From contig OZ241855.1 in the NCBI GenBank assembly GCA_965202785.1, forward strand, positions 256,001-320,000: a stretch of DNA of 64,000 bases, written 5' to 3'. The DNA comes from Thermodesulfobacteriota bacterium. Lineage in GTDB: Bacteria; Desulfobacterota_D; UBA1144; Nemesobacterales; Nemesobacteraceae. The stretch's first letter is position 1; each line of letters opens with the position of its first letter. The notes under the pieces are model-generated. The model saw nothing but the letters and a program-made list of their open reading frames with translations. It searched no databases and had not been told where the DNA came from. The translations under genes were made by a program, and so were the position numbers. Below, piece by piece: positions 1-64,000 of the stretch.

Positions 1-51
1 GGAAATAAACTGGGTCCAAAACACCGGACAAGCCCTAGTGAAACCAGGTTC

Positions 52-79
52 TTGACAGAGAATTAACATCAGATACAAT
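52..79 (+). promoter_or_regulatory. sigma70-type promoter for the oxidase operon
   Basis: TTGACA (52-57), 16 nt, TACAAT (74-79), about 100 nt upstream of the first gene. Confidence 0.55.
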
Positions 80-177
80 CTACGCCGATTTGAGACAAGA
101 GAAGAGAAAAAACTTTTTAACATCTTAAGCCCTCAAACGCTTTTCATTAAAAAAACCGCCAGAAAACGGCTCCTTTC

Positions 178-996
178 ATGCGGAGGTTCTTCATTTTTCT
201 CAGTGTTATGTGTATCTCAAGCACGGTTCCGGCTCTATTCGCATCAGATGTTCGCGCACTTTCTAACGTAAATGACGTAGAAGAAATAGGTTTTGACGAA
301 AAACTTGCGTCTTCCATAGATCTCGACACTGAATTTCGCGGAGAAAGCGGTGAAGCGGTAAGTATTTCCTCTTTTTTCGGGCAAAAAAAGCCGGTGGTAC
401 TGAGTCTCGCATACTTCACATGCCCAAGGCTCTGCATTCTCGGGACAGACGGAGTTCTGGAAGTCATAAACCAGCTAGATTCCTTCAGGCCGGGCAAGGA
501 CTACACCGTGGTGACCGTAAGCTTTGACCCGGAGGAACCCCTTGATGTTATCGGCGAGAAATCCGCAAGATACAAAAAAGCGCTTGCGGGCGGGGTTGAG
601 GAAGCCAAAGAGTGGTACTTTCTAACGGCAACAGCGGAAAACATACTCAGGCTTACCGATTCAGTGGGATTCCGTTTCAAAAAAGACGGCGAGGAGTTCG
701 CTCATCCTTCGGGAATAGTCATACTCACGCCGGATGGGACAATCTCGCGATACCTCTACGGAGTTCAGTATGATCCCCGTAACTTCAAATTATCTCTAAT
801 AGAGGCTTCTGAGGGAAAAATAGGTTCCTCGGAACTTCTTAATAAAGTGCTTATGTTCTGTTATCAGTTTGACCCTGTGGGGAAAAGATATGCGCTTGCC
901 GCTCTTAACGTCGTCAAGGCGGGAGGAGTGGTAACCCTTACGGTTCTCGTAGCGTTTCTCTGTCTGATGTGGAGAAGAGAAAGAAAAACCCATTAA
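178..996 (+). CDS. SCO1/SenC family copper chaperone
   Basis: Signal peptide, CxxxC (CPRLC), later His (FAHPS), C-terminal TM; first gene of the oxidase cluster. Confidence 0.9.
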   Translation: MRRFFIFLSVMCISSTVPALFASDVRALSNVNDVEEIGFDEKLASSIDLDTEFRGESGEAVSISSFFGQKKPVVLSLAYFTCPRLCILGTDGVLEVINQLDSFRPGKDYTVVTVSFDPEEPLDVIGEKSARYKKALAGGVEEAKEWYFLTATAENILRLTDSVGFRFKKDGEEFAHPSGIVILTPDGTISRYLYGVQYDPRNFKLSLIEASEGKIGSSELLNKVLMFCYQFDPVGKRYALAALNVVKAGGVVTLTVLVAFLCLMWRRERKTH

Positions 997-1021
997 CTAT
1001 TGCGGAGGTTGTAAATCATAA

Positions 1022-1969
1022 ATGTCCACCTGGATACCGGAATCAGCTTCAAATCTCGCAGCAAGCGTTGATAACATAACCCTGTTCGTAACAATCGTAT
1101 CAGTATTTTTCTTCGTCCTGATTTCGGCCGTACTCGTAGGCTTCTCAATCAAGTACAGGCGGAAAAGCGAGGATCAGGAAACCGCTTACATAACTCACAA
1201 CCCGATCATCGAAACCATCTGGACCATAATCCCGACCATACTGCTTATGGTCATCTTCGCATGGGGATGGATAGCTTTCAAGGAGCTTCGCAACCCGCCC
1301 GCAGAAGCAATCGAAGTTAACGTCGTGGCAAAGCAGTGGCTTTGGGAATTTGAGTATTTCACCGGGAAAAAGTCGCTTAACGAACTGTTCGTTCAGCAGA
1401 ACAAGCCCGTAAGGCTCATAATGAGGTCAGAGGACGTTATTCACAGCTTCTTCGTTCCGCAGTTCCGGGTAAAGCAGGATATTCTCCCGGGCAGCTACCA
1501 GCAGCTCTGGTTCACTCCAACCAAGGTAGGAACTTTTGACCTTCTGTGCGCGGAATACTGCGGTTCCGGGCACTCCCAAATGCTCGCCACGGTAAAGGTC
1601 CTGAGTCCGGAGGCATTCGCGAGATGGGAAAAAGGAGACGAACTTGAAGACGGAGCCGCCCTAGCGGCAATCAGTGTATCCCCGGCGGAGAGAGGAAAAG
1701 AACTGCATTCCCAGAGGGGCTGCCTTGCATGCCACAGCATAGACGGCAAGGAAGTCATAGGGCCGACTTTCAAAAATCTTTACGGGAAAACGGAGAGTCT
1801 TGCAGACGGTTCCTCGGTCCTTGTGGACGAGAACTATATCAGGGAATCAATTTATGAACCCCAGGCAAAAATGGTGGAGGGCTACCCGCCGACGATGCCC
1901 TCGTTCAAAGGTATATTATCCGAGGAAGAAGTAACCGCTCTTATCGAGTATATAAAGACGTTGAAGTAG
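1022..1969 (+). CDS. coxB: Cytochrome c oxidase subunit II with fused C-terminal cytochrome c
   Basis: Two TMs, DVIHSF and CAEYCGSGHSQM CuA motif, CLACH heme c motif. Confidence 0.95.
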   Translation: MSTWIPESASNLAASVDNITLFVTIVSVFFFVLISAVLVGFSIKYRRKSEDQETAYITHNPIIETIWTIIPTILLMVIFAWGWIAFKELRNPPAEAIEVNVVAKQWLWEFEYFTGKKSLNELFVQQNKPVRLIMRSEDVIHSFFVPQFRVKQDILPGSYQQLWFTPTKVGTFDLLCAEYCGSGHSQMLATVKVLSPEAFARWEKGDELEDGAALAAISVSPAERGKELHSQRGCLACHSIDGKEVIGPTFKNLYGKTESLADGSSVLVDENYIRESIYEPQAKMVEGYPPTMPSFKGILSEEEVTALIEYIKTLK

Positions 1970-1988
1970 CAATATCAAGGAGAAAAAG

Positions 1989-3593
1989 ATGGCAAACGGA
2001 GTCATGACGCAGACCCAGCATATACCGTATTTAGCCCAGAAAGGGTTAAAGTCGTGGATTTTGACGACGGATCACAAACGCATCGGGATCCTTTATCTCG
2101 TTACGATCTCGTTTTTCTTCATGATCGCCGGCCTGGCGGCTCTGGGAATGAGGTACGAGCTTATGACTCCCGAGCTTGACTTCTTCAGAACCGCAACGGA
2201 GTACAACGTAGCGTTTACGCTTCACGGTTCCCTGATGGTTTTCTTCTTCATCGTCCCGGGAATCGCGGCAAGTTTCGGCAATTTCCTTATACCGCTTATG
2301 ATCGGGGCCAGAGACGTGGCGTTTCCCAGAATCAACCTGCTGAGTTTCTGGATATATCTTGTCGGGACGGCAATACTGCTTACAGCGCTCGCACAGCCAG
2401 CTGACACGGGCTGGACGTTCTACACTCCCTACAGCATTCAGACGGGCACCAAGGTAATAATGATAACCTTGGGAGTCTTCGTCCTCGGATTCTCATCGAT
2501 TCTCACCGGAATGAACTTCATAGTGACTATCCACAAGCTTCGGGCACCTGGGATGACGTGGTCAAGACTGCCGCTTTTCATATGGGCGTCCTACGCGACC
2601 GCGATACTGCAGCTGCTAGCGACGCCGGTTGTGGGGATCACGCTTCTTCTGCTGATAGCGGAGAGAGCGTTTGACATAGGCTTTTTTGATCCGGCCAAGG
2701 GAGGGGATCCCATACTCTTCCAGAACTTTTTCTGGTTCTACTCCCATCCCGCCGTCTACATAATGGTTATCCCCGCCTTCGGGATTATCTCCGAGATAAT
2801 CCCGGTCTTCGCAAGAAAACCCATCTTCGGATACAAGGCGATCGCTTATTCAAGCTTCGCGATAGCCATAATAAGCTTCTTCGTCTGGCTGCACCACATG
2901 TTCGTAAGCGGGATATCGGAAACGGCGGCGGCGATATTCTCATTTCTGACCATGCTTGTCGCCATCCCGACGGCTGTAAAGGTGTTTAACTGGACCGCAA
3001 CTCTGTACAAGGGATCAATAGACTTTCACTCATCCATGTTATACGCGCTGTCATTCATAGTGCTCTTCACGGTCGGAGGGCTGACCGGTGTTTATCTGGG
3101 AGCCCTGGCCGTTGACGTGCATCTGCACGACACGTACTTCATAGTGGCTCACATGCACTATGTCATGATAGGTGGAACAGTGATGGGATTTTTCGGGGCC
3201 CTTCATTTCTGGTATCAGAAATGGTTCGGAAAGGTATTCAATGAACTGATCGCAAAAGTTGCGTGGTTCCTGATTTTCGTAGGATTCAACGTAACGTTTT
3301 TCCCGCAGTTTTTCATGGGCTTCCAGGGAATGCCCAGAAGGTATGCGACCTATCCCGAAGAGTACATATCCTATCATGCCCTTTCGACCTACGGATCGTG
3401 GATACTAGGGCTCGGAATTTTAATAATGACCGTGAACCTGCTTATACCGCTGTGGAAAAAAGGTCGGCCTGAATCGTCAAACCCCTACGGCTCACTCTCT
3501 CTTGAGTGGCAGGTTCCTTCCCCGCCGCCACATGAGAATTTTGACGAAATACCGACTGTAACTGACTGGACTTACGCTTACGGGAAAAAATAG
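1989..3593 (+). CDS. ctaD: Cytochrome c oxidase subunit I (type A2)
   Basis: DHKRIG, WFYSHPAVY, WLHHM and AHMHY ligand motifs. Confidence 0.97.
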   Translation: MANGVMTQTQHIPYLAQKGLKSWILTTDHKRIGILYLVTISFFFMIAGLAALGMRYELMTPELDFFRTATEYNVAFTLHGSLMVFFFIVPGIAASFGNFLIPLMIGARDVAFPRINLLSFWIYLVGTAILLTALAQPADTGWTFYTPYSIQTGTKVIMITLGVFVLGFSSILTGMNFIVTIHKLRAPGMTWSRLPLFIWASYATAILQLLATPVVGITLLLLIAERAFDIGFFDPAKGGDPILFQNFFWFYSHPAVYIMVIPAFGIISEIIPVFARKPIFGYKAIAYSSFAIAIISFFVWLHHMFVSGISETAAAIFSFLTMLVAIPTAVKVFNWTATLYKGSIDFHSSMLYALSFIVLFTVGGLTGVYLGALAVDVHLHDTYFIVAHMHYVMIGGTVMGFFGALHFWYQKWFGKVFNELIAKVAWFLIFVGFNVTFFPQFFMGFQGMPRRYATYPEEYISYHALSTYGSWILGLGILIMTVNLLIPLWKKGRPESSNPYGSLSLEWQVPSPPPHENFDEIPTVTDWTYAYGKK

Positions 3594-3614
3594 ATCGGAG
3601 GCTAACGTAAAAAA

Positions 3615-4232
3615 ATGAGCAGCACAGCAGAACACGCCGAAAGCCACGCGCACGGACACGGTCTCGGAGAAACCGTAACGCACAACGCGGCAAAATTCGG
3701 GATGTGGCTTTTCCTCGGAACGGAAATTCTTCTTTTCGGGGGACTCTTCGCGGCGTACGCGCTTTTCAGGGCCAAGTACCCGGATCTTTTCTACGAATCG
3801 CACAAGAAACTGGACGTGACTCTGGGCGCCATAAACACCATAGTGCTAATCTTCAGCAGTTTCACGATGGCTCTTGCGGTGTCGGCCTCGCAGAAAAGAA
3901 ACAGGAAATGGCTGATAATACTGCTTTCCGTAACTTTCATATGCGGAGCGGCTTTCGGGGTAAACAAGTACTTTGAGTACAGTGCGAAGTTTCACCATCA
4001 TATATTTCCTGAAACGAACATATTCTTCGCCCTTTACTTCATGATGACCGGACTTCACATGCTCCACGTGTTTGTGGGAATGGGCATAATTTTCGCCCTG
4101 ATAATAATGGCCAAGCAGGGAAGATTCAAAGAAGGAAACAGATACACCCCGGTTGAGGTCGGAGGGCTTTACTGGCATTTGGTTGACCTGATCTGGATAT
4201 ATTTGTTCCCGCTATTGTATCTAATCGGGTAA
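3615..4232 (+). CDS. ctaE: Cytochrome c oxidase subunit III
   Basis: GMWLFLGTEILLF, TGLHMLHV, YWHLVDLIW. Confidence 0.93.
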   Translation: MSSTAEHAESHAHGHGLGETVTHNAAKFGMWLFLGTEILLFGGLFAAYALFRAKYPDLFYESHKKLDVTLGAINTIVLIFSSFTMALAVSASQKRNRKWLIILLSVTFICGAAFGVNKYFEYSAKFHHHIFPETNIFFALYFMMTGLHMLHVFVGMGIIFALIIMAKQGRFKEGNRYTPVEVGGLYWHLVDLIWIYLFPLLYLIG

Positions 4233-4245
4233 ACGGAGAAAGAAA

Positions 4246-4554
4246 ATGAGCACACACGATCACACTGAGGAACATCATACCGGTCTTCGGGTATACACCG
4301 CCGTATGTCTTGCGCTGTTCGTCCTGACGGCAGTTACGGTTTACGTAGCGAAGTTCGATTTCGGCGACTTCAATATCGTCGTAGCAATGTTAATAGCGTC
4401 GATAAAAGCATCGATCGTCGCCCTTTATTTCATGCATCTTAAATTTGAAGACAAGCTCACGTGGATATACGCCCTATATCCTCTTTTCCTGCTCTTCCTT
4501 CTCATCGGTTTCACCTTAATGGAAACCTTCACGAGGGTGCCGGTAATAAAGTAG
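4246..4554 (+). CDS. ctaF: Cytochrome c oxidase subunit IV
   Basis: 3 TMs, KA...YFMHLK motif, operon position. Confidence 0.88.
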   Translation: MSTHDHTEEHHTGLRVYTAVCLALFVLTAVTVYVAKFDFGDFNIVVAMLIASIKASIVALYFMHLKFEDKLTWIYALYPLFLLFLLIGFTLMETFTRVPVIK

Positions 4555-4570
4555 CCGTACAAAAACAGGG

Positions 4571-5440
4571 ATGCTTGCAAAAACTGCTCTAGGGCTTCTG
4601 TTCATACTTCTTATATGGGGAAACGCGGTATCGGGACTAAAGGCCGGACTCGCCTGTCCCGACTGGCCGCTTTGCCACGGGGAGATCATTCCGCCTTTCA
4701 GGTGGGATATATACGTCGAATTCTCCCACCGCGTAGTAGGCGGCATAACGTCCATAGTGCTTTTCATCCTCTGTTACAGAAGATTCCGCACGTACAGAAA
4801 AAATTACAGGATACTTCCGCTGCTCGTAGTCCTGCTTCTTCTGTTTCAGATAGTGCTTGGGGGAATCGTGGTTCTCACTAAACTCCCCGTGGACCTGACT
4901 ACGATCCATTTCACAAACGCCATCATAATCTTTTCAATTACCCTTTATATGGTGTATTTCGACGGCGTCATTAGAAAGCCCGATTTCCGTTTCTCGGGTC
5001 CAGCAGGGCTTTTTTTCGCGCTTTTTCTGCTCGTGTTCATACAGGCTTCTCTGGGAGCTTACGTAAGGCATCTTGGAGCAGGGCTTGCATGCCCTGATTT
5101 TCCCACGTGTCTAGGCTACTGGATTCCGCCCGAGCTCTCGGGCAAGGTGCTGGCGCACTTCACGCACAGAGCGGTCGCTTACCTGCTCACAGTGATATTT
5201 ATCTTCGTGCTGATTCTCTCCAGAAAATCCGAAAGGCTCAAGGAAGCCCGAAAAAACATGTCTCGCGCAGTTGCCCTGCTTTTCCTTCAGATCGGACTTG
5301 GAATCGTGGTCGTAACCTCAAAACTTGTCTTTTACGTCACCGCCGTTCATCTCGCAATCGGTCTTCTGATACTTTCCCTCTGCCTTCTCACCTGGTTCGG
5401 GTATATAAGTAAAGACACCGCAGCCGAAAGAACTTTTTAG
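4571..5440 (+). CDS. ctaA: Heme A synthase (COX15/CtaA)
   Basis: CPDWPLC and CPDFPTC loops, EFSHR and HFTHR His ligands. Confidence 0.92.
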   Translation: MLAKTALGLLFILLIWGNAVSGLKAGLACPDWPLCHGEIIPPFRWDIYVEFSHRVVGGITSIVLFILCYRRFRTYRKNYRILPLLVVLLLLFQIVLGGIVVLTKLPVDLTTIHFTNAIIIFSITLYMVYFDGVIRKPDFRFSGPAGLFFALFLLVFIQASLGAYVRHLGAGLACPDFPTCLGYWIPPELSGKVLAHFTHRAVAYLLTVIFIFVLILSRKSERLKEARKNMSRAVALLFLQIGLGIVVVTSKLVFYVTAVHLAIGLLILSLCLLTWFGYISKDTAAERTF

Positions 5441-5442
5441 CA

Positions 5443-6363
5443 ATGAGCGAAGCGCAGAAAAAATCCATGGGAAACATGGCGGTTTCCGCCGTTATCCTCT
5501 CCAAGCCCGGAATAATAATGAGCGTGGCGTTTACGGGTCTTGCGGGAATGGTGGTGGCCAACCGGGCCTTCCCCTCCCTACAGACGGTTTTTCTATGCGT
5601 TGTCTCTCTTCTTCTTAGCGCCGGCGGAGCGGCAATTCTGAATAACCTGCTCGACAAGAAAATTGACAAGCAGATGACCCGTCTTAACAAAAGGGTGGAA
5701 GCCCTGAAAGTCCTTGGAGACCAAAACGCGTGGATAATCTCGATACTCATGATGGCCGTGGCTCTCTTGATCTCGCTTTCTTACTTCAACTATGTAAACG
5801 CGGCGCTTATTCTCCTCGCGATTCTAAGCTACACCCTTATTTACACCCTTTTTCTTAAAAGAACTTCCCCTTTCGGCACCGTGCTCGGGGGAATACCGGG
5901 CGCCCTTCCCGTCCTTATAGGCTACACCGCCATAAAACCCGTTCTGCAGCTCGACGCAATGATAGTATTCATATTCATGATGCTCTGGCAGCCTCCCCAC
6001 TTCTGGGTGCTCGCGCAGAAATACAGAAAGGATTATGAAAAAGCCGGGATAAACGTTCTTCCCGTCGCCCTGGGCACGAAGTACACCAACATGCTGATAC
6101 TTATCTACTCCCTCTCCCTGATACCCCTGACTTTCATCCTCTGGCTCACGGGAACAAACACCGTCTATTTTGCGGCTTTCGCCGCAGTATCCGGAATATA
6201 CTTTAATTACCTGGTGGTGAGGAGCGTTTTCGCCAACCGCGGTTACGGAAAGGCTTTCTCGGCTTCAATCATCTACATGCTTCTCATAATGCTCGGCATA
6301 GTGATCGACATACTGGTTAAGTCGCTCTCCCCGGTGGAAAGGGTTATCGGAAACCTTATGTAG
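5443..6363 (+). CDS. cyoE: Protoheme IX farnesyltransferase (heme O synthase)
   Basis: KPGI, NNLLDKKIDKQMTR, GALPVLIG, WQPPHFW. Confidence 0.93.
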   Translation: MSEAQKKSMGNMAVSAVILSKPGIIMSVAFTGLAGMVVANRAFPSLQTVFLCVVSLLLSAGGAAILNNLLDKKIDKQMTRLNKRVEALKVLGDQNAWIISILMMAVALLISLSYFNYVNAALILLAILSYTLIYTLFLKRTSPFGTVLGGIPGALPVLIGYTAIKPVLQLDAMIVFIFMMLWQPPHFWVLAQKYRKDYEKAGINVLPVALGTKYTNMLILIYSLSLIPLTFILWLTGTNTVYFAAFAAVSGIYFNYLVVRSVFANRGYGKAFSASIIYMLLIMLGIVIDILVKSLSPVERVIGNLM

Positions 6364-8143
6364 CAACCGACGGGAGAAGTTCCTTGAGCTCCTCAAGCGG
6401 CCGTGAGAGGGTAAGAATCGCCTCTTTCCAGAAATCCTTGCTTGTTATATCGTCCCCTATGGATCTCTTAACGGCCCCCTCGGCGTCATCCGAACCAGTG
6501 AGAGCGAGAAACTCTTCGTAAACGGGAATAAACTCCTCACCGTGCTGTCTGAATTTCTCGAAAAGAGCCCTGCTCAGCAGGTAACCGAAAGTGTAGGGGA
6601 AATTATAGAAACTGACGCCCGTTATGTAGAAATGAAGCTTTGAAGCCCAGAAAAACGGGTCGCATTCCAAAAGCACGTCCCCGAAAATCTCCTTCTGGGT
6701 CTCAGTCATAAGTTCTTTCAGCTCGCTCACGGTCAGTTCCCCTTCGGCACGCCTTTCGTAAAGCTTCCTTTCAAACTCATACCTGACAGGGATATCCAGA
6801 AGATATATGGCCCCATGGTTTACCTCCGCATCCCTCACAAGCACCTTGTCCTCAACGCTGGTTGAAGGGTCCCTCAGGAGTCCCTCGGCAAGCAGCATTT
6901 CCCCGAAAGTTGAAGCGGTTTCGGCAAGCGTCATAGGATAGAACTGAGCGTAGGGGCGAAGGTCTCTCATCACGTGAGAGTGGAAGGCGTGGCCCGCCTC
7001 GTGAGCAAGGGTAAGTATGTCGCCTACCCCGCCGTTATAAGTCATGAATATCCTTGACTCTCCGGTGAGAAGAGAACCCGTGCAGAAACCTCCGGGTCTT
7101 TTTCCTTCTCTTATCTCCCAGTCTATCCATTCGCTCCGGCATACATGGTCAAAAAACCCGCCGAGGCGCGAATAAGCCGTGGAAAAGGAATCGGAAACCA
7201 TGGATTTCGCTCCGTTCCAGTCAACCCGGCCGGTTGTCCCAAGATTCATAGGAGCACCCAGATCGTACCACGACACTCCCTCAAGGCCCATCGTCTCGGC
7301 CTTGAGCCTCAGGACGCTTCTTGGAAGTTCGACCGTCTCCCGTATTGCCTCCATCATGGAATCTAGGGTCTGTCTGGAAATTGCAGCGTCAAAAAGCGCT
7401 ACATTGAGAAAATGATCAATCTCCCTGTGCCTGTAAAGCGTATGCCTGGTTCCCGATATGGCGTTTATGGCGCCGGCAGCCACATCTTCAAGACCTTCCC
7501 AGGCCGCGTTGCCGCCGGAAAAAGCCGCTTTTCTTATCTCCCTGTCAGGACTTTCCATGAGCGACCTTCTCTGGGACATGGGGAGCCTTTTTTTCGTCCC
7601 GTCGGGGTAAACCATTTCAAACGTCATCTTGGAGGACACGGTATCGTAGATCCGCCCCCAGGCGCTTATCCCGTCAACTCCCAGTTCAGAAGCCAGAATT
7701 TCCTTCGGAGCGGACATGGTGAACCGGGAATTTCGCCAAACGCGCCTTACGTAGTAGGAAGCCGACTCGATATCCGGGAAAGAGACGAACTCGGAAAGCA
7801 GATCTTCGTCGGCATCCCGAAGCGCTCTTTGCAGTTGAACCTCAAGCTTCTCGAGATCCGAACCGAGGAGGGAAATCGCCGCCTCCTCGCGCAGATAATC
7901 CTCCCTGTTGGAATCTGAAGCGCTGAGACATCCCACGTAGGAACGGATATGGGAATACCGGCTTATGAGCTTCTCGGTTTCTAGGAAAACATCTTTCCAG
8001 AACGCAAGGTTCTCTCCGCAAAGAGGTTCAGAAGCCGAAGCCTTCTCGTCGAGATTCTTTATGCCTCCCGAGAGATTTTCTTTGAACTCTTTATATTCAG
8101 CTCCCTGAAATTCGGGGAAATAAGAAGTAAGGTCCCAGTTCAT
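6356..8143 (-). CDS. pepF: Oligoendopeptidase F (peptidase M3B)
   Basis: N-terminal WDL, HEAGH zinc motif, AETAS, FYNFPYTFG. Confidence 0.92.
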   Translation of the reverse strand: MNWDLTSYFPEFQGAEYKEFKENLSGGIKNLDEKASASEPLCGENLAFWKDVFLETEKLISRYSHIRSYVGCLSASDSNREDYLREEAAISLLGSDLEKLEVQLQRALRDADEDLLSEFVSFPDIESASYYVRRVWRNSRFTMSAPKEILASELGVDGISAWGRIYDTVSSKMTFEMVYPDGTKKRLPMSQRRSLMESPDREIRKAAFSGGNAAWEGLEDVAAGAINAISGTRHTLYRHREIDHFLNVALFDAAISRQTLDSMMEAIRETVELPRSVLRLKAETMGLEGVSWYDLGAPMNLGTTGRVDWNGAKSMVSDSFSTAYSRLGGFFDHVCRSEWIDWEIREGKRPGGFCTGSLLTGESRIFMTYNGGVGDILTLAHEAGHAFHSHVMRDLRPYAQFYPMTLAETASTFGEMLLAEGLLRDPSTSVEDKVLVRDAEVNHGAIYLLDIPVRYEFERKLYERRAEGELTVSELKELMTETQKEIFGDVLLECDPFFWASKLHFYITGVSFYNFPYTFGYLLSRALFEKFRQHGEEFIPVYEEFLALTGSDDAEGAVKRSIGDDITSKDFWKEAILTLSRPLEELKELLPSVAT

Positions 8144-8373
8144 ATCGGTATTTTTGCTCTACATCAACAGCGGTAAGCTTCCAGATGTAATCGCTCCTTA
8201 AGGCCAAGAATAATACAACAGAATTTGCTAATTGAAATAAGCCGGGTTTCCACAGAGAGCATTTTGGAACACACCATCTTAGTCTCCACGGGAAAGTAAT
8301 ATTTGACATTACCACAGGCGTAAAACTTTTACGTTCTTGACTCTTCTCTTTCTTCCCTTGTTAAAGTAAACTT

Positions 8374-8481
8374 GAAAGTGGATTTGCGGAAACCGCGATC
8401 CGAGGCAGGAAAGCCTCATGAAGTCTCTTATAAGAGGGAACGTTCCAAGGAAGCGACATTGCCGTGCCGCTTCCTTTTTTT
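8374..8481 (+). ncRNA. Candidate structured RNA (sRNA or carA attenuator), family unknown
   Basis: Upstream TGnTAAAGT (8359-8367), consecutive hairpins, ends in a GC stem plus T-tract. Confidence 0.4.
8447..8481 (+). terminator. Intrinsic terminator upstream of carA
   Basis: AAGGAAGCG...CGCTTCCTT stem followed by a T run. Confidence 0.7.
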
Positions 8482-8541
8482 ATGTTTTCAAACTTGCTTG
8501 TTTTCAAGGGAGAATCACTATATATTTTAACCCCCTGAACA

Positions 8542-9669
8542 ATGAAAAAAGCTTACCTCGCGCTTGAAGGCGGAAAAGTATTTGAAGGCACAAGCTTCGG
8601 AGCCCAAGGAGAGGCAGCCGGCGAAGTTGTTTTCAATACCTCCTTAACGGGTTACCAGGAAATACTCACGGATCCTTCCTATAACGGTCAGATCATCGTA
8701 ATGACCTACCCCGAAATAGGCAACTACGGAATCAACCCCGAGGATTTCGAATCAGAAAAACCTCACCTAAGCGGTTTCGTCGTAAAGGAATACTGGGACC
8801 ACCCGAGCAACTGGAGGTCGAAAGAGAGCCTCGACAGTTTTCTCTCAAGACATGGGATACCCGGCATACAGGGAATCGACACCAGGGAACTTACAAGGAT
8901 CATACGAATTGGTGGAGCGATAAAGGGGATTATCTCAACTGCCGAGACAAGCCCTGAGGCTCTTGCCGAGAAAGTCGACTCCTCGCCGGGAATAGTCGGA
9001 CGCGACCTTGTAACAGAAGTAAGCTGTGCTCAGCCTTACGCATGGGACGAGGGAACGGGAAAGTGGCGCCACAGCAGGGACAAAAACTCCGAACCCTCCA
9101 GAAAATTCAAAGTCGCCGTCTACGACTTCGGAATAAAGAGAAACATACTCAGGGAGCTTCACGATCTTGGATGCGAAACAACGGTTTTTCCGTCGAAAAC
9201 GGACTCCAAGGACATACTGGCCTTCGACCCCGACGGGATTTTCCTCTCAAACGGACCCGGGGACCCGGCCGCGGTTAAATACGCTTCGAAGAATGTAAGA
9301 AAACTTATCGGGAAAAAACCCATTTTCGGGATCTGCCTGGGACACCAGATACTGGGTCTCGCTCTCGGAGGAAAAACCTTCAAGCTAAAATTCGGGCATC
9401 GCGGAGGAAACCAGCCGGTTAAGAATCTTGCGACCGGAAAGGTGGAGATAACTTCGCAGAATCACGGCTTCGCCGTGGATCCCGATTCACTTAAAAGCAA
9501 TGTCGCCGTCTCCCACGTAAACCTGAACGATCAGACCGTCGAGGGACTGAAACACAAGGAGTATCCCCTATCCTGCGTCCAGTATCACCCCGAGGCCTCA
9601 CCCGGGCCGCATGATTCTTCCTATCTTTTCAGAGACTTCATCGAGATGATGGAAGATTTTTCAGCGTAA
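8542..9669 (+). CDS. carA: Carbamoyl-phosphate synthase small subunit
   Basis: GEVVFNT, LSNGPGDP, GICLGHQ, QYHPEASPGPHD. Confidence 0.97.
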   Translation: MKKAYLALEGGKVFEGTSFGAQGEAAGEVVFNTSLTGYQEILTDPSYNGQIIVMTYPEIGNYGINPEDFESEKPHLSGFVVKEYWDHPSNWRSKESLDSFLSRHGIPGIQGIDTRELTRIIRIGGAIKGIISTAETSPEALAEKVDSSPGIVGRDLVTEVSCAQPYAWDEGTGKWRHSRDKNSEPSRKFKVAVYDFGIKRNILRELHDLGCETTVFPSKTDSKDILAFDPDGIFLSNGPGDPAAVKYASKNVRKLIGKKPIFGICLGHQILGLALGGKTFKLKFGHRGGNQPVKNLATGKVEITSQNHGFAVDPDSLKSNVAVSHVNLNDQTVEGLKHKEYPLSCVQYHPEASPGPHDSSYLFRDFIEMMEDFSA

Positions 9670-9975
9670 GCATTCAGACAGGGAACGACCTATGCTCGGT
9701 ATTTAAAGAAAGGGAATTAAGTATTTAACTTGACAGCTTTAGGGGGTTTCCAGTTTAATTCCAGCCTTCTCGTATGCTTCCTTCGGAGCCCTGTTTGCAT
9801 CTAGTATCACCTGAACTTCTATCTCTGAGTATTTTCCGAAAAAGTGGTTTTGTTGGACTATGAAAGCACGGTTTAAGAAGAGATTCGGCGAAAAAATAAT
9901 TAACAGAACATACCTTTACATCGCCATACTGAATCGATTTTTCGTTTCAAGAAGCAAGTTCAGGAATAATATACA

Positions 9976-10302
9976 ATGCTAGCTAAAGAGAACCCTCTAG
10001 CCTGCTTGCGACTACAGAAAGAGGGTGATAAAATGACTAGGGAGGGGTTTATGCTGAGCGAAGTAAGCAATAAGTTGAAAAAAAACTGGGATGCATTCAA
10101 CGCTGCTAAAGAAGAACTTGAAGCAGAACACCTAGGAAAAACAGCGTTATTGCATGATGGGAAAGTCGTTGCCATATACAACGACAGTGGAGATGCTTAT
10201 ACCATTGGTCGTGAGAAGTACGGGTTGGGAAATTTCTCAACACAGACGATAGGAGAGAAACCTATACATCTCGGAATATTCACTCTCCGCCTACCGAGAT
10301 AA
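9976..10302 (+). CDS. Small hypothetical protein, DUF5678-like partner of a retropepsin (true start probably 10033 or 10051)
   Basis: GKTALLHDGKVVAIY...DAY..G pattern; directly upstream of an aspartyl protease. Confidence 0.65.
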   Translation: MLAKENPLACLRLQKEGDKMTREGFMLSEVSNKLKKNWDAFNAAKEELEAEHLGKTALLHDGKVVAIYNDSGDAYTIGREKYGLGNFSTQTIGEKPIHLGIFTLRLPR

Positions 10303-10322
10303 ACGAAACACCCTTAAAACAA

Positions 10323-10766
10323 ATGGCTACTTTTAACGGGATAGTTGTAGATAATCAGATTATTTTTGTTGTCTGGATCGCTATTTCTGGAGATCCCCAA
10401 GACTGGGAAAATCCTAAGGCATATAGGGCATTGCTAGACACGGGAGCACAAAGAACAATGGTTTCCGGGAAAGTGGTAGAAGAAGTAGGGTTAATTGCAA
10501 GCGGGTTCTTTTCGATTAGTGGCGTGACCGGGGATACCATTACAGCAGATAAGTATAAAGTTAGAATTGATATCCCAATCATGAGAGAGGCAAGAAGTCT
10601 TGGCGGAGGCACTCGCACAGAACCTGTGTTAAGTGGCAAGGACATAGATGTCGCACTGTTTCCCGATTCCTTCAAACCAGAAACTTTTGATGTTTTGCTT
10701 GGAATGGATTTCCTGTACGGGTTTCACTTAACCATATTTGCAGATACATTCATCCTTAGCAATTAG
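10323..10766 (+). CDS. Retropepsin-like (clan AA) aspartyl protease
   Basis: ALLDTGA catalytic motif and LLGMDFL C-terminal motif; single domain. Confidence 0.88.
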   Translation: MATFNGIVVDNQIIFVVWIAISGDPQDWENPKAYRALLDTGAQRTMVSGKVVEEVGLIASGFFSISGVTGDTITADKYKVRIDIPIMREARSLGGGTRTEPVLSGKDIDVALFPDSFKPETFDVLLGMDFLYGFHLTIFADTFILSN

Positions 10767-10832
10767 TCTGAATGTTAGTCAAGATTTGCGGGCGCGGTGA
10801 AAAAAGTCGTGGGAAAATGTGGAAAAATTGAG

Positions 10833-10892
10833 CCGCTCCATGAAGTCATAAAAACTGATTCTTTCTCTTTTCGATTTGGGTTTCTGTCCCAC
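10833..10892 (-). pseudogene. Possible N-terminal remnant of an IS1595-family transposase
   Basis: GTG-started frame just inside the TIR reads GQKPKSKRERISFYDFMER, resembling IS1595 transposase N-termini; very short. Confidence 0.35.
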
Positions 10893-10951
10893 TGTTTTCA
10901 GAGGCTTTGCCAAGTTAAATACATAATTCCCCTAAAAATATAATAGAGTCT

Positions 10952-11422
10952 CTAAGATTGATCTTCCGAATCCGACCCTCTCGTCACTTTCCGATGAGAT
11001 TCTCGGGAGGAAATCAACACGCGGTTGATGATAGTCGACGGGTGTTCATCACCTTCCAACACGAAACCTTTAGCTTTAAGTTCCCGCGAGACGCGCTCGT
11101 TGTGTTCCCAGAATTCATTCTCAAGCCGCTTGTTCTCTTCGGGGTCGTCTGAAACTCTCCGCATGCTGCAATATGAATCGAGGCTTCTGGAACTGCCGTC
11201 GGCATACAAACGGACATGCCTGTCGTTCGTCATGCGATGAGAGGCGTAATAATCAAGATAGTCGCCAGTTTCGTCCGTTCCAAACAGATACCAGATAGTC
11301 CATCCGCTCTTGACTATCTTCCCTTTTTGTCGATTTTTGACGGCTTCTTCCGGGAGCTCGATACTCCAGGTCTCAAAAGACCTGTTGAAATTCACAATAT
11401 GCTGGTCCACAGAGCTACTCAT
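10952..11422 (-). CDS. Hypothetical protein
   Basis: 156-aa ORF with protein-like composition and a YYASHRMTNDRH motif. Confidence 0.7.
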   Translation of the reverse strand: MSSSVDQHIVNFNRSFETWSIELPEEAVKNRQKGKIVKSGWTIWYLFGTDETGDYLDYYASHRMTNDRHVRLYADGSSRSLDSYCSMRRVSDDPEENKRLENEFWEHNERVSRELKAKGFVLEGDEHPSTIINRVLISSRESHRKVTRGSDSEDQS

Positions 11423-11443
11423 CTAGCTTTTTTCTTTCACGTA

Positions 11444-11614
11444 TTATCCCATTTCTTCCCTTTCCAAGTGTCTTTCAAGGAATTCTATTGTCCGCAACGT
11501 AAGTTCCGCTTTCTCATCAAGCCCTTCAAGTCTTTCCTCCTTCATTTTTGCGTTGAGCAGCCTGTACAGATGTCCATATATATCCGAAGGGGTCTTTATC
11601 TTCTGTTCCTGCAT
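11444..11614 (-). CDS. Small helical hypothetical protein
   Basis: GGGAGG RBS before the ATG at 11614 (MQEQKIK...). Confidence 0.55.
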   Translation of the reverse strand: MQEQKIKTPSDIYGHLYRLLNAKMKEERLEGLDEKAELTLRTIEFLERHLEREEMG

Positions 11615-11685
11615 ATTATATTCCTCCCTAGAGCAATATGAGTTTAACCGACCGGATACTCCCATTTAGAAGTATGTGGTGCAAT

Positions 11686-12396
11686 TTATCCACACACATC
11701 TTTTTTGAGCAGGCCTACATACTTGTCGGCAAGCCTTGTAGGTTCGGGAACCCTAAGACCTCGGGAACACTCAAGGGCAATTGCAACTGAGGTATCGAGA
11801 TCAACTCTGTTCCCAATAGACACGAAAACCGGCTTCACACCGTCTCTGGTTCTTAAAGCGGCACCAACAACTTCGCCGTCCCTTCCCCTCATTAGTGTTC
11901 TTTCACCCTTATTAAGTCCTGGTTCACTGAAAGTCCCATAGAGGCATTTTTTCGCAACACCCATCGCCGGAATATCAAGCAAAACCCCGACGTGACAGGC
12001 AAGTCCAAAGCCTCTTGGGTGAGCAAGTCCGTGTCCGTCCACCATAATCATGTCACAGCGCTCACTAAGCTTACCGAAGGTGTCGATGACGCAAGGAGCT
12101 TCTCTGAAACCCAGAAGCCCCGGAATATAGGGGAATACTTCGTCCGATACGGTCCATACCCTTTCGATCTCTTCTAGTTTGGGGTAGGAAAAAAGAATTA
12201 TTCCGCAGACAAGCTTTTTTTCCTTAACGCAGATAGAGATATCGGCACCGGCAATTGTGTGAATAGGCTTCGGGTCAGGGGTTTTTACAACTCTTTGCGA
12301 AAGCTCTTTCTGAATGCGAAAACCTTCTCTTACAGGAGGAGGCTTTGCGGAGTAAAGTATTTCAAGGTCTTTTATCAAGTCGCCCTTGTGGTGCAT
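11686..12396 (-). CDS. nfi: Endonuclease V (deoxyinosine 3' endonuclease)
   Basis: AGAD, FPYIPGLLGFRE wedge, VDGHGLAHPRGFGLACH, PEPTRLAD. Confidence 0.95.
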   Translation of the reverse strand: MHHKGDLIKDLEILYSAKPPPVREGFRIQKELSQRVVKTPDPKPIHTIAGADISICVKEKKLVCGIILFSYPKLEEIERVWTVSDEVFPYIPGLLGFREAPCVIDTFGKLSERCDMIMVDGHGLAHPRGFGLACHVGVLLDIPAMGVAKKCLYGTFSEPGLNKGERTLMRGRDGEVVGAALRTRDGVKPVFVSIGNRVDLDTSVAIALECSRGLRVPEPTRLADKYVGLLKKDVCG

Positions 12397-12414
12397 GAAA
12401 ACAGAATACCTGCA

Positions 12415-13290
12415 CTAAAGCTGACAGTGGGCACACGCACTACCTATAGGTATTCGATTACCTGACTTCTCGCAATGACTGCAACCGTACTTGCCGTAGA
12501 ACCATAGTGCAGGATCAAGTGCAGCACTTGTTCCTGCAATCCGGGGCGGTCCTCCTATATCGGTCTTGGCAACTGCATTGTGGCAGGCGTTTTGGATTAT
12601 CGGTTTTGCTTCTCTAAGCCTAAGCCCCCGTGTGTCCGCAATGCCCAGATTCTCTGTCGTACGACGAACCTGAACATCTACCGCTACCGGGACTGCCTCC
12701 ATGCGGGTTACCTTGGCCCCACCCGGGTTCACCATGATCCGAATCCACATCGGTCCAATCTTCTGACCGCGAAGAAATGGAAATTTGGACCGACCCATGC
12801 TGTCTTTACTTTTGAGTGCCGTGAGCAGTTCCTCCGCGTCTCCAAGGCCACGGTTTATTACGCGGCGTATCGAACTATCCTCGGAAACTAAATTAGTAGC
12901 AATAGTACGCCAAGCTTGTGAGTCCGGTCCGTGGCGCTGGCTTACCCCACTTTCAGACAGCCTTAATCTGAGTGTAGAAAGGGTAATCTTTGTTACTTCA
13001 GCAGGATCGAAAAGTTCCGAATGCGATCTAAAAAGTTCCGCCGCGACCCGCCACAGGCGATTTGCATCTCTTGCACGGTCCATTGCCGAAACGAAGGTCA
13101 GAAACAAACGCACGGTACGGTCAGATGCACCGGAAGCACGCATCTCCTGTACAAATTCAACCTCTGGCATTTGCGACCATGGATCATATGACGTTATGCC
13201 TCTCTGGGATAAATCAAGTTGACCGCCGTAGAAGTCACTGGAAATCATTTTGACTATTCGTACCGTATCAGACATTTCCGAGGTTCCCAA
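12415..13290 (-). CDS. Helix-hairpin-helix DNA glycosylase/lyase-like protein with C-terminal CxxC-x12-CxxC
   Basis: FPFLRGQKIG (HhH Lys), PVAVDVQV (Asp), LDPALWFYG; GGAGG RBS before TTG at 13290. Confidence 0.7.
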   Translation of the reverse strand: MGTSEMSDTVRIVKMISSDFYGGQLDLSQRGITSYDPWSQMPEVEFVQEMRASGASDRTVRLFLTFVSAMDRARDANRLWRVAAELFRSHSELFDPAEVTKITLSTLRLRLSESGVSQRHGPDSQAWRTIATNLVSEDSSIRRVINRGLGDAEELLTALKSKDSMGRSKFPFLRGQKIGPMWIRIMVNPGGAKVTRMEAVPVAVDVQVRRTTENLGIADTRGLRLREAKPIIQNACHNAVAKTDIGGPPRIAGTSAALDPALWFYGKYGCSHCEKSGNRIPIGSACAHCQL

Positions 13291-13307
13291 AACAGCCTCC
13301 GTCACTT

Positions 13308-13748
13308 TTATAAGGAATCTGTATTCAATATTTCTTTGTACCACTTAAGCTGGAAACCGAAAGTGTAGTGCGCAAGCGGACGACGGACTAAAGCACCAGC
13401 ATCCCTCAACCTCTCTTCTAAACCGAATTTAACATAACGTTCACCTGCGTGAATCTCGATTACTTTTCCTTTTAACATCGATTCCTTGGCCATCAACTCA
13501 TCAAAGACTTGCTTAGACCATTCGCGACATGTCGCTACCGGAAAATTGTTAAGTGTTAAGTTATATGGCTTTATTTCGTCGTCGGGAACCAGTAATCCAT
13601 ACTTGGCACTGAGTATATACCAAGAGCAACCTAGTTTCTCCGCGTAAGCTCGCCGGAAACTCCAAAGTGATGATATATATAGATCCTTGGCAAGGCTTTT
13701 ATAATCACGTTTCTTCTTGACACAACCAACCAGAAGGATTCGAATCAT
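13308..13748 (-). CDS. DUF6884-like protein (original 5' end displaced by an insertion)
   Basis: LVGCVKKK, AKDLY.S, YILSAKYGL, PYNLTL, PL...FG.Q motifs. Confidence 0.8.
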   Translation of the reverse strand: MIRILLVGCVKKKRDYKSLAKDLYISSLWSFRRAYAEKLGCSWYILSAKYGLLVPDDEIKPYNLTLNNFPVATCREWSKQVFDELMAKESMLKGKVIEIHAGERYVKFGLEERLRDAGALVRRPLAHYTFGFQLKWYKEILNTDSL

Positions 13749-13923
13749 CCTATTCTTAGGGAATTATTAACTTTACTTGACAAGTATTCTGCGAATCTGT
13801 TACCCATTTTAAGAGAAAACCATGAGAAGGTTTATTGTGTTCACTTCGGGGGCTGTTCTTTTTTTAGGGAATTACCAGCTTAACTCGGTAATCCCCTTTT
13901 TTTCGTCCAGATTTTTTCAATTG

Positions 13924-14211
13924 ATGAGAAAGATACTAGTTCTTAGCCTGCTGTTTGCATTGCTGGTTGTTCCAGCAAGCACGCAGGAACTTCCAAAAGA
14001 CCAAAAAGCATATGTTTTAGCAATTCAGTCTTTTGGGTGGAAATGCAACCAAGTCAAAAATTGGAAAGGGGAAAGAATTGCCGCACAGCATAGCGTTATC
14101 AAAATCACATGCGACTGGGGTCGGGCATACTATCTGAGAAATGTATTTGTTCCTGGAGAAGGTTATCATATGACTTTTTGCTACAAAGGCAATTGTAAGA
14201 GATTTGAGTGA
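13924..14211 (+). CDS. Small secreted protein with four Cys
   Basis: Signal peptide MRKILVLSLLFALLVVPASTQ from the ATG at 13924. Confidence 0.65.
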   Translation: MRKILVLSLLFALLVVPASTQELPKDQKAYVLAIQSFGWKCNQVKNWKGERIAAQHSVIKITCDWGRAYYLRNVFVPGEGYHMTFCYKGNCKRFE

Positions 14212-14251
14212 TTTTGCAAGCCCCTAACTACTTATTGCGTTTTTTTATTCA

Positions 14252-15094
14252 TTAATCGTCAAATGGGCTAAAAAAAGTTACCCCAATGCTTCGGTAACCT
14301 TCACCAGGATCAAGCTTCTGGATTTCTTCTCTCTTGTCAATAACCGGCGGCTCAAGGCTGTCAATATCTTTTGAAACCCCCCACTGCTGTTCTTCCCCCC
14401 GATAAAGAGCTAAGTCATATTGTCCTAGATGATCTGGCCCATATAGAATTTCCACCCGGTCTCCGAGTTTGTCGCAATTCTCAGAATTTATTCTGACGTA
14501 TAACCAACGCCAATATTTCTCATAACGATCCCGTCGCAGCCGGCGACTGCAAGTGGATTGATAGGGGTCCAGTTTGGCGTTGTTTGCAGACTTTATAGCC
14601 TGGATGCAACCGAGTATGATTTCATGCATGAACTCTATGCTGATTCGCGGCATCTTCTGACTTCGTTTTTTCTCAATGAGGAAGTACCGCCAGTCGAAAG
14701 AACCTATATTCTTATCGCCATCAAGATTCGCAAGGAAGTCATCCAGGGAACTGAATGGGAATATTTCTTTCCTAACGCCTAAGAAGAAAAGACTGTCCCT
14801 ATAGTCGTTATAATATTCTCTGAGAATCGCCTTGTCCTCCTCTTTGAATAATTCAAAGAGAGGATGTAGAGAGTGTTTCTTCTGGACTTCTTCCCCTCGG
14901 GCATGCAGGAGTCCCTTGAATGCCTGCTCCATAAGGAAGTAGGCGGTTACAATGTAGCTCCACCACTGCGTAGCTTCGTAGTCTGGCAGTAAGTCCGGGT
15001 TTACCGGGCATTTCTCGTACTTTTCCTTTTCTTTCTTTAAAGCGAACTTCAGCCATAGGCTGATAGTTGAGGGGTCCTTAAAATCGATTGACAT
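14252..15094 (-). CDS. HEPN-like domain protein
   Basis: EQAFKGLL...KKHSLHPLF and later WRY, resembling HEPN folds. Confidence 0.6.
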   Translation of the reverse strand: MSIDFKDPSTISLWLKFALKKEKEKYEKCPVNPDLLPDYEATQWWSYIVTAYFLMEQAFKGLLHARGEEVQKKHSLHPLFELFKEEDKAILREYYNDYRDSLFFLGVRKEIFPFSSLDDFLANLDGDKNIGSFDWRYFLIEKKRSQKMPRISIEFMHEIILGCIQAIKSANNAKLDPYQSTCSRRLRRDRYEKYWRWLYVRINSENCDKLGDRVEILYGPDHLGQYDLALYRGEEQQWGVSKDIDSLEPPVIDKREEIQKLDPGEGYRSIGVTFFSPFDD

Positions 15095-15216
15095 GAGAGA
15101 TCACCTGCCCCGCCAATAAAGATAAACAAGGTTAGTTTGATTAGCAAGGCAACCTCTGATAGAATAACCTCGTTGACATTTGTGCGAACCCGCCCTATGA
15201 AACTCAATCACATATA

Positions 15217-15594
15217 TTGCGGAAGGAGGAATACATGCAGATTAAAAAAGTTTGGCTTGTCGCAGGGATAATCCTCGCCCTTGTCGGCATACCAGGCGTT
15301 CTTGAGGATTTACAAAGTTGGGAGTACCTGCTTTCAAGACTCGGAACGTGGCAACTATGGAATTATCTTTTGCTTTTGGGTGGGATCAGTGTATCTGTCT
15401 GGTCTCTACTGCCGGTTTTTTATCGGCAACAAAGACCGCTCTCAAGAAAGAAAGACAGGTGGACGAAACTGGTAGAGAAACTTGAACCTGACCAGATCCT
15501 CGAACTTGAAAAAGATAGGAGCCAGAATCATATGGGCTACTTTGTTTGTACCCTAGTCTCCGCCTTGATCCTTGTAGGAATCTTGAGTTGTTAA
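15217..15594 (+). CDS. Small membrane protein (about 3 TMs; start probably 15235)
   Basis: AGGAGG RBS before the ATG at 15235; hydrophobic segments. Confidence 0.6.
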   Translation: MRKEEYMQIKKVWLVAGIILALVGIPGVLEDLQSWEYLLSRLGTWQLWNYLLLLGGISVSVWSLLPVFYRQQRPLSRKKDRWTKLVEKLEPDQILELEKDRSQNHMGYFVCTLVSALILVGILSC

Positions 15595-15813
15595 CAGTGA
15601 GCCCAACGCTTTTGATATTCTTCTGTCAATTTGGGTCATAAGAACTAGGACTCTGGTTAGCGTAGGTGTTACCTCAACCTCTTTGCCTTGGACGTTCCTG
15701 AAGAATCTTAGATAGCCCTCATATTGCTCTATACGCAAATCTCCTTCATTCAACATTAGACCGTTCCTCCTAACTGATAACAATTCCAAAGCGTGCGTGA
15801 TATTCACTAGCAT
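15553..15813 (-). CDS. Hypothetical protein
   Basis: 86-aa ORF only; its 3' end overlaps the convergent gene. Confidence 0.35.
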   Translation of the reverse strand: MLVNITHALELLSVRRNGLMLNEGDLRIEQYEGYLRFFRNVQGKEVEVTPTLTRVLVLMTQIDRRISKALGSLLTTQDSYKDQGGD

Positions 15814-16001
15814 TTTATCACATTGTCTAAATAGTCAAGGTAACTTTTTTACCATTATATGTCATAGAGCACCTCTGCCAAGTATTCTTAGTAATTCCCT
15901 ATTCTTATTCGGCATAATCCCTCCCCCAGAAGTTTTTTGGATAGTTATACAGTTGGCAAACTAATGTAACACCTTAAAGTCCCTTTAAGGATTCAAGACG
16001 G

Positions 16002-16334
16002 TTACCGGGACACGCTTCTCTCCAAAACATGCACAATCCAACTGTTCAGACTCATTTTACTTTCTTCCGCAGCAACAACTATGCGTTTGTGTAGATCAGA
16101 ACCAAGTCTAACATTGAGCTTGCCCGAGAAAGGCTTTACAGGTTCTAATCCGTCTTCTTCGCAAGAAGCAATATACTCATCAATCGAACGATGAAACTCT
16201 TCCCGAATTCCCTCAACATCAGTTGCTTCAAAAGTGGCAATCGGATAACTGCCGCTGTTAATAACTCTTCCGTGAAGACACCCTACGGAATCGTCAAATT
16301 CGACCACGGCAATGTACCCCTTGTACTCAATCAT
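16002..16334 (-). CDS. hicB: HicB family antitoxin (RHH C-terminus)
   Basis: YKGY, SIDEY.ASC, KPFSGKLNVRL, SLNSW. Confidence 0.9.
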   Translation of the reverse strand: MIEYKGYIAVVEFDDSVGCLHGRVINSGSYPIATFEATDVEGIREEFHRSIDEYIASCEEDGLEPVKPFSGKLNVRLGSDLHKRIVVAAEESKMSLNSWIVHVLERSVSR

Positions 16335-16375
16335 GGCTTCATTCCTTCAGCTTTGAGGAAAGCAGTTACATCTGG
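16331..16375 (-). pseudogene. 3' remnant of hicA toxin
   Basis: Frame reads DVTAFLKAEGMKP* with its TGA overlapping the hicB ATG (ATGA); no start, in-frame stop just upstream. Confidence 0.55.
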
Positions 16376-16397
16376 TTAGAATAGAATATACGAAAAT

Positions 16398-17270
16398 ATG
16401 TTCGGCAAAAACTTCAAAAAGCAAAAAATACGGACTACCGAAGCTGAGATAAACACCGTTTGGGGAGGAAAGGGAGAACCTATCCTTCTACTCCACGGTT
16501 ACCCGCAAACCCACGTCATGTGGCACGCGGTAGCACGCTCACTTGCCTCGAACTTTCTGGTCGTGTGTCCAGATCTCCGTGGCTATGGAGACAGCTCCAA
16601 GCCTGCCGGAAAAAAAGATCACTCAAACTATTCAAAAAGAGCCATGGCCGCGGATATGGTCTCGGTAATGAAAGCTCTGGGTTTTCATGAATTCTACGCA
16701 GCGGGACACGACAGAGGAGGCAGGGTGCTTCACCGCATGTGCCTCGATCACCCTGAAAAAGTCCTAAAGGTCTGCGTCATGGATATAGCCCCTACCCACC
16801 ACATGTTCAAGACCGCGGACAAGCACTTTTCCACGGGCTACTATCACTGGTTTTTTCTTATCCAACCCGACGGACTTCCGGAAAAAATGATAGGGGCTGA
16901 TCCAGAGTACTACCTTCTTGAAAAGCTCAGACGCTGGAGCGCCCCCGGTGCGAAATTTGATTCCAAGGCAGTAAAAGAGTACGTGCGCTGTTTCAGCGAC
17001 CCGCTCGCAATCCACGCAAGCTGCGAGGACTACAGGGCTGCGGCCTCCATAGATATTGCTCACGACGAAGAAGATATGGATGCCAAGATAACGTGTCCGC
17101 TTCTTGCCCTTTGGGGTGGAAGGGGGTTCATTCACAAAACCTACGACGTGCTTGACGTATGGAGAAAAAAAGCGCTCAGCGTTTCGGGAAAACCGCTTGA
17201 CTGCGGCCATTTTCTCCCTGAAGAAAAACCCCAGGAGACCTCCGCGGAACTGCTGTCGTTTTTTGGATAA
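16398..17270 (+). CDS. Haloacetate/fluoroacetate dehalogenase-like alpha/beta hydrolase
   Basis: LHGYPQT, GHDRGGRV (Asp nucleophile, two Arg), YYHW, EDYRA, CGHF. Confidence 0.85.
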   Translation: MFGKNFKKQKIRTTEAEINTVWGGKGEPILLLHGYPQTHVMWHAVARSLASNFLVVCPDLRGYGDSSKPAGKKDHSNYSKRAMAADMVSVMKALGFHEFYAAGHDRGGRVLHRMCLDHPEKVLKVCVMDIAPTHHMFKTADKHFSTGYYHWFFLIQPDGLPEKMIGADPEYYLLEKLRRWSAPGAKFDSKAVKEYVRCFSDPLAIHASCEDYRAAASIDIAHDEEDMDAKITCPLLALWGGRGFIHKTYDVLDVWRKKALSVSGKPLDCGHFLPEEKPQETSAELLSFFG

Positions 17271-17403
17271 CGGAATTTCCCGAAGCATTCCAAGTACTGC
17301 CCCTCCTATCCGAGAAAGTTTCGGGAGCAAAAAAAAGCCGTAGAATCTTTTGCTAAATATTATTCGTGGTTCAACCGTTTTACATCAAGCTCGTGTCAGC
17401 ACT

Positions 17404-17450
17404 GGCATATCTTGTCATATGCCGCTATGTGGTATATACTGTCATATACC
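17404..17450. promoter_or_regulatory. Tandem palindromic operator of vapBC
   Basis: GGCATAT-N6-ATATGCC (17404-17423) and GGTATAT-N6-ATATACC (17431-17450). Confidence 0.75.
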
Positions 17451-17466
17451 AATACAGGAGGTGGCC

Positions 17467-17712
17467 ATGCACATCGCAAAAATTTTTAAGAACGGCCGTA
17501 GCCAAGCTGTCCGTATACCGAAAGATTTCGCCTACGAAGGCGTAACGGAACTGACTGTCCAGAAGGTCGGCGAAAAGCTGATCCTAGAGCCGGTGCGCAA
17601 ATCCTGGCTAACCCTATATGACGAGATCGAGCCGCTAGGAGCAGATGATGATTTTCTGGCTGACCGCCCTGACTTGTTCGCTATTGACGAAAACAGGGTG
17701 AAGTTTAAATGA
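17467..17712 (+). CDS. vapB: VapB antitoxin (AbrB/MazE type)
   Basis: KIFKNGRSQAVRIPK; AGGAGG RBS before 17467. Confidence 0.92.
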   Translation: MHIAKIFKNGRSQAVRIPKDFAYEGVTELTVQKVGEKLILEPVRKSWLTLYDEIEPLGADDDFLADRPDLFAIDENRVKFK

Positions 17713-18119
17713 ACTACATGCTCGATACGGACACCTTCAGCTACATCATGCACCATCACGCTTTATCGGTTGTCAAAGCCCTAGACGAGAAAATGCGTGC
17801 GGGCCATGTTATCTGCATCTCAGTGATCACTTATCAGGAACTGCGCTTTGGGGCAGAACGACGTGGTTCCGTGAAATATCACAACTTGATCGATACGATC
17901 TGCAACCGGCTTGACTATATAGCCGAATGGAATACGGAATGTGCTGACCAATTTGCCGTCGTTCAGTCCTCCTTACTGAAGAAAGGGATGCCGATCGGCT
18001 ATACAGATGCCATGATCGCTTCTCACGCCATCTGTCTTGGCGCTACACTGGTAACGAACAACTACAAACACTTCTCAAACGTGGACGGTTTGTCTCTGGA
18101 CAACTGGGTTTCGTCTTGA
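17709..18119 (+). CDS. vapC: VapC PIN-domain toxin
   Basis: YMLDTD, ELRFG, DAMIASHA, LVTNN. Confidence 0.93.
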   Translation: MNYMLDTDTFSYIMHHHALSVVKALDEKMRAGHVICISVITYQELRFGAERRGSVKYHNLIDTICNRLDYIAEWNTECADQFAVVQSSLLKKGMPIGYTDAMIASHAICLGATLVTNNYKHFSNVDGLSLDNWVSS

Positions 18120-18396
18120 TTTACCCTTGTTCAACCTGATGTCTTTAGAGGATAAGAAAAGGTGCTGTCTATCGCGTCAATCAGGACTAAGTGATTTTTA
18201 CCGAATGTGGCGGTTACAAGTGCAGATCAACTGAAGTTGCGCTTAACCCGTCCCCAAGAACTACAGACTCCTAGGTTTTCTCTTTCCATTTAAAACAGTT
18301 CTTCCGCAAGAAACGGACAAAAAATTATCTTTCCTCTTTCTTTGAAATCCCCGCAGGTATGTTGTCCGTCTACATTGTTTTGTATAGAGTATCACC

Positions 18397-19356
18397 ATGT
18401 CGAAAATGCTCTTCGTTATGGACCCGATTGAGTCCATAAACATAAACAAGGACACCACCTTCGTAATAATGCTTGAATGCCAGGCGAGAGGACACGAAAT
18501 CCGCTACTGCGAACTCAAGGATCTTTTCGTCAAGGACTCTATGGCCTGGGCGGATTCAACAAAGCTTCGCCTCGAGAGAAAAAGCGATTACTACGCCAAG
18601 GGTTCCACGGAAACCTCCCCGCTTGACGACTTCGACGTCGTATGGATGAGAAAAGATCCTCCCTTCAACATGGACTATATCTACTCAACCTACATACTAA
18701 GCAGGGTTGACGAATCCGAAACGCCTGTGATCAACCATCCGGCCGGAATAAGGGAATCCAACGAGAAGATATACAGCCTTAATTTTGCCGACTACATCCC
18801 CCCTACCCTGGTTTCAAAAGACATTGGAAAGCTAAAAGAGTTTCTCTGCGAAACCGGCAATGAAATGGTGGTAAAGCCGCTTGACGGCTACGGCGGGGAG
18901 GGAATTTTCCTCGTAAGGGCCGAGGATCCCAACCTCAACGTCATACTCGAGAACATAACGGACTTCGGGCGGACCTACGTGATGGCCCAGAAATTCATAA
19001 AAGAGGTTTCCCAGGGAGACAAAAGGGTTATAATTCTAAACGGCCAGCCCATAGGAGCCGTGATGAGGGTAGCCGCAAAGGGAGAATTCAGAAGCAACTT
19101 CCACTCCGGAGGACATCCCGAGAAAACCACGCTTACGGAAAGGGATCTGCAAATATGCGACGGCCTCAGACAGAAACTCATAGAAGACCGGCTCTATCTG
19201 GTCGGAATCGACATAGTCGGAGGGTATCTGACCGAAGTCAACACCACGAGCCCGACATGCGTTCAGGAAATAAATTTTTTCAGCGGGACAAAGCTTGAAT
19301 CGCAGATAGTCGATTTTGCGGAGAGCATTGTCTGCGGGCCTCCAGAGAGCCGTTAA
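18397..19356 (+). CDS. gshB: Glutathione synthetase
   Basis: MDPI, KDTT, MRKDPPF, EVNTTSPT. Confidence 0.95.
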   Translation: MSKMLFVMDPIESININKDTTFVIMLECQARGHEIRYCELKDLFVKDSMAWADSTKLRLERKSDYYAKGSTETSPLDDFDVVWMRKDPPFNMDYIYSTYILSRVDESETPVINHPAGIRESNEKIYSLNFADYIPPTLVSKDIGKLKEFLCETGNEMVVKPLDGYGGEGIFLVRAEDPNLNVILENITDFGRTYVMAQKFIKEVSQGDKRVIILNGQPIGAVMRVAAKGEFRSNFHSGGHPEKTTLTERDLQICDGLRQKLIEDRLYLVGIDIVGGYLTEVNTTSPTCVQEINFFSGTKLESQIVDFAESIVCGPPESR

Positions 19357-19394
19357 AAATCTCCGGGCAAAAGACCCCGCGCAGGACTCTGACC

Positions 19395-19691
19395 ATGAAA
19401 ATATCAAAAAAAGACGTGCTCAACACAGCCGAGCTTGCAAGGCTTGAGTTCGATGACGAAACGCTTTCGAAATTCACCCGTCAGCTCGGAGACATCCTCG
19501 TCCACATAGATGAGCTTGCCGAGCTTGATACGGAAAACGTAGAGCCCACATCGCATGTGCTTGAACTCTCAATCCCCTTCCGAAAAGACGAGGTGGATCA
19601 GCTAATAACGGCTGAAGACGCCCTTAGCAACGCACCCAGCAAAGAAAACGATTTTTTCACGGTTCCAAAAGTCATAGAGGACCAGAGCTAA
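19395..19691 (+). CDS. gatC: Asp/Glu-tRNA amidotransferase subunit C
   Basis: AELARL, VEPT, NAP, VPKVI. Confidence 0.93.
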
Positions 19692-19695
19692 CCCG

Positions 19696-21159
19696 ATGTC
19701 CATTCCAAGAACCATAAAAGAGGCAGCCGCGTTAATAGGAAAAAGAGAGGCTTCCCCGGTGGAACTAGCCGAACTTTTTCTCGAGCGCATATCCTCTGAG
19801 GACGCAAAAATAAACTCTTACATAACCGTCTGGGAAGAAGCGGCCCTGAAGGCCGCCAGAAAGGCAGAAAAAGAAATATCCGAAGGGAACTATCTGGGTC
19901 CTCTCCATGGAGTCCCAATAGGGCTTAAAGATATTTTCGTGACAAAAGACTCGCGGACCACCTGCGGGTCGAAAATGCTGCGGGATTTCGTCTCCCCCTA
20001 TAATTCCACCGTGGCCGGGAAACTCATGGCAAGCGGTTCCGTAGTGCTCGGAAAAAACAACATGGACGAGTTCGCCATGGGATCTTCAAACGAGACATCC
20101 TACTTCGGACCGGTAAAAAACCCTTGGGACACCGACAGGGTCCCGGGAGGATCAAGCGGAGGAAGCGCCGCCGCCACGGCGGCAAATCTGTGCGTCGCGT
20201 CAGTCGGAACAGACACCGGGGGTTCCATAAGACAGCCCGGTTCCCTCTGCGGAGTAGTGGGAATGAAACCCACCTACGGAAGGGTTAGCCGCTACGGCAT
20301 GATCGCATTCGCTTCTTCCCTTGATCAGGCGGGACCGCTTGCGAAAACCGTGGAGGACGCGGCCATAATCCTCTCCTCCATAGCGGGCCATGACCCGATG
20401 GACTCAACATCCGTAAACCTCCCAGCCGCTGACTACGCAAGCGCGCTCAGTGCGGACATAAAGGGGCTGCGGGTAGGGATACCGAAGGAATACTTCGTTT
20501 CGGGGATGGATCCCGAAGTGGAAAAATCCGTCCGTAAAGCTATCGCCGAACTTGAAACCCTGGGAGCGGAGATTGTGGAGATTTCACTTCCTCACTCCCG
20601 CTACGCGGTTTCAACCTACTATATAATAGCCCCTTCTGAAGCAAGTTCGAATCTAGCGAGATACGACGGGGTAAGATACACATACCGTTGCGAAAATCCG
20701 GAAACCCTGAGGGACTTGTTTTTCAGAAGCCGCTCGGAAGGATTCGGAGACGAAGTGAAAAGAAGAATAATGCTTGGGACCTATGCCCTCTCCACGGGCT
20801 ATTACGACGCTTATTACCTGAAAGCCCAGCAGGCAAGAACACTTATAATAAGGGATTTTGACAGTGCGTGGGAAAAAGTTGACGTCATAGCGAGCGCCAC
20901 TTCCCCTGAAACCGCTTTCAGGATAGGCGAAAAAACAGACGACCCCCTTAAAATGTACCTCTCGGACATACTTACCATCCCCTGCAATATAGCGGGGCTC
21001 CCCGGAATATCAGTCCCCTGCGGATTCAGCTCAGAAAAGCTTCCGATAGGGCTTCAGATAATGGGAAAGCCGTTTGACGAGCAGACTGTGCTCAACGTCG
21101 CGTACGCTTACGAGCAAAGCACGAAGTGGTACGAAAAAGAAGTGTCCCCTCTTGGTTAA
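19696..21159 (+). CDS. gatA: Asp/Glu-tRNA amidotransferase subunit A
   Basis: [18 protein letters not shown] amidase signature, EVKRRIMLG. Confidence 0.97.
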
Positions 21160-21368
21160 TCGCAACCCGGGATACACCTCGGCCCAAAAACATGTTATTA
21201 TCGAAAATATGAAGCTTCTTTTCACGGGACGGCGCGGCAACTCATGAATGAATGCTCTGGATACCGTGAAAAGCAGTACGTACCCTGCGGATGGTCATAA
21301 TTCGTCTGCCCATTTTCACTGCGGACGTGTTATAATGGCAATATAGTCTTTAACAAGGAGAAACAACC

Positions 21369-21539
21369 GTGAGTAAAGACAAGAAATGCATGATGTGCGG
21401 CAAGCCTTCTCCTGATAGCATATGCGACCCTTGCAAGGCAAGCGTTCAGGCCGAAGCCGCCGGGGAAAAAGCGAAAATGGAAAGGAGCGTAAAAGTCGGC
21501 GGGAAAATGGCCGACGAACAGTCCAAACAGCGTTCCTGA
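21369..21539 (+). CDS. 56-aa CxxC/CxxC zinc-ribbon-like small protein (absent from ORF track)
   Basis: AAGGAG RBS, GTG start, MSKDKKCMMCGKPSPDSICDPCK..., upstream TGnTATAAT. Confidence 0.7.
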   Translation: MSKDKKCMMCGKPSPDSICDPCKASVQAEAAGEKAKMERSVKVGGKMADEQSKQRS

Positions 21540-21645
21540 TCAATCAGCCTCCCCGGACTCGAAAAACCTTTCTGTATATTCGGCTTTAGCTTGTCGGATA
21601 TATCAGAGAGCAATTCGTTAATCTTTTTCACTGTTTCCAGATCGC

Positions 21646-21690
21646 AATTTATTATGTTGACAAACATAATGTTTCCCTGCATAATAAATT
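21646..21690. promoter_or_regulatory. Nested inverted repeats upstream of the ATPase gene
   Basis: AATTTATTATG/CATAATAAATT (11 bp) and ATTATGTT/AACATAAT (8 bp) overlapping a TTGACA. Confidence 0.6.
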
Positions 21691-21691
21691 C

Positions 21692-23080
21692 ATGGATTTT
21701 ATTGATCGACTTGAAGAAATGCGCAGACTCGATAATGCGCTACGTCGTCCGGGCGGATTCGCCGTTATCTGGGGCCGACGTCGGGTGGGGAAGTCGCGTC
21801 TGCTTATCGAGTGGTCCAAGCGTAACGAGGGTCTCTACACCGTCGCGGACCAGTCAGCTCCCGCCGTGCAGAGACGCTACCTGGCGTCTGCGGTGGCAAA
21901 GCGGTTCCCGGGATTTGCGGATGTCGAGTATCCAGACTGGCGGGCGTTTTTCACACGTCTCGCAGCCGAAGCAGCACGCACAAAATGGCATGGCCCCTTT
22001 ATTCTTGACGAACTGCCATATCTGGTTGCGGCTGACCCTACCGTGGCAAGCGTTCTTCAGAACTGGCTTGACGGCCCCGGGCATCGGCCCTGCGTAGTAG
22101 TCAGCGGGTCTGTCCTGCGGATGATGCGCAGTGCGATCCTTGATGCGGACGCGCCGCTTTACGGGCGCGCGACAGAATCCTTCGCCATTCGTCCTCTCAG
22201 ACCCGGACATCTCAGCAACGTATTCGCTGTATCCGCTCCCAAGGAACTTGTTTACCTCTATACGCTCTGGGGCGGTATGCCAAGATACTGGGAGCTTGCC
22301 GAGCCGTTCGGTACGGATTTTGATTCCGCCGTTGACTCGCTGGTTCTTGATCCCTCGGGACCTCTGCACAACGAGCCTGACCGGCTGTTGCTTGAGGAAA
22401 CGCCGTCTGCGGTTGCCCTGCGGCCGCTTCTTGACGTTATTGGCTCGGGCGCGCACAGGGTAAGCGAAATCGGCGCCCGACTAGGTCGCCCCGCATCAAG
22501 CCTTCCGAGACCATTGTCGACGCTCGCGGAAATGAACCTTGTACTTCGCGAGGTTCCATTCGGAAGCGACACCCGTTCCGGCAAGCGAAGTCTGTACAGA
22601 ATCGCCGATCCGTTTTTTCGCCTGTGGTTTCGTGTCGTTGCGCCCCACCGCGCCGCCATGGCGGAGGCTCCGCGCGAAACGCGTCTTGGTTACTGGCACA
22701 GGTACAGGACGGGGCTTGAATCAGCCGCCTGGGAAGAACTTTGCAGAATGGCCGTACCCTTTCTTCACCTAAATGGCGGTCCGCTGGCTGAACTTGGCCC
22801 CTGGGAGCCTGCTCAGCGCTACTGGCACGGCAATGATCCCGAATTTGACGTTGTCGCTCGTTCAGTTGACGGAGTCAGGACACTGGTGGGCGAGGCCAAA
22901 TGGGGAAAGCGCGCGGCTAAACCGCAGCGCGGCAGTACGGATATCCTTCCAGGCACGACAGAAAGCAAAGTGGTAAGGGTTTTGTTTGTTCCTGACGCAG
23001 ACACTGTGTCAGGCACCGCGGACAACACCCATATCGTTGATGCGGGTGCGGTTATGACGGCCCTTTGCGGCGACAGTTAA
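21692..23080 (+). CDS. Archaeal-type ATPase, wHTH and DUF234 PD-(D/E)xK domain protein
   Basis: FIDR..E, GRRRVGKS, ILDE, GGMPRY, DPFFRLWF, EFD...GEAKW. Confidence 0.88.
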   Translation: MDFIDRLEEMRRLDNALRRPGGFAVIWGRRRVGKSRLLIEWSKRNEGLYTVADQSAPAVQRRYLASAVAKRFPGFADVEYPDWRAFFTRLAAEAARTKWHGPFILDELPYLVAADPTVASVLQNWLDGPGHRPCVVVSGSVLRMMRSAILDADAPLYGRATESFAIRPLRPGHLSNVFAVSAPKELVYLYTLWGGMPRYWELAEPFGTDFDSAVDSLVLDPSGPLHNEPDRLLLEETPSAVALRPLLDVIGSGAHRVSEIGARLGRPASSLPRPLSTLAEMNLVLREVPFGSDTRSGKRSLYRIADPFFRLWFRVVAPHRAAMAEAPRETRLGYWHRYRTGLESAAWEELCRMAVPFLHLNGGPLAELGPWEPAQRYWHGNDPEFDVVARSVDGVRTLVGEAKWGKRAAKPQRGSTDILPGTTESKVVRVLFVPDADTVSGTADNTHIVDAGAVMTALCGDS

Positions 23081-23130
23081 TAAAACAGCCGACAGGAGAG
23101 CAAACCGGAGACAAAATCCTTTTCCTTTTT

Positions 23131-23982
23131 TCACGGAACCGGCCCGTCGCCGTCCCAGATTTCAAGAGCCACTCTGTATATTCCGTTTTTAGAAACTCCG
23201 AAGGCTCTGCTTACAAGGGAAACGGCTTCACTCAGCGAAAATCCCCGTTCCCTGAGAAGCCAAAGCGTGCTCTGAGCCGCATCAGCAGACGCCTCGCTGT
23301 GCCCGTCCCCGCTCCCTTCCACAACTACCGTCACCTCCCCTTTCAGAGTTTCTCTTTCTGAAAGAACAGAAATCACCTCGGACAATGATCCCCTGAGCAC
23401 TTCTTCATAAAGTTTTGTCATTTCCCTTGCGACGCAGATATTCCTGTCGCCGAGAATCTCCAGCATAAGACTCAATGTACGTGAAAGTCTCTTGGCGGAC
23501 TCGTAAAAAACCAGAGTATAAGGGTAGCGTTTTACGTCCTTTAGAAGCTCTTTCTTCTTGGCTATGGTCTTCGGAAAAAACCCGAGAAAAAGAAAACTGT
23601 CCGTGGGAAGTCCCGAAACAACAAGCGCTGACAAAACGGCCGAAGGACCGGGTACGGGAACTACTTCTATATTGTTTTCAATCGAGAGATTTACAAGCCT
23701 CCACCCGGGGTCGGAAACCGAAGGAGTTCCGGCGTCGGAAACAAGCCCTATGTTCTTGCCGTCTTTGAGTCTTTCAAGCAGCTTGGGCGATTTCTCAACC
23801 TCGTTGTGTTCATGGTAGCTTGTGAGGTTGGTTTCGATTCCGTAACGGGCAAGAAGTTTTTTTGTGTTTCTCGTATCCTCGCACGCTATAACATCACAAT
23901 CCTTAAGAACGTTTACAGCCCGCAAAGTTATGTCTTCAAGATTTCCTATCGGGGTAGAGACCACGAAGAGTTTTCCAAACAT
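23131..23982 (-). CDS. rsmI: 16S rRNA (C1402-2'-O) methyltransferase
   Basis: TPIGNLEDIT, EDTR, SDAGTP, REMTK. Confidence 0.95.
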   Translation of the reverse strand: MFGKLFVVSTPIGNLEDITLRAVNVLKDCDVIACEDTRNTKKLLARYGIETNLTSYHEHNEVEKSPKLLERLKDGKNIGLVSDAGTPSVSDPGWRLVNLSIENNIEVVPVPGPSAVLSALVVSGLPTDSFLFLGFFPKTIAKKKELLKDVKRYPYTLVFYESAKRLSRTLSLMLEILGDRNICVAREMTKLYEEVLRGSLSEVISVLSERETLKGEVTVVVEGSGDGHSEASADAAQSTLWLLRERGFSLSEAVSLVSRAFGVSKNGIYRVALEIWDGDGPVP

Positions 23983-24078
23983 ACTGTTATTCGGTAAACG
24001 TCCGGGCATTGAAAAGCGGTTTGCTATATGTGCTCCTTATTTTCCAAGATAAGGAAACCTGTTTTCCACAGCTTGCCG

Positions 24079-24161
<83 letters not shown>

Positions 24162-24198
24162 GGCAAAAGTCAGATTATACAGATAAACCAGACGCACT

Positions 24199-24633
24199 TC
24201 ACTGATCTTTCACCGTAACAGTTATTTTCTCCGAAAGCACGGGAGGTTTATGAGGTATGTGCACATAATTACCCAGCAGCAAACGCAGTGTATGCTTCCC
24301 GGGGGCGAGGGTTATCTCCGTTTCCGTCTGCCCGCCTCCGAAGTGCTTTACGTTCTCGCTGAAAACAAGAGGTTTTTCCATGTCCGGCAGACCCTCAAGA
24401 TCGATTAAAAGATGGTGGTGTCCGGTATTTGGGGCCTTGACCCCGGCCGGAGCGACTCCCATGTTCACAAGCCCGAATCTTACGGTGAAAGTCTTAGCGA
24501 CAACCTCCCCGTCTTTCGGGGAAATGATATACACCTTGGCGCCGGGAGGAGATTCGGAAAAATGCTCTTCCGCAAAGGCCGTACTCCATGACATGGCCAC
24601 GGCTATGAAAAACAAAAGAAATATTCTGTTCAT
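24199..24633 (-). CDS. DUF4399 family exported protein
   Basis: Signal peptide, TGHHHLLID, HFGGGQTE, PGKHTL. Confidence 0.85.
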   Translation of the reverse strand: MNRIFLLFFIAVAMSWSTAFAEEHFSESPPGAKVYIISPKDGEVVAKTFTVRFGLVNMGVAPAGVKAPNTGHHHLLIDLEGLPDMEKPLVFSENVKHFGGGQTETEITLAPGKHTLRLLLGNYVHIPHKPPVLSEKITVTVKDQ

Positions 24634-24694
24634 TGTTATCGCCTCAAAATTTTTAATTGTGAAAACATTTCTGTGTTAAAAATACATGTTTTTT

Positions 24695-25693
24695 TCAGGA
24701 AAGATCAACCACAACCCTCCCAACCTGACCGCCCTCCAGTATAGTGTCTATTTCTGGATTAAGATCTTCAAGGGAAACCGTTCTGCACATCTGCTCAAGG
24801 ATATCGAGCTTCCACTCGCCGGATATCTTTTCCCATACAAGCCGCCTTCTTTCCATAGGACAGCTTGCCGAATCTATGCCCACAAGGGTAACTCCCCTCA
24901 ATATGAACGGATATACATTTATGTTGAGTTCATGGGAAGCGACATTGCCGCATGTCGTCACAACGCCTCTTTGTCCCGTGGACTTAATAGCGGTGGCAAG
25001 CATCTCTCCTCCCACGGTATCGACCACCCCGGCCCACTGCCCCTTAAGCAGCAGTCTGCCCGAAGGGTCAGTTAAATCCTCTCTCCCGATGACTTCCTCC
25101 GCCCCCAAATCCACCAGAAACTGTTCTTGGTCGGTCTTTCCCGTGGAAGCCGTCACGCTGTAGCCGGCTTTTCCAAGAATAGCGACGGCCATGCTGCCGA
25201 CCCCTCCGGTCGCCCCGGTTACGAGGATCTTTCCGCCTTCAGGCCCCACTCCGCCCTCCACAATTCTTAACACTGACTGTGCCGCCGTAAAACCCGCGGT
25301 GCCGTACATCATCGATTCTTTTAGATCAAGTCCCGCAGGCAGGTTAACCACCCAGTCAGCCGGAACCCTCACGTATTGTCCGAATCCTCCTGAGGTATCC
25401 ATTCCAAGGTCGTAGCCATGCACTATTACCCTATCTCCGGGTTTAAACTCCCCGCTTTCTGAATGCTCGACTACGCCGGCTGCGTCAACGCCGGGCGTAT
25501 GAGGATAATTCTTGGTAACGCCCCTGTTTCCTATGGCCGAAAGAGCATCCTTGTAGTTAAGGGATGAATACTTTACGTTCAGCAGCACTTCCCCGTCGGG
25601 AAGACTGTTTAGTTCTCTGGTTGTGATTTCCCTGGTGAATTTCCCGTCTTCCCCCCTGCTTATAACCATCGCCTTGAAATTATCAGAACTCAT
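24695..25693 (-). CDS. acuI: YhdH/AcuI family NADPH quinone or acryloyl-CoA reductase
   Basis: YSSLNYKD, GTAGFTA, GATGGVG, PFILRGV. Confidence 0.85.
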   Translation of the reverse strand: MSSDNFKAMVISRGEDGKFTREITTRELNSLPDGEVLLNVKYSSLNYKDALSAIGNRGVTKNYPHTPGVDAAGVVEHSESGEFKPGDRVIVHGYDLGMDTSGGFGQYVRVPADWVVNLPAGLDLKESMMYGTAGFTAAQSVLRIVEGGVGPEGGKILVTGATGGVGSMAVAILGKAGYSVTASTGKTDQEQFLVDLGAEEVIGREDLTDPSGRLLLKGQWAGVVDTVGGEMLATAIKSTGQRGVVTTCGNVASHELNINVYPFILRGVTLVGIDSASCPMERRRLVWEKISGEWKLDILEQMCRTVSLEDLNPEIDTILEGGQVGRVVVDLS

Positions 25694-25705
25694 TTAAAAC
25701 CTCCT

Positions 25706-26614
25706 TCAGTCGCGGTTTTCATCTCCGCAAAGATCCTCAAGCGCAAGTAAAAGCGCCTGCGTCCCGAGCCTTCCGTGCCCAAGCGCGCTCGCCCTTTCAT
25801 AAAGGGATTTAACAAGCGCAAGCCCCGGAAGATCAATTCCCATCCGCTGCGATTCCCCAAGAGCAATCTCCATGTCCTTTATGAAATGTTCTACGAAAAA
25901 GCCCGGGTCGAAATCTCCGTCCATTATTCTGGGGCCAAGATTATTCAGAAGCCAACTCGATGCCGCGCCGCTCCCCACGGAACGAAGCATGGTACGGGGA
26001 TCAAGCCCCGCCTTCCGGCAATAAATCAAGTTCTCGCAGATCCCTATCATTACTCCCGCTACCGTAATCTGGTTGCACATCTTCGCGTGCTGACCGGAAC
26101 CCGTCTTCCCCTGGTATACAATGTTTTTTCCTAAAAGCCCCAGAAGCGGCTTTACCGAATTAAAAGCTTCCTCATCCCCTCCAACCATTATTGAAAGCTC
26201 TCCCTTAACAGCACCTACGTCTCCCCCGGAGACCGGAGCGTCCAAAGAAGCGCAGCCTAATCCAAACGCCTTTTCATATATCTCTCCCGCAAGAGTCGGT
26301 TCGGTCGTGGTCATGTCAACGAAGATGCGACCGGTCTCGGGCTCGATCAGAAGGCCGTCACGACCGAAATATACTTCTCTTACGTCATCCGGATAACCGA
26401 CAATGGTAAAGACGACATCGGCCTGGCGGACAACCTCGGCGGGAGAGTCGCACCAGATCGCCCCTTCACTCAGCAGTTCCACCGCCTTTTGCTTCGTTCT
26501 GTTAAAAACAAAAACGCGGTACCCGGCGCGAACGAGGTGTCCGCACATGGGCGCGCCCATGATCCCCGTTCCTACCCACCCTATCGAACTTTGTTCGGGA
26601 CTTATTTCATTCAT
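25706..26614 (-). CDS. Beta-hydroxyacid dehydrogenase (3-hydroxyisobutyrate DH family)
   Basis: GWVGTGIMG, DAPVSGG, KMCNQ, KDM. Confidence 0.9.
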   Translation of the reverse strand: MNEISPEQSSIGWVGTGIMGAPMCGHLVRAGYRVFVFNRTKQKAVELLSEGAIWCDSPAEVVRQADVVFTIVGYPDDVREVYFGRDGLLIEPETGRIFVDMTTTEPTLAGEIYEKAFGLGCASLDAPVSGGDVGAVKGELSIMVGGDEEAFNSVKPLLGLLGKNIVYQGKTGSGQHAKMCNQITVAGVMIGICENLIYCRKAGLDPRTMLRSVGSGAASSWLLNNLGPRIMDGDFDPGFFVEHFIKDMEIALGESQRMGIDLPGLALVKSLYERASALGHGRLGTQALLLALEDLCGDENRD

Positions 26615-26632
26615 TTGCGCTGAAAACTATTG

Positions 26633-28303
26633 CTAAGCAACTTCTTGACGCTTAAGCATGGGAAGATATTTCCCGCCAAGGAGTATGTGCCCCTCGCTTG
26701 AACCGGCAAGAAGCCTTTGCACGAGATATTCTCTGTCAGGCCCGAGAACGTTAACCCCGTGGTCTGACTCGACAAGGCACAGAAGCTTTATGTCGCTGCC
26801 GTTTTTGGTTGCGGTTTCATAAACCGCGGAATAGTTGAGAAGAGCGGCTTCCACGGTGCCGCAGGGAAGAGAGGGATTCCGGGCTCCGGCGTGGTGTTCG
26901 CTCACGCCGAACCAGCATGGGTCAGGGTAGCCGTGAAAATGCAGAATGGACATTTCCTTCTCAATCAGAGAAGGGGCATAAAGAGCGGAGGAAAGTGCCT
27001 GAGAGAGTATAACGTAAGTATCAAAAGACGGCCTTATGTCTTTTCTTCCCAAGTCGACTCCTCTGGGTATCTCGAGATGAAGCTTTCCCTTCACAAGGCC
27101 AATTCTGACTATATCCGAATCCGGATTCAGGTTTGTTTTATCGCATCCCGACCTTGAAGTAACAATCCAGATGTCAGGAACCTGCTGGTACACCGTCTCA
27201 TCACCGAGAAGGGTTTTAACATACCATCTGTCGTTCGAGGCCGCTCTTACCTCCTCGGGGTTGTAACCCGCAATTTCCTGCAGGGAATTCCACATATCCC
27301 CGTCGATATATTTATCCCCATCGTATCCTGGGGGCTCGGCAAGCGCGATGAAGCCGTACGAAACTCCGGTCCTCCCGTCAAGTATCTTGTTCGCCACATC
27401 CCTGTGCGACAGGCGCTTTATCGCATCTACAAACTTTGACCCAGCGGGAAAAAGATCGGTGCTTTTAAGGTCCGCACCCAGGGCAGACAGCTTCTGGGCG
27501 TATTCAAATTCCTTCGGGTCGTATTCGCTTACGGAAAAACGCGTCAGAACGGGTGGCTTTATGGGAGCGTATATCTTCGGAATAAGCGAATAAAGCACGA
27601 AATCATCAAGCTGACCATGGGTATATATGGAATCGGAGAGATTCATGTTTATTATCGCAAAATTCCTGTGCGAAACCCCTATAACGATCTCCGACATGTT
27701 GGTTATCAGGTTTTTCAGGCCTAGGGAGATTTTTCTTTCATAAGTCGTATCCTCATTCTCAAACTCCGGGTCAAGTGACATTATCGTGATAACCTGAGTG
27801 TTATAGGGATCCTGGAGATAGCCGACGGTGAAATCGTCCGCCCAGCCGCTTATCTTCAGTATGCTGCTGACCGAAAGGGTATCTTTCCTGACAAACCTGT
27901 AGATGTTCTCGGCCACCTTGCTCAGAAACCACCTGAGCGGAGAAAGCTTCTTTTTAACGTCTATTACGGCGTTTACCTTCCTCCTCACGGACCTAAGTCC
28001 CATGAGCTTGGAAAACATTCCGTAAGATGCGTCCTCAATTGTTGCGTCTTCCCAGGAAATAACGTTGACCCCGTTGCTCAGAAGCGAGTTCCTGAGTCTC
28101 TCCCTGTACGCGTTTATCTCGGTGTCCGGGTAATTTTTCGGAATCGGCTTGAAGGTTACGGTAACCCGCTCCGACATCTCAGTGGGATTTTTGGGATTGA
28201 CTAGGTTTTTTATCTTCGGCATTCCGGCAAGTGCCGCTATGGTCCGCAGATCTAAATCCGCAATTCCCTGACGATCGTTCATAAAAAAGACAACCTCACA
28301 CAA
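26633..28303 (-). CDS. Hypothetical protein, possible C-terminal class II aldolase-like metal site
   Basis: 556-aa ORF; HFHGY, PCGT and DHG motifs near the C-terminus. Confidence 0.6.
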   Translation of the reverse strand: MCEVVFFMNDRQGIADLDLRTIAALAGMPKIKNLVNPKNPTEMSERVTVTFKPIPKNYPDTEINAYRERLRNSLLSNGVNVISWEDATIEDASYGMFSKLMGLRSVRRKVNAVIDVKKKLSPLRWFLSKVAENIYRFVRKDTLSVSSILKISGWADDFTVGYLQDPYNTQVITIMSLDPEFENEDTTYERKISLGLKNLITNMSEIVIGVSHRNFAIINMNLSDSIYTHGQLDDFVLYSLIPKIYAPIKPPVLTRFSVSEYDPKEFEYAQKLSALGADLKSTDLFPAGSKFVDAIKRLSHRDVANKILDGRTGVSYGFIALAEPPGYDGDKYIDGDMWNSLQEIAGYNPEEVRAASNDRWYVKTLLGDETVYQQVPDIWIVTSRSGCDKTNLNPDSDIVRIGLVKGKLHLEIPRGVDLGRKDIRPSFDTYVILSQALSSALYAPSLIEKEMSILHFHGYPDPCWFGVSEHHAGARNPSLPCGTVEAALLNYSAVYETATKNGSDIKLLCLVESDHGVNVLGPDREYLVQRLLAGSSEGHILLGGKYLPMLKRQEVA

Positions 28304-28383
28304 CTCGTATCAGAGTACAGGTAAAGGGGCAAACAAAACAGAGCAAACGAAAGTTCCAACCAAGCCCGGACAACCTCTAGAGT

Positions 28384-29133
28384 TTAACGATTGCTACGGA
28401 TTTTTTCAATCTCGCGAAGCATCTCTTCCCGGACTACACCTTCAAGCTTCTCCCCACCCTCCTTTCCCTTTGGAAAGCTTGCGGTATCTATAGGAGGAAG
28501 AACTCTGACTACAATATCTGTGTCGGTATTAAGTTCGTAGGAACCCTTTTTTCTTATATCCTTGCCTCCCCATATGATCATCGGCACAACCGGCACCCTT
28601 GAAAGCGAGGCCATAAAAAAACCGCCCTGTTTAAAAGGAAGAAGTTCTCCATCCTCGCTTCTTGTGCCCTCAGGAGCAATAACCACCGAAGGTCCATTTC
28701 TTATTTTCCTTACGATTTCCCGGACTTTGTTCGTATCTCCAACCGAACCGTCCCTCGCAACGAAATACTGTCCGCTAAGTACGCACACCCAGCCAATAAA
28801 AGGAATCGAGGCGACTTCATTCTTCATGACCGCCCTCCACTCGAAAGGCAGCACCGCGGAGAAAACAGGTATGTCTAGGGAACTCTGGTGGTTGAACATC
28901 ACTATGAAAGGAGCTTGCGGGAAATTTTCAGTTCCTTTTACGTCAAGCTGAACTCCGCAGGACCAAAGAACTGTTTTTCCCCAAGGCCGAACGGAGCACT
29001 TTATAAGATGCCTTACGGCGAGAAGTGACATCACAACCCCCACACTGCCCCAGAACGCCGTAAACAGGGACGAAAAAATTATCGCCACAAAGCTTCTTAT
29101 TTTATTCATCACTGCTACTCCGTCACGTCGCAA
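28384..29133 (-). CDS. plsC: 1-acyl-sn-glycerol-3-phosphate acyltransferase
   Basis: NHQSSLD, PEGTRS, PFKQG. Confidence 0.88.
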   Translation of the reverse strand: MRRDGVAVMNKIRSFVAIIFSSLFTAFWGSVGVVMSLLAVRHLIKCSVRPWGKTVLWSCGVQLDVKGTENFPQAPFIVMFNHQSSLDIPVFSAVLPFEWRAVMKNEVASIPFIGWVCVLSGQYFVARDGSVGDTNKVREIVRKIRNGPSVVIAPEGTRSEDGELLPFKQGGFFMASLSRVPVVPMIIWGGKDIRKKGSYELNTDTDIVVRVLPPIDTASFPKGKEGGEKLEGVVREEMLREIEKIRSNR

Positions 29134-29155
29134 AAAGAGTCTCCGGGACCCCGGC

Positions 29156-30037
29156 CTATGCGGGAACTATAATGTTTACTCCCTGCTCCTCAATCCGTAT
29201 ATCATGTTTTCCGGAACGAAGAAGGAATGTCTCCCCGTCCATGTGAGCCGGAAGATCGGTAAAGGTTTCAAACCGCAGTTGCTTCGCCCTTACAATACTG
29301 ACCTCTCGAAGTCCCTCGTGGTGACCCTTAAGCACCTTTTGTATCTTAAGAAGCCTCCCCACAGAACTCATGTCACTTATTATATGGATATCAAGATATC
29401 CGTCGAATATATCAGCCCCAGGAGCTAAATTGAACTTTCCACCCTGAAAAGGGCCGTTTGAAGCGCCGAAGAGAAGCAGTTTTTCACCCGCGGCGCCGAC
29501 TTCTCCATCCATCTCGGAGAAAAACCCTTGGAACCGAAATGCCTCGATCACCGCTCCAACAATGTAACCGAAGGAACCGAAGCGCCTGAGCCCTAGCTCT
29601 CCGAAATCATGCGCCACTGCCCCGTCCATCCCTACCCCGAAACCGTTTATAAAGCATTTTTCGTCGACAAAAGCCACATCAGCTTTTCTCGTTCGCCCAG
29701 AGAAGACATTGTCCACCGCCGCACGCGTATCAAGCGGAATACCGGCTGCCTTGGAGAAATCGTTCCCGCTGCCGCCCGGAATAATTCCCAAAATAGCTTC
29801 TGTTCCGCGAATCGAACTTACGATCTCACTTGACGTACCGTCCCCTCCAAGAGAAATCATGTGAGTAAAGCCTTCACGAAGTCCCTCTGTGGCGATCTTT
29901 GCGGCGTGCCCGGGAAATTGCGTAAACCTCACCTCGTGGATAACTTCTTTTGCTTCAAAAGCACTGCGGATCTGCTCAAGCGTTGGGCCAAACGCTTTTC
30001 TGCCCGCTTTGGGGTTCGCTATTACAAGATATTTCAT
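29156..30037 (-). CDS. Diacylglycerol kinase family lipid kinase
   Basis: NPKAG, GGDGT, GSGNDF, DGE. Confidence 0.92.
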   Translation of the reverse strand: MKYLVIANPKAGRKAFGPTLEQIRSAFEAKEVIHEVRFTQFPGHAAKIATEGLREGFTHMISLGGDGTSSEIVSSIRGTEAILGIIPGGSGNDFSKAAGIPLDTRAAVDNVFSGRTRKADVAFVDEKCFINGFGVGMDGAVAHDFGELGLRRFGSFGYIVGAVIEAFRFQGFFSEMDGEVGAAGEKLLLFGASNGPFQGGKFNLAPGADIFDGYLDIHIISDMSSVGRLLKIQKVLKGHHEGLREVSIVRAKQLRFETFTDLPAHMDGETFLLRSGKHDIRIEEQGVNIIVPA

Positions 30038-30159
30038 CTTGTCTTCTTCTTGCTCCCGGAATCGGGGGTTTCGGAACATTATGATACCCTACAACTTGAT
30101 TAATAATTGTTTTTCTGGTATTAAAACCTGATTTGCAAAAGGGATTTGGAGGATAATTA

Positions 30160-31080
30160 ATGACAGAAGAAGTCGCAGTTGGCGAAAAACTCAGCATGAA
30201 AAGCCTGCTTGAAGCGGGAGTTCATTTCGGACACCAGAAAAGTCACTGGAATCCGAAAATGAAATCCTTTATCTTCGGAGCAAGAAACGGCATTCACATA
30301 ATCGATCTTCAGCAGACCGTCACGCTTTTTAACAGGGCGTATACTTTCGTGAAAAACACAGTGGCGGACGGAGGAAACGTTTTGCTGGTGGGGACCAAGA
30401 AACAGGCCAGGGGAATAATCGAGGAAGAATCGGTCCGATGCAGCATGCCCTACATAAACACGCGTTGGCTGGGTGGAACCCTTACTAATTTCAACACGAT
30501 ACGTTCGAGGGTTGATTACCTGCTGGAACTGAAGAAGCTTGAGGAAGACGGGCAGATGGAAATGCTTCCGAAAAGAGAAGCGAAAAACCTTAGAAGGGAG
30601 ATAGTAAAGCTCGAGGGGCTTCTGGGTGGAATAGTAACCATGAGGCGGGCTCCCGATGCTATTTTCGTCGTAGATACAAAAAAAGAGCATATAGCCATAA
30701 AAGAAGCGAGAAACCTCTCGATACCGATTATAGCAATCGTAGACACGAATTGTGACCCCGCAAATGCGGATTATCCGATTCCGAGTAATGACGACGCCAT
30801 AAGGGCGATAAAGCTGTTCACTTCAAAAATAGCGGACGCCTGCATTGAAGGAACTCACATATACCAGGAAAAACTGGTGAGCGGAGAGGTTGAACAGGAA
30901 AAAGAAGACAGCCTTGATGGCGTAGTGGTAGAAAGGAAGGTGTTTGTTTTCAAAGAAGCTGAGTCCGACGATACCGAGGAAAGCTTTGTTTCCGTAGCGA
31001 TATCGGAATCTTCGCAAAGTGAAGACGCCCGGGCACAGAAAGAGATATCGGAGAATACAGAAGACAAAAAAGAGGATTAA
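30160..31080 (+). CDS. rpsB: 30S ribosomal protein S2 with acidic C-terminal extension
   Basis: [27 protein letters not shown]. Confidence 0.98.
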
Positions 31081-31082
31081 AA

Positions 31083-31679
31083 ATGGCTGAAATCAAGGCA
31101 ACAATGGTAAAGGAGTTGAGAGAAAAGACAGGAGCTCCTTTTATTGACTGCAAGAACGCACTTGTGGAAACCGACGGGGACTTCGAGAAAGCTTCCGAGG
31201 TCCTGAGAATAAAGGGCGTCGCGAAAGCTTCTAAAAAAACTACCAGAAAAACCGACCAGGGAATCATATCCTCATACGTTCACGCGGGCGGCAAGATCGG
31301 CGTAATGCTCGAAGTTAACTGCGAGACGGATTTTGTGGCCAGAAACGACGAGTTTCAGAACCTCTGCAGGGAAGTCGCGATGCAGATAGCGGCAAACAAT
31401 CCTACTTACGTAAAGAAGGAAGAGGTTTCGGAAGAAGAAGTAGAAAATGAAAGGCGGATTCTCAAGGCAGAAGCTATGGAATCGGGAAAACCCGAGAATA
31501 TAGCGGAAAAGATGGTTGCGGGAAGAATAAACAAGTTTTTCGAGGAAATATGCCTTCTTGAGCAGCCCTACATAAGAGACCCCAAGATGAAAGTCGTGGA
31601 CCTTGTAAACAACCTGATAGCCAAGATCGGCGAAAACATAGTTGTAAAAAGATTCGTAAGATACCAGCTGGGCGAATGA
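31083..31679 (+). CDS. tsf: Elongation factor Ts (short form)
   Basis: VKELREKTG, NCETDFVA. Confidence 0.97.
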   Translation: MAEIKATMVKELREKTGAPFIDCKNALVETDGDFEKASEVLRIKGVAKASKKTTRKTDQGIISSYVHAGGKIGVMLEVNCETDFVARNDEFQNLCREVAMQIAANNPTYVKKEEVSEEEVENERRILKAEAMESGKPENIAEKMVAGRINKFFEEICLLEQPYIRDPKMKVVDLVNNLIAKIGENIVVKRFVRYQLGE

Positions 31680-33004
<1,325 letters not shown>

Positions 33005-33016
33005 GAACCGCGCGGA

Positions 33017-34297
33017 TTACCGCCTGATAACCCTTACACCATCCATATAGGGAACCAGCACCTCGGGAATTTCCACCGTTCCCTCTTCGGTCTGGAAATT
33101 CTCAACAATCGCCAGCAGGGCTCTGCCCACAGCCACCCCGGAACCATTAAGAGTATGAAGATAGGCCGGCTTGGAGCCTTTTGATTTTCTGTATCTTATA
33201 TTGGCACGCCTCGCCTGAAACGCCTCAAAATTGCTGCAGGACGATATTTCCCTGTATCTACCTTCGCTCGGTACCCATACTTCAAGATCATAAGTCTTGG
33301 CGGAAGAAAACCCCATGTCTCCCGTGCAAAGAACAACAACCCTGTAAGGAATGCCCAGAAGTTCAAGAATCTTAGCAGCATCAGCAGTCAGCATTTCAAG
33401 TTCCTCGTACGAATTCTCCGGGTCGGCGAAGCGTACAAGCTCCACTTTGTTAAACTGATGCTGCCTTATTATCCCGTGCACGTCCTTCCCGTAAGAACCC
33501 GCTTCCTTCCTGAAGCACGGAGTGTAAGCCACGTATTTAATCGGAAGCATCTCCGCGGGAATTATCTCGTCGCGGTGAATGTTGGTAACGGGAACCTCGG
33601 CAGTGGGAACCAAGTAATAGTCCGTATCGTTAAGCTTGAAAAGATCTTCCTCGAATTTGGGGAGATTCCCCGTTCCAGTAAGACTCTCCGTGTTAGCTAC
33701 GAAGGGAGTGAGGACCTCTGTGTACCCGTGCTGCTTGGTATGAAAATCGAGCATGAAATTTATAAGAGCCCTCTCAAGCCGCGCGCCTGCGTTTTTGTAA
33801 AGCGCAAACCGTGCACCTGCGATCTTCGTCGCCCTAGGAAGATCGAGTATATCGAGCTCAGCCCCCAGCAGCACGTGGTCCTTCACCTCGAAATCAAAAT
33901 CCCTTGGTTCTCCCCACTTCCTTATCTCGACGTTTGCCGTGTCATCTGGACCCTCGGGAACCGAAGAATCGGGCATGTTGGGAACAGTCAGGAGAAACTC
34001 CCTGAGAAGCCCCTCCGCTTCCGCTTTCTTCTCGTTAAGATCTTTTATCTCATCCGAGAGAGCCTTCAGTTCAGGCAGAAGTTCTGAAAGTCCTTGCTGA
34101 TCTCCGGACCTCTTAAGGGCACCCACTTTTCTTGAGCCCTCGTTTCTCCGGTGTTCCAGAGTCTCAACCCTTTTTATTATCTCTTTTCTGCGGGAATTCA
34201 GTACTGTAAATTCCGATAGATCGGTCTCAAAACCGCGGGTAGCAAGTTTTTCACCCACAAGGTCAATATTTCGCTCAATCAATTTAGGATCTAGCAT
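33017..34297 (-). CDS. serS: Serine--tRNA ligase
   Basis: PTAEVP, FRKEAG, RQHQF, EISSCSN, TLNGSG. Confidence 0.98.
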
Positions 34298-34475
34298 CTG
34301 AGATACATGCTCCGGCAGAACTTGAAAAAATCAAAAGTCAGGTGTCTAATTCAGGGAATTATATACACTCACAGCCAATATTTTCAAACAGCCAGGGGCT
34401 TTGCACAAAAGGTTCTTTTCGGGTTTAATAACCAAACATACAAAGCTGAAAGAGCGTCAAGAAAGGGAGTAACTA

Positions 34476-35195
34476 ATGAAAATACTGAATAACGGAATAG
34501 AAATAACCTACTTTGGACATTCCACTTTCTCAGTAAAATCGCCCTCCGGAAAAACGGTGATGATAGATCCGTGGATTGAGGGAAACCCATCGTGTCCGGA
34601 GCAGCTTCGTGAAGTCGGTCATGTTGATATCATAGCAGTCACACACGGGCATTTTGATCATATAAGTGACGTGGTTCCTCTATGCAGCAAGTATAACCCC
34701 AAAGTAGTGGCAAACTGGGAGATCTGCGACTGGCTGGGCTCAAAAGGAGTTCAAAACTGCATGCCGTGTAACAAGGGAGGCAACGTGGTCATAGACGGAA
34801 TAAGGTTCACAATGACCCACGCACAGCACAGCAGCAGCATGAAAGAGGAAGACGGAACTGTCATCTATGGCGGGGAACCGGCAGGCTACATAATAAAGTT
34901 TGAAAATGACTACACAATATATCATGCCGGAGATACCAACATTTTCGGCGACATGAAACTTATATCGGAGATATACAAGCCGCAACTGGCAATGCTGCCC
35001 ATCGGAGATCTCTTCACTATGTCTCCGCTTGAGGCATCATACGCATGCAGGCTGCTCAACGTGAAATGGGTCGTCCCCATGCACTACGGAACTTTTCCGC
35101 TCCTGGTGGGAACCCCTGATGAACTGAAGTCGCTGACCAAGGGCATAGATTCGCTGAGTGTGGTTGCCTTGGAGCCGGGACAGCAGATCACATGA
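34476..35195 (+). CDS. Metallo-beta-lactamase fold hydrolase (UPF0173-like)
   Basis: GHS, THGHFDH, YHAGDT, PMHY. Confidence 0.9.
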   Translation: MKILNNGIEITYFGHSTFSVKSPSGKTVMIDPWIEGNPSCPEQLREVGHVDIIAVTHGHFDHISDVVPLCSKYNPKVVANWEICDWLGSKGVQNCMPCNKGGNVVIDGIRFTMTHAQHSSSMKEEDGTVIYGGEPAGYIIKFENDYTIYHAGDTNIFGDMKLISEIYKPQLAMLPIGDLFTMSPLEASYACRLLNVKWVVPMHYGTFPLLVGTPDELKSLTKGIDSLSVVALEPGQQIT

Positions 35196-35269
35196 CTTGC
35201 AAAGGCCTTTTACTTCAGAGCTAAAGGAGCTTTTTTGTCCTCATAAAAAGACAGCTTCATAAAAAAATT

Positions 35270-35956
35270 ATGAAAAACCCGGCAAAATTATTAGTCACCA
35301 TCGTCCTGCTCCTTGCAGTTTCCTGCGGGGGAAAACAGGCGATCTACGAAGGATCGGCAGAGCAACTTAATGACGAAGTGCTTGAAGAACTTAACAAGGA
35401 AGGCGGTTTTCCCTGGATATTCGGCGGAACAAATTACGACAAAGTATTCGACATCCTAAAGGAAATACAGATCCGCTATCCCTATACCAAGTACGCCGCG
35501 CTAGCTGAACTCAGAAGCGGTGATGTTTATTTTAAAAAAAAGGAATACACTCTAGCCGCTGAGGAATACGAAAATTTCATAGCAAACCACCCAGGTCACA
35601 AAGAACTTGATTACGCGATGTATCGCCTCGGACTTTCCTACTATAAGATGAAAGCGGGGAAGGACAGAAACCATTCAAAGCGGCTTCAGTCAATAAAGTG
35701 GTTTACACTGCTTAAGAAGACTTACCCCGACTCCCCGTACGCTGAGCAGATACAGGATAAAATCGAGGAATCCAGAAGAATGCTCGCGGAAAGAGAAATC
35801 TACATAGGGAAATTCTACCAGAAGAAAAAGAACTACGAGGCGGCGGCGAAAAGGTACAGAAATGTTCTTGAAAATTACTCCGACACCGAATACGCCGAGA
35901 AGGCCAGGAAGTTTCTCAGAAAGGTTGAGGAGAAATTATCCGAGCAGTCATCCTAG
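35270..35956 (+). CDS. bamD: Outer membrane assembly lipoprotein BamD
   Basis: Lipobox AVSC, TPR repeats, YPDSPY, IGKFY. Confidence 0.88.
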   Translation: MKNPAKLLVTIVLLLAVSCGGKQAIYEGSAEQLNDEVLEELNKEGGFPWIFGGTNYDKVFDILKEIQIRYPYTKYAALAELRSGDVYFKKKEYTLAAEEYENFIANHPGHKELDYAMYRLGLSYYKMKAGKDRNHSKRLQSIKWFTLLKKTYPDSPYAEQIQDKIEESRRMLAEREIYIGKFYQKKKNYEAAAKRYRNVLENYSDTEYAEKARKFLRKVEEKLSEQSS

Positions 35957-36105
35957 CAACGGGAGAAACCTTTCCCCGAAGCTACAGGCAAACAATCCGC
36001 CACGTGAATTTAACGACGCGATAATTTGCCGGGCGACTGTACGTATCGATCCGCAACGCGCGTCTTGATCAAACAATGTAATTCCACTCAAACAAAAAAA
36101 CAGAC

Positions 36106-36564
36106 ATGGTGAAGACATACAAGCTGCTCGCATATCTGGTTGCGATTATTTTTCTCGCCTCCTGCGGGTCTTCTGATGAAGAGAATATAAATCTAATTTT
36201 GGACAAGAGAATCAAGGCCTTTCAGCTAAAAGACCCTGAAATGTATTCTGAGTGCATACACGAAGATTACAGGGTAGCTTCAGAGGAAGAAGTAATTGAC
36301 AAGCACAAGCTGGTAAGCAGGTTCAAGGATCACGTATCCACCATTGACACGGTATCATTCGGCGAATCCGAAAGATACATATACATCAACGGAACAGACG
36401 CAAGGGTAATGATGCTCTCTTCAATTGACGTAAAGATAGATGATTATTCAATGACGTATAAAGCCAAAGAGGTTATTAACTTATCGAAAGTACTGGGAAA
36501 GTGGAGAATAACCAAAGAGTCTATGCTTAATTTGCTAAGCGGAACTATGATTCTTGATAACTAA
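36106..36564 (+). CDS. Lipoprotein, possibly NTF2-like
   Basis: Lipobox LASC; C-terminal KWRI strand. Confidence 0.6.
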   Translation: MVKTYKLLAYLVAIIFLASCGSSDEENINLILDKRIKAFQLKDPEMYSECIHEDYRVASEEEVIDKHKLVSRFKDHVSTIDTVSFGESERYIYINGTDARVMMLSSIDVKIDDYSMTYKAKEVINLSKVLGKWRITKESMLNLLSGTMILDN

Positions 36565-36567
36565 GAA

Positions 36568-36927
36568 CTAGCCGAATTTCTTTTCAATATCTTCCTGCTC
36601 TTCCTTACACTCTATGCAAAGAGTAGTCTCCGGTCTTGCAATCAGTCTCTGCTCCGAGATCTCCTCTTCACACACCTCACAGATTCCGTAAGAACCATTC
36701 TCAAGTCTCGCGAGCGCGTCGCGTATTTTCCGAAGCAGCTTTCTCTCCCTGTCCCTTTCCCGCAGTTCAAGAACCCTGTTTGACTCGGATAGCGCCCTGT
36801 CAAGCGGATCCGGGAAAGAATTGGAACCCTTGCTCATCCTATCAACAGTATCATATGCAATGCCCAGTATATCGGACATCTTCTGAATCAGGATGGTTCT
36901 TACCGTCTCCCTGGTTTCTGGCTTCAT
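36568..36927 (-). CDS. dksA: RNA polymerase-binding factor DksA (4-Cys zinc finger)
   Basis: DPLDRA tip, CEVC-x17-CIEC. Confidence 0.92.
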   Translation of the reverse strand: MKPETRETVRTILIQKMSDILGIAYDTVDRMSKGSNSFPDPLDRALSESNRVLELRERDRERKLLRKIRDALARLENGSYGICEVCEEEISEQRLIARPETTLCIECKEEQEDIEKKFG

Positions 36928-36999
36928 GAAGAATATTATATATACCTACGTTTTTTTGTAAATTTGACGAAGTGCGACGAATATAGTTGATTATCCGCC

Positions 37000-37887
37000 A
37001 TGGCGAGAATGAAGAGACTTACGATTGAGTTGCCGGGAGAAATGGCTGCACTTGTTTCGGATCTGCTCCTGGGTCTTGAAGCCGGAGCCGTCAGTGAGGA
37101 GCAAAGAGAACACAGAGAACCATTAATTCATGCGTATTTTAAGGAAGAAACGGATCTTGCGGAAATCATAACAAACTTAAGGGAGTTCTCTGCGCTTTTT
37201 GGCGAAAACGCCGAGGTGATGCGATTCACCACCCGATACATCAATCAAGCGGACTGGGAGGGTTGGAAATCCTATTTGAAACCGGTAAGGGCGAGTCGTC
37301 GAATAGTTATCAAACCTCCATGGGAAAAACAATACAAGGCGGAGCAGGGAACCAAGGTAGTTGAAATAAATCCGGGAAACGCTTTTGGTACGGGACATCA
37401 CGAAACAACAAGAATATGCGTAAGTTATCTGGATGAAATTATTGAAAAATCCCCTCGATGTTCTGTCTTTGACGTGGGATGCGGGAGCGGCATTCTGGGT
37501 ATCTGCTCAATTAAACTGGGAGCATACATTTCCTTTTGCGCAGATATTGATTTCAAGGCCGCAAAAGAAACCATCTCGAACTCAGTAAGAAACGCAACTT
37601 CCGACAAGGTAAAAGTCTGGTGTGGTTCTGCGGACTGCACACGGAAAAAATTCGACGTGGTTGTTTCCAACACATCCAAGGATACTCTTATTTCAATGAA
37701 GGAGAATCTAAAAAGGAGACTTCTCCCCCCGGGACATCTTATAGTGTCCGGTATACAGGCAAACGAGAAAAGTGAAGTGGCCGAAATTTACGGAAACTCG
37801 GGTTATGATATTGTCAGCGGGAAGGTCGAGGGCGGATGGGCCGGATTACTCCTGAGGTTAAAAAAAACGAGGAAGCCTGCAAGATGA
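37000..37887 (+). CDS. prmA: Ribosomal protein L11 methyltransferase
   Basis: PGNAFGTGHHETT, DVGCGSGIL. Confidence 0.92.
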   Translation: MARMKRLTIELPGEMAALVSDLLLGLEAGAVSEEQREHREPLIHAYFKEETDLAEIITNLREFSALFGENAEVMRFTTRYINQADWEGWKSYLKPVRASRRIVIKPPWEKQYKAEQGTKVVEINPGNAFGTGHHETTRICVSYLDEIIEKSPRCSVFDVGCGSGILGICSIKLGAYISFCADIDFKAAKETISNSVRNATSDKVKVWCGSADCTRKKFDVVVSNTSKDTLISMKENLKRRLLPPGHLIVSGIQANEKSEVAEIYGNSGYDIVSGKVEGGWAGLLLRLKKTRKPAR

Positions 37888-38933
37888 ACTCCTTTAAAAC
37901 TATAGAATGGAAAGACAACAGAGTCTTAATGATTGACCAGAGAAAGCTTCCAGGGGAGGAAGTCTACGTTGAATGCACTACTTTTGAAGAAGTGGCCGAA
38001 TGCATAAGGAAACTGGTTATCAGGGGAGCACCGGCGATAGGAATAGCGGCCGCCATGGGAATGGCTCTCGGGGCCACGAGTATAGGAAACGATTCCTCCT
38101 ACGAAAACTTCGAAGAGCACATGGAAGCCGTATCGGAGCACCTGGCCCTGACGCGACCGACAGCCGTAAATCTGTTTTGGGCCATCAGCAGAATGAACAG
38201 ACTGATTTCCAAGTGCAGAGGCAAGGAAGTTGAAGAGATAAAAAACCTTCTCATAACCGAGGCAATTAACATACAGAAAGAAGACCTTAAAACATGCATG
38301 CAGATAGGGGAAAACGGATCCAAACTCATAATAGAAAACTCTGTCATCCTCACGCACTGCAACGCCGGAGGACTCGCCACCGCCGGTTATGGGACAGCTT
38401 TAGGGGTAATAAGGTCAGCTTTTAGCCAAGGCAAGAATATAAGCGTAATATCATCAGAGACAAGGCCCGTTCTCCAAGGAGCAAGGCTCACTACGTGGGA
38501 GCTCGAGCGGGATGGAATCCCGGTCCGTCTGATAACCGACAGTATGGCCGGGCATCTGATGAGTAAGGGGATTGTGAATTCGGTCGTGGTCGGGGCTGAC
38601 AGAGTAGCTTCAAACGGAGATACGGCAAACAAGATAGGAACCTACTCCCTCTCCGTCCTAGCTAAGCATCACGACATTCCCTTTTACGTAGCGGCCCCCA
38701 CTTCAACCATAGATACCGAATGCTTAAGCGGAGAGGATATTATAATTGAGCAAAGAGAACCCGAAGAAGTAACGCACATAGACGGGAAACGAATAAGTGC
38801 GGAAGTGACCGCAATCAATCCCGCTTTTGACATTACACCGGCTGAAAATATCGAATGCCTGATAACTGAAGTCGGGTTGTTTAAAAAACCCTATACTAAA
38901 TCTCTCGGCAGACTCAAAAAGAAAGATCAGTAA
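37884..38933 (+). CDS. mtnA: Methylthioribose-1-phosphate isomerase
   Basis: IRGAPAIG, RPTAVNL, THCNAG, ANKIGT; ATG overlaps the prmA stop. Confidence 0.95.
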   Translation: MNSFKTIEWKDNRVLMIDQRKLPGEEVYVECTTFEEVAECIRKLVIRGAPAIGIAAAMGMALGATSIGNDSSYENFEEHMEAVSEHLALTRPTAVNLFWAISRMNRLISKCRGKEVEEIKNLLITEAINIQKEDLKTCMQIGENGSKLIIENSVILTHCNAGGLATAGYGTALGVIRSAFSQGKNISVISSETRPVLQGARLTTWELERDGIPVRLITDSMAGHLMSKGIVNSVVVGADRVASNGDTANKIGTYSLSVLAKHHDIPFYVAAPTSTIDTECLSGEDIIIEQREPEEVTHIDGKRISAEVTAINPAFDITPAENIECLITEVGLFKKPYTKSLGRLKKKDQ

Positions 38934-39406
38934 TCTCCCCTTTCGATTTCCTCCTGGGCTTCGACACTTAGTTTCGTAAAGGGCATGACCATCAGCCTCT
39001 CTTCCCCTATTTTCTCCCCTGTAACTTCGCAGAAACCATATTCCCCGTTTTCAATCCTCTTCAGAGCATCATCTATCTGATGCAGTTTGTTGCGCTCCCT
39101 GTTCGAAAGAGTAAGGGCAAGTTCTCTCTGCCTGTCTTCGGATGCGTGATCATAAAAATCTCCGACATTGAAACGCAGATGATCCGATTCCTCTTTCATT
39201 GATCGGGTTACATCTTTAAGTAGTTCCTCTCTCATCTCTTTAAGCATGGCAGTCATCTGGTTAAGGAACTTCTTTGTATATTTTCTGGGGTTGGTTCTCC
39301 TCGACTTAGCTTTTGTTCCGGTCGCCGTGGAAGAACTTTTCTTCAAGGTCTTTTTTTCCGGTTTTTCCTTTTTTACTCTGGGCACGATGACTCCTCTGGT
39401 AATCAA
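38927..39406 (-). CDS. Second DksA/TraR family protein, zinc-free type
   Basis: DFYDHA tip, CEVT-x17-SVEA. Confidence 0.85.
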   Translation of the reverse strand: MITRGVIVPRVKKEKPEKKTLKKSSSTATGTKAKSRRTNPRKYTKKFLNQMTAMLKEMREELLKDVTRSMKEESDHLRFNVGDFYDHASEDRQRELALTLSNRERNKLHQIDDALKRIENGEYGFCEVTGEKIGEERLMVMPFTKLSVEAQEEIERGDY

Positions 39407-39552
39407 AGTCTAGATTTTTCAAGGGTGAATTAAGATAAAATTATTATTCCTTTTGTCAATACTGGTTATTGCTAATAATTAGGGGGTATTATCTTGTCAT
39501 ATTTCCCGCCTCGGTGATAATATAGTTTTCTCGATCATTACACCCTTCCGAA

Positions 39553-41109
39553 ATGAAAAACGGCTCTAAGAAGAGAGAGGCCTGGGCGACCAAGACAGGC
39601 CTTATATTAGCCATGGCGGGCAACGCCATAGGCCTCGGTAACTTTCTTAGATTTCCAACGCAGGCTGCCGAAAACGGCGGCGGCGCTTTCATGATTCCCT
39701 ATTTCATAGCATTTGTCCTGATAGGAATTCCGATCATGTGGATGGAATGGGGAATGGGAAGGTACGGAGGGTCTCGCGGGCACGGAACAACCCCCGCGAT
39801 ATTCAATCTTTTCTGGAAAAGCCCCGTGTCCAGAACCCTTGGGGTTATAGGACTCTGGATACCCCTTGTCGTATCAATTTACTACGTTTACATTGAATCT
39901 TGGACTTTGGGATACGCTTTGCACTTTCTCCTAGGAAGCAATCCCAGTCTTGATCCGGGGTCAGTTTCAAATGCCGCGGAGTACGTAAAACCCTACAGCA
40001 GCTTTCTTGCCGATTATCTCGGTGCGGGAGACGGCGTGTTCCTTACTCCTTCCAAAATGGCTATTACCGCCTTTGTAATCACAATCGCTGCAAATTTCTA
40101 CATCATGCTGAGAGGAATATCGGGAGGTATAGAGATATTCGTCAAGTATGCCCTCCCCATGCTGTTTGTTCTGGCGATAATACTCGTAGTAAAGACTCTG
40201 ACGCTCAAAACTGATTACGGAACCGCGGTAGAGGGACTTAACTTCCTCTGGAATCCTGACTTTGAAGCCCTTAAAAACCCGAAAGTATGGATAGCGGCGG
40301 CCGGGCAGATTTTCTTCACGCTGAGCCTAGCTTTCGGAGCAATAGTTGCGTACGCATCCTACATAAAGATCGATGATGACGTAACCTTAAGCGGCTTGAC
40401 TTCGGCATCTCTTAACGAAACAGTTGAGGTGATTCTCGGGGGATCAATAGCCATTCCGGCGGCAGTGGCGTTCTTCGGAGTCGCAAGCGTGGTCACCGTA
40501 GCACAATCAGGTGCCTTCAGCTTGGGATTCGTAAGCCTCCCCGCAGTGTTCAGCAGTATTTCGGGAAGCCTAGGAGGGGTTGAGGCGGGCAGAATCTTCG
40601 GATTCTTGTGGTTTTTTCTCCTGTTTTTTGCCGGTATGACCTCGTCCGTAGCTATAGCATATCCCGTAGTAACTTTCCTTCAGGATGAATTCGACATCTC
40701 GAGGCAAAGAGCTGTCGTATACACCATGCTGATAATAATTGTAAGCGTGCTGCCGGTGATACTGATAAGCCAGGTCCTTGACGAATGGGATTTCTGGGCC
40801 GGCACCATAATGCTCGTCGTATTCGGATTCATTGAAATAGTAATGTTCATGTGGGTATTCGGGGCCGATAGGGCTTGGAATGAAATAAACTCGGGGGGAT
40901 TTATACAGGCACCGCGGGTTTTTTACTACATTCTAAAATATCTGACGCCGTTTTTCCTTCTGATTCTCATATCTTGGTGGGGATACAGTAGTCTGCCTTC
41001 GGTAATCGGAGAAACCAGCTGGAATATCTGGTTCGCTAGGCTTTATATTGTGGGGTTGTTTGTTTTCCTTTCAGTTATGGTTTATATTGCCGGTAGGAGG
41101 GAAAGATAA
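39553..41109 (+). CDS. NSS family sodium-dependent amino acid transporter (LeuT-like)
   Basis: [31 protein letters not shown]. Confidence 0.95.
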
Positions 41110-41207
41110 TGGATTTCGCCGCTGCACTCTTCATGTTTATCTCTTGGGGAAGCGTCTTGAGTCTTCTCTCTTTCTGCCTTATAAAATTCCACAGAAACCC
41201 CAGATAG
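41109..41207 (+). CDS. 32-aa single-TM peptide, candidate NSS small subunit (absent from ORF track)
   Basis: TAATG coupling to the transporter stop; [32 protein letters not shown]. Confidence 0.6.
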   Translation: MDFAAALFMFISWGSVLSLLSFCLIKFHRNPR

Positions 41208-41270
41208 CTGCCGCGGTAACGACTCAAAATGTTCTGCGACCCCATTTGGTAACCAGCAGGTATTGCCGGC

Positions 41271-42620
41271 TTAGCCCTGTTCCGTTTCTTTTTGAAGAAC
41301 TTCCTTGGGTTTTCCAATACGGAAAATCTTTATAACATCTTCAAGCTGATGTATCAAAAAGAGAGTAAGGGCAAAAGACGTAGCGAAAAGAACTAGAGAA
41401 TTTCCTCCGATTATCGCTATGAGAACTAACCCGGCCGAATAATAATTTCTTCTCCCCAAAAAACGAAGACGGGCAAGCAGTTTCCTCAGGAGGGAAAGTT
41501 CCTCGGGATTGATATGCTTGTCGACTTCAAAGTACGCAACCAGACTGCCAGAATCTGTGTACTTTATCAGAAAGTAAAACGACCATATAAGAAACAAGAT
41601 GAAGACTATGATGTTATAGCTTCCGAGGATGATCGCAATGGTGCTTCCGGTCTGAAGATAATATCCAACAGGAACTCCAATCAGGAAGGAAAGCACTGTG
41701 AACTGGTCACTTATGGTGTCAACCCACTGCCCTTTTTTTGTCTCCATAAGCTTTATTCTCGCAACTTCCCCGTCACACCTGTCCAAAACAGTTGCCGCCT
41801 GCATGAAAAGAGCTCCCAGCACTGCATGACCAAGGGCGTAAAACGGCCCGCAGAGCACTCCTATCAGGTTAATCAGAACGCTAACAGCGTTAGGAGTGAG
41901 AGATGTTCTTATCAGAAGCTTGCTCAAAGGAAGAGACATCCGGCCGTTTATATTTCTGGCTATCCATCCGGTGGCCGTTTTGCCTACGTGAGAAAAAATG
42001 ATTCTTTCCGCTTCTTTTCGAGACTCCTTGGTATCCGAAAGACGGTACCAGTACCCGCTGTCGGCACTGAAGATTCTCATGCGGTTCCGCGTGGCCTCGT
42101 CGCCAAGCCAAGTATTGAGCCCGGCAGCCGAAAGCACGGCTGGAACTTCTGTGAAGTTTACGGAGAAAGCGCCAAAGACGCTGCTTCCTCCACCGAAATA
42201 CTTGTTTACGTAACCGGTTTCCCTGTCCATGCCAACAACAGGATCAGCGTCCTGCTGAACAAGCACAGAAAACTCATCCTCGCGGCAATCAGATGAATCA
42301 CGAATGAATTTTTCAAGGGAATTGGAGTTCGTGACAACCAGAGAGGATTCTAAAATAAGGACCCTGCCCGAATCTATCGACACCGACTCTCCGGGCGGGA
42401 CCCAGTTTATGTCCGATGTGATTCTCGAGTCATCAATAAGAAGGTTTTTGAGAAAACCCGCGTTATTGGTAATTATATGAAACCGCTCAGTTCCGGCACG
42501 TTGACAATTTATTATAATTCTTTTGAGTTGAGGGACTTGCGCTATCGATTTGCTTGGGAATTTGGATAGATCCTCGCCATTTGTTCCTGTGCCAGAACAA
42601 AGTACAATAGCGTCTTTCAT
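41271..42620 (-). CDS. CDP-alcohol phosphotransferase with a degenerate N-terminal nucleotidyltransferase domain
   Basis: TPN, DRCDGEVAR-x8-G-x3-D-x3-D. Confidence 0.85.
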   Translation of the reverse strand: MKDAIVLCSGTGTNGEDLSKFPSKSIAQVPQLKRIIINCQRAGTERFHIITNNAGFLKNLLIDDSRITSDINWVPPGESVSIDSGRVLILESSLVVTNSNSLEKFIRDSSDCREDEFSVLVQQDADPVVGMDRETGYVNKYFGGGSSVFGAFSVNFTEVPAVLSAAGLNTWLGDEATRNRMRIFSADSGYWYRLSDTKESRKEAERIIFSHVGKTATGWIARNINGRMSLPLSKLLIRTSLTPNAVSVLINLIGVLCGPFYALGHAVLGALFMQAATVLDRCDGEVARIKLMETKKGQWVDTISDQFTVLSFLIGVPVGYYLQTGSTIAIILGSYNIIVFILFLIWSFYFLIKYTDSGSLVAYFEVDKHINPEELSLLRKLLARLRFLGRRNYYSAGLVLIAIIGGNSLVLFATSFALTLFLIHQLEDVIKIFRIGKPKEVLQKETEQG

Positions 42621-42626
42621 GGCAAA

Positions 42627-43409
42627 TTATTCAGAGGAGTCAACAACTCTGAGAAGATTTGGGGCACGGTATTCCTTTTTCAAGAATCTGTCAGCCTGTT
42701 TTCTCGCCCTGAAAAGATCTAGTGGACAGTCGACATCCATCCAGTAAAGTTCGCCTATATCGAGGGGCTTGATTTTATACCCCTTGCTTATAAGCCTGTG
42801 TATCGAGGAAATGTACCATTTGCCTTCGGCACCGGGATTCCTCATCTCTTCCTCAACCGCCCTTTTGAGCAGTTCAACCCCTGTATCCCTGAACACTCTT
42901 ATGCCGACTGATTCAGCGGAGGTCTCGGCGTTTGAGATCTCCTTGCTTATCTTCGTGATTCTGCTGTCGTTGACAACAACTTTCATGTCCTCCCTTTCAT
43001 ATCGAGATCTCTTTTTTATGGGAAGACAGATTTTTTCATCCCTGACCCCAAGCGCCTTGTCCAAAACACCTATCTCGTACACATCGTCTCCGTTCATGAC
43101 CACTAAATCTTCGTCAAATTCGCTTCTAGCTATCCAGAGAGACACAAGGCTGTTTGTAGATTGGTAGAATGGGTTGTAAAGGGTGTTGATTCTCATTCCC
43201 AAGCCATCGTAATTTCTCAGGAAATCCTCCACTCTCTCAAAACCAAAACCCACGACGATCACAACTTCGTTTATGCCGCAGTCTCTTATAAGATTTATCT
43301 GGTGTTCAAGTATGGATATATTCCCAATATCAAGAAGACACTTGGGCTTGTCATGAGTGTAGGGATATAGTCTAGTTCCCCTACCCGCTGCAAGTATTAT
43401 AGCTTTCAT
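42627..43409 (-). CDS. LicC-like cytidylyltransferase
   Basis: ILAAGRGTRL, PKCL, YNPFY, NGD, WMDVD. Confidence 0.85.
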   Translation of the reverse strand: MKAIILAAGRGTRLYPYTHDKPKCLLDIGNISILEHQINLIRDCGINEVVIVVGFGFERVEDFLRNYDGLGMRINTLYNPFYQSTNSLVSLWIARSEFDEDLVVMNGDDVYEIGVLDKALGVRDEKICLPIKKRSRYEREDMKVVVNDSRITKISKEISNAETSAESVGIRVFRDTGVELLKRAVEEEMRNPGAEGKWYISSIHRLISKGYKIKPLDIGELYWMDVDCPLDLFRARKQADRFLKKEYRAPNLLRVVDSSE

Positions 43410-43606
43410 AAGTCAGATTTTTAAATAGAAAGTCTTACACCCGTGGAATCGAGAAAAGCAGGCGATAACTCCAGTGGAAAACACGAGGAATAACGCCTTA
43501 TTTCTTCAACATCCTCCGGGAGTTAATGTAACTATAGGAATTAGGCATGTCAAACAGAGCTTTAATCCGCAAGTCTTACGCAGGTTTTGGCTGAAACAAA
43601 GGGAAG

Positions 43607-43999
43607 TCACCCATCGGTCGCAAGTTTAAGACCGTTAATTCCAGATTTTATGCTGACTATATTGTTCATCTCATCAACGTATATAAGCTTGGGTCTGTGT
43701 GTTTTGCTCTGCTCTTCATCATAGATTGCAAAATCCGCTATTATCAAGCAATCGCCTTTTCTCGCAAGATGCGCCGCCGCTCCGTTTACACAAACTATGT
43801 TTGACCCTCTCGCGCCTTCAATCACGTAGGTTGAAAAACGGTGGCCATTGGTCAGATTGAAAATGTGGACCTCTTCATAGGGAAACAGATCCGCCGCGTC
43901 CATGAGATTTCTATCAAGCGTAAGACTCCCTTCATAGTCCAACTCGGCATCGGTTACCGTAACTCTGTGTAGTTTGGATTTAAGGAGTACTCTCTGCAT
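43607..43999 (-). CDS. panD: Aspartate 1-decarboxylase
   Basis: KSKLHR, YEGS cleavage site, NGAAA. Confidence 0.95.
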   Translation of the reverse strand: MQRVLLKSKLHRVTVTDAELDYEGSLTLDRNLMDAADLFPYEEVHIFNLTNGHRFSTYVIEGARGSNIVCVNGAAAHLARKGDCLIIADFAIYDEEQSKTHRPKLIYVDEMNNIVSIKSGINGLKLATDG

Positions 44000-44009
44000 T
44001 ACCAACCTC

Positions 44010-44867
44010 TTAAAGCACAATATTATCAATAAGCCTGGTATCGTCCAGCCTCACGGCCAGCGCCACCAAGTCACCCTCCACGGCTCTGTGCCGGAGCTCA
44101 AGGGTTTCAGGGTCTCTTATCTCAATATAATCAATATCATTAATTTGGGCCATACGCAATACCCTATCTGCCTCGGCAAGCAGAATTTTGCAGTCATCGC
44201 AACCGCTTTTGAACTTCTTTCCGACCTCTCGCAGGGCTTTGCTCACCGAAGCCGCCCTGATTCTCTGCTCTGCGCTGAGGTAAGCGTTTCTTGAGCTCAT
44301 GGCAAGTCCGTCAGATTCCCGTACTATCGGCATTTCCACTATCTCAATGTCCATATCGAGGTCCCGTACCATCTTCTGAACAATCTTAAGCTGCTGGTAG
44401 TCCTTTCTTCCAAACACCGCAAAATCCGGACGGACAATGTTAAACAGCTTAAGCACGACCGTTGCTACCCCGTCAAAATGCCCCGGCCTGAAAGGACCGC
44501 AGAGGCAGTCCCCAAGGTTTCCCACAGAAACCGCGGTCTGAAAGCCGTCGGGATAAATATCGCTTATATCCGGATAAAACAGGTAGTTAACGCCGCAGCG
44601 CGCAAGTTTTTCCACGTCGCCTTCGTAGTCCCTTTCGTAACGATCAAAGTCCTCACCGGGTCCGAACTGCGTGGGATTAACAAAAACACTTGCGACTGTC
44701 ACATCGGCCCTTCTAACTGATTCCTCGACAAGGGTAATATGCCCTCTGTGCAGGGCTCCCATAGTGGGAACAAAGCCGAGTTTCCTGCCCGCTTTCCTGC
44801 AAGCATCGGAAATTCTCTTCATGTCGGAAGGGCGGTTGAGCACAGAAAGCGCCCCCGCACTATCCAT
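44010..44867 (-). CDS. panC: Pantoate--beta-alanine ligase
   Basis: PTMGALHRGH, RPGHFDGV, AMSSRN. Confidence 0.97.
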   Translation of the reverse strand: MDSAGALSVLNRPSDMKRISDACRKAGRKLGFVPTMGALHRGHITLVEESVRRADVTVASVFVNPTQFGPGEDFDRYERDYEGDVEKLARCGVNYLFYPDISDIYPDGFQTAVSVGNLGDCLCGPFRPGHFDGVATVVLKLFNIVRPDFAVFGRKDYQQLKIVQKMVRDLDMDIEIVEMPIVRESDGLAMSSRNAYLSAEQRIRAASVSKALREVGKKFKSGCDDCKILLAEADRVLRMAQINDIDYIEIRDPETLELRHRAVEGDLVALAVRLDDTRLIDNIVL

Positions 44868-45660
44868 AAGACTGCTCCTGTGAAGGAAAAGTCCCTTTTT
44901 TTACATCTTCCACGTATCTCTTTGTTGAATCGGAGATTGTCTTTGCAACCTTCGCGTATTTCTTGACGAACTTGGGGAGCGGCTCCGGCGTCAGGCCGAT
45001 CATATCGTTTATAACAAGCACCTGTCCGTCGCAATCCACCCCGGACCCTATCCCGACTGTCGGTATTCCTAGACTCTCGGTAACATCTCTGGCCACCTCA
45101 GACAAAACGCTTTCGATAAGCACCATGAAAGCGCCCGCCTGCTCACAGGACTTGGCGAGGTCCAAAAGCGTTTCGCGCTCGCCCGGCAGACTTCCCTGTA
45201 CCTTGTAACCACCCATTACGTGAACAGACTGCGGACAAAGTCCTATATGAGCAACAACGGGAATCCCGGCTTTCTGGATGCGGTACACGGTATCTACGTA
45301 TGCATCATTTACCTCAAGCTTAACCGACTCGGCTCTCCCCTCTTTTAAAAGTCTTCCGGCGCTTTCTATAGCATCTTCGGAAGACTTCTGATAGGAAAGA
45401 AATGGCATATCCGAGCACAAATGAGCCCGGTCCACTCCTCTTGAGACAATCTTCGTGTGATAAATCATTTCATCCAGCGTAACAGAAAGCGTATCTTCAA
45501 GGCCTTGAACCACGTTGCCTAGAGAATCCCCAACCAGAACAACATCTACTCCCGCTGCGTCCACTATCGCGGCGATGGTAGCATCGTACGCCGTTATCAT
45601 GGCAATCTTCTCGCCCTGCTCTTTCATTTTGCGAAAATCAGTTGTTCTCAGCTTTTTCAT
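44860..45660 (-). CDS. panB: 3-methyl-2-oxobutanoate hydroxymethyltransferase
   Basis: TAYD, LVGDS, DMPF, DGQVLV. Confidence 0.97.
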   Translation of the reverse strand: MKKLRTTDFRKMKEQGEKIAMITAYDATIAAIVDAAGVDVVLVGDSLGNVVQGLEDTLSVTLDEMIYHTKIVSRGVDRAHLCSDMPFLSYQKSSEDAIESAGRLLKEGRAESVKLEVNDAYVDTVYRIQKAGIPVVAHIGLCPQSVHVMGGYKVQGSLPGERETLLDLAKSCEQAGAFMVLIESVLSEVARDVTESLGIPTVGIGSGVDCDGQVLVINDMIGLTPEPLPKFVKKYAKVAKTISDSTKRYVEDVKKGTFPSQEQSYG

Positions 45661-45696
45661 TATTCGACCCTATCTCTTTTTCGAAACTGCGAGAGA

Positions 45697-46362
45697 TCAC
45701 TCAACGTATATTCTGGCTGAATATCCCCGCTTCCTCAAAACTACGCGAAGCATCTCGGCGTCTTTCCTTTTCTTAAACCTGCCAACCCTCACCCTGTAAT
45801 AAGTATCCCCCTCAAAGGCAAAAGATTCCACTCTCACATCCTCGTCCGTGACACGCGAAAGCTTTCTTTTGAGTTCATTGGCCGCCGCTTTGCTTCGAAA
45901 AGAGCCGGCTTGGACTGTGTAGAGGGAGATGAAAAGGCTTTCTGACCTTTCAGAGGGCGTCGACAGTACTTCTATTTTCACCTCCGCAACACCACTTCTG
46001 ACAAGTCCGATGGATTTTGCGGCCGCGTATGAGAGATCTATCACCCTGCCCCTTACGTAAGGCCCCCTGTCATTTATCCTGACTTTTACCTTCCTGCCAT
46101 TCTCGCGATTGGTAACGCGTACGACGGTACCAAAAGGAAGCTCCTTGTGCGCCGCAGTATAAGCATTTCTGTTGAATACCTCGCCACTTGCGGACCTCTT
46201 TCCATGCTCCTTGTCCCCATACCAGGAAGCCTTGCCGTACTGTACGGCATCCGTCGACCTGGGCCGCTGAAAATCCCGGCTTTCCCACCTCGGGGAACCT
46301 GAGAAAGGAGAGCAACCGGCCGCAAAAAACGCAATCAGAACGGCAAACCTGATCCAGATCAT
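45697..46362 (-). CDS. rlpA: RlpA septal lytic transglycosylase lipoprotein with SPOR domain
   Basis: Lipobox, ASWYG, AAHK.LP, INDRGP, C-terminal SPOR. Confidence 0.92.
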   Translation of the reverse strand: MIWIRFAVLIAFFAAGCSPFSGSPRWESRDFQRPRSTDAVQYGKASWYGDKEHGKRSASGEVFNRNAYTAAHKELPFGTVVRVTNRENGRKVKVRINDRGPYVRGRVIDLSYAAAKSIGLVRSGVAEVKIEVLSTPSERSESLFISLYTVQAGSFRSKAAANELKRKLSRVTDEDVRVESFAFEGDTYYRVRVGRFKKRKDAEMLRVVLRKRGYSARIYVE

Positions 46363-46493
46363 AAGGTTCTATTTTACCATAACGAATTCCCTCGCAGACA
46401 CTGACATGCTGTAAATATCCGTTCTACCGTCCGCAATCTTGAGATTATAAGCGGTTATAATAAAATAGTGCCACCAAAAAATAGGCAGATACG

Positions 46494-47690
46494 ATGAACC
46501 GGCCGGATCATAATTTTTCCCTGATAAACCGAATCCCCCCTTATGTGCTCGGCGTAGTCAACGAACTTAAACACCAAGCACGCGCCAGGGGAGAGGATAT
46601 AATCGACCTCGGAATGGGGAATCCCGATCAGGCAACGCCGGACCATATAGTGGAGAAACTGCGCGAGGCAGTAGGAGAACCCAGAAACCACAGATACTCC
46701 GCCTCCGCCGGATTGCCCAAACTTCGTCTGGCCATAACCGACTGGTACAGAAGAAAATTCGACGTTGACCTCGACCCGGATTCCGAAGCTGTCGTCACGA
46801 TAGGATCAAAAGAAGGCATATCGCATTTAATGCTTTCAATACTCTCCCCGGGAGATATAGCGATAGTCCCCGACCCTAGCTACCCAATACACAACTACTC
46901 CGTAATCATAGCAAGAGGAGACACTCACAGTTGTCCCATGGGGGAAAAAGAAGACTTGATACAGTCAATAGAAAAAACGATAAAGGAAGTGTGGCCGAAA
47001 CCCAAAGTGCTTATTCTTTCATTCCCCAACAATCCGACTACACAAGTCATGGACCTTGATTTCTTCGAAAAAATTTGTGATCTAGCACGTCAAACGGGTC
47101 TTATAGTAGTGCATGATCTGGTTTACGCAGAACTGTGTTATGACGGATACAAGGCTCCGAGCATAATGCAGGTAAAGGGAGCCAAAGACGTTGCGGTGGA
47201 ATTCTATTCGCTTTCCAAAACCTACAACATGCCCGGCTGGAGGGTCGGCTTCATGGTGGGGAACCCGGAAATCGTTTCCGCACTCAAAAGAATAAAAAGC
47301 TACCTTGACTACGGAATATTTCAGCCGATCCAGATAGCCGCAATCACCGCTCTCAACGGACCCCAGCAACCCATAGAACATATAAGAGAAACCTACAGGT
47401 CCAGAAGAGACAAACTGATCGAATCATTTGCAAGGGCCGGATGGGAAATCCCAAAACCAAAAGCGACGATGTTCGTATGGGCACAGATACCTGAAGAGTT
47501 TACGGAAATGGGGTCGCTTGAATTCTCGAAACTTCTTATAGAGAAATCAAAAGTTGCCGTATCCCCCGGAGTGGGATTCGGAAACTACGGAGAAGGGTTC
47601 GTAAGACTTGCACTTGTTGAGAACGAGAACAGAATAACTCAGGCGGCAAGGGGAGTCCGGAAGCTCCTTCAAGGCACCCGCGGCTACTAA
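46494..47690 (+). CDS. alaC: Class I/II PLP aminotransferase (AlaC-like)
   Basis: GMGNPD, GSKEG, SKTYNMPGWRVG, KSYLDYG. Confidence 0.8.
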   Translation: MNRPDHNFSLINRIPPYVLGVVNELKHQARARGEDIIDLGMGNPDQATPDHIVEKLREAVGEPRNHRYSASAGLPKLRLAITDWYRRKFDVDLDPDSEAVVTIGSKEGISHLMLSILSPGDIAIVPDPSYPIHNYSVIIARGDTHSCPMGEKEDLIQSIEKTIKEVWPKPKVLILSFPNNPTTQVMDLDFFEKICDLARQTGLIVVHDLVYAELCYDGYKAPSIMQVKGAKDVAVEFYSLSKTYNMPGWRVGFMVGNPEIVSALKRIKSYLDYGIFQPIQIAAITALNGPQQPIEHIRETYRSRRDKLIESFARAGWEIPKPKATMFVWAQIPEEFTEMGSLEFSKLLIEKSKVAVSPGVGFGNYGEGFVRLALVENENRITQAARGVRKLLQGTRGY

Positions 47691-49522
47691 AAAGCCTGCC
47701 CTATGCTTATAAAAATCTTGAATCTGTCATTTCTCTCCTCGTCCTCGGGGTTTAGAAGGTAGCCGAAATCTGCCCTGATCGGTCCGATAATCGTATGGTA
47801 TCTCAATCCAGCACCGGCGGCGTACTTCAGGTTGGAAACACTGAAGCCGAAACTCTTTGAATAAACATTTCCGTAATCGAAGAAAGCTACCGCTCCAAGC
47901 TTGTTAAAAAGCCTGAAGCGGGCTTCAGCGTTACCAACGATCATGGAGTTGCCCCCCAGAGGGTCCCGATCCGAATTAAGCGGACTCAGGTGCTGAAATG
48001 AATAGCCCCTCATGCTTGCACTGCCTCCGGCGAAGAACCTCTTGAAGATCGGCACGTCAAGCGGGTCAGTTTCCCCAAGTGTGGTTATATTTCCAATCGT
48101 CGCCCTTTTTCCCAGAACGATCCCGAAAACGTCCTTGTAGTACCTTAACTCGGCCAGAAACTTCAGGTAATTGGTGCGGGCGGAGCTAGTGGTCTGAATC
48201 GGTGTTTCCATGAAGAAAAACAGCCGCATTCCACTGGTAGGATTTATAAGGCTATTGGTCAGGTCATACTCAACTCCCAGATCAACAACCGTCAGGAAAA
48301 CACTGTCGCGGGCACTTTCAATCGGCGTTCTTACCACCTGAGAGTCTATATCCGCGAATACGACGTTTAGCGAACTGAAAAGTGTGAGATAATCAAAAAA
48401 CTCTTTGGACAAAGTACTGTTGAAATCGAAACTCAAACCCTCATAGCCCGGGAAATCATCCCTTCTCACGTCAAGCAAAAAAGCAAGACTGGAATTCCTG
48501 CCAACTAAATGGGGTTGGTCAAGTCTGGCCAGCAATCCCCGTGTCAGGGATGAATAACTGGAAGTGATCTGCAGGGTCCTTCCGCCGTCGAAAAAATTCC
48601 TCTGGCTCCAAGATAGCTGTGCCCTTAAATTGTCCTCCGTGGCGTATCCAACTCCAAGCTTTATCGTTCCGAGTTTTCTTTCGGTAACGCTGTATATGGT
48701 CTGGACCTCGAACTTCTGCTCGTCATAATCAGTATCGACTATAACGGAATTAAAAAGGCCTGTTTCAAAAATGTTCGCCCGCGATTTCTGAGTCTCTTTG
48801 AGAGAAAACAGGTCCCCTTTCTCGTACTCTATCTCCCGCTCGAGAAGTCTGGTGGCAATATCGGAATTTCCCCTAAACATCACGTCGCCGAAATAATATT
48901 CCTGGCCCGGATCGATGGTGAATTCAACATTAACCTCCCTGCTCCTCAGGCTCACAATCGCTTCGGATTTTACATCCGCCAGAGGATAACCCCTATCGGA
49001 AAACAACTCCGTGATAAGAACTTTTGACTTCTGGTAGCTTATCTGGGAAAAAGGTTTCCCTTCTTTCAAGAGGATTACCTCGGCGACATCGGAGACGTAA
49101 TCATCCGGGTGATTACCAAGAACTACTATGTTCAAAGTCTTCACTATTACGGGGTCCCCTTGGTCCACTCTTATTTCTATATCCACTTTTCGGTTTCCAT
49201 CCCGGAAATCCAAGGTATGGGTTACCGTAGAACCGTAATAACCATGTTCCCTGAGAACCTGCTCTATTCTTTTTATATCGTCCTCAAGGAACTGCTCGTT
49301 GAATTCCGGACGTTTTCTCCATGGTCTCCTTGAGGGAAAGGGAGTTATCATGGAGTCCTTTATCCTCTCGAGTTCTATATCTTTTAACCCCTTTATCCTG
49401 ATCCCGGAGATAAAAACCGTTTCGTCCTTCTCCGCTTCCTCGGCGCTAACGTCCAGAGTCAAGGGAAAAAGCACGATAAGAAAAAAAAGTCCCGAAAGCA
49501 AAAAAACGACGAATTGAGGCAT
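47687..49522 (-). CDS. Omp85 family protein (TamA-like, about 3 POTRA domains)
   Basis: POTRA repeats, RFFAGG..SMRGY, GPIR.D, C-terminal GQAF; start uncertain. Confidence 0.88.
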   Translation of the reverse strand: MPQFVVFLLSGLFFLIVLFPLTLDVSAEEAEKDETVFISGIRIKGLKDIELERIKDSMITPFPSRRPWRKRPEFNEQFLEDDIKRIEQVLREHGYYGSTVTHTLDFRDGNRKVDIEIRVDQGDPVIVKTLNIVVLGNHPDDYVSDVAEVILLKEGKPFSQISYQKSKVLITELFSDRGYPLADVKSEAIVSLRSREVNVEFTIDPGQEYYFGDVMFRGNSDIATRLLEREIEYEKGDLFSLKETQKSRANIFETGLFNSVIVDTDYDEQKFEVQTIYSVTERKLGTIKLGVGYATEDNLRAQLSWSQRNFFDGGRTLQITSSYSSLTRGLLARLDQPHLVGRNSSLAFLLDVRRDDFPGYEGLSFDFNSTLSKEFFDYLTLFSSLNVVFADIDSQVVRTPIESARDSVFLTVVDLGVEYDLTNSLINPTSGMRLFFFMETPIQTTSSARTNYLKFLAELRYYKDVFGIVLGKRATIGNITTLGETDPLDVPIFKRFFAGGSASMRGYSFQHLSPLNSDRDPLGGNSMIVGNAEARFRLFNKLGAVAFFDYGNVYSKSFGFSVSNLKYAAGAGLRYHTIIGPIRADFGYLLNPEDEERNDRFKIFISIGQAF

Positions 49523-49602
49523 GCAAAGGAATTCGCACGGGAAGTCGCTGGTATAGTTGCGGTCAGAAAAAGAAGATATAGGTCTATCCATTTCTATTAA
49601 TG

Positions 49603-49640
49603 TTAACAAGGACAAACTGACTTTAACAAGAACAAACTGA
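49603..49640. repeat. Tandem 18-bp direct repeat, period 20
   Basis: TTAACAAGGACAAACTGA / TTAACAAGAACAAACTGA. Confidence 0.7.
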
Positions 49641-49877
49641 AAAAAACCGGCGGGTCAGAAACAGACGCAGCCACTTCAGCTGTACAAAAGTCAACGATAA
49701 CCGGCCGTACGCGTAAAACCACATGCAGAACAATCCCGGACTAAGAAACAGTTGACAAAATTGCCGGATCCACACCGCCTAAGAAGCAACAATTCGCATG
49801 TACAGCGGCAAAAAGCAAGACCGCTTATATATAATAATACGGCAATATGATATTATTTTTACCGAGGTCGTTTAACC

Positions 49878-50198
49878 ATGGAGCTTTTGCTGCTTATTCT
49901 GTTTGTTCTCCTCGGATTTCTCGCCGGTACATATATACTGGGGACTTTCTTCTCCCTTGTTTTCATGCAGTTGCCGGAGGCTTTCAGGTCAAGGACCAGC
50001 GGGAGTTCTGAAGTGCCGGTGCAGAGGCTTGCGCATCTAGTTTTGGAAACCATAGGATGGTTTCTGTTGCTTCTCTCGCTTATATTCCTAGTAAACAAGT
50101 ATCTTGCCGGCTATCAGAAGCTTTTTCTCTGCGGTATATACGTAGCCTTGGCTTTCCACATAGGGACGCTTCTGAATCTTTACGGAAGACCTTCGTAA
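49878..50198 (+). CDS. Small membrane protein
   Basis: GAGG RBS, hydrophobic segments. Confidence 0.55.
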   Translation: MELLLLILFVLLGFLAGTYILGTFFSLVFMQLPEAFRSRTSGSSEVPVQRLAHLVLETIGWFLLLLSLIFLVNKYLAGYQKLFLCGIYVALAFHIGTLLNLYGRPS

Positions 50199-50339
50199 AG
50201 TGCAAAGAGAAAAATAGGGGGAACCGCTTCGCTTCTTCGTGCCGTGTCAGTATAGGTGCGCTCTCAAACTCAACTAATCCGGTTTTAAAAATTCGCGACA
50301 GGTCGGAAGATCCAAGAAAAAAACTGCTGTTTTTGCGGG

Positions 50340-51050
50340 TTAGCGCTTTTTCTGCGCTGAAAAGTTACTGTCAATAAACATCTGCCTGGCAGGATCTCCT
50401 GGATCCCCCCTGCGTTTGCGGCGCAGATCCTTCGCCGTCTTTTTTTCCAGAACAGGTTTATGAATATATTCAATTTCTATTGTTCTTTTTTTAGAGTTCA
50501 CGCTTGCAAGTACTACTGTGTCCGAAAGATCCCACGACAGAACCTCGTAAGAAAACATTTTCTCCCGCTCGAAAGCGTCGCCGAGAACATTAGCGAGATC
50601 ACCGACAAGTTCGTTTTTTGCGAACGCAAAACGGGTCTCATCCTCAAAACTGAACAAGATGGAACTTGACATAAGATTGTCTTTATAAAATTCAAGCCGG
50701 GTTTCATGGTCGGGCGGCGGGTCAAGAGCAACTCCCGACAAGGAACCGTCCAGAACGACTTTTCGTAGATTGTTTGAGTATTTGCGATCAGAAACAATCT
50801 CGAGTTTAGAAAATTCGATCAGATTAAGTGCGTCCTTTCTGGAAGTCCCGAATTCAAAACCGTGGGGAATCCTGAGATTCACCTGGCTTCCCTCAAGAGG
50901 AAAGGGGAAGAGGAAACAAACTGAAAAAATAAGCGTAAGCCAAGTTCTTGCACAATACATAAGGTTTTCCCGTGATATAAATCGCTTAAACCCGTGGTAT
51001 ACTTTGGGACCTGTGATTCTAACCGTTTTATACAGGCTTGTTAAACGCAA
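50340..51050 (-). CDS. Hypothetical exported protein (start probably internal)
   Basis: 236-aa ORF; signal-like segment after an internal Met. Confidence 0.6.
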   Translation of the reverse strand: MRLTSLYKTVRITGPKVYHGFKRFISRENLMYCARTWLTLIFSVCFLFPFPLEGSQVNLRIPHGFEFGTSRKDALNLIEFSKLEIVSDRKYSNNLRKVVLDGSLSGVALDPPPDHETRLEFYKDNLMSSSILFSFEDETRFAFAKNELVGDLANVLGDAFEREKMFSYEVLSWDLSDTVVLASVNSKKRTIEIEYIHKPVLEKKTAKDLRRKRRGDPGDPARQMFIDSNFSAQKKR

Positions 51051-51065
51051 CGCGGTGAAACTTTA

Positions 51066-51533
51066 ATGGAAACGATCATAGGAGTAATCGGAGCGGCAAA
51101 CGCAAGTGAGGAGGAAAAAAGAACTTCGGAAGAAGTCGGAGTTCTAATTGCCAGAAGGGATTGTTTTCTGCTTTGTGGCGGAATGGGAGGAGTTATGGAA
51201 GCCGCGTGCCGAGGAGCAAAATCAGCCGGGGGCACCACAATCGGGATTCTCCCCGGCCCCGAAGCCTCATCGGCTAACAGATTCATCGACATACCGATAG
51301 TTACGGGGATGGGTGAAGCAAGAAACGTGATAGTAGCGAAGTCAAGCCATTCTATAATCGCCATTGGAGGCAGTTTCGGCACCCTGTCGGAGATATCGTT
51401 CGCACTTAAGTCCGGAATTCCCGTCATCGGGCTTGACACCTGGGATGTCTCTGAGGAAATTATCAAATGCGAAACCCCGGAACAAGCAGTGAGAACAGCC
51501 TTTGAGCTATCCTCCCTCAGGGAAAAGGCCTGA
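51066..51533 (+). CDS. TIGR00725/LOG-like Rossmann protein
   Basis: GGMGGVMEA, GILPG, ARN, GTLSE. Confidence 0.9.
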   Translation: METIIGVIGAANASEEEKRTSEEVGVLIARRDCFLLCGGMGGVMEAACRGAKSAGGTTIGILPGPEASSANRFIDIPIVTGMGEARNVIVAKSSHSIIAIGGSFGTLSEISFALKSGIPVIGLDTWDVSEEIIKCETPEQAVRTAFELSSLREKA

Positions 51534-52090
51534 TGAAAACCTCCCCGAACAAGCAAAAAGAAATGGCACTGGAAGAAATCGAAAACCAAATAAGACGCGT
51601 TCCCGATTTCCCGAGCAAAGGGATACTTTTCTACGATATAACCACGCTTGTTAAAAACGCTGAGGCTTTCCGAAAATCCGTTGACATGATGGCGGAAATA
51701 CTCACCGGCAAAGAGGTAACCTCATTTGTCGCGCCCGAAAGCCGAGGCTTCATATTCGCTGCCGCCTTATCCTATAAGCTTGAAAAAGAGTTAATCCTGG
51801 TAAGGAAACCTGGCAAGCTGCCGAGCGACACCGCAAGCGTTTCATATGATCTTGAGTACGGGAAAGACGTTCTGGAAATTCACAAAGACGCGATAAACGG
51901 CAAAAGCAGCGCAGTAATCGTCGATGATCTTCTGGCCACGGGAGGAACGGCACACAGCGCCGGGCGCTTGGTGGAAGAACTGGGAGGAAGCGTCGTAGGA
52001 TACCTTTTCCTCGTAGAGCTTACAGGGCTCAAGGGGGCCGAGGCCCTTTCCCCCCACCCTGTCTGGTCCCTACTTAAAATGCCGGGGTAA
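51533..52090 (+). CDS. apt: Adenine phosphoribosyltransferase
   Basis: PDFP, ESRGF, RKPGKLP, VDDLLATGGT. Confidence 0.96.
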   Translation: MKTSPNKQKEMALEEIENQIRRVPDFPSKGILFYDITTLVKNAEAFRKSVDMMAEILTGKEVTSFVAPESRGFIFAAALSYKLEKELILVRKPGKLPSDTASVSYDLEYGKDVLEIHKDAINGKSSAVIVDDLLATGGTAHSAGRLVEELGGSVVGYLFLVELTGLKGAEALSPHPVWSLLKMPG

Positions 52091-52093
52091 AGA

Positions 52094-53194
52094 TTGAAAA
52101 AGATAGCAGTCAAAGTCAGTTCAAACGAAGATAATTCCTATGAAATACTGATCGGCCAAGGTCTTGTGAGCCAGATTGCGGGCGATCTGGCCGAGGCCTC
52201 CATAGCTCACTCCCACGCCCTAGTAACCGATTCAAACGTGGCGGATCTCTACGGGGCTAAACTTCTGAGCGATCTTGAGGAAGCACTCCCGGAAGTCAAT
52301 ATGATTGTCTTCCCGGCGGGAGAGCAAAGCAAGACCAGAGAAATCAAGTCCTTTATAGAAGACAGGATGCTTGAATCGGGATTCGGCAGGGACTCTTCGG
52401 TCATAGCACTAGGCGGCGGGGTCGTGGGAGACATAGCAGGGTTTGTGGCCGCCACTTACATGAGGGGAGTACCCTGCGTTCAGGTGCCCACAAGCCTAGT
52501 TGCCTGCGTTGACAGTTCGGTGGGAGGAAAAACTGCTGTAGACACCCCTCACGGAAAAAACCTCATCGGTTCCTTCTATCAGCCATGGCGAGTGTATGTG
52601 GACACAGACATGCTTAAAACCCTCGAACCGAAGCAGCTGGCAGAGGGACTCGCCGAGATAATCAAATACGGCGTAATAAGCAGTGAGGATTTCTTCCAGT
52701 ACCTAGAAGCAAATATCGAGAAAATCTACGAATTCGACGACGCTACGCTCCTCGAGGTGATAGAGACAAGCTGCAGGATCAAGGCGGAAGTGGTTGAGAA
52801 GGATGAAAAAGAGCAGAACCTGCGGAAAATCCTTAATTTCGGGCACACGGTCGGCCACGCAATCGAGCAGCTATCCGACTATACAATCTCCCATGGAGAA
52901 GCGATTTCCGCGGGGATGATAATTGAGGGGAGAATCGCTCTGGGTGAAACAGGGTGGAGTGAAAAAGAGCAGGACAGGCTCACCCTTCTTCTGGAGAGGG
53001 CGGGACTTCCTACTGAACCTCCACGCGGGGTAAACGTCGGGAAAGTAATCGACGTCATGAAAATCGACAAGAAAGCCAGAAAAGGCAAGATAGGAATGTC
53101 GCTTCCCGAGCGTATAGGCAAGATGAAAGAACATGAGGGAGATTACGGAATAAAGATCGGGGAGCAGATTATAACTTCCGCTTTTAGATCCTGA
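52094..53194 (+). CDS. aroB: 3-dehydroquinate synthase
   Basis: GGGVVGD, DSSVGGKT, LNFGHT, DKK. Confidence 0.96.
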   Translation: MKKIAVKVSSNEDNSYEILIGQGLVSQIAGDLAEASIAHSHALVTDSNVADLYGAKLLSDLEEALPEVNMIVFPAGEQSKTREIKSFIEDRMLESGFGRDSSVIALGGGVVGDIAGFVAATYMRGVPCVQVPTSLVACVDSSVGGKTAVDTPHGKNLIGSFYQPWRVYVDTDMLKTLEPKQLAEGLAEIIKYGVISSEDFFQYLEANIEKIYEFDDATLLEVIETSCRIKAEVVEKDEKEQNLRKILNFGHTVGHAIEQLSDYTISHGEAISAGMIIEGRIALGETGWSEKEQDRLTLLLERAGLPTEPPRGVNVGKVIDVMKIDKKARKGKIGMSLPERIGKMKEHEGDYGIKIGEQIITSAFRS

Positions 53195-53202
53195 CACGGA
53201 AA

Positions 53203-53811
53203 ATGAAGTTAACCGACCCCGCGGTGGACATCTCCTTGTTTTCGCTTCCCATCGGCAAAAAAGACATCTTCTGCGACGAAAAACCTCTAATACTTGAGAT
53301 CGGCTTTGGAGAAGGAGAATTTCTCATAAACGCGGCGCAGTGCGACGCAAGCAGAAACTACCTTGGTATCGAGATCAAGAGAGGAAGATTTCGAAAAGCG
53401 GTGCGTGCTGCGGAAGAGCTCTCTCTGGAAAACTTAAAATTCCTCCACATTGAAGCTGAGATCGCGCTCAGACAGGTCTTCAGACAGGGAATGTTTGATC
53501 TTGTCCTAGTTAACTTCCCCGACCCTTGGCCGAAGAAAAGACATTCAAAACACAGAATGTTCAACCGGGAATTTATAAGCTGCCTAGCAAAAGTGCTTAC
53601 GAGAAGCGGGAGGACCATAATAAAGACCGATCAGTTGAGCTACATTGAGCAGATAGTGTCCGAATTCAAAAGAAGTTGCTTGTTCCGCCCCGCACACCCT
53701 CCACCCGGTTTCGTTGAGGCTCGAAGAGGAGAAACAGAAACGAAATTCGAAAAACATTTCAGGGAAGCCTCGCAAAAGATATTCAGTGCCGTTTTTCTAA
53801 ATCTTCGCTAG
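53203..53811 (+). CDS. trmB: tRNA (guanine-N7) methyltransferase
   Basis: LEIGFG.G, FPDPWPKKRH, KTD, TKFE. Confidence 0.93.
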   Translation: MKLTDPAVDISLFSLPIGKKDIFCDEKPLILEIGFGEGEFLINAAQCDASRNYLGIEIKRGRFRKAVRAAEELSLENLKFLHIEAEIALRQVFRQGMFDLVLVNFPDPWPKKRHSKHRMFNREFISCLAKVLTRSGRTIIKTDQLSYIEQIVSEFKRSCLFRPAHPPPGFVEARRGETETKFEKHFREASQKIFSAVFLNLR

Positions 53812-53914
53812 CAAACAGGCTCAATAGGTCGATATGTAAAGACTTTATAATTGACATTAGGGATGTTCTATGTATTAAGTTGTCCGTTCCGCACAAAATA
53901 TGGAGGTTCTTTAA

Positions 53915-54934
53915 ATGATAGTAGTAATGAAGCAAAAGGCGACCAAGGAAGATATAGACAAGGTCAAATCCGTTATAAAGGAACTTGGTTATTCGCCGCA
54001 TTCAATCGAAGGGATTCTCAGGACTGTCATCGGAGTGGTCGGAGACGAAAGAGGTAAGCCGCATGAACTCGACATCCTCAAACAGCTACAGGGAGTCGAA
54101 AAGGTCGTTCCCGTGCTTCAACCCTACAAGCTGACGAGCAGGGAAGTGAACGACGAAACTTCCGTTTTCAATGTGGAAGGCGTTGCAGTAGGAGACAGGA
54201 ATATCCCCATAATCGCAGGACCGTGCTCGGTTGAAAACGAAGAACAGATAATGACAATTGCGGCTTCCATAAAAGATTCAGGGGCGTCAATGCTCAGAGG
54301 CGGGGCGTTTAAGCCCAGAACTTCCCCCTATTCCTTCCAAGGTCTTGGAAAAGAGGGACTGGAACTTCTCGTGAAGGCAAAAGAAATGACCGGACTGCCC
54401 ATAGTGACCGAAATAATGAGCCCGGACGATCTTGAACTGGTCGAGGAATACGCGGATGTGCTTCAGATCGGAGCGAGAAATTCCCAAAACTACTCGCTTT
54501 TAAGACATGTCGGCAAGTCGAAGAAGGCCGTCTTGCTAAAACGGGGAATGTCGACAACCATAAACGAATTTCTCATGTGCGCAGAATATATACTGTCGGA
54601 GGGCAACAGTAACGTAATGCTCTGCGAACGGGGGATAAGAACCTTTGAGACCGCGACCAGAAACACTTTTGACCTGAACGCTATCCCGGTACTCAAGGAA
54701 AAGACCCACCTGCCTGTTTTCGCCGACCCAAGCCATGGAACCGGCTACTGGCAGTACGTAATTCCAGTAACTTTAGCTTCAATAGCCGCCGGAGCGGACG
54801 GAGTAATAGTCGAGGTTCACAATAACCCGGAGATTGCCGTCAGTGACGGAGCTCAGTCACTTAAACCGAAAACATTCAAAAACCTGATGGAAAAAGCTGC
54901 CCCCGTTGCCGAAGCCATTGGAAGAACCCTTTAG
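53915..54934 (+). CDS. aroF: DAHP synthase type I-beta with N-terminal regulatory domain
   Basis: AGPCSVE, KPRTSPY, LCERG, DPSH. Confidence 0.95.
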
Positions 54935-54948
54935 AGATTTCTCGGACC

Positions 54949-55560
54949 TCAGTAGGAAATCAGGACTTTTCTTCCACTGATAGTCAGTTTTCCCTCGCAG
55001 AAAAGCCTTATTGCTTCGGGCAGTATCCTGTGTTCCTCAGTATGGACTTTTTCAAGCAGAGTCTCTTCTGTATCTTCCTCCGTAACCGGAACAACGGCCT
55101 GAAGAATAATGGGGCCCGCGTCAACTTCCTCTCTCACAAAATGGACAGTACAACCCGTCTGTTTCACTCCGTAGTCAAGTGCCTGTCTTACTGAATTTGT
55201 TCCCGGAAAAGAAGGGAGCAAGGAAGGATGAATATTGATGATACGGTCCGCGAAACGGCCTATGAAATAAGGAGTAAGTATCCTCATGAAACCGGCAAGT
55301 ACGACAAGGCCTATTTCATATCTGTCGATTTTCGCGACTATCTGTCTTTCGAACTCTTCCTTTGATTCAAAATTCCTGCTGTTTACGAGTTCGACGGGAA
55401 TGCCGTGTTCTCTAGCCCTCTCAATCGCCATGACTCCAGGGGTATCACAGACAACCACGGCTATGTTTGCGGATTCTATGCCGGAATCTATCACCGCCTG
55501 AAGATTTGTTCCGCTTCCGGAAACAAACACGGCAACGTTGGTCTTTGACATCGCAGGCAC
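54949..55560 (-). CDS. purN: Phosphoribosylglycinamide formyltransferase
   Basis: SGSGTNL, LAGFMRIL, NIHPSLLP. Confidence 0.96.
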   Translation of the reverse strand: MPAMSKTNVAVFVSGSGTNLQAVIDSGIESANIAVVVCDTPGVMAIERAREHGIPVELVNSRNFESKEEFERQIVAKIDRYEIGLVVLAGFMRILTPYFIGRFADRIINIHPSLLPSFPGTNSVRQALDYGVKQTGCTVHFVREEVDAGPIILQAVVPVTEEDTEETLLEKVHTEEHRILPEAIRLFCEGKLTISGRKVLISY

Positions 55561-55591
55561 CGGAAACTTGAGAAAGCAAGGAAAGAAAGAA

Positions 55592-55707
55592 AAGGGCAGC
55601 CACCTACTTTCCCACTCCTGAAAGGAGCAGTATCATCGGCCTATAAGGACTTAACTTCCGGGTTCGGGATGGGACCGGGTGCTTCCCCTTCAGCATAGCC
55701 ACCCTAG
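55592..55707 (-). rRNA. rrf: 5S rRNA, stand-alone
   Basis: Minus strand has CCCATCCCGAACCCGGAAGTTAAG, GCCGATGATACT, GGGAAAGTAGG and a terminal helix. Confidence 0.93.
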
Positions 55708-55714
55708 ACGGGAA

Positions 55715-55742
55715 AAACTATCACTAAAAAAAATAATGTCAA
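55715..55742 (-). promoter_or_regulatory. Promoter immediately upstream of the 5S rRNA
   Basis: TTGACA, 16 nt, TAGTTT preceded by TGn (extended -10). Confidence 0.55.
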
Positions 55743-55751
55743 GCTAGAATG

Positions 55752-57236
55752 TCAGTCAGTATTAAAACCCCGTATTGGAAGAGCTCTTCCGAACCTTTTG
55801 AGCTTCTTAATGGCCTTTACCTCGATCTGTCTTATTCTCTCGCGGGTAACGTTCAATTTTTTTCCTATTTCTTCAAGGGTGTATTCCTTGTCCTCATCTA
55901 TACCAAAACGCATTTTAACGACTCCTTCCTCCCCGTTACTGAGGTTGGAGCAGAGTGCGTTGCGCATGATCCGGTTTAATTCTTTGGTTTCGAGCATGTC
56001 AAGCGGAGAAGTGGAAGCCGGGTCCGAGATAATATCCATCAGCCTGCAGTCGTCCTCGCCAATCGGGGATTCCAGAGAAATCGGGTCACGTGACACCTTC
56101 ATAATCTTCAAGACCTTATCAAGAGGTATGTCCATTGCCTCGGCTATCTCTTCCGGTCTGGGTTCCCTCCCTAATTTCTGCATCAGGGATCTCGAGATCT
56201 TGTTTAGCCTGTTTATATTTTCGGTCATGTGAACGGGAATTCTTATAAGACTTCCCTGGTCGGCTATTGCGCGCGTAATTGCCTGCTTTATCCACCATGT
56301 GGCGCAGGTTGAAAATTTGTATCCCATTCCATGTTCGAACTTTTCAACCGCTTTCATCAGCCCCATATTGCCTTCTTGAACCAAATCGAGAAACGGCAAC
56401 CCTCTGTTAACGTATTTTCTCGCTATACTAACTACAAGTCTAAGGTTGCACTCGATAAGTGTTTTCCTAGCTTTCTTAGTAGCCTTCTTTGCTTTTTCAA
56501 ACCTTCTAAGCACCTTTTTAAGAGAAGCGATTTCCTCCTCGGAATATTCAGATTTCGAACCATTGCCAATCGCATCGTCTGAACCATCCATCATGCAGTC
56601 ACAACTCTCGCCCTCAACCCTGTCCACATATTCGACGGCCAGATTGTATATCCTGTTGGCCTGCGTAGAGGAGAAATCGATTTCGTCAAGAAGTTCTACG
56701 GTCCGTTCGTTGTTCTTTCTGATTTGCTTAGAGATCTTCGCTCTTTCGCTATCTGAAAGAGTTGGAGTATCGAGTTTCTTTCTCAGTTCTTCGGTCTCAG
56801 CAAAAAGTTCTCTTATCGGAAGAAAGTTCTTTGCGGAATTTTTATATGTTTCGCCGTCAGCGGAGGATTCTATGTCCTCGCCTTGATAGCCCGCACCGAG
56901 CGCCCCTTCTTTTATCTCTTCTTCGAGCTTGAGAACCTTTTTCATCATGAAGGGGTTCTCTATTATCATTCTCGCGATTATTTTTTTGCCTTTTTCAATC
57001 TGTCTTGCTATCTCAACCTCTTCCTCCTTGGAAAGGAGGGAGTGCTGCGCAATAGCGAGAATGTACGATCTTATAGGGTCTTGATCGGAATCGTTGCTCT
57101 TTACGTGTTTGAGCCTGTCTTCCGCTCGAGAATCAGACGGGGTATTTTGGAAACCCTGTACGGACTCAGAGAATTCCCCTTCGTTCTGTCCGTCAATTTC
57201 GTTTCCCAACCCGTTAGTCTCGTCGTTTGGATTCAA
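55752..57236 (-). CDS. rpoD: RpoD-like sigma70 factor (divergent region 2)
   Basis: DPIRSY, NLRLVVSIARKY, DLVQEGN, TRERIRQIE; downstream of dnaG. Confidence 0.85.
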   Translation of the reverse strand: MNPNDETNGLGNEIDGQNEGEFSESVQGFQNTPSDSRAEDRLKHVKSNDSDQDPIRSYILAIAQHSLLSKEEEVEIARQIEKGKKIIARMIIENPFMMKKVLKLEEEIKEGALGAGYQGEDIESSADGETYKNSAKNFLPIRELFAETEELRKKLDTPTLSDSERAKISKQIRKNNERTVELLDEIDFSSTQANRIYNLAVEYVDRVEGESCDCMMDGSDDAIGNGSKSEYSEEEIASLKKVLRRFEKAKKATKKARKTLIECNLRLVVSIARKYVNRGLPFLDLVQEGNMGLMKAVEKFEHGMGYKFSTCATWWIKQAITRAIADQGSLIRIPVHMTENINRLNKISRSLMQKLGREPRPEEIAEAMDIPLDKVLKIMKVSRDPISLESPIGEDDCRLMDIISDPASTSPLDMLETKELNRIMRNALCSNLSNGEEGVVKMRFGIDEDKEYTLEEIGKKLNVTRERIRQIEVKAIKKLKRFGRALPIRGFNTD

Positions 57237-59026
57237 CTTGCAGTTCCTCTTCTGGTCTTTTCCATACTCACCAGATCCCTGTATTGCTCAACAAGCTTTC
57301 TTTCAAGGGTTTTATCCGAAGAATCACGCTGCTTGCGGATTCTCTCTATTACTTGATTACGCTTAAATGCTATATCTCTCAGTTCAAGCTCCTTCACGCA
57401 ATCATTTAATATTTTCTCCGAAGTCGTCTCGTCTATCAAATCATCCGAAGAAAAAATTAACTCGCTCAGCAGTTGCTGCATCTCGATTTTCTCAAAAGAA
57501 CTCATCAGGGAGGAAACTTCAGTAAACTCCCCTTCACCCACACGTTTGAGAATAACCTTTAAATCGCCATTTTCAAAATCCCTGCTGATATTTTCAATCT
57601 TCTCGGCGCTCATCAGGTGGGGGAATTTAAGCAGTATCCTCACAATTTCTCTCTCATGAATGTTTTTTTCCGGAATCAAGGCCGCCGGCGCAAGCGACCC
57701 GCGGTTTCTCCCCGGATTCGGGGTTTTTACCAGAGAGAGAAACTCAGACTCTCTTATCCCAAAAAGCCCTGTTGCCTTGGAAACAGCTTCAGCACTTCGG
57801 ACCGGGTCTTTTATTTTTGAAACCAAGCCCACAAGCAATTTTATCGACTCTCCGGAAGATACTTTCTTTTCCCTGTACCTTGCGAAAGTATCGTCAATAA
57901 TAAAATCTGAGACATCAACGGCGGCCGCGATCAGTTCGGCGAGACTCTCAGGTCCGTGTTCCTCCAGATAATCATCGGGGTCGAGGCCATCGGGAATACG
58001 GCAAATACTTGAAGAAATCCCTTGCTCAAGAAGAAGCTCTCCGGCCCGAACGGCGGAACGTATCCCAGCGGTATCACCGTCGTAGACAATCACCACCTCC
58101 TCACAGAAACGCCGCAGAAATCTAGCATGCTCATTCGTAAAGGCCGTTCCCAAGGTAGCAACCACATTGCGTATTCCATTTGCGTAGAGCTTTATGAAGT
58201 CCATGTAGCCTTCAACCAAGACGGCTTTCCGTTTTCTTCCGATTTCATTTTTCGAGTGATAAAGTCCGTAAAGAACGCTCTTTTTGTCGAAAACAGGAGA
58301 TTCAGGGGAATTCATGTATTTCGGCTGTTTGGATTCGTCTTCGCTCAGAGTTCTGCCGCCAAAACCGCAAATTCGTCCTGTTATCTCGTTTATGGGAAAA
58401 ATAATCCTGTTTCGAAACCGATCGTAGTGCCCGCTCCCGCTCTCTCTCGCAACGACAAGACCAAGCTCTTCGAGTTCCTTGACACCGATATTGTTTTTTG
58501 AAGCGAATTTCACGGCGGCATCCCAGCTGTCGGGTGCAAAGCCGAGCTTGAATTCCTCGATTATCTCCGAGCTGATTCCCCTCGATTCTAGGTATTCTTT
58601 AGCCCATGCGGAGTTTTTTCCTGAACTGTGGAGGTTCCTGCTGTAAAACGAACAGACAAGAGAATTTATCTCAAAAAACCTCGCCGAAGCGGCCTTTTTT
58701 TTCTTCTCACTTTTGGTGGGCGGACGCGAGGCCGGAAGCCTGACTCCGGCTTTCTTGGCAAGTTCTTTTAAGGCGTCGGGGAAACCTATATTACTGTATC
58801 TCATCAGGAAGCCGAATACATCTCCTCCGGCTCCGCAACTGAAGCAATGGAAAAAACCCTTCTCATCATTTACATGCATGGAAGGGTTGTTGTCGTCGTG
58901 GAACGGGCAGAGCCCGATATAGTTTTTTCCAGATTTTTTAAGGGAGACAAAGCCCTGTATGACATCTACTATGCTGAGCTTTGCTTTTATATCCGCTATC
59001 GCTGATGTGGAAGAATATTTCTTCAT
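57233..59026 (-). CDS. dnaG: DNA primase
   Basis: CPFH zinc finger, PKYMNSPE, VEGYMD, DPDD. Confidence 0.97.
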   Translation of the reverse strand: MKKYSSTSAIADIKAKLSIVDVIQGFVSLKKSGKNYIGLCPFHDDNNPSMHVNDEKGFFHCFSCGAGGDVFGFLMRYSNIGFPDALKELAKKAGVRLPASRPPTKSEKKKKAASARFFEINSLVCSFYSRNLHSSGKNSAWAKEYLESRGISSEIIEEFKLGFAPDSWDAAVKFASKNNIGVKELEELGLVVARESGSGHYDRFRNRIIFPINEITGRICGFGGRTLSEDESKQPKYMNSPESPVFDKKSVLYGLYHSKNEIGRKRKAVLVEGYMDFIKLYANGIRNVVATLGTAFTNEHARFLRRFCEEVVIVYDGDTAGIRSAVRAGELLLEQGISSSICRIPDGLDPDDYLEEHGPESLAELIAAAVDVSDFIIDDTFARYREKKVSSGESIKLLVGLVSKIKDPVRSAEAVSKATGLFGIRESEFLSLVKTPNPGRNRGSLAPAALIPEKNIHEREIVRILLKFPHLMSAEKIENISRDFENGDLKVILKRVGEGEFTEVSSLMSSFEKIEMQQLLSELIFSSDDLIDETTSEKILNDCVKELELRDIAFKRNQVIERIRKQRDSSDKTLERKLVEQYRDLVSMEKTRRGTAS

Positions 59027-59094
59027 TCAAAGCGACTTAATCGGTGGGGCCTTCAGAAATAACTTCCGGTGAAAACCGCGCAAATTGAGACGGT

Positions 59095-59283
59095 TTATCT
59101 TCTCTTCCTGCTTGAACTGCGCTTTTTGGCGGCAAACAGCTTCTTTTTTTTCTTTTCGCTCGGTTTTTCGTAGTATTCTCTCTTCCTTACTTCAGAGAGA
59201 ACCCCACCCTTCTCAACCTGTTTCTTAAACCTTTTTAAAGCGCTGTCAATACTTTCGCTGCTACCTACTGTTATTCCTGGCAA
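59095..59283 (-). CDS. rpsU: 30S ribosomal protein S21
   Basis: ALKRFKK, EYYEKPS. Confidence 0.95.
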
Positions 59284-59374
59284 AAAATCAAAACCTCCAT
59301 CCTCATGGGGCTGAAAATCCTAAAGGATAAAAAAAACGTTGTCAAATCACCCGCCGACCGCTCTCTCCCGCCGA

Positions 59375-59563
59375 CTATTTCGATTGTTCTTCCAGAAGCG
59401 GGAATTTCCCAACCTTCTCCTGGTTCTTTTTTATCTCTTCTTCGATTTTGCGGGCGTTTCCTTTCTCGAATTCATGGTCGTAGGGCTCCTGGAAAGCTCT
59501 CTGCTCTTCTAATCTCCGGCTCCAGGAATCCCGCCTGTTTCTGATTTCATCCACAAGTCCCAT
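59375..59563 (-). CDS. Small charged hypothetical protein
   Basis: AAGGGGA RBS, 62 aa, co-oriented with neighbours. Confidence 0.5.
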   Translation of the reverse strand: MGLVDEIRNRRDSWSRRLEEQRAFQEPYDHEFEKGNARKIEEEIKKNQEKVGKFPLLEEQSK

Positions 59564-59599
59564 GACAATCCCCTTTAAGGTGATTTCTCCGCAACCGTT

Positions 59600-60508
59600 T
59601 CAGTTCAAAGCGACTGCCGATATTTTCATAAATTCAACCTTTTTCTCAATCTTAGGCATATACTCCCCAAGAGCGTCTATCGTCTGCGGGTAAGGATGGC
59701 CTATACCTACCGCTATACCGTTTTTCTCAGCGATCCTTACCAAGCGGTCAAGCTGCTCTATAGTATATTCCTTGCCCCGACCACTCTGGTCAATAAAAAC
59801 ATCCCTTTTAAGCGTCTTTACTCCAAGCCGCCTCGCTACGCTGTATCCACGGGAGTTGGGAGTCGTAAGGCTGTCAACAAAGTAAAGATCCCTAGCCTTC
59901 AGTTCCCGCATTACCATTCTTACCGGCTCTTCATTCTCCATGAACTTAGAGCCCATATGGTTGTTGACTCCGACTATGTTGGGGACGGCCATGATGTTTC
60001 TTCTGAGCTCCTCCCTCATCTGGTCTATCGAGAAGCCGAGCAGCAAAACTCCTTCTCCAGCGTCATCGGCCGTATAGCCGGAGGAATACTTGGGTTCCAT
60101 GGGAAGGTGGAGAATCACGTCCTTTCCCCCGCGGTAAGCAGAACGCGCAGCGTACAGGGAATGGGGAAGATGCGGAAGCACGGCTAAGTTAAGGGGCTGC
60201 TTGATCCTGAGAAGCCTATCAACCGATTCTCTGTCCTGGCCCAGATCATCTATTATGAGGACAACTGCTGGACGCCGGGGCTTTTTCTCCGCAACCTTGT
60301 CCGCCGCAGTAGGTGTAGCCTCCCGGGGTGACCATCCGTCAAAAAATCTTTCGATATGCTTGAGGCCGAAAATCGAAAAGGCAAAAAAGAAAATTAGGAC
60401 CAGGACTGCGTGGGTAAGTCTCGTCGTGCGTTTTTTATCGCCGGTTTTTGCCGTAGACTGTCTTTTTCTCGTTCGCTTCTTCTTCTGACTCAAGCTCTTA
60501 TTCCTCAC
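59600..60508 (-). CDS. Divergent polysaccharide deacetylase (YibQ-like)
   Basis: IIDDLG, HLPMEP, NNHMGS, IGHP. Confidence 0.92.
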   Translation of the reverse strand: MRNKSLSQKKKRTRKRQSTAKTGDKKRTTRLTHAVLVLIFFFAFSIFGLKHIERFFDGWSPREATPTAADKVAEKKPRRPAVVLIIDDLGQDRESVDRLLRIKQPLNLAVLPHLPHSLYAARSAYRGGKDVILHLPMEPKYSSGYTADDAGEGVLLLGFSIDQMREELRRNIMAVPNIVGVNNHMGSKFMENEEPVRMVMRELKARDLYFVDSLTTPNSRGYSVARRLGVKTLKRDVFIDQSGRGKEYTIEQLDRLVRIAEKNGIAVGIGHPYPQTIDALGEYMPKIEKKVEFMKISAVALN

Positions 60509-61644
60509 ATGTGCTTTACAGTTTCCAACGCCCTTGCAAGCTGCGGGTCCGATGGGACATCCTTGTCGCTACCTTCAACCAAAATATCAGGTTCTATACC
60601 CTTGTCATCTATCAGAATCCCCTTGGGGGTAAAAAGCCTCGCCGTGGTTATCTTTACTCCCGTTTCCCCCGAAAGTTCTATTACTGACTGAACTGAACCC
60701 TTGCCGAATGTTCTCGTACCGACTATCTTCGCCCTGCCGCTGTCTTTAAGTGCTCCGGCAAGAACTTCGGAAGCACTCGCACTCCCCCGGTTCACGATTA
60801 CGGCAACGTGATTGGTCGGTATATCCATTCCCTCCCTAGCGAAATATTCCTTCGAAGTCACTTTGGACCTTCCCTTCACGTTCAGGATAAGCCCTTTATC
60901 CATGAACATGTCACTAAGCGCAAGCGCCTGTTCAAGCAATCCTCCAGGGTTGTTTCTGAGGTCAAGCACAAGTCCTCCGAGCTTCGCACCGTTTTCCTTT
61001 TCAAGCCCCCTGTAGGAACTGAGAAACTCATCAGCAGAATGCCTGTGGAACTGCGAGAGCTTTATATAACCTATATCCTTTTCGATCAACCTAGACTCGA
61101 CACTTCTAAGTTTCACTATTCGTCTTGTGACGGTGAACTTATGGGTTTCCTCGGTTCCGTCTCTTCTGACAACGATATCAACTTCAGTTCCTTCTCTACC
61201 CCTTATGCGGTCCAGAGCATCAACTATGTTGGTCTTCTCGGTGCTTTCTCCATCTATGGAGACGATCACGTCTCCCGATCTCATGCCGGCTTCCTGCGCA
61301 GGACTTCCTTCAATCGGAGATATAACGGTCAAAAACCCGTCGCGCACCGTAATCTCGACTCCTATGCCCTCAAACTCCCCCATAGTTCCTATCTCAAGGT
61401 TTCTCAAGCTCTCGGATGAAAGGTAAACCGAGTAGGGATCAAGAGAATCGAACATGCCTTTTATGGCACTTTGGGTCAGCTGCTCGGAGGAAACTTCTTC
61501 CACATAATTTTCCTCTATAAGGTTCAGGGCCTTCGCGAAGTCGGAAAGGCCTCTGTATGTATCTTCTTTTGCGAGAAGCGGGGTTGAAAAAAGAGAAGCC
61601 GGAATTAACGCGTATACTATGAAGAAAAAGCGGAACTTTGTCAT
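60505..61644 (-). CDS. ctpA: Carboxy-terminal processing protease (S41)
   Basis: PDZ GIG, DLRNNPGG, SASASE, FGKGSVQ. Confidence 0.94.
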   Translation of the reverse strand: MTKFRFFFIVYALIPASLFSTPLLAKEDTYRGLSDFAKALNLIEENYVEEVSSEQLTQSAIKGMFDSLDPYSVYLSSESLRNLEIGTMGEFEGIGVEITVRDGFLTVISPIEGSPAQEAGMRSGDVIVSIDGESTEKTNIVDALDRIRGREGTEVDIVVRRDGTEETHKFTVTRRIVKLRSVESRLIEKDIGYIKLSQFHRHSADEFLSSYRGLEKENGAKLGGLVLDLRNNPGGLLEQALALSDMFMDKGLILNVKGRSKVTSKEYFAREGMDIPTNHVAVIVNRGSASASEVLAGALKDSGRAKIVGTRTFGKGSVQSVIELSGETGVKITTARLFTPKGILIDDKGIEPDILVEGSDKDVPSDPQLARALETVKHM

Positions 61645-61770
61645 TGCGACCTACGTTTCCTGTAGTCTACCTGAAAGGAAATTTTTTTGGACTGAGCAAG
61701 TAAAGCAAGGTTTTCGCCCTTGATGAAAAAAGGGGAATAAGATAGGTTTACGGTAGATCGGTTCACTTAT

Positions 61771-61989
61771 ATGTCAACACTTTTTACTGGAATAATATCA
61801 GGATTTGTCAAAAGCTGCGTTTCCGACCTTCCCGAAGCATCCCGGGAGTGGGTTCCGCTGAAAAGAGCCCTTTTCTACCTGGGGGCACTTCTCATATACC
61901 CGGTCGCCCTGATCGTGGCCATGGTGGTAATTGCTACGGTCGTTCTGATCGCATATCCCGTTTCTTACATCTATCGGGCGGCGAGCTGA
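61771..61989 (+). CDS. Small membrane protein
   Basis: 72-aa hydrophobic ORF upstream of uppS. Confidence 0.45.
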   Translation: MSTLFTGIISGFVKSCVSDLPEASREWVPLKRALFYLGALLIYPVALIVAMVVIATVVLIAYPVSYIYRAAS

Positions 61990-62029
61990 AACGACGGTTA
62001 TCAGCGAAACTCTCAAACAGTGGCTCGTA

Positions 62030-62770
62030 ATGCAGAAAAACCATAACATTCCCACACCGGGTCCTATCCCCAGACACGTTGTCATAATAATGGACGGCAA
62101 CGGAAGATGGGCGAGGCGAAAGAATCTCGACAGGCTGATCGGTCACAGGGAAGGAATAAAATCGGCGAGATCGGTGGTCCGTGCCGCGCGGGAGATCGGG
62201 ATAGAATATTTAACCCTTTACGCGTTTTCCGCCCAGAACTGGAATAGACCGGGGGAAGAGGTTCTCGCCCTTATGGACCTTTTAAGGGAGTACCTCTCAA
62301 ATGAAGGCGAGAAGCTGCTTGCGCGCAACACCAGGCTAAACGCAATCGGGAATCTCTCGAACCTTCCCCAAGACGTACGTGAACTTCTCGGGCGAGTGAT
62401 GAAAATGACCGAGAAATGCGACTCCCTGACGATAACCCTGGCTCTTAGCTACGGGGGCAGGGAAGAGATAATCAACGCCGTGAACAGCATAATCGAGGAG
62501 GGAAAGAAAAAACCGGTTTCCGAGAAGGATTTTCAGGGATATCTCTATACCTCCGGCCTGCCTGAACCGGATCTGCTCATAAGAACCGGGGGAGAAATGA
62601 GACTTTCGAACTTTCTGCTGTGGCAACTGGCCTATGCCGAAATATACGTCACGAAGACACTCTGGCCGAATTTCAGAAGAAGGCATCTGCTAAAGGCCAT
62701 CGCCAATTACCGCAACAGGGAAAGAAGGTTCGGACTGACAGGAGAGCAGATACGGGAGAAAGGGCGCTAG
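62030..62770 (+). CDS. uppS: Undecaprenyl diphosphate synthase
   Basis: IMDGNGRWA, YGGR, IRTGGE.RLSNFLLWQ. Confidence 0.96.
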   Translation: MQKNHNIPTPGPIPRHVVIIMDGNGRWARRKNLDRLIGHREGIKSARSVVRAAREIGIEYLTLYAFSAQNWNRPGEEVLALMDLLREYLSNEGEKLLARNTRLNAIGNLSNLPQDVRELLGRVMKMTEKCDSLTITLALSYGGREEIINAVNSIIEEGKKKPVSEKDFQGYLYTSGLPEPDLLIRTGGEMRLSNFLLWQLAYAEIYVTKTLWPNFRRRHLLKAIANYRNRERRFGLTGEQIREKGR

Positions 62771-62771
62771 A

Positions 62772-63929
62772 TTGAAAAAGATCTCTATACTCGGATCAAC
62801 CGGCTCGATCGGATCGCAGACCCTTGAGATAGTACGAAGATTTCCCGAGAGGTTCGAGGTAACGGGCCTTTGTGCGGGAAAAAACATTGATCTTCTTGCA
62901 GAACAGATAACGGAATTCGCCCCGAAGATCGTATCGGTTACCCGAAAAGAGGACTCGGAACGACTCAGGGAAATCGCCGGTCCGAAAACACAGATACACT
63001 ACGGAGACAAGGGAAATATCGCAGTTGCTACGGAAGGCGATTGCGATCTGGTTATATCCTCCATGGTAGGTTTCCCGGGGCTTCTGCCTACATTGTCCGC
63101 AATACGGGCCGGAAGAAACGTTGGGATAGCAAACAAAGAATCTCTTGTGGTCGCAGGAGGACTTCTTATTTCCGAGGCAAAAAATCAGGACGTTACCCTC
63201 CTCCCCGTGGACAGCGAGCATAGCGCCGTTTTCCAGACGCTTCTTGAAAAGGACCGCGAATTCCTTAAACGGATCATTATAACGGCATCGGGCGGGCCGT
63301 TTCGCAAGACCCCGAAAAAGGACCTGGAAAAGGTTACGGTCGCCGACGCGCTCTGCCACCCAACATGGAAAATGGGAGAGAAAATAACCATAGATTCGGC
63401 GACGCTGATGAACAAAGGGTTTGAAATCATAGAGGCGAGGTGGTTTTTTGACATGCCTGCCGAAAAAATATCAATCTGGGTACATCCCCAGAGCATCGTG
63501 CATTCAATCCTTGAATATGTTGACGGCTCGTTCATAACCCATCTTTCCGCCTCTGACATGAAAATACCGATAGCCCAAGCACTCTCCTATCCCGAGAGAC
63601 TCGATCTCGGGCGCCCCGACGCCTCGCCGGACGATCTCTCGGACATCACGTTCGAGAAGCTAGACACAGATAAATTTGAGGCCCCCGCGATTGCAATTGA
63701 ATGTCTCAGAATGGGCGGCACTTATCCAACTGTGCTAAACGCCGCGAACGAAGTGGCAGTAACAGCGTTTCTTGACGAGAAAATAAAATTCACCGATATA
63801 ATCCCAATAGTCAGGGAAACTCTCGAGCGTCACGACAAACTTGACTCGGGATATCTTGACAATATATTAGAGGCGGACAGGTGGTCTAGGAGCGCCGCCG
63901 GTTCTATAATGGAGAACCTTCTTTCTTAG
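62772..63929 (+). CDS. dxr: 1-deoxy-D-xylulose-5-phosphate reductoisomerase
   Basis: LGSTGSIG, PVDSEH, HPTWKMG, NKGFE. Confidence 0.97.
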   Translation: MKKISILGSTGSIGSQTLEIVRRFPERFEVTGLCAGKNIDLLAEQITEFAPKIVSVTRKEDSERLREIAGPKTQIHYGDKGNIAVATEGDCDLVISSMVGFPGLLPTLSAIRAGRNVGIANKESLVVAGGLLISEAKNQDVTLLPVDSEHSAVFQTLLEKDREFLKRIIITASGGPFRKTPKKDLEKVTVADALCHPTWKMGEKITIDSATLMNKGFEIIEARWFFDMPAEKISIWVHPQSIVHSILEYVDGSFITHLSASDMKIPIAQALSYPERLDLGRPDASPDDLSDITFEKLDTDKFEAPAIAIECLRMGGTYPTVLNAANEVAVTAFLDEKIKFTDIIPIVRETLERHDKLDSGYLDNILEADRWSRSAAGSIMENLLS

Positions 63930-63931
63930 TG

Positions 63932-64000
63932 ATGACTACTATCCTGGCTTTTATCTTCGTAATAGGAGTTCTGGTCTTTTTTCACGAACTGGGACATTTT
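63932..64000 (+). CDS. rseP: RseP metalloprotease, 5' fragment cut by the window end
   Basis: MTTILAFIFVIGVLVFFHELGHF (HExxH) right after dxr. Confidence 0.88.
   Translation, partial: MTTILAFIFVIGVLVFFHELGHF

Follow-up and report, generated by a model that had tools for sequence, protein, structure and literature searches.

The stretch of DNA analyzed in the present study (64,000 nt, hereafter the window) carries four copies of a short repeat between carA and gshB, and the question raised by this locus is which kind of element these repeats delimit and whether it is still mobile. Exact copies of GGGAATTA-N8-ACTTGRCA were observed at 9712 (+), 10931 (-), 13759 (+) and 15899 (-) using a pattern search of the window, confirming the coordinates and orientations given in an earlier sequence-only reading. 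All four copies are 24 bp long, start with GGG, and share one layout, in which a variable 8-bp spacer separates the conserved tip (GGGAATTA) from a likewise conserved ACTTGACA. When up to two mismatches were allowed, 5 matches were obtained in the window against 0.05 expected, and none of 100 dinucleotide-preserving shuffles reached this number. The fifth match (13867-13890, two mismatches) was rejected as a cassette end, being one arm of a 30-bp palindrome. The whole genome holding the window (1.64 Mb, a single contig, estimated 96% complete) was also searched, as the earlier reading had proposed, and at no more than one mismatch 7 matches were found, compared with 0 for a backwards-read control. 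The motif is present in 20 of 41 related genomes, this genome counted in, across which the backwards pattern gave 2 matches in total; among the other genomes of the genus, the carriers are 17 of 24. We consider it highly probable that these repeats represent the terminal inverted repeats (TIRs) of two IS1595-family elements whose transposase gene has been lost.

In IS1595 transposition, a transposase with an N-terminal Zn ribbon and a DDE domain binds ends of approximately 24-26 bp and inserts the segment between them into AT-rich DNA, of which 8 bp are duplicated. TIRs in the family measure roughly 20-40 bp and start with GG. The assignment of the repeats to this family, already suspected from the letters of the window, was borne out in the relatives, where the same ends flank a transposase of this type. 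The enclosed ORFs (308-324 aa) matched DDE_Tnp_IS1595 (PF12762) and Zn_ribbon_IS1595 (PF12760) in Pfam with E values of 1e-39 to 1e-43, and one of them scored 197 bits against NF033547 in NCBIfam (cut-off 75). The expected 8-bp flanking duplication was exact in all eight fetched pairs enclosing such an ORF, one of which (L019) holds broken remains. Passenger-carrying and transposase-less derivatives with the same ends were also found, and the passengers of the transposase-bearing elements include methyltransferases, an HNH-methylase fusion and small membrane proteins. Moreover, transposase relatives from other phyla (46-55% identity) likewise have the tip at the element start, and in 61 of 79 loci, drawn from several phyla, G[GT]G[AG]ATTA[TC] lies no more than 140 nt upstream of the transposase start (controls, 1 and 0). 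A candidate subgroup would be ISNwi1 / ISNwi1+, whose ends are listed as ggnnatTAT. Published descriptions of the family name 8-bp target-site duplications, a Zn finger with the DDE_Tnp_IS1595 domain and a terminal GG (PMC8101967), and for ISEc69 an AT-rich 8-bp duplication was demonstrated by experiment (PMC7835479).

The left copy of each pair in the window ends in TTGACA and the right copy in TTGGCA, as claimed. This polarity is not a feature of the family, since the two ends are usually identical in the relatives, at 24 of 24 positions in 12 of the 18 real TIR pairs tabulated (a nineteenth row, L034 301/2325, was left out as a mis-pairing).

First, cassette 1 spans 9712-10931 (1,220 bp). 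The left TIR, GGGAATTAAGTATTTAACTTGACA (9712..9735, plus strand; PWM 35.1 bits), and the right TIR (10908..10931, minus strand; 38.5 bits), which is the transposase-proximal end, are exact matches to the motif and are identical to each other at 22 of 24 positions. Two passenger genes are encoded on the plus strand: a 108-aa DUF5678-like protein (9976..10302), for which the match to PF18929 is weak and below the cut-off (E 0.002), and a 147-aa retropepsin-like aspartyl protease (10323..10766), with matches to PF13975 and PF13650 above the cut-offs, a top Atlas match of 0.96 to Asp_protease_2 clusters and a weak PADLOC match to PDC-M08B (E 3e-5). Between the protease gene and the right TIR lies the 5' end of an IS1595 transposase gene (10788..10892, minus strand), detected by tblastn and DNA alignment. 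In tblastn, 35 aa of this remnant aligned with residues 1-35 of the transposase of a relative (G022) at 57% identity. In the DNA alignment, approximately 66 nt beside the right repeat are homologous to the first ~22 transposase codons of the relatives, where the homology stops; the start codon has changed from ATG to GTG, and a deletion of approximately 42 bp has taken the -10 box and the ribosome-binding site. Because this 5' remnant is retained, cassette 1 is best read as a decayed autonomous, passenger-carrying IS, or "transporter IS", and not as a dedicated transposase-less shuttle; all but the first ~22 codons of the transposase gene, and the promoter with them, would have been lost by deletion. 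The earlier statement that no transposase lies within the two pairs thus stands for an intact gene in either pair and fails for the ~22-codon remnant in cassette 1.

An intact 8-bp duplication is absent from cassette 1, the flanks TAAAGAAA and CTAAAAAT matching at 4 of 8 positions, or at 6 of 8 when shifted by one base. Empty sites, which the earlier reading had suggested looking for in related genomes, were found for this cassette: in 10 genomes of the genus, carA is followed after 2-50 bp by the sequence to the right of the cassette, and at the junctions read in three of five fetched loci (G049, G011 and G003) 9712-10931 is absent to within ~10 bp. The target sequence has diverged in these relatives, and the insertion is not reconstructable base for base. 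The insertion of cassette 1 between carA and the following gene would be specific to this lineage. Of the related genomes, one (G042) carries at another site a partial copy of cassette 1, consisting of a solo TIR and the DUF5678 gene (93% DNA identity), and another (G020) carries a second TIR-bounded, transposase-less cassette with the same DUF5678/protease gene pair and another TIR subtype.

Second, cassette 2 spans 13759-15899 (2,141 bp) and is flanked by a target-site duplication, TATTCTTA, the left copy of which (13751..13758) is identical to the right copy (15900..15907) at 8 of 8 positions as read from the sequence; the end of the latter is the end coordinate of the earlier note, 15907. 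The left TIR (13759..13782, plus strand; PWM 36.3 bits) and the right TIR (15876..15899, minus strand; 20.2 bits) are exact matches to the motif and differ from each other at 5 of 24 positions, 4 of which lie in the variable N8. A conserved module of approximately 110 bp, non-coding or a mini-ORF (13787..13897, plus strand), follows the left TIR; this module ends in a 30-bp palindrome (GGGAATTACC-N10-GGTAATCCCC) between T-runs and has no match in Rfam. In the relative G003, a counterpart with 89% identity across 111 bp sits just outside an IS1595 element. None of the four small passenger ORFs is transposase-like. The first encodes a 94-aa protein (13927..14211, plus strand) with a hydrophobic, signal-peptide-like N-terminus, and the last, downstream of a promoter-like site in the right TIR, an 86-aa product (15553..15813, minus strand); neither has a family match in Pfam, PADLOC or NCBIfam. 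Between them, a 280-aa protein (14252..15094, minus strand) is weakly HEPN-like (Pfam HEPN, E 0.0012, below the cut-off), with a top Atlas match of 0.90 to a "HEPN domain-containing protein" cluster at low recognition, and a broken homologue without TIRs occurs elsewhere in G042 (79% DNA identity). A 119-aa membrane protein (15235..15594, plus strand) has a homologue (31% identity, E 2e-9) among the passengers of an autonomous IS1595 element of G003 (L017 2742-3170).

Because the exact 8-bp duplication flanks both ends, cassette 2 is read as having inserted at its present site as one unit. An empty site was not found, the right flank occurring in only 2 of the 35 other genomes of the genus and never beside the left flank, and no second copy of cassette 2 was found. 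An alternative, which we regard as very unlikely, is that cassette 2 is not one unit, in that solo ends or miniature elements bracket resident genes or that two elements contributed one end each to form a composite. The spacer differing at 4 of 8 positions and the overall identity of 19 of 24 agree with this alternative, and the two ends could indeed derive from two different elements; in addition, locus L035 of a relative is a composite of two miniature elements with TAATATAA at both outer flanks. However, the two outer edges carry an exact 8-bp duplication, the chance of which is approximately 1/65,000 per given pair; this is the product expected when the entire segment inserts once, and even a composite would remain a single mobile unit. 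Moreover, none of the relatives has these genes at the site in the absence of the ends.

On the reading of cassette 2 as a single inserted unit, it would be a mobile insertion cassette (MIC) whose movement relied on an external transposase. An intact cognate IS1595 transposase was not found in the genome holding the window: tblastn gave three fragments only, PF12762 is represented by one piece of 44 positions with a stop, and the best score against NF033547 was 49.7 bits, under the cut-off of 75. Therefore, both cassettes would now be stranded, and immobile unless a transposase arrives through gene transfer. It is very unlikely that they constitute a currently working gene shuttle mobilized in trans in this genome, although the ends retain both conserved boxes, the duplication of cassette 2 is undecayed, and cognate transposases are common in the genus, NF033547 exceeding its cut-off in 28 of 36 genomes. 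In addition to the presence of transposase fragments only in a nearly complete single contig, the duplication of cassette 1 is lost, and in the contigs of four sequencing runs cassette 2 is occupied or the contig ends at the repeat, with no joint removing it. The trans-mobilized shuttle envisaged earlier is thus retained as a past or potential event, and not as a working system here.

Third, the inner box of the repeat resembles a -35 hexamer directed into the element, as judged by consensus matches. In a scan of 6.5 kb (9600-16100), the best sigma-70-like match, 11 of 12, was the site TTGGCA-16-TATAAT at 15854..15881 (minus strand), with its -35 inside the right TIR of cassette 2; this site is a consensus match only, and the 14 promoter-like sites in the scanned region are not above the shuffles (9.4 +/- 3.2). 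On the transposase-proximal side, five of eight intact elements have a -10 matching at least 4 of 6 positions, 16-18 nt after the TTGACA of the TIR. A good -10 is absent at the left TIR of cassette 2 and at the right TIR of cassette 1. These matches suggest that the -35 in the TIR probably drives the transposase in intact relatives, and that it may drive the cargo from the other end, for which the right end of cassette 2 offers the only clear case. The inner TTGACA or TTGGCA and the 11/12 match at one copy might also be expected if the motif were a transcription-factor operator overlapping a -35 box and repeated for regulation. We regard this explanation as scarcely credible and effectively refuted: copies in the relatives form inverted pairs with 8-bp duplications and an enclosed transposase, presence/absence polymorphism falls at the repeat boundaries, two of the four window copies face gene 3' ends or have no -10, and a PWM search of the whole genome gave only 18 matches, many of which are unpaired relics. 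A transcription-factor site in core promoters, the outcome named in advance as fatal to the transposon reading, was not seen, though the repeat contains the -35-like TTGACA. Finally, we assign a negligible probability to the repeats being recombinase sites at which segments are inverted, as in invertons or shufflon-like switches. The inverted arrangement around segments of 1.2-2.1 kb and the promoter at one end agree with such a switch, but the region and its immediate surroundings contain no recombinase gene, inversion systems make no direct 8-bp flank duplications, and no contig is in the inverted form, the sole back-joint being one low-depth contig away from the repeats.

Elements of the kind preferred here, i.e. 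IS1595-family derivatives without a transposase gene, are already known, and the window cassettes are ordinary examples of them. IS1595 elements with passenger genes have been named "transporter IS" (Siguier, Gagnevin and Chandler 2009, cited in PMC3129680 and PMC8101967), and MICs were first described for IS231/MIC231 in Bacillus cereus (De Palmenaer et al. 2004, cited in PMC3129680). Like the transporter IS, the intact relatives encode a Zn-ribbon and DDE_Tnp_IS1595 transposase and have TIRs of approximately 24 bp starting with GG, AT-rich 8-bp target duplications and unrelated passengers between the ends, whereas both window copies are without a working transposase. Like a MIC, the window elements have IS ends around passengers with no transposase gene (four ORFs in cassette 2; two passengers and a dead stub in cassette 1), a target duplication and a presumed dependence in trans on a cognate transposase. 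Unlike MIC231, the IS family is IS1595 and not IS4/IS231, and cassette 1 visibly arose by deletion and does not represent a stable cassette lineage. Mobilization in trans has reportedly been demonstrated by experiment for MIC231, whereas we infer it here. Integron gene cassettes, the attC sites of which share one orientation and accompany an integrase and attI, were rejected, the repeats alternating in orientation and no integrase being present among the 25 ORFs scanned (6356-25693).

The carA-gshB interval measures ~8.7 kb, of which the cassettes account for 3.36 kb. Because much of the remaining stretch adjoins carA in many relatives, the cassettes do not build the whole accessory region, as had been proposed, but only this share of it. 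For the suggested defense- or toxin-like cargo, the matches in Pfam, PADLOC and Atlas are weak.

Among the transposase-less cassettes of the genus that share these ends, those with TnpB as sole cargo are the most frequent. TIRs flank 20 of the 24 TnpB loci of the genus, and an exact 8-bp duplication is present at 10; one copy in the present genome lies outside the window (C1:764924-766183). Multiple copies of these cassettes carry different duplications, and this observation argues for mobilization in trans. An IS200/IS605 or IS607 identity, considered since TnpB cassettes share the ends, was rejected because the elements have TIRs and 8-bp duplications; those families are described as having no TIRs and no target duplication, but subterminal hairpins and a Y1 or serine TnpA (PMC13565253). 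TnpB with DDE-type inverted repeats has been reported in branches DDE-1 to DDE-6, together with solo TnpBs that share those ends (Altae-Tran et al. 2023, PMC10691335); the main text of that report names IS630, and the word IS1595 is absent from it. The TnpB cassettes of the genus are likewise bounded by DDE-type ends, in the relatives and in the copy just mentioned from the present genome, and this parallel does not concern the window cassettes. In eukaryotic Fanzor elements, the TIR and target-site duplication are part of the guide-RNA scaffold (PMC10711439), and the predicted 3' RNA structure of the TnpB cassettes appears to include the TIR in the same manner.

Herein, we tentatively propose, as a possibility rather than the expected outcome, that the IS1595 ends of the genus form a general, promoter-equipped cassette system, with interchangeable cargo between repeats of one family. 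This cargo may comprise restriction-modification or methylase genes, the conserved small-protein/retropepsin pair and membrane proteins, TnpB being the most frequent. The repeat may do three jobs, as the transposase binding site, as an inward -35 expressing the insert, and as the last stem of the TnpB guide-RNA scaffold, in which case the variable 8-bp spacer of TnpB cassettes may co-vary with an internal complement. If this is true, a bacterial TnpB guide RNA would have adapted to a cut-and-paste DDE transposon, as eukaryotic Fanzors did, and the small stranded window cassettes would be by-products of cassette traffic.

For the small, uncultured Candidatus Dadabacteria-type genome studied here, part of a variable gene island is explained, two of its segments by IS1595-family transposition; gene callers would label the contents of the cassettes "hypothetical", and their mobile origin would be overlooked. 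A clean and checkable annotation rule for cassettes of the genus follows from the ends, in which the tip GGGAATTA and ACTTGACA are separated by 8 bp, and from the 8-bp duplication. The more interesting thread is the large number of TnpB genes moved by the same ends; prokaryotic TnpB is known to be associated with DDE transposons only rarely, and the present observation adds to these cases.

Two repeat-bounded segments, cassette 1 (9712-10931) and cassette 2 (13759-15899), lie between carA (8542-9669) and gshB (18397-19356). Cassette 2 is a clear mobile insertion cassette, and cassette 1 is a dead transporter IS. Both are assigned to the IS1595 family because of their ends, the duplication flanking cassette 2, the transposase remnant in cassette 1, and their relatives in other genomes. 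First, exact copies of the repeat GGGAATTA-N8-ACTTGRCA were found by pattern search at 9712-9735 (+), 10908-10931 (-), 13759-13782 (+) and 15876-15899 (-), with a fifth, weaker match at 13867-13890; the five matches compare with 0.05 expected, and 0 of 100 dinucleotide-preserving shuffles gave five. The source genome is a single contig of 1.64 Mb, estimated to be 96% complete, of which the window covers bases 256001-320000, and the genome-wide search for the motif was run, giving seven matches with at most one mismatch and none when the pattern was read backwards. Scoring with a position weight matrix derived from 32 distinct repeat copies gave 18 genome matches of at least 12 bits, against none when the genome was reversed. 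Strong matches at genome positions 23269, 35424, 43970, 153675, 227889, 756614, 1314126 and 1321731 had no partner within 9 kb, and the sole partner candidate for the repeat at 661808 scored 4.4 bits, with flanks that do not match; all of these repeats were treated as solo ends. Within the window pairs the left copies end in TTGACA and the right copies in TTGGCA, a polarity that does not hold generally, because the two ends of the relatives' elements are mostly identical.

Second, the motif was present in 20 of the 41 related genomes drawn (the source genome counted) and in 17 of 24 other genomes of the same genus, and many matches in the relatives were inverted pairs, of which 12, and later four more, were fetched. 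Pairs 2.0-5.6 kb apart enclose an ORF of 308-324 aa (in broken pieces at locus L019) together with unrelated genes. All five of these ORFs searched against Pfam carried DDE_Tnp_IS1595 (E 1e-39 to 1e-43) and Zn_ribbon_IS1595, and one compared with NCBIfam matched NF033547, "IS1595 family transposase", at 197 bits (cut-off 75). An exact 8-bp duplication was observed directly outside GGGAATTA in 8/8 elements with the transposase ORF, so the first G marks the element boundary. The IS1595 identification proposed in the sequence-only reading is borne out. The terminal GG, 8-bp TSDs, and the Zn finger and DDE_Tnp_IS1595 domain of the genus elements are shared with the IS1595 family as described in the available text of PMC8101967, and an AT-rich 8-bp duplication was shown by experiment for ISEc69, according to the available text of PMC7835479. 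The passengers of the relatives' elements include a 1,094-aa N6-methylase/Eco57I-like protein, a 749-aa MmeI-like methylase, an N4/N6 methylase-HNH fusion, a trypsin-like protease, and small membrane proteins. In a one-genome-per-species collection, the nearest relatives of the transposase were from Candidatus Dadabacteria or Thermodesulfobacteriota, and relatives at 46-55% identity were observed in Dehalococcoidia, Rhodothermales, Terriglobia and others. The tip G[GT]G[AG]ATTA[TC] was found no more than 140 nt upstream of the transposase start in 61 of 79 loci (1 and 0 in the controls), so the repeat tip is a family-level signature. The literature search found no table of IS1595-family ends. 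The repeat tip found here agrees with the ISfinder end of the ISNwi1 subgroup, which we take to be ggnnatTAT. Two further observations were made in the relatives. Genome G048 had 40 matches to the IS1595 transposase model, many of them identical copies split into 50- and 172-position pieces, which points to a recent expansion of an element whose transposase is frameshifted or encoded by two ORFs. At L035:301-4786, a locus of genome G033, two miniature elements of about 430 bp bracket 3.6 kb with ABC-type ATPase and TPR-like genes, and both outer flanks are TAATATAA, as expected of a composite transposon formed from two miniature elements.

Third, cassette 2 is flanked by TATTCTTA at 13751-13758 and 15900-15907, the signature left when all 2,141 bp insert in one IS1595-type event; its ends differ at 5/24 positions, four of them within the variable spacer. 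No transposase-like gene was observed among its ORFs, which comprise a 94-aa passenger protein with a signal-peptide-like start, a 280-aa weakly HEPN-like protein, a 119-aa membrane protein with 31% identity (E 2e-9) to one of the passengers carried by the autonomous element of locus L017, and an 86-aa ORF. Just inside the left end lies a conserved module of about 110 bp (13787-13897), which is single-copy in the source genome, has no Rfam match, and shares 89% identity with sequence immediately outside an IS1595 element of genome G003; this module could encode a 14-aa hydrophobic peptide followed by the 30-bp palindrome described below. The right flank of cassette 2 (15900-16140), searched in the 36 genus genomes, matched only G042 (from base 94 on) and, weakly, G012, and neither match adjoins the left flank. 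Genome G045 was considered as an empty site and rejected, as its left-flank gene is followed by about 560 bp of unrelated sequence. Among the sequencing runs, contigs of X10 and X8 bridge the occupied form, a contig of X11 (4 differences) stops exactly at 15899, and the contigs of four runs held no joint removing 13759-15907. Empty sites were found for cassette 1 but not for cassette 2, for which none was observed in the 36 genus genomes or the contigs of four runs.

For cassette 1, ten genus genomes (G003, G007, G011, G018, G019, G023, G024, G042, G047 and G049) have carA and then, within 2-50 bp, the sequence that begins at window position ~10942. The junction was read in G049, G011 and G003 as the carA stop followed by CTCGGCATTGAAGATGC joined to AATAGAGTCTC, with nothing corresponding to 9712-10931; exact 12-mer anchoring resolved three of the five fetched loci, and G007 and G047 rest on match coordinates. 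The right end was aligned with three intact elements, and beside the right repeat a deletion of about 42 bp takes the -10 box and the ribosome-binding site. Past this deletion, the transposase gene is represented by about 66 nt from its 5' coding end, with ATG changed to GTG, and then homology ceases. This remnant with its deleted promoter indicates that cassette 1 is a dead passenger-carrying IS. Its flanks match at 4/8 positions, or 6/8 with a one-base shift, and show no intact duplication. Two joints in the run contigs were not accepted as excision: 9738>10911 (X8), with a short side of only 22 letters and a position within the two repeats, was not counted, and 9659>11717 with 70 other letters (X8 and X11) is a strain variant with replacement. 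The cargo consists of a 108-aa DUF5678-like gene (weak match) and a 147-aa retropepsin-like aspartyl protease, which is over the Pfam cut-off and has a very high Atlas score. At an unrelated locus in G042, part of this cargo recurs at 93% identity behind a solo repeat, namely the DUF5678 gene and the beginning of the protease. In G020, a 1,111-bp transposase-less cassette (L151:1154-2264) carries the same gene pair, with the protease 58% identical, between repeats of a different subtype (GGGAATTATATACAATGYTAGCC) and with flanks lacking a duplication, and in G006 the pair occurs without repeats. On these comparisons, the DUF5678-like/protease pair is a conserved two-gene module that was carried by these elements more than once.

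An intact cognate transposase was not found in the source genome with tblastn (four transposases), PF12762 or NF033547. Only three pieces were recovered by tblastn: the C-terminal 66 aa at 1290417-1290614, about 130 N-terminal aa at 1315510-1315896, and the window remnant. PF12762 matched one 44-position piece with an internal TGA, and the best NF033547 match reached 49.7 bits, below the cut-off of 75 that is exceeded in 28/36 genus genomes. A transposase with the same ends exists in relatives, but the source genome holds fragments only, and the present activity proposed in the sequence-only reading goes beyond the evidence; both cassettes are stranded at present. The N-terminal fragment overlaps a 132-aa ORF (genome 1315495-1315893, -) consisting of only the Zn-ribbon N-terminal part of an IS1595-type transposase, 30-38% identical to genus transposases. 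This ORF, which may be a truncated or a domesticated gene, lies 1.4 kb from the strong solo end at 1314126.

The inner box of the repeat, TTGACA, faces inward. On the transposase-proximal side, a -10 hexamer matching at least 4/6 positions occurs 16-18 nt downstream in 5/8 intact elements, three of which have TATAAT. At the right end of cassette 2, the sequence upstream of the 86-aa ORF reads TTGGCA-16-TATAAT, which ranked first among the sites in the 6.5-kb scan; for the left end of cassette 1 the hexamer is TTTAAT, at 18 nt; no good -10 was found at the cassette 1 right end or the cassette 2 left end, and promoter-like and terminator-like site counts in the region scan were not above shuffles. 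It is plausible that the repeat ends would express the transposase and, sometimes, cargo. A 30-bp palindrome, GGGAATTACC-N10-GGTAATYCCC, was also found at window 13867-13896, genome 756585-756614 and L034:301-330, and looks like two repeat tips head to head. Flanked by two T7 runs, the window copy resembles a bidirectional terminator or a minimal miniature element. In the genome, an element of 652 bp with its right end at 757236 may start at 756585, with flanks matching at 7/8.

Cargo of a defence or toxin type, also proposed earlier, is not supported to that extent: the HEPN match of the 280-aa protein is below the Pfam cut-off (E 0.0012; high Atlas score, with low recognition), none of ten proteins matched NCBIfam, and eight of the ten had no PADLOC match. 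Rfam gave no match in 9000-17000 at E up to 1. Nor do the cassettes build the whole accessory region, as they account for 3.36 of about 8.7 kb between carA and gshB; this stretch is a variable spot in which only two segments are repeat-bounded. In many relatives, the block from the 156-aa gene to endonuclease V adjoins carA. The distribution is wide for the alpha/beta hydrolase and patchy for the 309-aa gene, DUF6884, HicB and VapBC. The DUF6884 gene (13308-13748, -), which borders cassette 2 on the left, hits a candidate-defence model of PADLOC, PDC-M57A (E 1.5e-33), and has a weak match to DpdC; no family match was obtained for the 309-aa gene beside it. At 16002-18119, outside the cassettes, there are a HicB-family antitoxin gene, with no obvious HicA partner ORF called beside it, and a MazE/AbrB-type antitoxin and PIN (VapBC-like) pair.

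In the genus, repeat pairs about 1.25 kb apart enclose one ORF of about 395 aa, which is TnpB (NF040570, 243 bits, cut-off 100) with OrfB_IS605 and a Cas12f1-like TNB domain. A TnpB query matched 28/36 genus genomes at E 1e-20 or better, and repeats 1,239-1,272 bp apart were observed at 20 of 24 close TnpB loci examined; of these 20, ten show an exact 8-bp duplication, and several more match with a one-base shift. The TnpB loci concerned are L120-L141, L148 and L149; the source genome has one TnpB cassette (764924-766183, outside the window), which has no duplication. Of the cassettes in the genus, those with TnpB alone are the commonest. For 19 TnpB elements, the final 160 nt were folded jointly with RNAalifold; the consensus has 32 pairs, 12 with compensatory changes, and in its last predicted stem the right repeat's variable spacer is paired with internal bases. 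In this predicted fold, the cassettes would resemble Fanzor elements, whose guide-RNA scaffold, according to the available text of PMC10711439, includes the TIR and TSD. TnpB genes flanked by DDE-type inverted repeats were reported in 2023, among them solo TnpBs that share their ends with relatives bearing a transposase; the available text (PMC10691335) names IS630 and does not contain "IS1595", and a 2026 review lists ISL2, IS630 and IS1031 in its available part (PMC13565253). A search of titles and abstract openings found no description of TnpB inside IS1595 ends. As for the window cassettes, the transporter IS, which carries passengers, was introduced with the IS1595 family, and mobile insertion cassettes, without a transposase and activatable by a cognate one, are also established, according to the available text of PMC3129680. 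The two window cassettes belong to these already established concepts.
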